A stretch of DNA of 64,000 nucleotides from Paragordius varius. Lineage: Eukaryota > Animalia > Nematomorpha. Of this stretch, positions 1 to 64,000 are shown piece after piece. The position numbers and the translations under genes were made by a program. The stretch spans positions 12,338,001 through 12,402,000 of the forward strand of contig OZ176052.1 in assembly GCA_964247055.1 (NCBI GenBank), written 5' to 3'. How positions within the stretch are numbered: the first letter of the stretch is position 1; every line of letters begins with the position of its first letter. Under the pieces are notes generated by a model that was not told where the DNA came from, ran no database searches, and saw nothing but the letters and a program-made list of their open reading frames with translations.

Positions 1-56
1 GATAATATAAAAATTCCATATTCGATATGTCTATTCGCACAGGAATTTATTAACAG

Positions 57-227
57 AACGCTACGGTCGAAGCGTCTCAACTGTCCCAGAGCTACGAGTT
101 ATCCAACATCTTTTATAATAACAATGTGATTGCCATTGTGAAATATAAAATTGAGCTTGGTATTAATTCGTCTGTGGGTAGACTCGGAGCCTATGTCAAT
201 CCAATAAAGTTTTGGGAATTTAATTAA
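57..227 (+). CDS. Possible terminal coding exon of a gene lying upstream of the window (unidentified)
   Basis: Acceptor-like tttattaacag at 46-56, then 56 open codons (NATVEASQLS...RLGAYVNPIKFWEFN) ending TAA; no family recognised. Confidence 0.25.
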   Translation, partial: NATVEASQLSQSYELSNIFYNNNVIAIVKYKIELGINSSVGRLGAYVNPIKFWEFN

Positions 228-477
228 AAAATCTCAAAATTATTTATCCCCCGCATAGCTTACTCTGGGTTATGGTATAACAAGCACAAATATAATAGAA
301 AGATACACATTTTTATAAATAAATGCCTACATGGCACCTTTTGCAATATAATCTCCCCTTTATAGAAATCACAACTTCCTACCTGTCACATCCACATAAA
401 CCTTGATACATCCCATAAGGTTGACCAGCCCTTTAGCTTAGTGGTTCCTTAAAGAAAAAGTAAACTATTGAATTCGC

Positions 478-1300
478 ATGGGTCTACAGATTTAAAATTG
501 CTTTATCATTATATTAAAGACCTGTTTTCACCCTAAGTGGTAAGTTAACCGGTAATTTAAAAACTTAGTCAATGAATTCAAAACAGTGTAAAAAATATAC
601 TCTTGAGCTTTCATGGCCTACACGCTTCCATAAAATTACTTCCACGTCAATATTTAACCATAGCCCCTATTTTCACACTCAACTAAGCTAACTTGAAAGG
701 CTAATTTTAAAAAATGGCTCAGTCACTTTCGGCGCAATTGTTAAACAATAAAAATCATGCCAGGCCCACACCTTTTCCGGGGTCGTGTTTCAAGGCCAAA
801 AATCATCAAAAAAAATATTTTTACATGGGCGGTGCGGAACTGAGGGGCTAATCTCAAAAAATGAGTTAGTCACCCTCGGTGCATTTGTTATAAAAAGTAC
901 ACAATTGAAACAGACTGCGCCTACACGCTTTACGGGAAAATCTTCAGGAGCTGGACAGAATGGCAAATTATAAAAAATGGCTTAATCACCCTCTTCGCAA
1001 TTGCAAAACAATATAAAAAATAGGCCATTCAATTTACATGGGCCTACATATTTCAAACTAATCTTCAACCTCAATTTATCTTAAACCCATATTTTCACAG
1101 TAAATGGGCTATATTGAGGGAATATTAAAAAGCTAACTAACTATGCCCATTCGGAATACGCCAAAGCCAATAATTCTTGCTTTTTTCATAAGTCTAGGGC
1201 TAAAATGTGGGCTTAATTAAAAAAGCGCTTAGTCATATTCAGCTCATTTGTAAAGCTTTAAAAAAGTATTGAAATTGAATACACGTTTTCTGGAAATGTT
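478..1300. repeat. Degenerate tandem repeat, ~120-155 bp units; resumes at ~2380-2520 after the MITE insertions
   Basis: Recurrent GG(G)CCTACAC-like motifs at ~478, 613, 762, 917, 1040 and AAAAATGGCTYAGTCA-like motifs at ~711, 858, 973, 1220, 2430. Confidence 0.5.
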
Positions 1301-1303
1301 TAT

Positions 1304-2375
1304 CCCAGACTAAATTCAAGTTAGAATTTTTAAAAACTACTGAAGGAAACGGTCCTAATTTAAATTTATGCTGCTATATTTATATAAATTATATAAATAT
1401 TCTAAAATATCTATTTAAAATTTTGTTTGAAAATAAAGTTCAGTGTCCAACTACTTCGACGCCATTTTTATTTTATAAAATTTTTGCAAAATATCGTCCA
1501 TTTAACACTTGGATACAACACAATCATTTTAGTCCTTCGATTCAAATTGGGGTAGTTGGATAGCCCAAGTCTGTTTAAAATTAAATACTTTAAAAATTAT
1601 GGATATAGAAACCATGGCAAAATTTTGCACTTATATGACATTAATAAACCGGAATATATAAAAAACTTTTTTCAAAAATACTTGTTATTACTTATTTTAA
1701 GGCAAAACCCAAATGTAAAAATTTAGTCAACGTGACATGTGTGCATTGGTTAAATTTAAAAATAATACAAAAAACCATTTTTTCTATTTATATCTATGTT
1801 AGATGTGATTTAAATAGTAAATTATCTTTAATTAAGCCCTGAAAAATAAATAACAACGATATTTTGCAAAATAAAAATGGCGTCGTTTGGCATGGAACTT
1901 TTTTTCGAAACAAATTTTTATTAAAATATTTTAGCTTATTTATATAATTTTTTTAAGATAGCAGCATAAATTTAAATTAGGACCGTTTTTTCAATTTTAA
2001 ATTAGTCTGGGATATTTAGATACCCCAATTTGAATCGAAGTGTTAATTATAAGGGTAAAAATTAAGCTAATTTTATATTTAAATTACTACATTGATAGAA
2101 ATAGAAAAAGAGGGTTATTTTGCATTATTTTTTAAATCCATTTCACACATCTCACATTATTTTTACTTTTTGGTTTTAACTTAGAATGAGTAACATCAAT
2201 TATTTTTGAATGAATTTTTTATATATTTCGGTTTTTTAATGTTATATAAGTGCAAAATTTCGCCATGGTTTCGATTCCTTCCATATTTTTAAATAATTTA
2301 ATTTTAAACAGTCCTGGGGTATCCAACTACCCCACTTGGATCGAAGGACTAAAATAAAAGTGCTGTATCCAAACG
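1304..2375 (-). mobile_element. piggyBac-like MITE copy A (one end truncated), interrupted by copy B
   Basis: Colinear with the intact reverse copy at 22580-23159 once 1506-2046 is removed; ends ...GTATCCAAACG followed by TTAA (2376-2379). Confidence 0.8.
1506..2042 (+). mobile_element. piggyBac-like MITE copy B (intact, TTAA TSD)
   Basis: TTAA(1502-1505)-CACTT...AAGTG-TTAA(2043-2046); subterminal inverted repeats CTTCGATTCAAATTGGGGTA. Confidence 0.9.
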
Positions 2376-3156
2376 TTAAACTAAAATCTTAGGTTCCATT
2401 TTTACGACCGGATTTTTACACGGGGTCCTAAAAAAGGCTTAGTCATTGTGGGCGTATTAAATGATTAAATGCTTTTTTAATCGGAATGGGCTTATCCGTT
2501 TTCCCCAAGCATAACTCGAAGTCTTATTGCATAAATATATATAGAGGTTTTTAAAACTATCTTTTTAAAAACTTACTTGTTTATAAAAAAAACAATGTAT
2601 CATAATATTAAACTTGGATACAACAGATTCATTTTAATCCTTCGATTCAAATTGGGGTAGTTAAATACCCCAGGCCTGTTTAATTTAAAAAATATGGAAG
2701 TAATCGATATCATGGCAAAATGTTGCACTTATCTAACATTAATAAACCGTAATATATAAAAATTTTAATCAAAAATACTTGATATTACTTATTTTAAGCT
2801 AATACCGAAAGTTAAAAATTTAGTCAACCTGACATGCGTGCAATAAAATTGAAAAATAATACAAAATAAACAGCTTTTTTATTTCTATCAATGTTAGATG
2901 TAATTTTAACAAAAAATTAGCTTTAATTTTATTCTTAAAATTTATTATAGACGATATTTTGCAAAAATTTTGTAAAATAAAAATGGCGTCGAAGTAGTTT
3001 GACATGGAACTTTTTTTGAAAAACAAAATTTTATTTAGATATTTTGGCATATTTATATAATTTTAATTAGGATAGTATAAATTTAAATTGGGACCGTTTC
3101 CTTTAGTAGTTTTTTAAAAATCCTAACTCAAATTTAGTCTGGGGTATTTAGACACC

Positions 3157-3391
3157 TGATGGAAGTAAGGTTATATAACACAGAATAATAGAAGTAAAGA
3201 TATAATAAACAGAAATTTATTAAAATATCACAAATTAAAACATGTGTGTGTAATATATAATACAGCAATTATATACTAGGTATTTTGCTTGAAGCTACAA
3301 TTAACATTAACTAGGTGTATCACAAAGAGTTATAATTGTTTACAATTATATAGGTGCGTCTGTGTCTGCGACAGTAGGATCTAACTTAACA
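3157..3391 (-). repeat. 3' LTR (235 bp)
   Basis: TG...CA ends (TGTTAAG...CCATCA on minus); roughly 90-93% identical by eye to 7626-7862. Confidence 0.95.
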
Positions 3392-3435
3392 TCACTCTTT
3401 CCCTGTCCTTGATATATATGTGGTGGTTGTCGGAT

Positions 3436-3750
3436 TCATGTAGGGTATCGCCGTTCTGTATGAGTGTCAGTGGTAGGTGCTATAGTGGGTGTTTGTTGGG
3501 ATGGCAACTCAATGATGGGTTCCGAGGGTTGAGGCGGATGTAAGGTCGGGTCTTCGGTCGTGGCAGTAGGGTACCTAACATATAGGTCATGCGATGGTGG
3601 AGTTTCTTCGTATGAAATTGTCTTACCCATTATTCTTTCGCCTCCTTCCCTTGGTCTCAGTTGGTCTGCGTGTTTTCGGATGATTTTGTTATCATCTTGT
3701 ATTTCATATGAGAGTAATCCGAATCGTTTATTTACAATTCCTTCTCGCCA
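3436..3750 (-). pseudogene. Gypsy integrase C-terminal segment
   Basis: WREGIVNKRFGLLSYEI...RKHADQLR motif and Pro/Thr-rich tail ending RRYP, typical of Mag-like integrase ends. Confidence 0.8.
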
Positions 3751-4458
3751 TCGATTGTCCATGGCTTTTCGCGATTCGGTCGACGTCTGCTTTTTGGATA
3801 TTAGTAGAACACACCAAAACCATCAAATACATATTATTTATTTATACTTTAGGGATATGGATGATTCCTTATTTGTAAAGAGTGCAATCCAAGGAGGCTT
3901 ACCCTTATGAAGTTTTTGGATACGAATTCTTTTTTAATAAAAGTTGAGTCACCCGTAAAACTTCAGTTGTTTAGAGGAACAGTACCTATGCCACAGGAAA
4001 ATCAAAGATAAGGACCTTTTTCTACTATATTTTTAATAATCTTTTAACCAAATATTCTTATAAATTTTATTTGGGTTATCGTCTGCTCGGTTAAATTATT
4101 ATTGTTTTTTTGTCGTTAACGTATTTTATTAAAATTATTGTTGTCGCTTATCAACAACTCTATTAATATCAAACCTCTGTTCCAAAAATCAAACAATAAT
4201 GTCCTTTCCAAAGCGCAGGGTATGTACGGTATTTTTTTAATTCCTTTTTTTTCTAATAGCAAATTTAATTATACTAAATTACAGTAAAAAATAAAATCAC
4301 AATAATATTTTATATACATACATATATATACATCCTAAAAATTATATTAGAAAAGTTTTAAAAGGTTTTTTTCAAATACTTATATAGCTCACGGTACTCT
4401 GACAATTGGTTCACCAATTGTACGAAGGGGTGTACCCCGAGCTATTGTCATTGTCATG

Positions 4459-5100
4459 TCCTTCTCGCCAACCATTCGATAGTTCATTTTTTATGTATAC
4501 TTTTTTGTTTTCATGGTATTCGTGATTAGGTTGTACATCGTCTAAGAAGTCTGTTTGTTTATATTGTAGCCATGTGATTGGATTGGGTAGGGTACGTTTT
4601 AGGAAAAGTTGAGCGGGACATGTATTTGTAGCACTGTGTATGTTAGTGCGGTATCCCCAAAGCGTGTTATTTATTTGAGAATGTGGGTCATCGTCTTTTG
4701 CTGACCAATAATGTGTTTTTAGGGTATATATTGCTCGTTCCACCATTCCGTTAGTTTTTGGATGATAGGGAACTGATGTTACATGTTTAATGTTTCCCGT
4801 TTCCATGACTTTTTTAAACTCCTCAGATGTAAAGTAAGACGCGTTGTCAGTTACTATCATTCTTGGAGATCCATATCGACTGGAAACATTCGTCTAAGAA
4901 ATTTAAGATATTTTTGGTCGATATCATTTTCTATAGTTTAACCTCGACCCATCGAGAATAACTGTCAATATATCCAATAATAATTGTCTATCGGGCCTGC
5001 TATATCTAGATGTAATCTCTCCCATATTGCTGTATTCGTGTTCTAATTGTATGTGGGATTCAGTTTTCGCATCGGACGGTTTTCTTGGCACTTTTTACGC
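4459..5100 (-). pseudogene. Gypsy integrase core (frameshifted)
   Basis: IVTDNASYFTSEEF...SVPYHPKTNGMVER (DDE core); ends at KKVYIKNELSNGWREG where the foreign insert starts. Confidence 0.9.
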
Positions 5101-7044
5101 GTATCTACCCACTTTTTTATAATGCTTTCCATATTGTGCCAAAAGACTATTTGTTTTGCTTGTTCGTACATTGCTTTGAATCCGGGGTGTCCGACGTGTA
5201 ATAATTGTAAGATTGAATGGATGTAATATTTTATTGGACCAGTTGTTTGTTCTTAGTGCCCTTATTAGCTGTTTTAATACAGGGTCGGTTTCGGTCTGGC
5301 TTCTAATATGGTTACGTTTTATATTGAATAGATTACTATTGACTAATCTTACATGTTCTGCTGTTTGAAAGCTTTCTGTGTCTTGTTGTTGTGGTTCTGT
5401 CGGCATGCGGGACAATGGATCTGCAATTTTCGTGATTTTTAATGTACCTTAGATTGTAATTAAATTCGCTAGCATTATATATCCAACGTCGTAGCTTGGA
5501 ATTATTTATTTGGTCTAATTTACGATTATTTCGAAACAGCCTTATTAGTGGTTTGTGATCAGTACGCAGTTCAAACTTCTTCCCCGTAATGAACGTTCTA
5601 AATTTTTTTAAAAGCGAAAAGTATGGCTTGTGATTCCTTTTCTATCACTGAATAATTTTCTTCGTAGACCACTTTCTAGATGCGTAGGCAATGGGTTTAT
5701 TTATGCCTGCGTGGTCTGTAGTAACACTGCTCCGTACCCTTTATTCGAGGCGTCTGTTTCGATTATTATAGGTAGCCCAGGGTTGAACGGAATTAGTTTA
5801 ACAGTATGACATCTGTTAAAACAGTCCTCGTGGTTTTTGGTTCATATCCAGGGTTTTTTATAACTGCTTAGGTCGTGAAGTATAGCCAATCTTCTGAATT
5901 TCGGGAGGAATCGTGTGTGAAAATTTATTAAGCCTAAGAAGGACTTGAGTGTTGTTTTATCAGTGGGTCTTGGGAAGTCTTGTATGGCTTTAACTTTATG
6001 GGCAGCTGTTGATATGCCGTTTTTTGATATAACATATCCCAAATAACTTACAGAAGGTTGAAAAAGTTTTAGTTTGCTTTTACTTAATTTTAAACCAGAA
6101 TCGTCTAAACACTTAAATACCTCTAAGTTTCTTTTATATTCGTTTCGGTTTTTTCCTGTTATTAAAATATCGTCTAAATATACAGCTGTTCCTGGGCAGT
6201 CACTTAAAATCTTATCCATTAATCTTTGAAAAATGCAGGGGGCGCTTGTTAGGCCAAAGGGAAGTAAGCCTTTCATATTAAAATACACTAGGGGCGTGGT
6301 AATTGTTAATAACTTTTGACTTTCTTGATCTATTGGCAATTGTAGATATGCGTCTTTCGAATCGATTACCGAAAATGATCCCAATCCTATTTTGGAAATT
6401 AATTCGTCAAATGTCGGTATATTATGACTGTCATCTACTAGATGTGGATTTATTGTAACACGATAATTTGCACATAACCTTAGAGAACCATTCGCTTTTG
6501 TTATACAAACAATAGGGGTGGCCCAGGTTAGTTTCTCAGTCGTAGGGTCTAATGGTTTGATTATGTCCGCTTCTAAAAGTCTCTTAATTTCAGAGTCGAC
6601 TTTTTCTTTTAACGGTATCGGGATGCGGCGACACTTAAAAATTTTTGGTTTTGTATTGTTTTTTAAAAAATGTTTGATAGGGATTCCCGTGAAACACCCT
6701 AACTTTTCACAAAAAAGTGAATTAAATTTATTAACAAGTGAATTTTGCTCAAATGTATTAATATTAAAACATTTACAACAATTTATCAACTGTTTTATGG
6801 CATTCGAGAATTCTTGTAGCCAATCCCAACCAAGAATTGCTGGGGCCTTCTTGCCGCTTACAACCATACGCGCCAAAGATTTTGTTTCACCATCGCATTG
6901 TACCGTGACCATACAACTACCCTTGGAATTGATTCTTTCACCATAGCTATACAAATCTGGGCCTGTTTGTTGCACGGGCTTCCCAATTTTTTCCCACGCT
7001 TGGCAATCGATTATAGATACGCTTGAACCTGTGTCTATAATCAT
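5100..7044 (-). pseudogene. Gypsy pol: aspartic protease, reverse transcriptase, RNase H (broken by stops/frameshifts)
   Basis: ORF 5842-7044 has IDTGSS (protease), WATPIV, LPFGL and YLDD (RT), FLGLINF; the degenerate RNase H and linker continue to ~5100. Confidence 0.95.
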
Positions 7045-7099
7045 GTGTATTGGCTTGCCATTTATTATTATTGCTATCTTGGCTCCAAATTCAACATGC

Positions 7100-7600
7100 T
7101 GAACGTTGCTAATCCTTTTCTTCTTACAGCACGGTTAGAAGTGATTCCAGCCTTAGCACTTATAACATTGTTTGCCCCAAGCTGGGCATCTGCCGGGTGC
7201 ATGACCTAACCCGCAGAATCGACACATGTTTTGGTATTTCCGAACTGTAGTCTGCAATATCTGGCCATCTATTGTTGTTAGTTGATGTGATTTTTTATAG
7301 TTGAGGGCAATGTCTACCACTTGTTTGAGCGTTACAGCTTCGTTTCCCCACATATGCATCGGGGAATCTAGTGAATAGATCTAGTTCTAATTTTTCCACT
7401 CCCAGGCCTGCAATGAACACGTCGCGCATTTTTTCATCGATGTCGAGCTTGAAGTTGCATTTTGCGGCTTCGGTTTTCTCGTAACAGAAATTCCTTAAAT
7501 GTTTCATTTTCTTTCCGACGGAGTTTTACGAAATTGAATCTGGCCTGGAATATGTTTGTCTATTCGATTTGTAGATTTTCCTGCCGGCTTCAATGATGTC
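7100..7600 (-). pseudogene. Gypsy gag remnant with CCHC zinc knuckles
   Basis: CNF...KMRDVFIAGL and CRFCGLGHAPGRCPAWGKQCYKC in two frames; N-terminal gag appears short or deleted. Confidence 0.85.
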
Positions 7601-7625
7601 CGGCCAGGAGGTATTATCGCGCCAA

Positions 7626-7862
7626 TAATGGAAGTAAGGTTATATAACACAGAATAATAGAAGTAAAGATATATTAAATAGAAATTTATTAAAAAAGCAG
7701 ATATCAAAACATGTGTGTGTAATATTATAATACAGCAATTATATACTAGTTATTTTGCCCGAAGCTACAATTAACATTAACTAGGTGTATCGCAAAGAGT
7801 CATAATTGTTTAGAATTATATAGAGGTGCTCTGTGTCTGCGAGAGTAGGATCTAACTTAACA
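7626..7862 (-). repeat. 5' LTR (237 bp)
   Basis: Direct repeat of 3157-3391; followed on minus by the PBS-like TTGGCGCG. Confidence 0.95.
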
Positions 7863-8069
7863 ACACCCCAATTTGAATCGAAGTGTTAACCTAAAATTCT
7901 AAGGTTATTTTATATTATTTTGTGTAAACACTATTTCACAGATAATTAAAAATTTTGTTTAATTATGAAGATCATTCGTAATTATAATAATAAATTTATA
8001 AAACACTATTATCAGAAAATTTTGATGAAAAAGATAATTTGAAAATCAGATGCGACATAAGAATCACAA

Positions 8070-8565
8070 TAACTGGGATACACGACATTTATTTCTGACT
8101 TCGATTCATATTGGGGTAGTTGAATACCAGGCCTGATTATTAAATACTTTAATAAATATAAAAGGTATCAAAACCATAACAAAACTTTGCACCCATATAA
8201 CATTGATAATCCGGAATATATTAAAAATTTTATTAAATACTTTATATTTCTTTTTTTAGAAACCCAAAGATAAAAATTTGGTCAATGTAACATATGTGCG
8301 TGGCTAAATTGAATAATAATACAAAATAAACCACTTTTTCTATTTCCATCAATTTTAAATGTAATTTAAATAAAAAACAGCAAGGGACGTCTTTTGTGGA
8401 CAGTGGCGACATGGGTTTGCTACACCCTTTTCTTGTTACACCTTGATAAATTATTTTAGGATATAAGCATAAATTTAATTGGGAATGTTTTCTTCAGTAG
8501 CTTCTTAGAAATATTAATTTAATTTTTTTCTGGGGTATTTAGATACCCCAATTTAAATTGTGGTG
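8070..8565 (+). mobile_element. piggyBac-like MITE copy D (older, internal segment replaced by a short retroposon-like piece)
   Basis: Degenerate left end CTGGGATACACGAC...CTTCGATTCATATTGGGGTAG; right end GGGGTATTTAGATACCCCAATTT...GGTG-TTAA. Confidence 0.8.
8378..8447 (+). repeat. Short GC-richer interspersed repeat, 5'-truncated copy (second copy 59875-60013)
   Basis: 67/70 nt identical to 59944-60013; same 3' end (TACACC-repeat tail). Confidence 0.85.
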
Positions 8566-8654
8566 TTAATGTTTGCAGATAGTCACTGATGTTATTAAAA
8601 TTACAGCTGAAAGTCATTGTACTTTTTCATAAGCCACTAATGATATGAGGCCTA

Positions 8655-11600
8655 ATGTATTGTGGTTTCTTAATGCTTATATCGTTGGATGGATTTATGT
8701 GGAATTATTTAGAAAAGCATGGATTACACAACTTTCCAAATTTTATCAAAATAATTGAGACAGGAACTCTAGCTAAGCATGTAAAAAATCAGTTTTTGAC
8801 AAAGACATTCCCCAATCATTATACAATCGTTTCGGGTACATACGAAGAATATCACGGACTTGTTAATAATGAAATATTTGATGGGCGATATAATATGACA
8901 TTTAATCCAGGTGATACGAGTTATGTTTGGTGGGAAGATGCGCCTGAACCGATATGGTTAACGAATCAACAAACGAACAAACACTGTTTAAATAAAAGTG
9001 GTGCTTATATGTGGCCAGGTTCAAACGTAAAGATAAAAAATCAAATGCCTACTTACTACACAAATTTTACCAAAAAATATCCTCTTTCTGAAAAATTCAA
9101 AGATGCAATCCAAGCCATAAGTAACAATCTAATTAACTTTGCCGTAATATATCATCATCAACCAGATGAATCAGGCCACCTTTATGGACCATATTCCCAA
9201 AATGTCGCCGATCAAATCAAAAAGATTGATAATGATTTGGGATATTTGTTAGGGCTTGTGGCCGATCACGGTTTAACCAACATTTTAAACATTATTATAA
9301 CAAGTGATCATGGTATGACTCAAATGAATTCCGGTAAAAAAATTATATTATCGAAACACTTTGATGTTTCTAATGAAGAGGTCGTTTTTAGTGGTTCATC
9401 CCCAACATGGAACATTTTTTCAAATAATAGTAAATACTCAATTATATTTGTGAAACAATTTTTTTTAATTTATTCAAACGTCGAAATTCATTATAAATAT
9501 TATCATTGTTTACATAATAATATTCAGTCATTTCTCATAAAGGTTCCAAAATTAAATTTTAATTATATAAATGATCCCAATTAGGCCAATTACTGAATCA
9601 AATCAAAAGCGTTTTTGGTGCCAAATTATTTGAAGGCAAGCTTAAAATATACACCAAAAGCGAAATTCCAGATCGATGGCATTATAAAAATAACAGAAGG
9701 ATTGGGGACTTACTCCTTGTAGGCGAACCCGATTGGACTATCTCAATGTACCCTGATAGTTATGATTTGGCATTCAATGGTATATGTAACATTATTTCAT
9801 TATAATTTCGACACAAATTTTTTTGCCCATTTTTTTACCTAATTATCATCTTTTTTTAATCTTTTTTTTTAGAAGATTTACTTCATAGATTTCAAATTAC
9901 CGAAGATGAAATTTTGACAATAATTGATACATATGGCTTTTAAAAAATCATAAACAATAATGAAAAATATTTTTCATTAGCTAAACTCTCGAAAAAAAAG
10001 TCAAACAGTTGTTGCATTCTTTTATAAATATTCATTTATTTGCAGTGGTTTCTAGTGGTGACATGAATCAAAAATTGAATATTTTTTAGGTAACCATGGT
10101 TACGATAATGAATTGCCTGACAGTTGGCCAATATTTTTAGCGACTGGACCAGCTTTTCGCAAAGGTTTTGTTTCAGAACCAATCAATAACATTGATATTT
10201 ATGAACTCATGTGTGCCATATTGAATGTTATACCTGCCCCTAATAATGGCTCAATCGAAAACATTAAGCATTTACTCACACAAGTAAATTTTTTATGGAA
10301 TTTTACATAGCTAAATTGTTGGATACTGAATCATTATCCCCAATATGAACTCTTTTAAGAAAAATATAAATATTTTTGTTTGTTTATTCATTTTTATTGA
10401 ATAATTACAAAAAACTATTTAACTAAATCTTAAAAAAGATTAATTACATTATCGTATTTGACTCATTATCAGACCTATGTAAAGAGAAGGTAAACGCAAT
10501 TTCCAATAGTTCTTTTAAAACAGGATCCTTACAGCTTATAGTGTATTAAGATCAACATTAACCAATTGGTTAATATGTCTGATAGAGTTTTAAACATTGG
10601 CGCTAGCTATTAGTTTATAAATTAAGTATTTGAATGCGTAATTTATTGTTAATATTATATAATCTCATAAAAACCTTATATATTGACTTTATTTATCTAT
10701 ATACCTCTTTTATTCATAACTAAAATGTTTCTTTATTAATGACCAAGGTTAGGTTAAATATATTATTTATTTATATTTATTTTATTTTTTACCGTATCTA
10801 ATTGTTATGTTTAGAAACTAATTATAAAAATACGCTAAAAAAATATTTACCTTGCTGCTAAAATTAAATATATAGACCCAGGTATAGTTAAATTGACTAA
10901 CATTTAATTCCTTTACATTTTTGAAATAACCAGAATATTACGAATCGGTGATGAAAATACAAAACAATAATAATTTATTAAGGATTTCGTGATATTTATA
11001 CTTTTTTATTAATGACAATTTTAACATGCATGTGCGTCACAATTGTAAGAATATGTCTTTTACTCTACGAATTTCACGAATAATGAGACGCACGCACATA
11101 AACGCCAGATGCGATTAATATAATAATATGATGTAAGATAAAAATACAATGATGCAATGTTGTAATATCAACTACATATCATTCTCTTCATCCTCTAAAA
11201 AACGCTTAGGAGGTTTGCGGACTCGATCTGGATAACGCCTGGGGGCCTCACTCTGCTCACCATTCGACCTCAGTTAATCGGCATGTTTCCGCATCTCTTT
11301 TCCATCTTCATCCTTTACTTCGTAGGATAACGGCCCCGTCCTTACTTCCACCGTACCCGGTCGCCATCCTCTTGATGTCTCGTTCTTTATAAATATTGAC
11401 TGATCCGGTGTAAATTCTCTTAAGGGTCTCGGTGGTGTACTTTCTTTAGGCGTTTCTTTATCTTGCAACCAATTCAACGGTGTGTTGATGTTTCTCTTCA
11501 AAAACAACGATGCGGGAGTCGTCTTAATCTCGTTATGCCATGAATTACGATAGGCCAATAAAACATTATTTAAAGCCTCCTGACTCTTCACGCCAGGCAT

Positions 11601-12425
11601 CATCGTGGAACGGAATCTCGACTTCAACGTATAAATTACTCTTTCTACCAAACCATTTGTCCTTGGGTGGTAGGGAGCCGATGTCACATGCTTAATGTTC
11701 CAGTTTGTCATCTTATCCCAATTGAACGATTTGAACAAGTAGCATTATCAGATACTAGCATTCTTGGAAAACCATAAGAGGAAAACCATTTCTCCAATTG
11801 TTTCATAATCACATCAGATGTAATACTGCTAAGTATCTCCACCTCCACCCATCTTGAGAACGCGTCAATTAAAACCAACCAATATTTACCACACATGGGA
11901 CCCGCGATGTCCACATGAAGTCTTTCCCATATTCCCACATTGAAGTTCCATTTATATACCGGATTCTCAGCAACGTTCGCCCTGTTCTGAGATGCGGAAA
12001 CATGCGGCGATCAACTGAGGTCGGATGGTGAGCAGAGTGAGGCCCCCAGGCGTTATCCAGATCGAGTCCACAAACCTCCTAAGCGTTTTTTAGAGGATGA
12101 AGAGAATGATATGTAGTTGATATTACAACATTGCATCATTGTATTTTTACATCATATTATTATATTAATCGCATCTGGCGTTTATGTTCGTGCGTCACAA
12201 TGAATATGTCTTTTACTCCACAAATTCTTAATTATATGTTATTACAAATTATTATTGCTCTATATTTAGGACATACCGATTTTATCCCATACTAGTCTTA
12301 AATCCGATTCATCGGTAGTCAAATTGCCTGAAAGTGATAATCTAAAATCCAGAAACCATGCACTTGGAATGAAACACTACTTATGGATAATGGGTGCTTT
12401 ATTAATTTTGTGCATTTATATTTAA
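8655..12425 (+). CDS. Ectonucleotide pyrophosphatase/phosphodiesterase (ENPP4/5/6-like), paralog A; exons 8655-9429, 9585-9779, 10090-10283, 12270-12425
   Basis: SLDGF, TKTFPNH (catalytic Thr), QPDESGH, SDHGM and GNHGYDN metal-binding motifs; GT-AG introns keep frame; last exon ends in hydrophobic YLWIMGALLILCIYI*. True N-terminus uncertain. Confidence 0.9.
11044..12196 (-). mobile_element. Second Gypsy remnant (integrase + PPT + 133-bp LTR) with an inverted duplication of its 3' end, in ENPP-A intron 3
   Basis: RLHVDIAGP...LVSDNA...APYHPRTNGLVER integrase (ORFs 11274-11938); LTR TGTAGT...CTTACA at 11044-11176; inverted arms 11087-11297 and 11989-12196. Confidence 0.85.
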
Positions 12426-15400
12426 GTGTCTTAAGGTTTCATTGACCGAATAATGCTTAATTTATTTTATCTTTATTTATCTATCTATATGTTGCTGTTT
12501 CACTTTATCACTGCTTTCTTTTACACTTAATAAATTGCATGCCTATATCTATTTCACCTCGCTTTGTCACATATACTATTTAGTTTTTTTTTGTTCAATT
12601 ATATTATAAACGGCTATATTATTGATTATATGGGTCTTGTAATCTGTTAATACAAAAATAATCTAACTTGTTCTTTATGATTTAAGTAAGATAAAAATAC
12701 GTCTACATTTATTTCTTATCAAATTATAAAACCCATACAGCCATTAATAAGGCAGTGTACTATATTAAATTTATTTAACTTTTAATAGATATGCTTTGCA
12801 CTGCCTATACACTACTGTCCGTTTCTTAAAATAATTATATATATACTTTATATGGATAAATAACAGAGGTAGGATAAAAAGATTGTTTGGCCTATCGATT
12901 GCAGATGAATATATGATATCTTTCTAATTAGCAGTCATTGACCTAGAATTTATATAGGATATACCACATGTCATAATGTAAAACCCATTTGTTTTTGGAA
13001 TCATCAGCTAAAAGAATTGTGTGATTGGTTATCAATGCACTCAGGCCGCTAAAAAATAATTTTTATAAAACTAAATCACATGGTATATGAATATAAACAA
13101 TAGTAATATAATTTAATATAATATTAAAAGAAAATTTTGTTAATAATCGTTAAACTTTTGAATGCTAAATGCAATTAGATTCGTTAATTTTGTTTTGAAA
13201 TTTGGGGTATTGATTAACCGGTCATCACCATAAATTACTCTATTTTTAACGGTCTGACTCATTATTTAAATATCTAAAAAGCCGACAGACACCAAATGAG
13301 CCCCTGACACGTAATAAATATAAATATCTTTTTTAAGCAATTTGGAGAAAACTCAGAGCTACAGGTTGTTTGGTTATTTTAGATCATAAATTAAATTTTA
13401 TATTGTTTAAGTCGTAATACGGGCCTATACATTTTATTTGCAAGATTTTATGATAAATTACGATGTTGTGCATGCGTGATACGTATTCACTTCAAAACTA
13501 TAATAAAAATTATAGTTAAATATTTATGAACAGCCTTTCCTTGTTTTTTATTAAATTTGCCCCCCCCCCACCCTCCCTTTTCTAATTTTAAACCCCATCA
13601 GTAACCTAACTTTATATTTCTGATATTTAAAAAAATTCAGTGGATTTGAATAAAATTATTGTTTAAATATTAAAATATATATAATGTATAAAAATATTTG
13701 TCATAGCGCGCAACCGTTTATTTATTTTTTTATATTTTTTAGTGATCCTTGTGACATTAACAATCCTCATTATCAGCTTTCTTAAAATTCAGCGATGTAA
13801 AAGTGCCACTCTTAAACTGTTTGATTTAGAAGCAAAGATTTCTAACTCATGGAAATATTCTAGATTGAATAATCTAGACAAATAATCACACAAAATATTA
13901 TTTGTATAAATGTAATAAATTATTATTTTTTATAGTCAATAAGCAGCTTTTTTTAATGGAAAGTGCAAAGTAATATTGCTTAATATGAAATTTTAAAACT
14001 TAATTCTTATTTTAAATTGGGAAGTAATGATTTGTTTTAAACCACAGTAATGTATATCTGTAGTTTAAAACAAATCATTACTAAAAAAATACAAAATTAA
14101 GGTCTAGAGGTAACAATTACGAATAAATTAATGCAAAATAAGGTAAAGCGTTTTCACATTATAATGTGTAATATTCTACTAATGGACTCTTTAAATAATT
14201 TTGATGTAAAATTCTTAGGAATATTTGTCTCAATTATATATAATAAAGTTTTGGTATTGTTTTAGGCATTAAAATGTAGTTAGCATATTAAATTAAAATA
14301 TCTTTTGCACTCCACAACGTTTTCATTTTTTGTAGCCGATTACATTTTGAGGTAATTTTGTACCCCAGGGCTTTGCATTGTAGAAAAACAAATGTCAAAG
14401 TTTTTTTATAATTAAATATTTAAACCATATTCTCTCCTGCATTAAAAAGCTTATATTTTTACAGTTCTTTAACTTCTAGAGTCCCTAATTTGGAATGCTT
14501 ATACGATTTGAAACGCTTACACCTAAGACTAAAGAAATCATATTTTAAATTTGGTCCAATTATTAAACTTTTTAAGATTTAAACAAACTCATAAGTATAA
14601 ATTACCTCTTCATCATCATTTGTGATGATTTGCGATTAAATGGCGGTACATCCGTTAATTTTTTTTTTCAATCTTTTCTTGATCTGGCTAAATCTAGATT
14701 TTTAGCAATTCGAGGTTTTTTGTCATTGTTTTGAGCCATTTGGTATAAGGTCCGGATTTAGTTGGTAGTTCTTTGAGTAAGTTTTTATAAGGATATGGTT
14801 TTACTGTCTCACATGTCCAGCCCGTTATAACCGGGGATTTCTGATTATGTTGTTGATGGGGTTGATATTGAGATATGGTACGGATTTATGGATTCGGTAT
14901 AATTGAATTTAAATGGATTGTGTGCGAATAATATTGTTTTCAGTAATTTGGATTCAGCGTTTATGAGTTTGGATTCGTTTATTTTTGACATCGGCCAGGA
15001 TTCGGATCCGTTGAGGACCGGACGAATGGCTGTTGTGTGAATGGCACACTTAGTTTGTAGTTTGACTAATTTATTGTTTATTATTATTTTTAATGAATGG
15101 TATTTTTTCCACATTTGTGATATGCGATGTTTAATTGAACGTTCTATTCCACCCCCGGCTGATATCATATCCCCCAAGTAAAAGAAAGTGCTTATTGTTT
15201 CTCTATTGAAAAGGTTGGAAATTGAGTTGATTTAAATTATTGATATTATTATTATTTAAACATCCCAAGTATTTGAAAAATTTTATCGTAGTCATTTAGA
15301 GTTTTGAGATTAGTACATTTTTTGTGTACCCATAAAGAACGAGAATTACAGCGACTGTGTTTTATTTAACTTCCTTTTTTCATATGTCGCACGGGTTTTT

Positions 15401-15552
15401 TGAGGTGTAATTATTGGACTATTATTTAGTTTTGGAGTATTAACTTTTAGTCCGTAACGTAGCGTGCCATTCCACAAACGAATTTTTATGAAATCGCTTT
15501 CGGTTTTCGATGTTATTACAATGTCGTTGGCATAAATTATTTGGTGTGGCAT

Positions 15553-18475
15553 TGTGTTGTTTGCTAAAGTCGATTCTGACTAACTGCAACATTGAAAATA
15601 AAGCTTCTCCATTCACTGCGATTTCCGGTTTTGGTGTTTAGTTCGGATAATGATTGTTTGGTTTCTTTGAGGATGCTATCCATCCAACGAGTTCGTCTTC
15701 TCCCTCTTCTTCGGGCACCACTCACTTTCCCCAGCATCAGTGATTTTTCAAGTGAGCTGATGTGCCCGAAGAAGGAGAGCTTTTGCCGTGTTAAGTTGCC
15801 TAGAAGTGACATTTCTGGGTTAATTTTATTTAGAATGGTGGTGTTTGAAACTTTGTCCGTCCATTTTATTTGAAGAAGTTTCCTCCAAACCCATAATTCG
15901 AAAGAGTTTATTAGACGTTCGTCATATTTTTTCAGTGTCCAGCTTTCCGCCCCATACATGAATGTGGGGAAAACTGTAGCTTTGATTAATCTGATTTTGG
16001 TTTGTAGTTTAATGTCATGTGACATCCAAATCCTGTTATATTTAAAAGTTACTGCTTTAGCAATAGCAATTCTTCACTTTATTTCAGGCGTAGAGTTGTT
16101 TACATTATTAATAATGCTACCTAAGTACGTGTAGCTGCTAACTGTTTCGATCTGGTTGCCGTTGAGGATTATTGGTTTGAGCCGGATTTATTTGCATGAC
16201 TTTTGTTTTTTTGAAATTGATATTTAATCCAAATTTATTGCACTCAGTTGTAAACACTTTCAAGGCTTGCGATAATGTGTCTACACTGTCTGCGAATAAG
16301 ACTGTATCATCCGCGTAGTGAACGGATGTAAGTAGGTTCCCACCTACTTTGATGCCGTAAGTTTGTGGGATATTTCTTATAATGCACTCCAGGTATGCGT
16401 TAAAAAGAATTGGTGATAAAACGCATCCTTGACGGAGGCCGACTTGTACCTTACATGAGTCAGATATACCGTGAGGTGTAGATATTACAGCCGTGGAATT
16501 TGAATAAATTGAAAATATGATGTTGATTAAATGTGTTGACACTCCGAGTTGTTTTAGAGCTTTCCGTAGTTTATTGTGCTGGATAGAATCAAATGCTTTG
16601 GAAAAATCGACAAAGCACAAATGCAATTCTTTGTTAAATTCGATGTGTTTCTCAATCCACCTCATGTTACATATCATATCTCGGCTACCTTTTCGAAAAC
16701 CAGCCTGAATCGTGGATATCTCGGGGTCAAGAATGGAATTTAGACGAAACTGTATTATTTTTAGGAAAACTTTGGACACCTGGTTTATGAGCGCTATGGT
16801 GCGATAGTTGTCGCACAGTTCTGGGTTACCCTTTTTTAAAATCGAAATCATAATGGATGTGCACCAATCCTCAGGAATTTTTTCCATCTCAAATATGGTT
16901 TGAAATAATTTGGTGAGTATATCGATTGGAATATATATTTTATTATTTCAGTAGGGATGTCTCTGTGGCCCTCTGATTTGCCGGTGCTAGAGTGTTTTAT
17001 CGCGAGTTCCACTTCTTCTTTCATAATAGGTGGTTCTTTTTGTTGAGTAAGTTCGTTAATAGTCTGGGGGTTATTTACGTTGTATAGTTTACTTATGTGT
17101 TTATGCCAGAGTTTGCGAATTTCGTCTTTTTCAGTGACGATTGAGTTGTTGTCGTTTCTCATAGGTCCCTTATAAAAAACTTTTTTGTGTGGAATATTAT
17201 TGTTTGCATGGGCAAAAAGGTTTTGGTTATTTTTGGCGTCTGTTTCTAATTATCATAGTTGGTCATAATACTTATTTGTGTCCTCTCTTGCACTCTTCTG
17301 AAATTCGTTGTTTAGTTGTTTGCATTCATCCCATTTGCATTTGATTTTGTATTCTCTACGTTTTTCTGCGATCTCGAAACTTTTGGTTGACAATTTTTTT
17401 TTGTGTTTTGCGTTTGAGAGGCCGAATGAATTCGTCAGCTGTGTCTCGGCAGATTGTATATATATCGTTCCAAAAGAAGTTTATATCCTGATAGTTTTCG
17501 GAATTATGATCAAGACAATCGAAACGATTTGATAAAGCGGTGCTAAACTTGTCGCGATTGTATCATAATATAATCTTGTTCTTGTGGGTTTGGATGTTTT
17601 AGGAAGTTGTAATTTAATGCGGAGTTTGGCGAACAATAGGTTGTGGTCGCTGTAGCAATCCGATCCTGGTAGGCATTTGACATTATGAAATGAACTTTTG
17701 TATTTTACCATACCTAATATGAAGTCAATTTGGTTACAACGCCATGTGTATAGTCTTTGGGCTTTTTAAAAAAGCTGTTTGCGACGAAGAAACGATGGTT
17801 AGCACAAAATTCAAATCTGTCTCCCTCTCGTTTTTTATGCCCAAGCCCATGCCGCCCGTCATAGGAGGTGTTTTGTCTATTCCGATGATTGAGTTGAAGT
17901 CGCCGAAGATAAATATGATATCCTTTTTTGAAATTTGGGAAATCGCCAAGTCGAGATCGCTATAAATTTTTTCACAGTCGTCATCGCTGTAAGAGGAGGT
18001 AGGTGCGTAAATTTGGAGGATAGTAATGGGTTGAGGGGTTGTTTGTATGCGGATTGCGATAATACGCACCGTTGTATTTTGACGAGTCGTGGCCGGAATA
18101 ATACAAAATATGATTGTCAAATTCTAAGGTTCCGGTAGAGGGAATGAGTGATACTGAAATTCCTAGTATGTCAATTTTATGCTTAGTCATTTCATTAACG
18201 ACAATATCTAGTTTGTGGTTTTTGTAGGCTCCGCGTAAGTTCCATGGGGCTATGCGGATGCTCAGATTACGTGATTTCAACATTAGCAGAATGTGCTTAG
18301 AATGGGAGAATGTGAATAGGAAATATGTTATGGATATGTAAGGAATAGAATCTAACTATTTCTAATATCCGGAGAAGGTATAAAATAAATGTTTTTGGTA
18401 AAAAAGATCGATAAGAATGGGTAGGTATACCATACCTTTCCCACTCGATTAAAAGCATGTGTTTACATGCGTGAA
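15553..18475 (-). mobile_element. RTE-clade LINE B (BovB-like, near full length, frameshifted) nested in the LINE A RT
   Basis: APE (WNLRG, QIYAPT, GDFN, SDH), RT (QAGFRKG, VDFSKAFDS, GLRQGCVLSP, YADD) and C-terminus TKIRLIKATVFPTFMYGAESWT...SLEKSLMLGKVSGARRRGR; ATG shared at both junctions. Confidence 0.9.
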
Positions 18476-20333
18476 CATGCCGGTTGCTATATCTTTAGTT
18501 ATTTCTTCCATAATGACATTGGAGAGGTTAGGGCTTAATGTGAATCCTTGGTGGAGTCCATTTTTTATTAAAAAACTTTTACTTAGTCCAAACGGAGTTG
18601 TAATTTGGGCTCTGGTATATCGGTATAAGAGCATTAAAGAGGTTATCAGCCATTCGTCAATGCCTTGAAAACGGAGAGCCCATGGTATAAGGTCTCTTGG
18701 AATGGCATCAAAGGCTCGTTCCATGTGTGTAGTATAAAGGAGCTTTTTAATTTGTGCGCTTTGAAGTTGTCTTAACGTGAATGTGACATCTATTGTACTT
18801 TTGTTTGGCTGGAACCCCCATTGCATATCGTTTAAATGCAATTTGGGCAGGAAGAGAATTACTTTTTCATACATTTTCATAGTATGATCTAGTAATTTTA
18901 TCGACCGGTAGGATTTGGGGAAGAGAGAATCTCCTTTTTTGTATATGGGTATGATATGGCTGATTTCCCAGTCAACTGACATTTCATCATAATGATGCAA
19001 GATATAAATTCACAATCTGAGGGTCAGTCAATTTGAGCATGTCAACGGTGAGCTCAGAAGGGCCAGGGAGTTTTTTATTTCGCATTTTTAAAGCGGTATT
19101 GATATGTAAATCTGTTAAAGCTTTTAGGCGTCGACATGGTAGAGATAGTTCTGGGTTGTTTAAGTTTAATATTTTTAAAAAGTAGTATATTGCATTGTTA
19201 ACTCTCACTGATTTTGGCGCAGATGTGTTATTATAATTTCATTTAACCCATTTATATACAGTTATCTTAGTTTTTATATCAATTTCTTTCGCATATTTTA
19301 GAGCTTTTTCAGACTTCCCTGATAATTTTTTGACATAAACTCTTGGATTCTAGATACAATTTTCTATTGAAAGGTGTCTTTTCCTTAAACCAAATTTTAG
19401 GTGCCAAATTTTTATGTTTTATATGCTTTTTCACTTAATTATTCCACCATTATTCATATTTTTTGGATGACCATTATTTGATTTTTTTTCTCCCCACAAC
19501 CCAAGTAATTAGTATTTTAAATTTTCCTAAATGGGTTTGAAATTAAAGATTTTTACAGTTTTCAGTTACGGAAAATTTAATTTGCCGTTTTTACGTGTCA
19601 TCTGTCAGTTTTTATAGTTTTAAGACCTTATGTCAGATCTTCTGATGATTCTGTCGTCTGAAGATTTTAGTTTAAGACATACTAAGGTTGTTTGTAACAT
19701 TTGTGGTTTAACTGCAGTTCGTATATTGCTTTAACATTGATGAAATGTTTTCTTTGATATTTCTTGGTCAGGTGTGGTTTCGCCTATGTGTATAAAAATG
19801 ATAATTCCGATTTTTTTTAAGAAGGTGTTTATTATTGTTAAATCCATATTTTGTAAAAAACCAATCAAACATGATCCGTTGTCATTTATATCATCAGTGC
19901 CATAACCTCCGTGGATATCAGTAATGTATTGCTTCCCAAAATGGGCTTTGAGGTCACCCATTTAAATTAAAAATTGATTATCAAGAATTGTAGAGGTTTT
20001 TCGTACAAGAGATCGTAAAAGCTGTTTTTATCTTGGTTAGATAATCCATTTTGTGGGGCATAAATGGAGAAAAGATTTATTTTATCATGAAGTGAAATTT
20101 TAATGTGGAGAATTCGGTCATTTATATTTTATAGAAGTTATATTATTATTGTAATCATTATGTATAAGGGATCCAACTCCAGATGTCTTATTAATATTGT
20201 TACCAGACCAATTTTGATGATAATTGAGAATCGATGTAGTGGCGTTGTTTTTCCAATGGCATTCCTGAAGAGCACATATTGGTATATTGGTCTTTTGTAA
20301 AGCTAAGATGATCTCATAGGTTTTTCCATTTAA

Positions 20334-20915
20334 CACTTGGATACAACACACTCATTTTAGTCCTTCGATTCAAATTGGGGTAGTTGGATACCCCAGGCCT
20401 GTTTGAAATCAAATACTTTAAAAAGTATGGAAGGAATCGAAACCATGGCAAAATTATGCACTTATATAACATTAATAAACCGAAATATATAAAAAAATTT
20501 ATTAAAAAATACTTGATACTACTTATTTTAGGCTAAAACCGAAAGGTAAAAATTTCGTCAACGTGACATGTGTCAAATGGTATAATTAAAAAATAATACA
20601 AAATAAACCGCTTTTTCTATTTCTATCAATGTTAGATATAATTTATATTAAAAATTAGCTTAAATTTTACCCTGAAAATAAAATGAAGACGATATTTTGC
20701 AAAAATTATGTAAAATAAAAATGGCGTCGAAGTAGTTTGAGATGGAACTTTTTTTTCAAAACAAAATTTTATCAAGATATTTTGGCATATTTATATAATT
20801 TTTATCAGGATAGAAGCATAAATTTAAATAGAGACCGTTTCCTTCAGTAGTTTTTTGAAAATATTAATTCAAATTTAATCTGGGGTATTTAGATACCCCA
20901 ATTTGAATCGAAGTG
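20334..20915 (+). mobile_element. piggyBac-like MITE copy E (intact) inside the LINE A endonuclease
   Basis: TTAA at 20330-20333 and 20916-20919; excision restores the in-frame NSL-NGK. Confidence 0.95.
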
Positions 20916-21159
20916 TTAAAGAGTTTACATTAAAGCTCCCAAATTTAAGCCTGGGTGAGTTGAATTTGTTATGATCAGTGTTGGAAATTGTGACATTTCT
21001 CAAAAGAAATAACAACTCTTATCATAAAAATGTACATAAAAAAAATTTGGGGGCGCACAAATATTTGCATTACAATACTTATAATTTAAATAACACTGCG
21101 GAGGCTATAAAAATATATATTTCGATAGGAATACACTTGTAGTAACTGCTCCATATCAG

Positions 21160-21270
21160 AAATGGCAAAATTTGCGCAGATTTTTTGAATAAAATTTTCT
21201 TGGTTAAAGCTGAAGGGACTCCAAAAAATATACCAAACTTCATCATAAAATATAAATAGCAAAACAATAT
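21160..21270 (+). repeat. Old dispersed repeat fragment (second copy ~53736-53850)
   Basis: Shared colinear motifs AAATGGC.AAATTT, TTAAAGCT.AA, TCCAAAAAATAT, AGCAAAACAATATT. Confidence 0.55.
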
Positions 21271-22579
21271 TTTTAGATATCGGCTTTCAAAATTATTTTC
21301 GCTCTTCTAATATGGCTAGTTTTCTTTAAACGCAAAATGCTCAGATTAGACGATATAAATTTTAAATATATGCTAAATTTTGGTATCAAAATAAATATTT
21401 TAAAAATTTTATAGTTCAATTGATAGAAAAAATTCATTAAAGCGTACTTCTAACTATTATGAGGCTTGATGTGAACGGTATAAAAACGCTTTTAGATATT
21501 ATAAAAACAATTTTTCTCTAAAATTAAAGGATGCTGAATATTTTTATCACCTTAGGTTGCTTTCCAATTTTTGTGTTTTGTAAAAAATTCCAACTATATT
21601 TGACAAAAATTTGAAGACGAACGAATATTTTAATCAAAATTGAGGTGATAGAAATGTTTAGCATCGAATATAGAAAAAGTGTTTTTTGTATAATGTTGAG
21701 CCCAGTAAAACATTTTTGTTGATGAAACCATTCGCCCTTTAACAATCTCTATTATTTTACTACCTTAGTATACAATATAACATATTATTTTAAATTGATT
21801 ATCATTATTATATAAATTTATAATAAAAATTCTTTACATTAGTTAATAGTGATGTAACCTTTAGCGTTTATTAAACAAAGATTTGAAATTTTACATAATT
21901 AATTTTAAGAAATTTTTGCGAATCAAATTATTTGCGGGTTTAAGGAATCGATATATTTAGAATTTATATGCATTGTTCTTAAAAATTAGCAGAGTTTTTC
22001 AATTATCTCTTTTGAATCCACCCAATTTTTAAATTCAATTTTTGAAAATTGCAATTTAAAACTATTTTTAGTTGATCAAAATTTAGCATATATATTATCG
22101 CTTAATCCCAGCATTTATACATTTATTCTAAAAGAACTTAGACCATTTTAGACGAGCTAAATTTGGTATTTTCGAAGCCCACATAGAAAAATTAAATAAA
22201 TTCGTTTTGATTATTTCACCAAAGTAATTTTATTAAAAATGTGAGCATAATTTTTTCTAATATGGCTTACCACAAATAATTAACTTTCTATAACTCTTAC
22301 GGAACAAAATTAAAGGCACTATTATTTCCATTTCACACGACTATGATAATTATTAATTCATTTACTAAAATATAATTTCAATTAAATAGATTACTTGTGT
22401 ATTTTAAACAATCATGATAATTTTACACAATTGCCGATGGAATTTAATTAAAAATGAGAGGTATTACTACGCAAGAAAGAAAATAGATTACCAAGGACTC
22501 TAAATTTACACTGCTTAAAAATTTTATACTACCTAAAATCATATTTAAGATATTTGTCCCATTATTATATATGATTTAA

Positions 22580-23159
22580 CACTTCGATTCAAATTGGGGT
22601 ATCTAAATACCCCAGACTAAATTTAAATTAAAATTTTTTAAAAAACTACTGAAGGAAACGGTCCCAATTTAAATTTATGCTTCTATCCTGATAAATATTA
22701 TATAAATATGCCAAAATATCTTGATAAAATTTTGTTTTGAAAAAAAAGTTCCATCACAAACTACTTCGACGCCATTTTTATTTCGCAAAAATTTTGCAAA
22801 ATATCGTCTTCATTTAATTTTAAGGGTAAAACTAAAGCTTATTTTTAATATAAATTACATCTAACATTGATAGAAATACAAATAGCGGTTTATTTTGTAT
22901 TATTTTTTAATTTTACAATTTGACACATGTCACGTTGACTAAATTTTTACCTTTCAGTTTTAGCTCAAAATAAGTAATATCAAGTATTTTTGAATAAAAT
23001 TTTTTATATATTTCGGTTTATTAATGTTATATAAGTGCAAAATTTTGCCATGGTTTTGATTGCTTCCATACTTTTTAAAGTATTTGATTTTAAACAGGCC
23101 TGGGGTATCCTACCCCAATTTGAATCGAAGGACTAAAATGAGTGTGTTGCATCCAAGTG
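22580..23159 (-). mobile_element. piggyBac-like MITE copy F (intact)
   Basis: TTAA at 22576-22579 and 23160-23163; full reverse-orientation copy of 580 bp. Confidence 0.95.
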
Positions 23160-23270
23160 TTAATTATTTGTTCTTAAATTATTAATTATTTATTAAATAA
23201 TGCTATCTCTGGGATAAGAGAGGTTTTATCATTTGTGTACTCTTATAAGCACATTATAATATGAGGCTGC

Positions 23271-25815
23271 ATGATGTATTGCGGGTTATTAATGCTAATA
23301 TCGCTGGATGGATTTATGTGGAATTATTTGGAAAAGCATGGGATCAATAACTTTCCAACCTTTGCAAAAATTATTAAAAATGGGACAATTGCAAAGCATG
23401 TAAAACCTCAGTTTTTGACAAAGACTTTCCCCAATCATTATACTATTGTTTCAGGGATATATCAGGAATATCACGGAATCGTTAATAATAATATGTACGA
23501 TGAAAGATTTAATTTAACATTTAAACCAGGTGATACCGATAAGATTTGGTGGGAAAATGCCCCAGAACCTATATGGAACACCAATCAACAAGCCAGCACA
23601 CATTGCTTGAACAAAAGTGGTGTATATATGTGGCCAGGCTCAAACGTAAAAATACATAAACAATTGCCCTCACGATATTTAAACTTTTCCAAAAAAGTTC
23701 CACTTGCTCAAAAATTTAAGCTTGCAATCAATGCTTTAAGCAAAAATGAAATTAATTTAGCCGTAACATATCATCATGAACCCGATCAAACAGGCCATCT
23801 TTTTGGTCCCAACTCTCTCAACGTTGCCGATCAAATTAAAATGATTGATAAAGATTTGGAGTATTTGTTTGCACTCATAACCGAACACGGTTTATCAAAT
23901 GTGCTCAATATTATTATAACAAGTGATCATGGTATGACCCAATTAAATAATGACAACAAAGTAATCCTTTCCGATCATATTGACGTTGCAAATAAAGAGG
24001 TCATATTTAGCGGATCTTCTCCAACTTGGAACATTTTCTCTAACAATAGTTAATCTTTTTATCTTAACGCATAACTGAATTTTAAAATTATTTAATGTTC
24101 TACATATATTAGGGGGTGGTATATTTGTTAAAATAGGAATTTTATTTTAAAAAACATAATTATTTCAATTTTAATATTATTTGCTTTTAAATTTGTTTTT
24201 TATTTTAAATCATATATATTACCCGTTATAATTTTAAATTTGATTGGTAACATTTATTTTATATATTTGTATTATTTAGATTTATGCAATCTCAATTAAC
24301 ATTTTTCAAATTTCCCCCTAAAAATAAATTATCTGTGTTTTAACTAATATAACTCATTCAACCTTTATCAACCTTTAATAATATAAAATGTATCTTCATG
24401 GCATAGTTTATTATTTTTTCGGTAATTTTAATTTAAATCAAAGTTTTATTATTTAAAAATATATGAAAATATAAGTAATTATTAATCTTAATGAACATAT
24501 AATTTTTTGAGGGTGAATTTGAATTGTAAATGGTATATTACCAATGCATATCTTATTTGATTATATTAATACAGTAAGAATACAGACTCTTAAATACTAA
24601 AAGATTTTTTTAAATCTTGATTTTTTTAACATATAAAATCATGGATTGGGGTTTCGAAATCAAGATTAGAGTTCTAAATTGCTAATGCACTCAATTATAA
24701 TAATTTAAAATTATATTTTATGCAAAAAGGATAGAAAAAGTATGAAAATCTTTATAAATAATATACTGTTATGTTGTTACATTTCCTATATAATTTCAAT
24801 ATTTACTCTAAATTAAAACTTACTTTTTGCATTTTTTACAGGTCAACTTATCAATCATATCAAACAAGTATTTGGCGCTAAATCTTTCGAGGGAAAACTT
24901 AAAATCTTTGCCAAACATGAAATTCCAGATCGTTGGCATTACAAAAAACATTGGAGAATAGGGGATTTGCTTATTGTAGGGGAACCGGGTTGGAGTATTT
25001 TTTTGCATCCAAGCAAATTTTTTGCAAAATTGCAAAATGGTATCACACAAATGTTATATCTATAAAAATTTTGTTTTTTGTTAAACTTCATATTATATTT
25101 TAGGTAACCATGGTTACGACAATGAATTGCCTGACAGTTGGCCAATATTTTTAGCGACAGGACCAGCTTTTCGCAAAGGTTTTGTTTCAGAACCAATCAA
25201 TAACATTGATATTTATGAACTCATGTGTGCCATATTGAATGTTAAACCTGCCCCTAATAATGGCTCGATTCATCGAATTAAGCATTTACTTACACAAGTT
25301 TATACAAATTGTTTTCTTACATAAAAATTAGTAAAATAAAGAATTTTTACTATAAAGAAAATCTTATTTTTTAAACTGTGCTTTTTCGAATTTAAGCCTC
25401 TGTTTTGGGTTGCAAAAAAAGGGATAGAGATAGATATAAATTTTTAGCATACACTTTTATATTTCACATTGTAATGATTTAGGATGTATAGTAAATTGTT
25501 TTCTATATAAAAATGAATTTTAGCCTTTTACCTTTTATTTGTCCTTATCATATAAATTTTACTGTATTTGTTTTATAATTTAGTGAGAAATTAGTAAAAA
25601 CAATGTTAGAACAGTAAATCAATTGATATTTTGCGGTCGATATATCATATATAATATTTTGTTTTTAATATACATTTATCAAATAGGATTATAATAGTTC
25701 ATCCAATTATCGGGCGGCCAAAACAGATCTCAAATTTATAAATCATAGCTGTCACCTTGAAAATTTTGTATGGATTACAAGCGCCCTAACTTTATTATGC
25801 AACCTTTTCTATTAA
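23271..25815 (+). CDS. ENPP4/5/6-like paralog B; exons 23271-24048, 24842-25039, 25104-25297, 25687-25815
   Basis: Same motifs and same three intron positions and phases as paralog A; last exon DYNSS...FVWITSALTLLCNLFY* aligns with the paralog A tail. Confidence 0.9.
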
Positions 25816-26399
25816 TTTTTTTATGGCCAATGTGTATTTGATTTGTACTTAATTTTAGAATATATTTTATTATATGCTTTTAAGTATATTTTTTACAAAT
25901 TACCACTGTTTATATAAATTAATAGAATTTTAAGCTACAAATTGCGTTGTTTAATGCACGCATGATAATATGCAAAGTTTTAATAAACATATTTAAAAAG
26001 CATATATATATTTTAACAAAGGTATGAGAAGTACTTTGTAAATCATCAATTCAGTTTTTCCTTATCATGAAAGTACACTTAATATATCAACAGGATTTAT
26101 ACAAGTTTTTTGTGAAAATATTTCAGTTATGGTTATATTTTTTCAGATTATTATGTGTATCAATGTTTTTATACTACATGATGGTAAAAGTAATTTATAT
26201 AATCCAATTTTTATATTTACAAGTGTATATCACGCAACACACAAATTTTAAATAATTTATAACTACGATTTATTTTTTATCTTTATAAACAAATACATAA
26301 AAAATTTATTAATTTAGGCACATAAACGGGTAATAAATATTCTCAAACAGCATAATAAATTTTAATTCACGGGTTTCTTTATTCCTAATATATTATCTT

Positions 26400-26705
26400 A
26401 TCGACAGGTTTAACTGAATACTCTTGTGTCAACAGGTTTTCACGCGTGAGAGCGGTCATGTTGTCAACAGCTTCAAGCTTTTATTTTGCCAGTTCTCTCT
26501 TTATTGTGTCCATCCATTTCGTTTTCGGGCGCCCACATCCTGGCTTTCCTTTTACTCTATATGATTGTCAGCAATATAATGAGGATCCGTTCTATCAATG
26601 TGCTCAACATGGTCATTTTTTGTTTTTGCTACCTGTTAATAAAATCATTAGTCCCACAAATATATCTATTCATAATCTTGTTGTTTCTTGATGCCCCTGA
26701 CATAC
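26400..26705 (-). mobile_element. 3' fragment of an RTE-like LINE
   Basis: Minus-strand translation ...VKGKPGCGRPKTKWMDTIKREL..., typical of RTE ORF ends. Confidence 0.6.
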
Positions 26706-27770
26706 AAAGCATTTTCATTCCTGTAACCTTAAAATGGCCTATTTAGGATTTTTTCTAATTAAATATGATCGGATGAATGATATTTATAGGAAAATGATTT
26801 ATGATCGGATGAATGATATTTATAGGAAAATGATTATAAGAATTTTCTAAAACCGGTTCCAGGTGTTTTTAAATGCCCTAGTCTTAAATTAAATTAATTA
26901 TTGAATTTACGGTTTAACCGCCCATGTATTGAAAAGTGCCCTAAAACGAACGGTCAAAAATATTTCAAATAATAAATTATGCCTAAATAATGAATATAAT
27001 TGCAATCAAACCAGAGGAATAAAGTTTTTAAGTTTTTTAAAAGTAGATCTATGTTATAAGTTTTTTGGCCTAAACGACTCCGAATTGGAACACCTGAAAA
27101 TATTATCATTAATTATTATGTTTAGATTTTTTGGAATGCTATAGAACCGAGAGCCATATTAGTTTGGACCGAATTTGCATTAAAAGCCAAAATACTATTT
27201 CCTGGAGAGTATGTTAAATATAATTGAATTACCCGATTAAAAATGATATTAAGAGTCATTATTATATTTTTTAATTATCAAACACCACTTTAAAGTAAAA
27301 ATCAGTAGTAGTTCATTTCATTACTAATTTATTCTATTTCAAATTATCGTTTTGCTTTGTTATGCTTTGTAGCATGCTATAATGCAGTGGTATTTGAGGA
27401 CATAAAATTCTTGAATTTGAGCAATTTAAACATATACACAAAAAACGACATAATATCGGTGATCACAACCCAAACTTTGATAATATTTTATTAATTCAGG
27501 ATTAAAATTGTAAAAAATATAGGGACTTCATCATACGAAAACGATCAAAACAAGAAGAGCCATAGCCAGAAATGGAGAAAATTATAAAGGGAATCTGCTG
27601 TATTGTTTAAGTCATGAAAAGATAAGAATAGAACAACCACTTAAAAAACGTCTTTCATAAAACATAGTTAATTCTGAAAACGATTGCCAAAATATTCGGT
27701 TAACATTTGTTTAATATAGAAACACTGAAATTGAACAGGGCAAATGGGGAAGAATGATTTATAATTTTGA

Positions 27771-28022
27771 TATACCATTTACACTTCAAATCCTTTATTC
27801 AAATTCACCCTCGAACGATTCAAATAATCCTAAAAATAAATTGTGTTTTCGGACTAATATAGATCATTAATATAGATTATTTCTTTATGGTATTGTCTAT
27901 TATTCTTTGAGTATTAAGTTAATCTTAAACGAAATGAATATAAATATAGGTAATTCTTAAAAACATATTTATATAAGGATAATTAAGTTGTTAAGAGTCA
28001 ACTTGAGGTGTAAATGGTTTAT
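27771..28022. mobile_element. Small TIR element (MITE); related ends at 24509-24538 and 49624-49846
   Basis: Imperfect inverted termini TATACCATTTACACTTCAA / TTGAGGTGTAAATGGTTTAT; motif AGGGTGAATTTGAA.TGTAAATGGTATA recurs at 24510 and 49817. Confidence 0.5.
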
Positions 28023-28986
28023 TAACTAATATATTAGAATTGTATTAGTATTAGAGAGGTCGACAACATCCATATTAAGTATATAATATTATAGTTTCAA
28101 ATATAAAGAGAGAAAAGGCGGTACAAAAATTTAGTTTAAATTTTTAAGATTTCGTCCTCTCGAAACCGAAAAAAATATTGATCATATGCCTAAGTTAGAA
28201 TGATCGGGTGATTGTGTTTTGTTGAACTATTATCTGCTAGGAAAAATGAATAAGGCCATGAATTCTTAAAATAAGTCTAATAGTTTTTTTCAAAAAACGC
28301 TAATTATTAATCAAAACTAGTTAATATTGGTTATTTTTTTAAATTGCAGGAGAAAATTATAATTAATAAAAAGAAACAAAAAGGGTACCCTCTTTTAAAA
28401 AATATATTGCAGTTAACGGGCTTGATCTAAGTTTTTTCTGAAGTACACCAGTTTTTCCAACATATGACTATGGTGACAAAAATGATGGATTGAGGTAATT
28501 AAAAAATTGGCCAGAATAAACAATAAATAAGAAGACTAAATAGATGGAAAATTAACAAGGTTACCTAAAACAAAGAACCTATATAAACAAAATGAATATA
28601 ACCGAGTTATGTAACATATTTTTGGATAAAATTATAGTTTATATAAAATTTCATAACAAATCAATTAGAAAAATCTGTCTCAACCTATATTGAATAAATA
28701 CAACCTTAAACGTTCGATTTAAATATTTGCTTGAAACAAAATGAAGATATATATAAATCTAAAACAGCTCATTCCAAAACATATTTAAAAAGTCGAAAAT
28801 AATTATTATACCAATGAATATTTAAATAGGAATACTATATTGTTGGGAAAGAAAAGATTAGAAGACATTTATTTAAACTGTTGTCTAATGAAAACTATTT
28901 AGATGAGAAACAAAAAAGCTTGAAGCACTGAAAAATATATGAAATGGATATTGAGAAAATGATAAAAAGAGTGGAAAAGAAATGTA

Positions 28987-30519
28987 TTAAAAAATCATAG
29001 GACTGAATGAAATGCGTATATATTTTTCTTTGTTGTGCTTTCCATCATAATCTGGTTTGGCAACGGTGTTATTCAGCAATACAAGTGCTTTAATTCCGTC
29101 CTCAATTTTTGGTAACCGAACCAAAGCCATACTTCTAGAAGATGGCATAAACTTGAAACGCTCAACGTCAAAACCATCTTTGTGAAACATATCTTTAATA
29201 TCATCCTCCGTAACGTTAGATGGTATATTAGAAATGTGCAATACATTACTTGGTCGACATAAGTTTTGATAATTTTTGCTACCTACTTTGCGGTACCTAT
29301 GAAGGGATGAATTGGAGTAATCTTTGGTCAAGCAGAGATTTTCTTCGCCGCGCATTGGAGTAGCTGGCGCAACTATTTCATCATGCTTAGAAGTTTGTAT
29401 TTTTATTGGACGATCAAACACAATAGAATTATTTAAGAGATCTAAAACGTGGGCGGCTTGAGTTCTGTCCATCATTTGTACAAGTGCGGTGTCACGCTTA
29501 TTATACAAAATCTTAACTTTGGCAACATCCCCAAAAGCACCCAACAATGAAAATAACCGATCAGGATCTGACATTTCTGAAGCGAGATTACTTATCAGAA
29601 GAACAGAAGTATCCGGTTTTTGAGTTGGACCGTCGCCTAAAGATCTTCGATTATGATCACGACCACGAGGTGAAGGGGAACGTCGACTCGAATGAAAATA
29701 GTCTGACTCTCTACGAGATCTGTCATTATTGAATCCGTTTTTGTTCACAGCAGTTACAGAACTAAGGTTAGCTGCGGCAGCTCCAAAAACATTTTGAATT
29801 AATTGCGGGCCAAGTAAAGATGCTAAGGGATTCAGAATGTTTTGATCTGGTAGGCTTGACATAAGGGGCAAAGGCCGCGATGCAGTAGATATTGGATCAA
29901 GCGTAAAATCCCGACAATTTGGGTCATTTGGAATAATGTTAATATCATTTCGTTTATGAAAATCGATAGAAAGTCTGCAACAATCATTGTATATATACTG
30001 ACCGTCAAGTGCGGTGCGAGCTTTGGAAGCAGAGTATGAATCTGGATATTGAATCAAAGCAAAAAAATCACCGTATTTTTGAAACATGGCAATTTTTATA
30101 ACATCCCCATGTTTAGAAAAAATTTGGTGCAAAATTTCAATTGTTATCGGAACCGTTTTTAAATCTATCCGAACTAAAAGTACAGGACAAGGTTGAACTT
30201 TGCTTGGTAATTGATTTGATGATCCATCTTTGTTTGAAATGTAGAACTTTTTTCCTTTGTAATGAATATCAAAATAATTAAAATATTTTTTTAATGCAGT
30301 AGCGGCGTATTCAGTTTCCATCTCAACAGTGGCTTCAGACTTATTTTTGAAAATCACTCTTCTAACAGGACCAAAAGGTGCGCACAAATATTCTAAATCC
30401 CTTTCATCTGCATCAGGTGGAATATTTTCTATATCGACTATATTCAATGTTTCATCGAACTTCCGTTTAAAAGTATCTGGAGAATGGCCTGAGCCATTTT
30501 GAAAGCTTCTATTACTCAT
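28987..30519 (-). CDS. PTBP1: Polypyrimidine tract-binding protein (PTB/hephaestus-like), 510 aa, single exon
   Basis: Four RRMs in PTB arrangement: LHQIFSKHGDV...LDGQYIYNDCCRLSIDF (RRM2), SVLLISNL...VKILYNKRDTALVQM (RRM3), LTKDYSNSSLHRY linker, LHISNIP...RISFS (RRM4). Symbol denotes the family, not proven orthology. Confidence 0.92.
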   Translation of the reverse strand: MSNRSFQNGSGHSPDTFKRKFDETLNIVDIENIPPDADERDLEYLCAPFGPVRRVIFKNKSEATVEMETEYAATALKKYFNYFDIHYKGKKFYISNKDGSSNQLPSKVQPCPVLLVRIDLKTVPITIEILHQIFSKHGDVIKIAMFQKYGDFFALIQYPDSYSASKARTALDGQYIYNDCCRLSIDFHKRNDINIIPNDPNCRDFTLDPISTASRPLPLMSSLPDQNILNPLASLLGPQLIQNVFGAAAANLSSVTAVNKNGFNNDRSRRESDYFHSSRRSPSPRGRDHNRRSLGDGPTQKPDTSVLLISNLASEMSDPDRLFSLLGAFGDVAKVKILYNKRDTALVQMMDRTQAAHVLDLLNNSIVFDRPIKIQTSKHDEIVAPATPMRGEENLCLTKDYSNSSLHRYRKVGSKNYQNLCRPSNVLHISNIPSNVTEDDIKDMFHKDGFDVERFKFMPSSRSMALVRLPKIEDGIKALVLLNNTVAKPDYDGKHNKEKYIRISFSPMIF

Positions 30520-30733
30520 GTGTATGAATGAAGGAAAACAAAAATGCTTATGAACGACAGAACTATATTTAATTTGCTAATGTTATCTTTTGTCATTTTC
30601 ATGTAAAATCAATATATAAATAAAAATAAATACTTATGCATAACAATATACAAAAAAATATTAAACAAATGCTAAAACTGTAATTTAATTAATTTTCCAC
30701 TTGTCATTAAGCTAACTCTAATATGGTATTAGG

Positions 30734-30737
<4 letters not shown>

Positions 30738-30772
<35 letters not shown>
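30738..30772. repeat. (TA)n microsatellite
   Basis: 35-nt perfect TA run about 220 bp upstream of the PTB start. Confidence 0.95.
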
Positions 30773-30775
<3 letters not shown>

Positions 30776-31384
30776 AAATATATAATATTCCAGCTATAAG
30801 GATGCGAAGGTAAAAATTAGTAACATTATAAAGTGGTTAAAATTTTATTTTATTTTTATCTTAACACTTCATATCTTTTGTGGTAGTTGTATATACCGGA
30901 ACCATTTAATACTCAAGTAACTTAAAAAGTATATATTAGGCCATATAAAACTATGCTTTTGAGGCATGCTTCAAAAAAATATTTTCAAAAGAGTAATAAA
31001 AACTTTTCATCTAAAACTTTCGTCGTCATTTTCTTTCTTTCAATTTTTGAAAATCGCAAATACGACAGCAATAAATGAATACGCTTACAAAATATAAAAA
31101 AAACTTAAGTAAATATTCAGATTGCATATCCACCAAAAACTTGATATTGTAATTTCATAATAAGCTCATCGTTCATAAGTGTCCTAATTTTAGATTCTGA
31201 AAGTTGCAAAGCTGTAATAAAACTTTTATATCTAATAAAGGGAAACAATGTTTGAATTTAAACTAATTTACAAAATTAAGCTCTGGGATATAAAGAGGCA
31301 TCAAAAAATAATATGGTATTTAAAACGAAATTGTGTTTGTTATTGCTACGGCCGAGGTCGAATTTTCAATAATGTATGACTAAT

Positions 31385-31580
31385 ATAGATTGCGATTTTT
31401 AGTTATAGTTGAGTTTTAAGGTTGCATTGGTTTCTTGTAGAATATTCCATCCACCTTATTTTTCTTCGGCCTCTTTTACGTGTGCAACTTTTCCCAAAAT
31501 CAAGGACTTTTCCAGTGAGTTAGATGATAATGCGGCCAAAGTAGGATAGTTTGATGCGGATGGATATTACAACTACTGTT
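31385..31580 (-). mobile_element. 3' fragment of a BovB-like RTE LINE
   Basis: Minus-strand remnants IKLSYFGRII and RKRGRRKIRWME parallel the LINE B C-terminus. Confidence 0.55.
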
Positions 31581-32092
31581 AAAGTGCAGATTGAGAGTTT
31601 TGTTTCAACTATATTGTGCTAAATAATGATACTGTAAACATAAAAACGTGTATTATCCAATTATATAAATTTAATGTTATATACTATTTGTCAAAAACTC
31701 TTTATTTTCTTTTTAAATCAAAAATAAATGGATGATTAATTTCAAAAATCCTGATAATTGTAATGTAATAAAGTTTTAAGACTCCATAACCGGATAGTTT
31801 TTTAACATAGCGATTTATAATTTGAGGATGAAAAGTACTTAAGGTATTAGGCCGAATTTAAAAATATGCTTTCCTTAAATCCTTAAGTCCATAATACAAA
31901 TATTTAGTCTAAAAAATCCTCGTCTCAAACTTTTTCAACATCATTTTTTCTTATTAAATCGCTACAACACGCAAATACATGTATATTATGGTTAGAAAAG
32001 TAAAATAACTTTAGTAAGCTTTTAAGTTTTATCAGCCAAAACTAAATATTTATTGATTTTGATATCAGCTGTTTAGTATGATCATGTTTTGA

Positions 32093-32661
32093 CACATCGA
32101 TTTAAATTGGGGTATCTAAATACCCCAGATTTAATTTGAGTTAGTAAAAAAACTACGGAAGGAAACGGTACTAATTTAAATTTATGCTTCTATTCTAATA
32201 AAAGTTATACAAATATTCCGAAATATCTAAATAAAATTTTGTTAAAAAAAGTTTGTCAAGCTACTTCGACGCCATTTTTATTTTACAAAATTTTTGCAAA
32301 ATAGCGTCTTCATTTAATTTTAAGGGTAACATTAAAGCTAATTTTTTATTTCAATTACATCTAACTTTGATTGAAATAGAAAAAGCGGTTTATCTTGTAT
32401 TAGTTTTCAATTTTACTATTGCACACATGACACGTTGACTAAATATTTAGCTTTCGATTTTAGCTTAAAAGACATAATATCAAGTATTTTTGAATAAAAT
32501 TTTTATATATTTCGGTTTATCGATGCTATATAAGTGCAAAATTTTGCCATGGTTTTGATTCCTTCCATATTTTTTAAAGAAATTAATTTTAAACTGGCCT
32601 GGGGTATTAAACTAACCCAATTAGAATCGAAGGACTAAAATGAATGTGTTGTATCCAAGTG
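32093..32661 (-). mobile_element. piggyBac-like MITE copy G
   Basis: Left end TTGA-CACATCGATTTAAATTGGGGTATCT (mutated TSD), right end GTATCCAAGTG-TTAA; colinear with copy F. Confidence 0.9.
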
Positions 32662-34049
32662 TTAAAGCTGTCCCATTCTTAACTCTAAAAATCACAAAAC
32701 ATTTAAAAATACAAACTTTTTATCTATTACGGAAAAACAATGTTTAATAATTAAATTTAACCAAAATAACTTTCAAAACAGTAGTTTATTTACGAAATAA
32801 ATCTCTGGGATATAAAACTTCCCCAATATGTCAGCGCGGATAAAAAAGTGAACAGAATTCATTAATAACGCAACGAAACTATCGGCTGAACACTTCAAAG
32901 TCAAATAAAATTTTGATTTTATAAGTTTTGTAATTTTCACAGGCTAAACTTTGATAAATCCTAAATTTTACACAAATTCTGTCAAAATAAAATTAGAATG
33001 CATATACTTCTAAATAATTTTTATGATAATATGTTTCAAACATACCAACCCTAACTATAATTAGATAAAATATTTGACGGCAAAGGTTTGAGACAGATTA
33101 TTTCAATAGTTTTGAACAAATTTTACCACGGCTTCTGGCAAAAAATGCAAATTTTAATTTGCCCCAAAAACATAGATTACCTAAATTAGGACTTTCTCTA
33201 CAGCAAAATCTAATTCAAGGTAATCAATTGTATCTAAAAGCAAAATATAGCAACATGTCAAGCCATGTGTTATTTATGGTATATTTAATCAATCCTAAGT
33301 TGTATAAGTTACTTATTAACATAAACCCCAGTTTTTCACCACATTTAAATCCCGAAATAATTATAAAGCAAAAAAATACTCAAATAAAATTTAAATGTGC
33401 TAGATAACTTCAGCGTCATTAAATTGTATAAAAAATTATCAATGTCATACGTGATTAAACAAATATCGATGCCATATGCTATACTTCTTTTTCGATAATG
33501 ATATTTGACGAATGTAATTAAATCTTTCTTCTACAAAACTAATTGAAATCATTTATAATTTATCGAACGATTACGGCTTTATTTAACTACGGAACAAGAG
33601 CATAAACAAATTTTGAATTATACCGATTTATAATGATTATTAAATATAATTAAAATTATATTAACAGAATATTATGGTTTAAATTAAGTTATACAGTCTC
33701 TTTCAAATATGTACCTTAATATATGTAAAGCGTTTATTAGGATGTTTTATCCGTAATTAAGACTTGGTATATTTCATCGACAAGAGAAGAGATTGATGAA
33801 TCGCACCATTTTCTCATATTAATTTTTAATTTGAAATCCGTTTAAAATCTTATACACAGTATATAAAATCAATTGTCCTAAAAATAGGTATCGTTCGTTA
33901 GGGGTAGATTGATATCAAAATAATTGAACGATTTCCAAAACGATTATTATCAGTAGTAGCGTATGGTAAACATCTACAAATGGTTCATTTTTTCTGACTT
34001 TTAACATTACTTTTGCTTATTTAAGGACTAGTTTTATGCCATACAACCA

Positions 34050-35570
34050 TTTAAAGATCTTTATCGGTTTCTGTCAGGTGTCATTTCAGGCCATATACGT
34101 TCAATAGGTATTTAAAAATTTTCCTGTAACAAGGCAAAAATTTTGGTCGTGGGGCTTTTTGAAATAAGCCGTTAATTTGGCTTTTTACGCCCTGAAAAAT
34201 GCGCCACCATAGAATGATTATTTAGTTTTGAGGCAATTTTCCCAAAAACTAATGAGAGCATATGGAATCATTCGTGATTCCAGGTATTGTCCGTAAAAAG
34301 GCAAAATTTTAATAAAACGATTTTTTGTATCAGATCTGGGTATGGAGCTACCCGCCTAAAACTGCACCACCATATCAAAATTCCGTTGTTTAGGAGTTAA
34401 TTTTCAAAAAACTTATCAGGCCACATAAGTTTAATAAGGGCCTGAAACATTACACGTAAAAAGGCAAATTTGGTCGTTCGATTTTTAAAATTAGCCGTTA
34501 ATTAGGCCCTTCACGCCCTTAAAAATGCGTCACCATAAAATGATTTTTTAGTTTTGAAGCCATTCTTCCAAAAACTATTAAGAACCTAGGGAATGAATTC
34601 CAGGTATTTCCTTATGAAGGCAAACTTTCTTATCAAACTACATTTTTATATTGGTCTCTGAATAGGGGCCTACCCGCCAACAGCTGCGCCACTATATCAA
34701 TACAACGTGACTTTAGAGGCATATCAAAATTTATCAGGTCATATAAGTTCAATAAGGGGCTTAAAATCTTACCCGTAAAAAGGCAAAATAAGTAGTGCGG
34801 TAGTTATATTAAATTACCCCTTAATTGGTCCCTTGCCCTGAAAAATGCGCCACCATAAAATGAATTTTTGGTTTTGATGCAATTTTTCGAAAATCCCAGG
34901 AGAGTATATGAAATCAGTCTTGATTCCAGGTATTCCCTAATTAAGGCAAAAATTTTAATCGAGCGTTTTTTTGTTTTGCCTCTGGTTAGGGGGCTTCCCG
35001 CGTAAACTGCGTCACCATATCGATACAGCATGCCTTTGGAGCCAAATTTGAAAAAACTTATGTGTCTAATAGAAATATATGGAATATATGATAATTTCAG
35101 ATATTACCCAAATAAATACAAAAAATTTGCCCAACGCTTTTTTACCCCCTGGGTAGGGATGGCAAAAATGCGCCACTGTATAGAAAATGCGTTGTTTTGG
35201 AGCTAATTTACAGAAAATTTATGAAATATGAGTTCATTAAAAACTTGAAATATTACCCGTAAGTAGAAAATTAAGGTCGGCCTTTTTTAATCAGCCGTTA
35301 ATTTGGGGCTTTTATGCCCCTAAAAATACGCCATCACTTAACGATTATTAAGTGTTGAGGTATTTTTTCGAAAACCCCATGAGACTAGGGTATCAAAGAT
35401 GATTCCAAATATTTGCCCTATAAAGGCAAAGAATTTAACACAGCGCTTTTCCATATAGGTCTATGGCTAAGGGTCTACCGGTTTAAAACTGAGACGCCAT
35501 GCAAAAATGGCGTGGTTTTGGACCCGATTAAAAAACTTAAGAAGACATACGAGTTCAGTTAAACACATTT
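34050..35570. repeat. Tandem satellite, ~161-bp monomers with A/B alternation (~325-bp dimer)
   Basis: GCGCCACCAT-like anchors at 34201, 34364, 34527, 34686, 34847, 35009, 35170, 35328, 35491 (spacings 158-163). Confidence 0.85.
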
Positions 35571-36892
35571 TGGTGAATTTGTATATCATTCTTCCTTTAA
35601 AAGGGGACTAAAAATGAGTTACTTTTTATAACTCTTTTGATCCCAGCTGTGTGAACACAATTTCAAAATAAAACTTTTAACCATAATTTCGTAAAACGAA
35701 AACCTTAAATTAAATCCAATGATAGTTGAATATTAACTTTCATAAGGGACAGTTAAAATATGGTTAATTTGGAGAAAACAACAATTATAATAACTTTTTT
35801 ATTTATAACTTTCACCTTAACCCTATTTTTAAATTGTTTTATTTATTTAAACCATAGTAAATTTTATATTCAATTTAAACGCAAATAGATTGCAGTTATT
35901 ATTGTGATGTTAAGAAACTTTATATGAAATTAGAACCTTTTAACGCATAAACAATGGGGAACCGGAAGCAATTTTTCATCAAATTTTTTGAATCAGAGAC
36001 TAATAACTTTAATTACTGCCTTAATGATTACTAAAATTTAAAAGACCTTTTATTAAAATAATTATAAATTATACGTATCTAAAATTATTTAAATTACATT
36101 TTAGAGAAAAGGAAAGGTTTCCAATGCTTGTGGACAATGTTATAAACCAAAAAAAATTCACAGATTATGAAATATTTTAATAAAAATAATTTTCTGATCG
36201 TGATATACAAAATTAATCAAATTTTCCCATATCTTTTAATTTTTAAATACAATATATTCAATCTGGGCATACAGCAATTGATGAGTATATATTATGCATT
36301 GCCTTTATAAAACAGATAAAAAAATAAATATTTTTTAATCAAGCACACATGGTTAAAAATTAATAAAAAAAATATTTTTTCCATTTTTTTCTCCCATATA
36401 TAAAAAAACGTTACATTTTATGTATATATTTAAAAATGCATAAAATGCATAAAATATAAAGTAAGGCTTTAACATCTTGTAATACATACACTATTTTTTA
36501 TTATCATTTTTTTGCGATGAAATAAACAATTTTTTTATCATCATTATAGTTTTATCCCATATTTTTTATAAAAATTTAGACAAATACTAATTGTTCTGGA
36601 TCCAAAAAAAAATGAAAATTAAATTACCTGTGTCTCCTTTTTTGTACGAAATATGTCCGATATATTTGTTACAAATTTAAAAATGCATTTTTTTCGCACC
36701 AAAATTAATTTCAAATCTTTGTGTGTATACGTTGATAAACAAAATCAGAAAATTCCCTGGCTTTGAATTGTTTTTCATTGCTTCGCTGAAAATTTAATAA
36801 AACGAACGTCACAGTATAATCAAAAAATCCAACTCAATAATATCATGTAATTCAATATTGTAATTTTATTCAAAATATAATAAATTGCTAAG

Positions 36893-38480
36893 ATGAAGTC
36901 AAAAATTAAAATTGTGCGCAGTCTTTTCAAAGCGCTAATATTTCTTTTTCATACCATATTACCCATCAAAAGTTTCAATATTGAAACCAATATAACCACA
37001 ATATATTCCGGAGATCCAAATTCCTATTTTGGCTGGACTTTAGCATCGTATATTTATGAAGGCACACCCTGGTTAAATTTTATTTATTTAATTAAAAAAT
37101 ATATTTTTGCTAATATTTCCCTATAGATATTGGTTTCATTCCATTTTTCTAATTAAAAAATTTGAACTCCGATGATTCATAATTAAGATAATTGAACTCT
37201 GTTTTTCAAAAATATTATGAATGTTTATGTATATATATCGAAATATAGGTGTGGTAATATTATCATAATAAATTTTTTTTATAATATTTTTAAAATCATA
37301 AATATTTTAGGATAGAAAGCGCAATATCGAAAGAATGTAGATTTTTAAGCATATGTGCGCAAATTTTTCTCTGCGCTCATAATTTTTACGATGCGGTTAT
37401 TTATACGCAGTTTATTTCAGTTCGGTTCAGTTATACTTTATGAGAATGACCTGATAACATAGTTAAAAACTATTAAACCATATTTATTCATTTTGGTATT
37501 TTAAGGTTTACTTATTTATTTATTTGAAGTTTCTAATTAACCTTTGAAGTTTACGGATAAAAATTCTATTTTTCACATATTTGTATGATCTTTATCAGAT
37601 TTTAACATGGAAAGATTGTAATCTCTTAAATCGCTAAATTTTACAATTAAAACTAAATTTTCAGCGTTAAAATCTAAATTTTAATATTATAATTTATATG
37701 TATAAAGTAGACAATATTGTTTCAAATTACAATGAATATTGTTTTCACTCAAACACGACACATTTTTAACTTATATTACAGATATATATTTTATTTTTAA
37801 TTAATTCATGAATATATACTTTTTAACCAAGAAACTTGGCATTAATATGCCTTGAATACTAAATATTTTTATGTGTTCCTAAAATATAACAATTTCTCTA
37901 TAAAATTGTATATATATTTAATAGGCGGTGTTAATTTATGGAAATATAAAATCAGCTAATATATATATAACGGTATATTAATCTTTTTTTTTCATGACAA
38001 ACAAAAGCACATTTCGCAATTATTTAAGTAAACTTGTAACAAAGATCTCAGAAAATATAATAAGAATATAAGACAAACTAAATAGAGTTAAAAGTTTGTT
38101 CCGCTTTATCGAATAGAGAGAATAGATCATTCGGTTACCTCACATATAATATAATTTATTCCATGAAACCAATTAATTATATCGTACAAAAATACATTTT
38201 TACCCTAGAATTACAGTTATTTCTTTAGACCTCAAATTGAATATTTTGGGATGATTTTGTAAAAACCATATTATAAATATAATTTTTGACTTTGAAAAGT
38301 GACAAAATTTATAATATATATAAATTTTTTATAATTATAGGATATTGATAGGCGCTCCTAGATCAGAAACCAGACAGCCCGGAGTTGTCAGAGGTGGAAC
38401 CGTTTTCCGATGCGTAGCTGGCGTGCCTGAGTCTTGTCAAGAAATTATTTTTGATACAACTGGTATGTATGTTTTTCACA

Positions 38481-38541
<61 letters not shown>

Positions 38542-41500
38542 TTTTGTCTTATTTTGCGCAAAATAAACACCATTTATGTAACATGCAAATGCGGAAGCTT
38601 GTATTAAGGAATCTTGAAAGCTCATGTTACATTAAAATTTTATGTTTTCACGTATACTATTGTGAAATATACATCATCTATTACCTATTTCCCCACCATA
38701 AAAGTTGATTTATAAACTCAATTAGTTTTCTTACGTTTAATCCAATCAACACCCAATATCTCCGTAGTAATGAAATATAAAGTTTGATAATAATTAATCT
38801 TAAAAATGATTATATATGTATATATAATTTATTTTGAAAACAAAACAAAATTGATTTTATATTCCATATTGTTTCCGCCCATCTGCTTGTGTGTAACCTG
38901 TATTGTTGTTTCTTTCAAGCGCATCGCTAATTTTTACGAATATAAATTACATATATAAAGGATTTATTTTATAATTAAATACTTTTTTACTTGAGTAGAG
39001 TATATGATTAATGATCCCTTTTAAGGGTAAATATCCGCAAATTAACATATACTTGTTAAAACTAACAGCATTGAACAAATAAACTTTTGCATTTCAGTTG
39101 TCAATATATTTTGGGACTTTTTTAATTAAAATTTGGCCAATATTAACTGGGCTAAATTATTATTTGTATAGGTTCACGAATGGCGTATAGGGGAGCTTTC
39201 CTTCATCAAACGGAAGAAAAATCAAATCAATGGTTTGGACACACACTTTCAGTTTCGGGTCAAAGTGGAGATTTTATTATGGTATTAATGCGTTTAATAT
39301 TTTAAGTGAAAAAACCAAAAATTTATAAAACAATACATAATTTCACAAAATATTATGGTAGGCGTGTGCCCCTAGATACGTGCATTTTTCACCCAATTTT
39401 CAAAAAAGAGAGCCTGTCGGAATGTGTTACATATCGAAAGATCATTTGAGATCTTTTCAAGAGCATTCGCCTTGTAGGACAGGTAAATTAAAAATTATAT
39501 GTAAGTAAATTAGAAAATTTATAGAAACACTAACTATTTTTATATCTGATATTTTTAGGAAAGTGGGGATATCATAGACAAGGACATTGCCAAGCTGGTT
39601 TCAGTGGGGCCTTGTTTAAGGTTATATTATATTCATTGAACCATACCATCATGGGATATTTTGAGTTTTGGGTCAATTTATAATATTATTCTATTGAAGG
39701 CGGTGTCTATCTCGTTTAATTTTTTGATTGCAACAATTTTTGTTTGAATATAAACAAAAAGTATTATTATAGATTTTATCTTTTTGATGTTAAATTTTAT
39801 TTTATTCGCGCATTAATTGCCGCAATGAGTTTTTATGTGTAATATAGTGTAATGCACACAAAATCAAAATTTGAAAATATAAACCCTTTATTAGAACAAC
39901 ATAAAAACTCAGGGTAAACATATATGACTTTTTAAAAAGCGATAAATCTCGTATGTGAAACTATTTTTTTTGAGTAATGAACAGTCAAACAATATCCATA
40001 AGATAAAATCATAAGTGACCGTTATATTTAAATTTTATGAAAGAATTAAATATATATATATATATAATTTAGGATGGTCGTAGAGCTGTAATATCAGGCG
40101 TCGGAAGCTGGTATTGGCAAGGTACCTGATATATATAAGTTTATTAAAATCAATCGAAACCCATTTGACAAACTGAATTATTTTTATTAATTATAAAAAT
40201 ATTTAAAATGATTTTCGATCAATTAGGCCAATTGTTCTTGCAAAATATTCAAAACTCACTCAACATATTAAGCACAAAAGAAGGGCCATCGAGAATGGAC
40301 GACACTTATATGGGTTATTCAATGGCTTTGGGAGAATTCGATGGTTTGGCTGGAGAAGGTGCAAATTATATTTTTAAAATACAGATAACGGCTATTTGAA
40401 TAAAATGCCGAAAATTACTATAACTAAAGAATCCATTTTATAAAATCTATTATATTTTATCGTACAGATATCGCAGTAGGAATCCCAAAAGGGTTAAATA
40501 TGACCGGAAAAGTGGTGCTTATGAATTCCAATTTGCAAACCATTGTCGAATTAAACGCATTTATGGTTAAAGATGAAAAGAGTAATACGCAAGAACAGGT
40601 GATTACTTTTTTACCAAATTTTGACATGTGTTATTTTTGGCAAATTTTTTAGAATTATATTTTTTACATAGCTTGGCTCTTATTTTGGGTACTCAATAAC
40701 CGTTGCTGATTTAGATGGGAACAAGTATTACAAAATGTTTATAATAATTTAGATTGCAAGATGTTATAATTGGCGCACCTTTATACAATGAAATCGAGCA
40801 AAATGCGGAAAGTTTTGAAACGGGTCGCGTTTACATTTTCTTTCAAACAGCCAAGGTTAGTTTTATAATTTATTTATTTTGTTATTATAGAGTCAATTTC
40901 AAAAAAGCATGTATATCGATGGAAATCGGAAATCTCAAAGCAGATTTGGTTTGGCTGTAGCCTCACTCGGTGACATTAATTTGGACGGATTTGAAGGTAA
41001 GTTTATTACAATTGCATAAAATTTAAATCAATTATGACTCAATATATTTTTATACCAAAAGTATCTTAAATAATTATTAAAATAATAAAGTTTTTTTCTT
41101 TTCCACCTAAGGTCAAATGTGAGAACAAAATTGGTATTCGGTATATTTTTATATATGTAATTTGGTCATCAAAAAACCGTTTAGAAGAGGCATTAAATGC
41201 TTAATTAATTTTTCTACTGTAATATTAAATATTATCACTTATGAAATCATATTTTAGGTCTAATATCTTTAGTTTTTCGTTTGTCTAATCTTAACTTTCC
41301 GAAGTACAAATGCTAAATGCGAATTGTTTAACCTTCAAAATAACACCTTACATTAAAATATAATATTTGCAACGTTAAATCAATTGAATGCTTTATCATA
41401 AATAAAAACACAATATCAGTTACGATTTTTTAACCAAAAAATATCTGTGAGTATGCCTTTATGATGCGGGAAATTAATAATTAATATATTAAAATAAAAT

Positions 41501-44500
41501 TTTACCCAATGACTATAAAAGAATCTAATAATAAAATGGCCATTTGGTTCGTTTTTTTGTTCTCATACATGTTTTGAAATGAATTATTTATTCTTACAAA
41601 TATTCTAGGGAAACATGTCTTAAATGGGATTGAAACTTTAAATAGAATAAATATTGAACAATATATGTTTCTGCGCCCTTTTTGCATTTCTATTTTCCCA
41701 TTCAGATATTGTGGTTGGGGCCCCTTACGATGGTCCCAAAGGCAATGGTGCAATATACATTTACAATGGAAAATCAACTGGTCTCTCAAATGAATATTCA
41801 CAGGTACACAAGGATAAACATAATGTTTATTTAACTTTTACTCAATCTTTTTATAATTAGGTGGTATATGCAGAAGACATATCACCCTATCTAAAGCAAT
41901 TTGGTTGGTCTTTTAGCACTGGGAATGATTTAGATCGAAACAAATATCCGGATCTTGTGGTAGGATCTTACACTTCCTCAAAAGCCGTCTATTTGAAGTA
42001 TAATTTTTATAGCTTAGTAGTGCAAAATCTTTGAATGCATTTCACTCATAATCTCAAACCCCGTTTTCTAAAAATATTTTTATGTATGAGACACAAAAGT
42101 TTTTAATGATTTCTATTTTCCATATTTACTTAACCTTTTGAATTCTAATTTTAACTCAAAATACCCCTTATAAATTTAATCATATCTGAATTAAATTATA
42201 TAATGTATAGAGCTCGCCCTGTTATTAAAGCTCATATTGACGTTAAATTGGAACCTGAAATTTTAAGTCTGGATGATAGGAGTTGTACCCTGATTGACCA
42301 AACTACCGTACCTTGGTATCATAAAATATATTATAAACTTGTCCGTTGACATTTTTTCTTTTGAACTTAATATTATATCCATTACTTTTTATTTGATTGT
42401 ATATTTTATCACTGTGTTCCAATATTATTTGCGAAACCCTTAAATCCAGTTTTTTTAGTTATGTAATTTAACATTATATATATATTTGTTTATTTATAAA
42501 TTATAGTGCCGTTCTAACCACTTGTGTTAAGTATGAAGGAATAGGCGCTCCACCTCAATTAGGTATTTAAATTAATTTACTTACTATTTTATAATATTTA
42601 TTCCTCTTTTTATATATTGTTGTATAAATAATATAAAAAATGATTTTTTTTTCATTTAACTTTTTATATAGAATTACGAATCGACACCCGATTAGATGCC
42701 CAAAAGATATTTCGCCCTCGGGCTTTTATGCTGACGGAAGAGGGGAAAGCTGGAAGTTCTGAGGTTGTAAGGCACGTCGCTCAAACTAGCTGGTGTAAAA
42801 GTTCTTACATTTACCTTGAGGTAATTAATTTATTTTTTTTATTTTTTTTAAAATAAAATTTGGAAAATAGGTCTTTTATTAATTTTTATCAATCGGTTCC
42901 AAGCCATTTTTTGTGGCTGGTGGTTTCAGTTTACACAATATTTTTAGAAAAATTAATTATTGGACAAGTGGGTTCGGTTCTAAAGAATTTTTTGCCCAAA
43001 TAAATTTCAGGGTTTTGTGTTTTATATTTGGTCAAATGGTTCAAACTTTGGATTTTCTTAATTTACGGATAATTTTATATTATTATGCATTGCAAAGAAA
43101 ATATCTATAAACATAGGCATGAAATTTATAAATCTGTTAAGTTTTATCTTGAAAACTCTAGTAGTAGTATATCATATGTTTTGAATAAAATTTTAAAAAT
43201 AATAAAAAATGTTTATAAAATTTAAAAATTATTTTTTTTAACCCGCGTCTCCAATTCTAATCGTTCAAGGTTTTTTTGGTTTCAAAATGGTTTCGAAAAA
43301 AGGCTAGGGTTTAGTTTGACAAAAACGGTTTCGCTTCCATTTGGTGTTTATGTGTTGGGGCTAATATGCATTTATATAGACTGAAATACTTTTAAGTGAT
43401 TAAAAGTGCCAATTTAGATTTTATTTTTCCACACATATCATGTAATAATAATAGAATCAATTATTAATAAAATGTATGTTTAATCTGAAAACTCTTATGT
43501 TATGATAAAATGTGTTTTATACAGACAAATCTGCGTGATAAACTATCACCCATCATAGTTCAAGTAAATATTTCCCTAGTTGATCGAATATTTCTGGGAC
43601 AAACTTTGAAGCCAGTCTTAGATAATCTTCTACCATCTTCGATAAAGAAATCAGTTTGTTTATCAATAATTTTTATTTTTCATTATGATTTTAAAGGTAT
43701 TATATAATTTTTATAACATAATTTAGTTACATATTCAAAAGAATTGTGGATCCGACAACATATGTATACCCAATTTATCTCTGATAATGGTGCGACCAAC
43801 ACAACCCGTCTACAAAATCACTGGTATTTTTTCGTTTATTTTCCACAACTTTATAATAATCGATTTTCTAAATATATTTTTACTATTTAGGAAAAAATAC
43901 TTAATACCGTATGATTAGTTGTTTTTTTATTCTTTTTGAATTAAAGATGCTTAATACTCTTAAAAAATAACATTTGTTAATTAATTTCCAAAAATCCATA
44001 AAAAATGATAAACAAACCTATATTATAACAGTTGTTAAAATCCGTAATATAACGATAAAGGATAATTTAATAGAATTAAATGAAAGTATAAATAGAAATA
44101 TAAACGATATGTGAAACCATTCGTCAATAGTAATCGCAGACTGAGAGTGTTATTTAATTTTTCAATCTCTGTCGATATTCACAGGTAGAAAATCCAAATC
44201 ATCATCATCACTAAGAAAAAATATTGCGTCCCGTCAAACTCTCACCTCTGCAAATCAATCTTTTACACAAAGTCAGAAACGTATAAATGATCAAACTTTA
44301 ACGATTCATTCGACACTTTTGAACCAGCTCGAAGATGCCTTTGAGGCTCAACTCTTGATTTTTGCCCCCAAGGGCTTAGATTTCATAAATGTCGATCTCG
44401 AATCCGATCCGGGAAATGTTTTACCCTATGGGGGTCGTATAACTTGCAGTGTGACAGATATCCAAGGTATAATATCGATTCTCAAATTATTTTTTATAAT

Positions 44501-47500
44501 TTTTGCGCTTTGTAAAATGAGTTGATTACAATCGGATTGGAAAAACATAAATTTTAACGAGTTTTTTTTGTAAAATTTTGGCGGTTTTGGTTTAACCTTT
44601 GTACGACTGATTTAGTTCTTGATGATAACAACAAAAATAAACATATCATTTATAATTATTGTGTGCTATTTGTGTCTAAAAATTTTATAAAAATTTAAAT
44701 GAAAGAGAAAGCATAATTTAAAGTTTAAAAACTTCACTATTTTGGAACTATTATTAACGGTTTTACAATATGGTTCCGGTATCATACCTTCTCGTTGTAT
44801 ACTTAAACTTAAACATAATTAAATTTTAATTATATATATAATTACCGTTTAAATTTTTATTATATACATGTTTTTATTTATTTCATCTTCTTTTATAGTC
44901 AGTCTATTATTAAATACCTCAACTCTTTAATAATTAGATTTACTTCACCAAGCAAAAAATGAGTATTATAGCGCTTTGAATACGTCTCCACAAGAAAATA
45001 CGAATCGAACCGAAACCTTAAATAAATCACCATCGCCGCCACCCTTCTCCGATGTTTTGAATTTACTGTTAGCTAAAAAACGCATCTCCTCGACAAATAA
45101 AACTCCAACTCCTCATAATATCAATGTAAGGCACGTCATGTTTTCAAACATTAAATCACTCATAACTTGTGATATTGGTAATCCCCTAACACAAGGCGCT
45201 AAATTAGAACTTGATGTACGATTCGAAGTCAGTTACAATGATATGTCCCAACTTTATGAGAATACAGATGGTGACACTTCGACACATTTAAATTTCATAT
45301 TTTTCCTCAATAGCAGTAATGCTGAAACGGTGGAATCGCGCTCCGATAATGTTAAACTCATATCGGTTCCGTTTGAAACTACCTCGGATTTAGTCATTTA
45401 TGGGTTAATTTTTAAAAACTATATAGATTTTTACCGAAGTTTTTATAAAATATTTTATAATATTATTTTGTATTTGTGTTGATCCGAAGAATTAATTATG
45501 CTGATATTACATCATATTATTCTAAAACTAAGGTTTATTAATATATTAATTTATAGTATTAAATATAAAATTTAATTTTACAACTATTCTCTGATAAATT
45601 TTGAGTCTAAATATCTTTTTGCCTTTATATCTATATAATATAATTCTTTACCTCTATTTAGTTTCAATTTATACTGTAAATTATCATAAATCATATCCTA
45701 TTCTACTATAATATTTTACTTAAAAACTTTTATTGATATACGAAAATGTTTAGTGCTTGTATCCCAGATCAAGTCATATATTCGGTGGACGACAATGATA
45801 TACAACCTGCAAATTATATCAATGAAACTAATATTGGACCACAACTTATTCACGTTTTTGAGGTAAAAATGAATATAAACATGATATAATACTAAAATAA
45901 ATTTATGCAAAGGGCTGATTTTAGTTAATTACAGAAAAAATCCATAAGCTATATTCTATTGAGATGCGTTATTGAAATAAAATATTTGCGCTTTTTTAGA
46001 TCGTTAATAAAGGTTACACAACTATAACGAAAGCTGAATTAAGCATTCTATGGCCAAGTTATTATCGAAGTCCCACACCTCTTGGGGGTAAAAGGAACCC
46101 CAAAGTCCTACCTTTACTGTATTTGATGGAAAGACCAGTCATTGATATTCATGGGACAGATCTAACTGTATCTTGCCAAATGGATGTGGAAGAAATTAAT
46201 TCGCTTGGATTGAAGGTGAACAACGAAATATATTTATTTTTGAAAACAAATGAAAAAATTATGCACAGTAACGTATGGTTATAAAACTAAAATAAAGTTT
46301 AATATTTAACATATTTACATTTTATTTGAACTTGACTAACGTTTATGTCCACCTCTTGGATTGGATTAATAAATTTCATCAAATGCATTTAAAATAATGT
46401 TTCATCAAATGGAAAAGCGCGAATGATGGTCAATTACATTTTTTCATCGGAATACCTTATTTTTTAGTTTAAATTTGATAGAAGGATATTTTTTTATCAA
46501 AGATAATTTCAATCATCATTGGTATGGGTTAAATACAAACGGTTATTTTTAAAAATTTAAAAAATGGCTTAGTTTTAAAAAAGCGTATGCTCGAATAGTA
46601 TTGCTCAAAAAAATGATAAAAAATCATTCATTTCCCACATAAGAAAAATGTGTAAAATCACAAATATTTTTGATTGAATATTGTTTTTTACACCATTTTT
46701 AGATTGATAGGAGCGAACGATGGAAAGCTATTATGAACTCATCCACTGTTCATAATACAAAATTTAGTCCTTTAAATCAAATAAATCAAACTTTACCGCG
46801 ACAATTACTTTTTTCTGACCCTGAACATTCATTGCCTTTTAACATTGAAAATAAACGGGGTGATTACAATCTTAAACACCATTCTGCAGAAAATGAACAT
46901 TTAAACGCTTTTCCGGACCACGATAAGCGCATCAAACGTGAAATTTATAATGGTATAATGATTGTTTATATTTCATGAATGTTTAATAATTTTTTATATA
47001 ACCTATGGTTATACGTGTTTTTAGAATAAGTTGACACGATCATTTATTTTCATATTTCGGTATAATATGAATAAATATTTTGGAAAACAAAAAAATTAAA
47101 AATAGTTTTAAATTCAATCTTTGTAAAATTTCTTTCAATAAATTTGTTGTTAATAGATGAAGCGCGATTTTTGCTCCAACACCCTCCAACAAGTAATTAT
47201 GATTCAATTCAAGTTGCTAAATTGCCCTCTACAAATACCGAATTCAATCAAAAAACTTACGATAATGAAAATTTCATGTCAAATGAAATTGTATATACAT
47301 TTATAAATATATATATATATATATATTTATTTATTTGCTAATATTCAATGCTTTTTATTTAGAAATATCGGTTCTCATTTTTCTTTGAACCAAAGAATAA
47401 GATTTTCCCTAAAGTTAAATATCGACCGCTTCAAGCGTGTAATCAAAATAATTTATTTTAGATTTTATCGATTTCAATTAGGTTACCTGTCTATTTTTTC

Positions 47501-48347
47501 TCATTATTATAGAATTTGCAGAATCACACGGCATAACAATTAAATAAATTTTTGAGATTTTTATCAATTTTATTTATTAGGTTTATTAAAAAAATAATAT
47601 ATTTGCTTTTTTTCATCAGAATTGTAATGAACGGAATTGCACATTGATTAAATGTACGGCCGGTCCATTTTTATCAGGTGAATCTGCAACGCTAAGATTG
47701 AGGTCTCGCGTTTGGGTTAACACTCTCATTCAACAAAAACTGGATTTGGGGGCTGTCGTTTCATCCAAAGCTGTTTTGAGAATTCTACAAATCCCGTATA
47801 TAAAAGATGCTACCAACCTGCCTATAAAACAAATTTCGGTACCTTTTATTTTATTATAGTTTTTTGTTTTGATATAATTATATTTTTTCAGTTACCACTA
47901 ACATTTTAATAACTCAGGAATAATTAATATTTTTTACAAATGTGTTTAGAACGTTTTTGTTTTGTTTGAATGTCCGAATTCAGCTAATACTATAAAATAA
48001 TTATAGCTACAAAGAAATTTAACATACAGATTATAATATAGCTTAAATTTTATTTTTATATTTCGTTTCTATGTAGGTGAATACATATCTTTTACCGGTG
48101 GGTGGTACCTTCCCCGGCAAAATCGAAGCCTGGATAATTATTTTAGCTGTTACTGCGGGAATATTTATATTGGGTCTTATCGGACTCATACTTTGGAAGG
48201 TTTTTTTCCTCTTAATTTTACCTTTTTTGAAATATTTTCAAAGTCAAATTTATGATTTTAAATAAAATCTACCGTATTTATTAATAGCTTGGATTCTTTA
48301 TGCGTAAACGTCCACCACACCTTCAATCAAAACTTGAGAATGATTGA
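36893..48347 (+). CDS. Integrin alpha subunit, no I-domain, alphaPS2/PAT-2/alphaV (RGD-binding) class; ~26 exons
   Basis: Signal peptide; FG-GAP repeats (SYFG, IGAP, CAPR, SWYWQGQ, DDTYMGYS, DLDGNKLQD, DINLDGFED, DLDRNKYPD); ARPV; CGSDNICIPNL; CDIGNP; furin site KRIKR; TM WIIILAVTAGIFILGLIGLILWK and tail LGFFMRKRPP. Exons traced from 36893-37071, 38341-38462, 39172-39281 through 47620-47838, 48077-48199, 48288-48347. Confidence 0.95.
38484..38538. repeat. (TA)n microsatellite in integrin intron 2
   Basis: 55-nt perfect TA run about 20 nt after the donor. Confidence 0.95.
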
Positions 48348-49239
48348 AGATAAAGGCTAATTTTGTACCTACTGAATGCAATATACAAGGGTTAATTAAT
48401 AACTTCCATCTAGCCTAACTCAACACATTTGTGATATAAATTATTATATTATATTCGACATTATAAAACGATATTTTTTTTGATCACAAAAAACTGTAAA
48501 ATAAATGCTCAGGAAACGAAATGCCTTTAATTTTACCTAATATCATCAATTTTTAAATCATAATCAAAATAATAATTGGACCATTAACTACATACATATA
48601 TGCAGCATTTATTACAATTATTACGCAACTATATCACCACGTTTGAATTTATTTTTTATTGAATTAATTTTTTTACAAATTTGTTTTTGTCATCGGACTT
48701 TGTTATCGGTAGAGACAGTGTATAACTAAAACATACTAACTATAATGACTATTTGAAAAGTGTATTCTTCCAACTAACAAAAGATATGTGTAAATACAAT
48801 ATTTATATACATTACATATTTAAAAGTAATTATAATTGGATAATGAGAGAATAAATATTATTATACAATAATTAAATTTATTTACAATGAATTTAATGGA
48901 TGAGTCATTTATAAGTAAGCGAAAGTCTAAGTAGAAAAAATTGAAATTGACTACCTATGTATGAAATATTATATTGATCCTTTTGGGAAACTAATACAAA
49001 TAATTCTGATAAATACAACAACTCAATATAATATTATGGCTACATCATTTAATAATAAAATTTCAGCTTGGAAATTTCGTCTTTTTAACATAAAATGAAA
49101 GCATAAATTTCGATCATTTGTAATAAAACGTAGGGGGCATTAATATAGAGATTTAATGCTTTGATATATATATAAAGAGAGGCCTGTTCTGCATAATTAA
49201 TTATATCATAATCGTTTGCCACAATTTAAATGCAACGAC

Positions 49240-52200
49240 TTAGTTGTTATTTGAAATTAGAGAGGTGTATGGGTTAATTTTAGATGGTGCTGCTATAAAT
49301 GAATGCTGTTGACTATTTTGCGGATTGTTATTGTTGAAAACAGGCAAAGCGGCAGCTGTATTCATAGTTTGTGGAATCGTTGCCATGGTAACCGACGTTG
49401 AATCCTCAGAAATGGCAGGATTTATCATTCCTTCTCCCGCCGTCGTTGTTAGCTCCAATCCAATCAGCTGGAGATCATCTTGAAGGGGGCTATTTGTGGT
49501 AGTAGCAGGAGAAACTGCAGGTGTCTTTTTCCCACAACACGTTTTGGGTGCACAATCGAGTGTCCCTCCACACAATAAAAGACATCTATAAAATAATGCA
49601 TGAGAGCGGTCACCCTTGAAAAATTCAAATTCACCCTTGAAAAATAAATTATGAAACTTCGGTCTAATATAACGCACTCCATTAAAATTAAATATATTTT
49701 TATGGGCCAGTTTATTATTTTTTCAGTATTATTTTGATTACATACAAAATTTCGTTTTTTTATAAATATAAAAAATATAGGTAATATATAATCATAAAAA
49801 ACACATAATTTATTTTAGGGTGAATTTGAACTGTAAATGGTATATTAAAAAAGATTACATCACATGTTTAACAAAGAGTGTGCTAATATTTTTGGGTGAA
49901 AGTCCGAATTAGCATAAATGTTTTTGGATTTGTTTTGTGACAAATATTTTTTATCCTAACTTTATTTAAACTAAAAAAAATGGGGCGCAGAAGGTAAGGT
50001 TTTTTTGTAATGAGCCATAATTCGAAAAAATTTTTATCAAATGATTTTGATAAATATGGGTTAAGAGACTCTCCATTCAATATTTAAAACCTGATTGGTT
50101 ATATAAGGAAATAAGTTGACATAATATGCTAATTTATTATTAAATTGTAGCTTTTTTGAAAAATTTAACTCCTACGCTTTATCTCTTTGAAAGCTATTGA
50201 TTAAAAAAATATGATTGGCTTTAAATTTGGTTTGTGAATTTAGGAAAGGGCAAAATAAATAATTTATTAAAAAACGGAAAATTAAGAGCGATAAATATAA
50301 GATACTAGTCTAGGGGTCAAAAAATCCTTTTTTACTCAAAAATTGCCGATAAAAATAGAATTATATGGGCGATCAAAAAAAATTATTGATGTTTTAAACA
50401 ACCAAAGTGGTTTATTATCAACTTGCTATAAAATAAAACAAAAATATTATTTATCTAATCTCTGATTTGTCTGTGCGTAAATGATTTATCTATGTTAAAA
50501 CGCAAAATAAAAGAAAAGCGACTATAAATAATATCACGTATGAAAGAAGGCGATATATTATTTCCGCGTACTTTATAGCTAAAGCAAAAAAAAATATTCA
50601 AAATTAACCAGTGCCGATAACACATAAAAAAACCTTTGAAAAATCGTAAAAAATATTTCTATCAATTTTTTTGACCAAACTGACAATGTGAATTTCAAAA
50701 ATTTAATCATTCAAAACATAACTATTAGGAAAAAATATTTGATATTTTGCTATTCACCTATATCTGACCCTAAATTATTTACATAAAGATGTCTTATTTG
50801 AAAATATGATATCCATATCTAAAACAAAATTACAAAAATCTACTATACAAATTTCACAAATAATATTTGTGTTTATACAGGTTAATAATTAAAAGGGTGT
50901 CCAACAAAAATGAATTCGTAAACCGCATTCATAATTTAGTCTTTATATTTTTTATCCATTTAATAATAATAAGTTTTTAAAATTAGTCATTACACTAAAA
51001 TGTATCAATTGCAACATTACACCCTATATATCCAAAAATATACTTTTACTTAACACAAAAAACTTTTACGAATCGTTTAATGCATTTATAAATATCTATA
51101 CAACTAGAAATATTTTTTAAAAAAAGGCAAAACCCCCAAAATTTTTATATATAAATAAGAAAAAAATGGCAACTATTATGATTGAGAAGAAAAACTGATA
51201 TATAGATAAAAACCAACTTTTCTTCCTCTTCAGTCAAGGGCATTTCCACAAACTCGGGTTGAATCGTAGTTGAATGTATCCCTTCTCGATGGAAAAAATC
51301 TTTAACTTTCCCAGCAATGCTCATGTAATCAGCCACGTTTCGGCATTGAATGTGTGCTGAAGCAATGATTCTATTACCAGCCAATTGCCAAACATGGAAT
51401 TCATGAACAGCTAAAACACCATCAACACTGCGTAACAATTTTTCCCTCAACTCATCAACCTTGAGGTGTGAAGGAACCGTTTGTAACAGTATAAGGGCAG
51501 ATTCACGCAACAAAGGCAAAGTGGTAGCCAGTATTATGGCGACAAGCACGAGACTCATACACGGATCAATGTAATAGCGCCAATCTCCTTTAAAGTACAT
51601 GATAGATAGAGCACTGATTATAACGATTACTGAGCCGAGCGCATCTCCAAACACGTGGAGAAACACGCCTCGCATATTGAGGTGTGTGGCAGAATGTTGA
51701 ACGTGTTTTTCATGTGACTTGCCACCGTCTTCAGAGTCGCGCATAAACGGAGCGTGACTTTTGTGGTCTGAATTACTATTATTATGAAAAGAAACGGTTG
51801 TGGAAGGTGGAGGACCATTTAGACTTGTTTTGGAACCTGGCAATCATATGTATGCGGTTAGTAAAAACAAAAAATGAATGGTATAAAATTAAATTCATGT
51901 TTATAAACCTAAAATCGGGAGGCAGACGACAAAAAGAGTTAGTTTGAATGGCAAAAATAAAGTGGTGAAAATATGTTATTGTAGTTTTTATTATATACTC
52001 TCAAAAACTTCTTTATCTAATACGCATATATTTTATCATGCTATGAATCACTTTAATTTGAAAGATATATATTATATATCAGTGTATTTTATTCACCTGA
52101 ATTTGGGTAGAAAGCACCGTTGGGCAAGTGTGATTTCGAATGCATACGCTCATCATCCAATTTTGTTTTATCGTTAATAGTATTTTGCTGTGAATCCATG

Positions 52201-53067
52201 TCTTCACTCACAGTTCTGCAGAAAATTGAATTATCAACGTCAAAACAAATTAATATCATTATTATTAAAAAAATTTTGTTTTAGTTTGGATTAATAAATA
52301 TTTTAACGGTAGAATACTAAGATTACATCAGTCAAAAAAGACAGCTATAAATTTTGTGAAAGAAAATCTATATATATTCATTTTACTTGTAATCATTTAT
52401 ACTGTAAGCGTCATTAACGTCGTTCTGCATATCGACTGCCGCATCAATAAACCTGGCACCGCTCATATTGAGTTTATCAAAAGAGCCCAATCTTTCCCGA
52501 GACCCTTTTCTATTAATGTCCAATATATTGGAAGAATCTTTGTAAGTTGGTTCTAAAATAGTTGAGCAAATTAAAAAAAATTAAAAATGAATTATCCAAA
52601 TCATAAAATTTAAAAAACATACCAATGTGAGCATGGGAATGGCCATGTGAATGTCCATGAGAATGACCATGGAATAAGGCAAGACCAATAATGTTAACTA
52701 CTAAACCAAGGCCTCCTATAAGCAAAAGAAGTTTATAATCGTGCACTTTTTCCAGCACAATAATCCGTTTAATAGCCTCAACAAATATGGAAAAGCAAAG
52801 AGCTATGAGAAAAACTGCATTTACCAATGCACCAAGGACTTCAGCTCTGGCCCATCCAAAAGTGTTTTTCTTAGAACGGCGTCTAGAAATCCGAACAGAA
52901 AAAAATCCGATCAATAAAGCCATGACATCCGATAACATATGAAAAGAATCTGCAACTAAAGCCATTGAATTAGTAATATATCCCACAACTATCTCAATAA
53001 AGAAAAACATAATTGTAAGGGCCAACATGGTTAATAAGCGACATGTTTTCCCCGAATATTTTCCCAT
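49240..53067 (-). CDS. SLC30A1: Zinc exporter ZnT1/ZnT63C-like (CDF family); exons 53067-52623, 52552-52387, 52215-52097, 51836-51218, 49585-49240
   Basis: MGKYSGKTCRLL; DSFHMLSD (TM2) and LHVFGD (TM5) give the HD-HD zinc site; NTFGWARAEVLGAL; (GHSH)n loop; HEFHVWQL, FFHREGIHSTTIQPEF; Cys-rich C-terminus CLLLCGGTLDCAPKTCC. Real start is ATG 53067, not the TTG used in the ORF track. Confidence 0.95.
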
Positions 53068-54999
53068 CACGCTTGACTTCAAATCCAAGTGTTTTTATGA
53101 CACAATAATAGAATCGTAAAACTATCAAGTAAAAAATGACTTCTTTAAAATATATATTTTTATTCATCAATATTTATTATTAATTTAATATATTTTTACC
53201 GAATAATTTAATTTAAAATATTAAGCGCATTAAATAACACTTTATTAAATTTTGGTAAAAAATGGTTTTGTAAACCAATATATATTTAACAAAAATTTAA
53301 AAACTATTATGATCAATGTTTTGCATCGTAATGATAAAAATGTTTTTGTAATATTTTAGCGCCTTTTTTACCGTTTTCATTATGCCCCAGTATAAAGTAC
53401 GCTTCAACATAATTTTGCTGGAAATTAGATTTTGGAAAATATGCCTATTTTAACTATTATTAATTGATATCAAAATTACATATATTTAAATTTTTTATCC
53501 CTTATCTGGACATTGCCTATATTTTAGGAGAGCTTTTTTAGAAGCGCAAAATAATTTGGGACTTTCGGCGGCATCTATAAATTAAATTATTTTAAAAATA
53601 TGTTTTGCTTTCAAATGTAATTTATGTACATAGACGATAAAATGTCTTGATGAAATTAATATATTCTCATTATAGAAATATATTTTTGGTCTTTACGAGT
53701 GATATAAAGTTATATTTATTTTTATGCTCAGTGTAAAAATGGCGAAATTTGATTATATTTTTTGCAATAAATTTAAATGATTAAAGCTAAATGCTTTATT
53801 CCAAAAAATATCACTTAAATATAAATACTTATAACAAGCAAAACAATATTGTTATAATATTTTAATTTATAGATGTGTGCTCGAAAGTGCCTAATTTGTT
53901 TCTTTTTAAAAAGTTCATAAAAATAAACGCGAAAATGCGGAATTTATAAATTTCAAAACATTTTTTAAAAAATGAACTTTTAGAAAAATTCTATCAAACT
54001 GAAGCGTACTTCTACTATTTTTAGTCATGATTAAGGTGACCAGATTTTTTAGAGGAAAAAGCGGGACAAATCTCAGAAGGGGGAGGGTCATTGGAGGGTG
54101 CAACCAAATATTTTTATACAAAAAATTTTTTGTAAATATATATCTATTTTTAACACAAATACATTATAAATATAGGAAAATTTGTACCTCACAGTTTGTA
54201 CCTTATTCAATAAATTTTACATGTGCACGAACAAAGGGTGAAGTGATTGATTCTAGAAAATATAATAAAGACGAAATCATCACAAAGTGCGCTGGGTGAT
54301 GCAAGAAGCAGCACAAAAAATATTTTTAACAATTTAGCGAATAATCTTAATCAAAACATTATTGGCAGATACACAAAGCTATTCAAACAGCTACTGATTT
54401 GTTACCCCTGGATGTGGAAAATATAGATGTTAAAATGCTTGGATATTGTAGAACTGTTGGTTAGCTCTTTTGCCAGCGATTGAAATATTTATAAAAATGT
54501 GATCTCCTGAATCCTATTTTTTATCACAGGACAAAGGTCAAAATTTCAAGTCAAAAAAGGTTAGAAAATAATCTTATACATTACCTAATTATAAAACATC
54601 CAGAAAAACAAGGCTCAATGAATAGTCATATAAAAATGTTTTATACAAACAGAAACGATTATTTGGAAGACAAGACGGTGCACAATGACACTTTTCTATA
54701 AAGTCTCATTATTAAATAAATATATGAAAACTTATTATGGACAACAGAAACAAATACGTAGGATAGAAATGGTTAAAATAATCATTTTAAACAAATTATG
54801 TTCCTTACAATAATATTTTAATTGTAGAATTTGATTTATCTTTACCTGAACCACTGCTATTGAACGCGTTTTTCCACATTAAATTAAGTAAGGACACGGA
54901 ATCAAATTTAAATGTTGAATAAAAGCCATTTTATGATATAATTTGACAAATTATGAAGACTTATACAATAATTTAAGTAATTTTGTCTTTAAAGAAAAA

Positions 55000-56830
55000 A
55001 TTTTATTTGATATATTTTTTGTTTGAGTGAAGGTGTTTTAGTAGATTGTCATCATTTTTTAAAATATCGTAGAAGTCTTCACAAGAATTTGTCAAATTAT
55101 ATTTGACAGATAAAACGGCCTCTAAAGTTTCAACATTTAAATTTGATTTTTCCGATGTCCACACCTTATTTACTGTAGAACGCGCTCAGTAGCAGCGTTG
55201 GTTCCAGGTAAAGATAGTGCGAATTCCACAATTTTTAAAATATTATTGTATGTAATATAGTTGGCTTCAAAATGATGAAATATTTCCAACCATTTCTTTT
55301 CTGCTGTATGTTTTTCTGTCCATAATTTAAGTTTTTCATTATTAATATATCTTTTAACTAATGATACTTCAGAAAAAAGATCATTTTCTGAAAGATTACT
55401 TTTTGAGAATTTTTGGAAGCAGATATAATCAAATGATTTTTGAACATCGTACCAATTATATTCTGATTTTAATGTTATCCAATGAAAATGATCAATTTCA
55501 TTGAATTGCGACGTCCAGTCTTCCAAATAATCTTTACAGTTTGTATGAAACATTTTTATATGGTACAGGATATCTTGGCGATTTATTAATCCTTGTTTTT
55601 CTAAATTATTTATATTGCGGATGGTTAATGGTATAAAATTATTTTCTAACCGTTCTTGACATTGGAATTTTAGGTTACTAACTTCATTGGCTAATTCGAT
55701 TGCCGAAATTTTGTCACCTTCTATAAATTTAATAACATTATGAAAGATAGAAGCTTAATTATGTAAGAATTCTAACCATATTTTTAAAGAATCACTTTCA
55801 AAACCTTTTTTAAAGTTGTAGGACATTTGTATTATGATAAAGAAAAGATTTTAAAGGATCATACATTTTTAAAATTCTTTCGATAGCTGGCATAAAAGCT
55901 AACCAACGAGTTTTACAATATCCAAGCATTTTTTGATATTAAACTTCTGTATGTTCACAGAATTCTTTTAGCGTTTCAACAGGTACCGTCTATATATAAA
56001 AATAGGAATATATTTTAACAACTACATTTTCCACATCTATGGGTACAAATCAGCAGCTGTTTAAATAGCGTTGTGTATTATATGCGCTGCACACCCAACG
56101 CCCATAATGTTTTGATTAAGATTATCTGTAATTTATGAAAAATATTTTTTGTTCCCCTCTTGCTTTTCCACCAAAGTTCGTATTGGTGTTGTCAGCGCAA
56201 TATGCGATAATTTTGTCTTTTAAATTATTTTTTACTAGAATATGCATTATTGTTCAGAAACTTCACCGGGTAGGGAAATTAAATCTAAAATTTTAATTTT
56301 TACTCCGGTTTCTGAATCAAAATATCTTATCAAAGTTAAAATAATTTTGTTTCATGGTGATTTGATGTTTCAGAGTATAGGAATAAGAAATTAATTTTTA
56401 GCAAATCTTTTTGTTTTAGAAAATGTATGTGGCGAAAGGACATTGCACACAATGGCTTCAGCCTTTGTACGGGCACATGTAAATTTTTCATGGAATAACG
56501 TGCGAATAACCTGTAAGGTACAGTATCTAAAGGAATGATTGTAAACGGCGTGAAAAGATAACACGCCCTCAGCTAGTGCCAAATTCTTTTCTTCCTCTCC
56601 AAAAGCGGTTTTAAAAAAATCGCTCATTTTGTAAGATGATGCCGCCATATCTAAATATTTTTTATGTTTCTCTGTTTCCATATGCTTTGTAATATCATGC
56701 TTGTTACCATGTGCTAGGGTGAATTCCCCCTCGCATATAAGACATTTAACAGATGATTCTTTGTTCGTTTTTTTGATAAAAGGAAAATCTTTCATTAATT
56801 CATCGTTTAATTTACAACCAATCTCTTTTT
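55000..56830 (-). pseudogene. hAT transposase pseudogene
   Basis: BED-like finger KCLICEGEFTLAHGNKHDITKHMETEKH (56391-56795); RWL-like region near 55900; dimerisation motif LSLPGTNAATERV (55170-55553); many stops and frameshifts. Confidence 0.85.
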
Positions 56831-56845
56831 GAGCTCATTAAACTA

Positions 56846-57260
56846 CTATTAGTATAATAAATATTATATTGCCTTAATCTGGAATAAACGTGTAAGGTAC
56901 CGATTTGTGGTATCAATTTGTCTTTTAAGCTACCGATTTGTGGTATCAATTTGGCTTTTTAATAATGTTGGCAAGTAATAAAACTAAAATATTAGTATAA
57001 TATATATTATATTACTTTAATTTTCTGGAATAAACGTGTAAGGTACCGATTTGCGGTATCATTTTCTCTTTTAAGCTACCGATTTGTGGAATTAATTTGG
57101 CTTTTTAATATGTTAGCAAGAATAAAACTAAAATATTAGCATAGTAAATATTATATTACCTTAATCTTCTGAAATAAACGTGTAAGCTACCGATTTGGTA
57201 TTAATTTGTCTTTTAATCTAGAGATTTGTGGTATTATGGCTTTTTGATAATGATGACAGT
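56846..57260. repeat. Three ~145-bp tandem units in the 5' subterminal region of the hAT element
   Basis: GAATAAACGTGTAAG-like anchors at 56881, 57027 and 57171; each unit has an internal duplicated TACCGATTTGTGG. Confidence 0.9.
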
Positions 57261-58139
57261 AGTAGTAGGAAGCAAATTGTATATTCACATGATATAAATT
57301 CGAAAAAAATAAATATTTTTAATTTAAAAATAAAAATTTTAATTTAAAATTGAATAGATTTTAAAGATATTTAATGATAAAAAAATTAAACGGATAAAAA
57401 AAATTATTTGCCTTAAAAATAAATTTTTTTACCTATCCGTGAAAAAGCGGGACATTTTAAAAACGTAGCGGGACGCGGGACAAAGTGTGGAAAAGCGGGA
57501 CGTCTGGTCACCTTATCTTTAACACAAAATTATTTATAACAAAATTAAAAAATTATTATTCATAATAAATTCAACCAATAAATCTATTTTGGTAAAAAGG
57601 ATTTATTTTCATTTTATACGCTCTCCTTTAAAATTACGGAGGGTACTATGTAATTAATAAAGTGTAATACGATTTTTTATTAACTCTTGATAATTATTAC
57701 GACCAAATCTTAAAAGGGCCTTTTGCAATATTATTATTACAGCGATAAGGAGTTTTACCATTTATAGGCGGTAGTAATATTAATTTTTTTGGAATTTCCA
57801 TTTGTTTATATTAATAAATCTCCGACAATGTTTAGTTGAATAAAGAAAACTTGAAAATTATATTTTATGGCTTATAGCCTCCGGATTTCTTTTGGATCTA
57901 ATAAATTTTTTATATTAATGTATGTACAATATTTTAAACAGGGCCTTTGAAAATACTCTGCATTTTAGGGTAGCGCTTAAGGTAGTTTTATTTAATTAGG
58001 TTTTATATTGATTATGTATTATAGTGTTATTTTAAATGACATCATCGTTACATAGCGATGAAGGGTTTATATTAACTTTGCTTTGATTGTTGAATCATAA
58101 AAGTGTTTTAATATTATGAACTTTAAAACATTTTTAACG

Positions 58140-61100
58140 ATGTGTTGTTGTTGTGGGAGTTGTTGTGTGGGAGGAGAGGCAGAAGAAATTGTCAGGAACG
58201 CTGGTGAGGAGGGGACAACAGCTGATTCAAGGAGGAATCGAGTCTGTTGTCCCCGGTGGAAGAAACCGTGGGGGTTCTTCCACAAGAGGAGGGTGGATCA
58301 TCTGGGTAAGATTCTTTAAATATTTCTTGCTTGCTGCTTTTAAGAATGCAAGTTTAATTTATCCTAATGCTAATTAATTATTGTTTAGATGGCGGTGACG
58401 GGGAGCATGAGAAGAATTGGTTAGGAACCCTGAGAAAGGTGTTCCGTAAGAAGCCTCGTCCCCCTCCAGGTATTATAAGCCTACAATTTTTTAAGAAATG
58501 TCGTGTGCTACGGCAAAGTTGGTAAATCTTTTTTACTACCCAATCACTTTGTGAAATACTATTTTTAAACCTTTAATAATAATCTACAAAACCAAAACTT
58601 TTATCAGTTATAATAATAATAATATAAATTCAATTTTATATTTCATCATAGCGATGATCGTAAAATCTGTATCATAATAAGGATAATTTATGGATGTATA
58701 AAGTTAATTACCTTGCAAATTCATAAGCGAATAAAAAAATTGTGTTAAAAAAACGTTAATCTTAATATAGAGAAAATGATTTAAAATACTAGTTCCGTTG
58801 CTCATCAAGTTTTCATTTAAGGTTTCGATATGTATTAAGGTTTTTATTTGTAAAAAATAATATCGATCAGATTTAAGCGTACAAGATAGTCGAATAAATT
58901 AATATTTTTGTATTATATATGGTGGTTTGTTTAATTATATATTTAGATGCCAAACAAGAAAAACCAGGAAATGAATCAGGTAAATACAGAAAAATATATA
59001 TTAATATTTAAGTACGAAGAATGTTTTGATTAACATGCCAATTATAATCAATTTAAATCGATTCTAACAAAGTTTGATATTCAAATTACCATTTAGTTGT
59101 TGTTATTACAGAAAAATATTTTTTATTTAGTTTACTACAGTACCTTGTCTCCAAAAGAGGGCGCTGGTGATTTCGTCGAGCCTGCCCAAACAAGTATATT
59201 AAAAATATAATGTCATAAAATTAAATTAGGACTTTTCTTTGTTTAATAATTTAATTATCAGTTTGGTAAAACGTTTGTAATTGGAAAAAATATCATTTAA
59301 TCAAAAATAAATTTAATTTTAACTTTAACTCTTTTATAGAAAACGAGAAATCGGCTTGCAAAACTTCATCATCTCCGTTCGGTTCTGCTAAAAGTTGTTG
59401 GCATGAACGCACATGTATGATTTAAAATTATTTTAATATTTAAAAGGGAAAAAATTGTTTTAATTAAGACATTGATCAAAGAAAATTTAATTTATTGGTC
59501 TATAAATGTTAGATTTACATAAAAAAGGAGAAATTGATTTAAATATCAGACACTTTATAAATACCAACTGGAATTTATAGACTATAAAAAAAACATGGAT
59601 TAAAAACGAAAATACATACCACTAGCAAAAGTTAAATATTGGTTTATAAAATCGTATTAAACAAGAAAAATACTTTTACAGTATAATAAATATGCATTCG
59701 ATTGAATTAAGCTAGAATATCCATACGTTATATTTTAAAGAATATTAAATCTATTAAACATTTGTATAAATATATAGGATATAGTCGATTGGATTTATTT
59801 TATCTGTTAATGCCAAATATATCTTCACTTTATTAAATACATATCTTTATATAAACTTATCATTATATCCCTAGAAGTCAACCCGACCCCCGACGCAAGT
59901 AGACGGCTGTCACTGAACCACCATTGACTGGTGTTTGGAAGGGCAGCAAGGGACGTCTTTTGTGGACAGTGGCGACGTGGGTCTGCTACACCCTTTTCTT
60001 GATACACCTTGATTTATAAAATATATGGAAATTTATTTAAAAACGTGTCATACCAAATATATAAATAAAAAATGCGTATGGTTTTGTTCACTATAAAGGA
60101 TGTCCGTTTTCTCAGCGTTAAAATATAAGAATGGATGTAGAGACAATGGTTATTTTAAATATAATTTCTAAAAATATTTATTGTTCTTTTCCTCTATATT
60201 GAAATCACAAGTTAACACCTTAGAGGATAAAACCAATTAAATTTACAAGACATAAGTTGTAAAACTAATTGAAAAAAACCAAAAACAAAAAATTATAATA
60301 ACCGAGGGAACAACACTCAGTTGAAAATAAAAGAGTCTATATATACTATCGTGTCGTAAAATAAATAATTATATTTTAAAATTATTATAATAATTGTTAC
60401 AATTTATTTATAAAATATGCAATAAATACTTTAGCCTCCAATAATCATGGTGCAGTTGATCCTCGCAAAGATGTAAGAGTAAATTTGTGTTTTATAAACT
60501 TATTCGATTTAAAAAAAATTGATTTTAGTGGATTTTATTTTTTTAATTTTTAAACTTTTATTTTTTTCGAAACAATAAAGGTTATCAATGACTTCCCGTC
60601 CAAATATAATGTCTGCAAAAAACTTGGAGAAGGGTATTTTTATTTAGTTTATAATACTTTATGAGAGTGTAGGTTGATTACTTAATAAATATATATTTAT
60701 TTTTAGGGCCTTTGGTACTGTATTCCTGGCCAAAGATCGTAAAAAGAATACCGTAGCATTAAAAAAGATAAAACTTAAGAACCAACACCTCGACCACGAT
60801 ACCGTCAATGAAATATTTTTACTGATGAATCTTAAACATCCCAACATTGTCAAATATCTTAATTCCAGTTTCTCAGGAGACAGTTTATGGGTAAAAGACT
60901 TATCTTATCACTTGAATTAATATTTATAATATGTGTCATTTCGCTCTTTATTAGTTTGCCTTTTCCATTATGTACAGATCATTATGGAGAATATTAATGG
61001 TGTCACTTTGTGGGATTTGAATCGTCGGAAGCTTTGCGAACCTGTACTAGCCTTAATCTGCCAACAGGTTAATTTTAGTTTTGTCTCACCAGCATCCAGA

Positions 61101-63369
61101 TTTTATTGCTTTATTGTTTGAGTCTTTACGGATGATTCTTTCCGATTTCGGTTTTTCTATAAAAGAGTTAAAATGCATGTTGCACTCTTATATTAATGAA
61201 CAAAAAGGAATAAATCTGGAATCTCATAGGTTTTTTTGGGTATATGTGTCATTTTATAAAACTTTTTCTATATTGGAATTACTATATATAAAAAACTAAA
61301 TTGGCCCATACTATGTGAAATTTCATGCTAAAGGCTTTCCGCAAAATCTTTTGTTAAACTTTTGCTTTAGAGGCGTGGCTTGCACTTATGGCGCCCACCC
61401 CCTCAACACCGTGCATTATAAAAGAATAATTAAATTTAAACATGAAGGTTAACACCTGTCATATTTAGATAATTTTTTTAAATATTATTTAAAATAATAA
61501 TTTAAATGCTTATTTTTTGAAATTAAATTAAAAAATTTAAAATCCGGTACTCCTTTAACTATGTGGTGCATCACCCTTTCCCTCTTCTAGCTACGCCACT
61601 GGCTTCTCTATAAGTTATTATCCCAAAGCAATCTTAGATTCTTGATGATAGAATTTCAAATATCTAGATCAAAGGTATCCAACACATGGCTTCGTACCGC
61701 TTTTGATTCAAAAAAACAGGCCCCTCTTCTACAAATGTAATGGAGTAAAAGATACTATCACTTTAAATTTGGCTTAGATTTGTTTACTTTAAAATCAAAA
61801 TGGAAAATATATTTAATCTTTGATGCCAAGATTTAACTATATTCTACCGTTTCCATCCTGCTCCAAACTACCATATATTTAAATAAATTTTAATTTTTTG
61901 GCCCATGCTTTTTTTCAATATATATTATCAGTTTTATAGACTAGTCACTAAAATTATGGCAAATTTTCTTATATGTTAATTTTACTAATACATTATACCC
62001 GCCAATATATAAGAGTTTTGCAGACTACAAAATTTAAATTTTATTTAGATATTATTTTGCTTGTAAATATAGTTTTTAATAATTTTGAATTCGTTTGGAA
62101 CAAAACTTATAAATTTTACTAGCCTGCTATATGACATAAAATTGATATAGTCCTTATATACAGCCGAAAAAAGCACCATGAAAAAATGCGTCTTTCTCTC
62201 AGAAGATATTTATTTAATTATGAATTTTTTTCCCGTTACTGTGCTGTGTTGCTCTACAGACCTTACAGTAATATTTAAATGTCAACTCAAATTATTACAA
62301 TTTCTTACATATTCTTTTTAACAATGCCGCTGTTGTTTATAGATCTTGCAAGCGTTATCGTACATTCACTCCAGATATGTTATTCATCGAGATATCAAAT
62401 CCAACAATATCATGATTGATACCAATGGCACAGTTAAACTCAGTAATATATTTCATAAAGACAAATCTATCAAAATATTTTCACATATTCAATTTATAGG
62501 AGAGCGAAAGCAAAAATTGATTAATAAATATTGGCATTTATAATTTGGTCATAACAATGTATTATTAACAAAAAAATTTAATTTATGTCTGTATCACATA
62601 AATTAACGTACATGAATTAAACCCTAATATATTACTATAGTTGATTTTGGTCTATCCATTCATGCAAACAATATTTGTGTCAAGATAGCGGGCACACCCT
62701 GCTACTTGGCAGAGGAAACCTATCTCTCTGGAATAATAACCTACAAAGGCGATATATGGGCCCTAGGCATCATTTGTATCGAGATGGTCGATGGGGAGAC
62801 ACCTTATGCACATCTCCATGCCAGCCAGGTATTTTTATCGATTTGAATTCAAACTTTTATATTCTCTTGTTTTATTTATGTTAAATATGAACATCTATAT
62901 TGTAAATTGTTAATAACTCACCTGTAAAATCAAATTTATTTACACGAGTTATTAACAATTTATCTGAAATTAAAAACTCTTACTCAAAATCTAAAATCTT
63001 TATGGAAATTGTTAGATCATGCAAAAAATGATTGTCCAAGGCAAACCATCAATTCCGTCTAGCAGCCTGGTATTCTACGATTTCATATCTCTGTGTTTGG
63101 AGGATGTATCAATACGTCCGTCAGCCGATAGACTTCTGGGGGTATGTATATTTATTACAATGCTATTTATTAATCAAATCAAATTTATTATGCAATCAAA
63201 CTCATTCATTATTTTGCAAAATGTTTAGCATCGTTATCTTGAAATAGCTGCTTCAAAAAAATGGCTTGGTCACATTGTAGCAACGCATAAAGTAACTTCA
63301 ACATTGAATGAACTTTTTTTTATAAAATATTCAACAAAAATTCAACATGTCCATATTTATGATAATTAA
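58140..63369 (+). CDS. PAK-like STE20 Ser/Thr kinase with a Cys-rich N-terminus (alternative ATG 58116); ~13 exons
   Basis: Exons 58140-58305, 58389-58469, 58947-58979, ~59131-59193, 59340-59414, 60435-60472, 60581-60633, 60707-60890, 60978-61067, 62343-62442, 62641-62828, 63016-63141, 63229-63369 give [58 protein letters not shown]-terminal exon joins are less certain than the kinase domain. Confidence 0.85.
59875..60013 (+). repeat. Longer (~140 bp) copy of the short GC-richer repeat, in a kinase intron
   Basis: GC-rich island in AT-rich intron; 3' 70 nt match 8378-8447. Confidence 0.8.
61368..61601. mobile_element. Small hAT-type MITE (degenerate) in a kinase intron
   Basis: Right end CTAGCTACGCCACTG; left end TAGAGGCGTGGCTTG is an imperfect match to its complement CAGTGGCGTAGCTAG; no clean TSD. 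Confidence 0.5.
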
Positions 63370-64000
63370 TCGATCAACTAAAAAAAGAAGAAATGATATA
63401 GCTTCGATAATGATTTACACCTGCTCAATTTATTAGATTATAACGATTAATTAAAGTTTTTATTTTTGTTTTTTATATCACAATATGGGATCAATAACTA
63501 ATGTATCCTTTATCTAAATATAGTCAAAATTGAATTTGTGTACAAAAGCCTTTTTGAGCTCATATTTCTAGTTTTGAAACGTTTTCATAATCTGAAAAAT
63601 CAAAAAACTTTATTTGTATCAACTTTCCATGCGTTCTGTAAACTTTTTCGAATTACTACTTATCTTTTTAAATCTAAAAATATGTATTGTTATCAAACAG
63701 AACTTTTCAGAATCCGTAAATTCGAGTTTAAGGTCCAAAGAAAAAAAAGAAAAAAACAGAAAAAAGCAGCTCTTGAGTATTTTGGCTATGTTTCACTGTT
63801 TTGATTTTTTAAGGTATTAATATTAGTGAACTAGGATGTTAGAATCAATTAAAGATCCGGATATGATTATAAAATTAAGTAATTATAAAGCTTTTTTATA
63901 TGTGTGAATTAGGTACATCGAAACGCCAGCTAGTGTTAAATAGTGCTGTAAAGTCAATATTATATATAACGTTAGAACGATAAAATATTTATTATATGGT

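Follow-up and report, generated by a model that had tools for sequence, protein, structure and literature searches.

Reviews define PAKs as always carrying an N-terminal GBD with a CRIB motif (PMC8305917). In the 64,000-nucleotide stretch of DNA analysed here (the window), which belongs to an AT-rich animal genome, we describe a gene whose product resembles the group I PAKs (PAK1-3), including the orthologue in the same genome, in that a STE20-type kinase domain is located at the C-terminus and the motifs HRDIKS-x-N, HPNIV-x-YL and IEM(V/I)-x-GE-x-PY are held in common. However, the family to which this gene belongs has neither the CRIB/PBD nor the autoinhibitory segment, and a string of cysteines occupies the N-terminus, where PAK has an SH3 ligand, a basic region and the CRIB.

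Similar N-termini are found in proteins of the GAP-43 type, which, like the window family, carry a cluster of Cys with hydrophobic and basic neighbours in the first ~17 positions and possess neither Gly2 nor CaaX. Exclusive S-palmitoylation occurs in some soluble proteins, which depend on weak intrinsic membrane affinity, as GAP-43-type proteins do prior to palmitoylation; the N-terminal 20 residues of GAP43, when ligated to N-Ras, acted like other palmitoylated targeting peptides (PMC3010063). In contrast to these proteins, the window family has a longer Cys run (4-6 consecutive residues) that is attached to a kinase, it has no sequence homology to them, and its acylation is predicted. As for kinases, the lipidation state of CaMKI-gamma/CLICK-III is described in one report (PMC10435254) as setting both localisation and function. 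In CaMKI-gamma-type kinases a soluble kinase domain is tethered to membranes via acylated Cys residues amid Phe and basic residues, as is proposed here for the window family; however, the anchors of CaMKI-gamma and of casein kinase 1 gamma and yeast Yck are C-terminal, these kinases belong to other groups, and CaMKI-gamma also requires prenylation, whereas the candidate anchor of the window family is N-terminal. The Cys strings of casein kinase 1 gamma and Yck lie beside Phe and Lys/Arg at the C-terminus. Finally, the ROP kinases of Toxoplasma are a tandemly expanded family of secreted parasite kinases. The window family shares with them a lineage-specific tandem expansion, divergent activation segments, decayed copies and an N-terminal hydrophobic segment, but it keeps all catalytic residues, is of PAK-type origin, and offers weak evidence for a signal peptide, none of it in one of its two clades (the C8 clade).

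The locus is a real gene of 13 exons on the + strand (58116-63366), with a CDS of 1359 nt (452 codons), an unbroken reading frame, GT-AG borders at all 12 introns and a protein product of ~452 residues. The first-pass annotation had given 58116-60472 as the kinase gene, but this span covers only the non-kinase exons 1-6 (160 codons), which encode a Cys-rich N-terminal region that is alternately acidic and basic. The kinase domain follows C-terminally in exons 7-13 (60581-63366), an arrangement like that of PAK. Exon 1 (58116-58305; donor GTAAGA; end phase 1) encodes a 17-residue Cys-containing peptide, an acidic stretch and a 20-residue segment, and exon 2 (58389-58469) encodes a basic amphipathic patch of 17 residues, to which RxxPxxP also fits; the N-terminal peptides quoted previously (26 residues in exon 1 and 17 in exon 2) are both present on the + strand. 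Exons 3 (58947-58979; 33 nt), 4 (59131-59193; 63 nt) and 5 (59340-59414; 75 nt) are all in phase 1-1. Exon 3 is 90-100% conserved in all eight paralogs on C5; a match to exon 5 was sought in the paralogs and none was found in three of them (L035-L037), although its phase means that loss of this exon would leave the frame intact. Intron 5 contains an insertion of 566 nt (59446-60011; strand not assigned) that is specific to the window, is missing from the closest paralog (L030) and holds a young dispersed repeat. A first look across the genome gave 131 candidates for the repeat stretch (59860-60010), with 91-99% identity among the 40 scored. This GC-rich block was considered as a missed exon and rejected, since it consists of a dispersed repeat, lies within the insertion unique to the window and would open with a stop in frame. 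Exon 6 (60435-60472; 38 nt; phase 1 to 0) is the last before the kinase domain.

The domain begins in exon 7 (60581-60633) with the first half of the glycine loop (KLGEG). The remainder of the GxGxxG loop, the VALK lysine, the alpha-C Glu (NEI) and HPNIVKYL are in exon 8 (60707-60890), the hinge and alpha-D region in exon 9 (60978-61067), the catalytic loop HRDIKSNN in exon 10 (62343-62442), DFG, the activation loop and a further 19-residue segment in exon 11 (62641-62828), and the C-lobe in exon 12 (63016-63141). Exon 13 (63229-63366) ends the domain with a TAA at 63364-63366. It is conserved only over 63229-63294 (to ..VATHKV), the tail to the TAA differing among paralogs, and the GTA at 63292 could be a donor.

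The window copy, on C3, and the eight paralogs on C5 make up a clade of nine full-length copies (C5/C3), to which at least three loci of the C8 clade and many broken fragments have to be added. Exon order, phases and splice sites of the eight C5 paralogs are colinear with those of the window gene; at homologous splice positions, 74 of 80 acceptors retain AG and 73 of 76 donors retain GT. In distant copies, 82-93% of exon sequence but only 24-45% of intron sequence can be aligned. The dN/dS ratio is below 1 throughout the paralogs, with values of 0.08-0.34 for the kinase exons and of 0.2-0.5 for the N-terminal ones (about 0.3 in exon 1, at dS 0.7-0.9). Recurring in eight paralogs under purifying selection, these features are not due to chance. 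The Cys exon lies ~4 kb upstream of the kinase exons, on the same strand, in every full-length copy. In the C8 clade, which is divergent (43-59% identity in the kinase exons), a homologous first exon, MKFIKF[FL]KK[ST]CCCCCC, with a homologous 5' flank is located 4.3-4.7 kb upstream of the kinase exons; two C8 copies (L047 and L048) are ~75-80% identical to each other along their whole length. A third C8 copy of the Cys exon was observed at C8:1502409. As the Cys-string exon is colinear in the eight C5 paralogs and homologous in the older C8 clade, it is an ancestral part of the kinase family. Conserved synteny, phase-compatible GT-AG junctions and first-exon homology across both clades bear out the earlier joining of the Cys-rich exon to the kinase exons, and on this comparative evidence exon 1 is probably spliced to them.

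The family is expanded, with roughly a dozen kinases, and apparently lineage-specific, having been found so far only in this genome, which agrees with what the first-pass annotation had suggested. When exon 11 was compared with 1.84 billion representative proteins, nothing exceeded 55% identity among the best 150 matches, the majority of them multi-kinase proteins and metagenomic kinases bearing no name; an N-terminal Cys cluster was lacking in all 150, as was the AEE/AYD variant described below. A word search with exon 1 among proteins of 35-110 residues gave no candidate, and our literature searches revealed no description of a palmitoylated or Cys-string PAK.

All similarity searches were done exon by exon, and the placement of the kinase is based on per-exon similarity and intron positions. 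Each of the nine full-length copies has GxGxxG, VALK, NEI, HRD..N and DFG, and the set of catalytic residues (21 letters plus DFG) is complete in the window gene and all paralogs, as would be expected of a competent kinase. The PAK hallmarks reported earlier were found on the + strand, HRDIKS in exon 10 and EMVDGETPY in exon 11, and Pfam Pkinase matches exons 8, 10 and 11. In PDB searches, the best matches of exon 8 were PAK1-3, followed by CDK2; the top matches of exon 10 included PAK1/3; exon 11 matched PAK6 and PAK1-3 alongside GCK-III; and exon 12 alone gave no match. Identity to canonical PAK is ~42-55% per exon. Outside the family, the closest gene of this genome is a CRIB-bearing group-I-type PAK (C2:1464288-1469869), the only non-family one that is matched by exons 8, 10 and 11 together, and it has four intron positions and phases, the borders of exon 10 included, in common with the window gene. 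Per-exon matches and common introns thus uphold the initial description of the kinase as PAK-like. It could be argued that the family derives from a non-PAK STE20 kinase, e.g., a GCK-III or MST-like one, and that the resemblance to PAK is superficial: exon 11 scores about equally for PAK6, STK25 and STK24, exon 10 also matches GCN2 and CDK7, exon 12 is unmatched in the PDB, and the CRIB is absent. We consider this unlikely, as PAK1-3 are the only matches of exon 8 before the scores fall to CDK2, HRDIKS-x-N is common to both canonical PAKs of the same genome, and the group-I-type PAK stands alone in its matches and shared introns. Most likely, the family descends from a group I p21-activated kinase.

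The activation segment departs from that of group I PAKs. Aligned to the canonical PAK of the genome, the loop is 6-7 residues shorter in all family members, all of which have Lys or Arg instead of Thr at the position equivalent to PAK1 Thr423 (three residues before GTP). In place of the APE motif, the window gene has AEE and the C8 clade AYD.

The absence of a CRIB, claimed at first from the exons that could be traced, was confirmed by several searches: Pfam PBD had no match at E<=1 in exons 1, 2, 4 and 5; a genome-wide six-frame search with PF00786 yielded seven sites, canonical ones among them, all lying outside the window, the C5 cluster and the C8 loci; and tblastn of the genome's own CRIB peptides against the family loci gave noise only. 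Two ordinary PAKs, both with a CRIB, occur in the same genome. A 14-residue segment was considered as a degenerate CRIB and rejected, having no PBD match and a His-His spacing of 5 rather than 2. The family thus appears to have lost the CRIB/p21-binding and autoinhibitory region, in place of which is a low-complexity N-terminus of ~160 residues. Because the CRIB is a defining feature of PAKs, the product is better termed a PAK-derived kinase than a PAK in the strict sense.

The N-terminus was first read as MCCCC, starting at 58140. The Cys run is indeed there, but the start is most likely the ATG at 58116, 8 codons earlier, which opens a 14-residue peptide and adds MNFKTFLT ahead of the cysteines. 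Every full-length paralog keeps this ATG and ~33 nt of 5' flank, but six of the eight have Leu in place of the Met at 58140; an in-frame TAA is located 6 codons upstream of 58116. The flank (58083-58115, + strand), which hardly varies among the C5 paralogs and whose conservation can still be recognised in the C8 clade, is probably 5'UTR or core promoter. The general pattern in the family is M-x-F-x-x-F-L-x-x, then a string of 4-6 Cys, then alternating acidic and basic-hydrophobic patches; hydrophobic and basic residues surround the cluster both in the 18-residue N-terminus of the C5/C3 clade and in MKFIKF-F/L-KK-S/T-CCCCCC of the C8 clade. Exon 1 of the window has 6 Cys in 9 residues and a second CC pair 30 residues further. 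C11 and C13 are invariant, and F3, F6 and L7 are conserved across the two clades, the other Cys positions being replaced by Phe, Ser or Arg in some paralogs. Signals for myristoylation or prenylation are absent, as residue 2 is N or K rather than Gly and the protein ends without CaaX. Over 19 residues, Kyte-Doolittle hydropathy averages 1.16 for the window copy and 0.81 for the C8 clade, both below the threshold of ~1.6 for transmembrane segments. At least eight DHHC loci are present in the genome. S-acylation is not reliably predictable from sequence. We infer that the Cys string probably serves as a fatty-acid membrane anchor.

In the main competing view, the same hydrophobic, Cys-rich N-terminus would be a cleavable signal peptide or signal anchor, the products being secreted or lumenal kinases and conceivably parasite effectors. 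The first 20 residues of the C5/C3 clade do have an n-h-c layout, with MNFK as the n-region, a ~12-residue hydrophobic stretch, V-G-G ahead of EAEE and small residues at -3 and -1; the mean hydropathy of the window copy reaches 1.67 over 15 residues; and the tandem expansion, the recombination and the many decayed copies of the family are what would be expected of fast-evolving effector families. However, the homologous C8 exon (MKFIKFFKKS, CCCCCC, PVTDE) places four Lys within the would-be core, has no acceptable cleavage site and belongs to a clade with a 15-residue mean of only 1.01. Between the clades, conservation extends to the Cys run and the Phe/Lys pattern but not to a hydrophobic core. 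Moreover, unpaired CC doublets and polybasic patches, which are typical of inner-leaflet binding, occur in the mature part, and PAK-type kinases are cytosolic, which also counts against a signal peptide. We hold secretion to be improbable, although the N-terminus of the C5/C3 clade is compatible with it, and still more doubtful is its extension, that the tandemly expanded, recombining PAK-derived family represents kinases exported by a parasitic worm, an animal analogue of the apicomplexan secreted effector kinases. If they were exported, they might act on the cytoskeletal or behavioural signalling of the host.

The window copy is a segmental duplicate, over at least 6.8 kb, of C5:1114500-1121500, to which it is 90-93% identical and from which it has moved to C3. 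This recent origin and the fresh insertion in intron 5, as well as the many broken copies in the C5 cluster and the in-frame stop in exon 8 of L037, are compatible with an unexpressed pseudogene in waiting, or with exon 1 being on a separate short transcript. Either seems quite improbable to us, as none of the 13 exons is damaged, the splice sites are canonical, the kinase exons have a dN/dS of 0.10 relative to L030, and the repeat insertion is intronic. A metallothionein-like Zn/Cu site or redox-sensing cluster regulating the kinase is very unlikely: Cys runs can bind soft metals, and the 6 Cys in 9 residues with the CC pair 30 residues on would suit such a cluster, but there is no zinc-finger-type His/Cys spacing and no Pfam match, only two Cys columns are invariant, and the extreme N-terminal site beside Phe and Lys fits acylation motifs better.

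Taking together the gene structure, the family, the PAK affinity, the CRIB absence, the intact catalytic residues and the atypical activation segment established here, we lean, if only slightly, towards a PAK-derived, CRIB-less family in which an S-acylated Cys-string anchor replaces recruitment by GTPases. The flanking Phe/Leu and Lys/Arg residues would give transient membrane contact; DHHC enzymes would then S-acylate the Cys string; and acylation would tether the kinase constitutively to membranes. With such a tether, we propose, Cdc42/Rac would be needed neither for recruitment nor for relief of autoinhibition, and the kinase family may thus be independent of GTPases. As the short activation loop has no phospho-acceptor Thr, what governs the activity might be localisation, reversible acylation and expression instead of GTPase-triggered autophosphorylation.

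Forced membrane targeting has long been observed to activate PAK. If the proposed anchor is confirmed, the family would be a natural experiment on this mode of activation, in which the CRIB switch was swapped for a permanent, possibly reversible, lipid tether and the activation-loop phosphosite was dropped too; it would further illustrate the rewiring of a signalling kinase through exchange of its targeting module. The N-terminal 20 residues would be a compact candidate for a membrane-targeting tag. The size of the family, its tandem layout and indications of gene conversion and decay point to a lineage-specific adaptive use in these poorly studied animals.

The window (C3:12338001-12402000) carries a gene of 13 exons on the + strand, running from an ATG at 58116 to a TAA at 63366, with GT-AG borders at all 12 introns, no stop codons at split codons and a coding sequence of 1359 nt (453 codons including the stop). 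It lies in a eukaryotic assembly of 110.5 Mb in 44 contigs whose non-coding DNA is very AT-rich. Exons 1-6 (58116-60472) encode the N-terminal peptides quoted in the first-pass annotation, which had assigned the whole gene to that span. However, the protein kinase domain is encoded by exons 7-13 (60581-63366), and the HRDIKS and EMVDGETPY hallmarks that had been named, which are indeed present in exons 10 and 11, fall outside it. Pfam Pkinase scores above its curated cut-off on exons 8, 10 and 11.

This exon model, predicted from the DNA, is strongly supported by the comparison of paralogs. The genome holds 28 matches to exon 1 (the window's own included) and eight close paralogs of exon 11; beyond the window, all of them are on contig C5, at 1.11-1.64 Mb. 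Eight C5 loci (L030-L037) have the same exon set, order and orientation; sites homologous to the window splice sites carry AG at 74 of 80 acceptors and GT at 73 of 76 donors, and in distant copies exon sequence aligned to 82-93% as against 24-45% for intron sequence. Summed exon by exon, with the exons left unjoined, dN/dS lay at 0.08-0.34 in the kinase exons and at 0.2-0.5 across exons 1-6. For exon 1 by itself it was about 0.3 at a dS of 0.7-0.9, which marks this exon as coding and constrained. The gene, as predicted, is real and intact. A GC-rich block in intron 5 was considered as an exon and rejected, being a dispersed repeat within a 566-nt window-specific insertion (59446-60011) missing from the closest paralog; its core (59860-60010) had 131 first-look candidates genome-wide, the 40 scored being 91-99% identical, and is probably a young SINE or MITE. 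The C-terminal tail past ..VATHK (63292-63366), with which the predicted gene ends, is unconserved: all paralogs have GTA at the end of ..VATHK, and their stops come 1-14 codons further on, so the 3' end given here is provisional and a further exon may exist. Antisense to exon 1 is a 72-codon ORF (58067-58285, - strand) encoding a short peptide that mirrors one on the sense strand. Exon 1 contains an imperfect palindrome (GGAAGAAACC..GGTTCTTCC). Elsewhere in the window, at 5842-7044, 8655-9584, 16138-16887, 23271-24053, 28987-30519, 44976-45482 and 51145-53088, Pfam identifies two reverse-transcriptase ORFs, two ENPP-type phosphodiesterase ORFs, an intronless 510-aa PTB/hnRNP-L-like four-RRM ORF, an integrin-alpha fragment and a cation-efflux (ZnT) gene.

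All full-length copies begin with MNFKTFLT, then L or M, then the Cys run, and the 33 nt 5' of the ATG at 58116 are nearly invariant among them and hold an in-frame stop. Six of the eight paralogs have leucine in place of the methionine at 58140, from which an MCCCC start had been read; the protein therefore most likely begins at the 58116 ATG rather than with MCCCC. After the Cys run come an acidic stretch, the segment RNR-x-CCPRWK-x-x-WGFF-x-KRR, a second acidic stretch and a basic amphipathic patch that is also compatible with RxxPxxP.

Outside the clade formed by this gene and its C5 paralogs (the C5/C3 clade), the closest kinases are encoded by three or four C8 genes, whose kinase exons are 43-59% identical and have the same borders. 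In two of them (L047 and L048), a first exon located 4.3-4.7 kb upstream of the kinase exons, on the same strand, encodes MKFIKF, F or L, KK, S or T, six Cys and PVTDETVE; a third copy of this exon type is present at C8:1502409. The DNA directly upstream of the C8-exon ATG aligns with the C5/C3 5' flank, and M1, F3, F6, C11, C13 and V18 are invariant in both clades, L7 nearly so. A homologous first exon and 5' flank in the C8 clade means that the Cys-string exon is older than the clade split and stayed joined to the kinase. The conserved Cys-string start is a solid feature of the family, and the claimed place of the Cys-rich exon in the kinase gene is supported by its colinearity in eight C5 loci and by its homolog at L047 and L048.

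The main alternative to a lipid anchor is that this N-terminus is a signal peptide. The C5/C3 sequence does have a plausible n-h-c layout, but that of the C8 clade does not. Hydropathy over 19 residues is 1.16 for the window copy and 0.81 for the C8 clade, too low for a transmembrane helix, for which the threshold is about 1.6. Less probably, the Cys string might be a metal or redox site. What the clades conserve is the Cys run together with the Phe/Lys pattern. For this reason, because Gly2 and CaaX are both absent from the family protein, because hydropathy is low and because the genome has at least eight DHHC loci, we favor S-acylation.

Loss of CRIB in the family is solid, in agreement with the first reading. 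Pfam PBD gave no match to exons 1, 2, 4 and 5 even at E<=1, and a six-frame, genome-wide search with PF00786 found seven sites: two are upstream of canonical PAK kinase exons, and all seven lie outside the window, the C5 cluster and the C8 loci. CRIB peptides taken from this genome gave only noise against all family loci. A stretch of exon 1 resembling F-x-H-x-x-H-x-G was rejected for its wrong spacing and lack of a profile match. The canonical PAK at C2:1464288 combines a textbook CRIB (ISHPTDFEHTVHVGF) with HRDIKSDNILL and GTPYWMAPE; the CRIB of a second canonical-type PAK (C3:7257302-7265070; L024, L051) is significant with Pfam PBD and more divergent, its core being degenerate, with GKPYNVKQIIHVS in place of ISxPxxFxHxxHVG.

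The family could also, though less probably, be of non-PAK STE20 origin. Against PDB, exon 11 matched PAK6, STK25/24 and PAK1-3 with similar scores, exon 10 matched PAK1/3 at 33.5 bits right after a GCN2 entry, and exon 12 had no match; exon 8 matched PAK1-3 only (E 4e-7 to 3e-6) before a drop to CDK2. Within the genome, only one gene outside the family is matched by all three of exons 8, 10 and 11. This is the CRIB-bearing, group-I-type PAK on C2, which has four introns in common with the window gene, alike in position and phase (after ..LW; before [VI]L-x-AL; after VKL, phase 1; and after NPLR/HASQ). The case for descent from a group-I-type PAK, as read from these exons and introns, is good but not conclusive. 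According to reviews, all PAKs carry an N-terminal GBD with CRIB (PMC8305917); by that definition the proposed PAK derivative falls outside the PAKs and is better called PAK-derived.

The window gene and every paralog retain DFG and the other catalytic motifs; one paralog, L037, has an in-frame stop within exon 8. Three features of the activation segment are unusual: compared with the canonical PAK of this genome it lacks 6-7 residues, Lys or Arg occupies the site of PAK1 Thr423, and APE is replaced by AEE (C5/C3 clade) or by AYD or SYD (C8 clade). From these motifs we infer that the kinase would be active independently of activation-loop autophosphorylation.

The window gene arose by segmental duplication of at least 6.8 kb of C5:1114500-1121500, to which it is 90-93% identical in DNA, and now sits on C3; that it is an unexpressed duplicate is a less likely reading. 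Its exon 1 differs from the group-A copies by a dS of 0.10-0.16 and its kinase exons by about 0.73, L033 is window-like over its 5' half alone, and this mosaic divergence (58116-63366 compared with L030-L034) suggests that family members have undergone gene conversion or recombination. The C5 cluster contains at least 12 rearranged fragments (L038-L046; C5:1127000-1362500 and C5:1620000-1630000), most without a start codon and several with in-frame stops; some are head-to-head partial exon 1 copies that lack the start codon. In five C5 fragments exon 4 is fused straight to exon 11 residues 41-59, with loss of most of the kinase domain; they resemble a deletion derivative that has spread, as a pseudogene or as a gene for a short Cys-rich protein. 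With exon 11 as query, HMMER gave no match above 55% identity among 1.84 billion cluster representatives, and none of the matches listed had a Cys cluster at its N-terminus or AEE or AYD in place of APE; an exon 1 word search gave no candidate among proteins of 35-110 residues. Within the libraries searched, whose coverage of this animal's relatives limits the statement, the family therefore looks lineage-specific, as had been suggested; taken together, its C5 paralogs, C8 genes and fragments make up a genuinely expanded family, and no relative was found beyond this genome.

The anchors of casein kinase 1 gamma/Yck are Cys strings set among Phe and basic residues, and PAK1 artificially targeted to the membrane is active without GTPases. 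In the window kinase, the Phe/Leu and Lys/Arg residues around the Cys string may give transient membrane contact, after which S-acylation of the string would produce a constitutive, potentially reversible tether. Exclusively palmitoylated soluble proteins such as GAP43 anchor in this manner (PMC3010063). Lipid anchoring and GTPase independence are a reasonable reading of the family's sequences, and we lean, by a modest degree, towards an S-acylated Cys string that would serve as a constitutive membrane tether, taking the place of GTPase-dependent recruitment and relief of autoinhibition.
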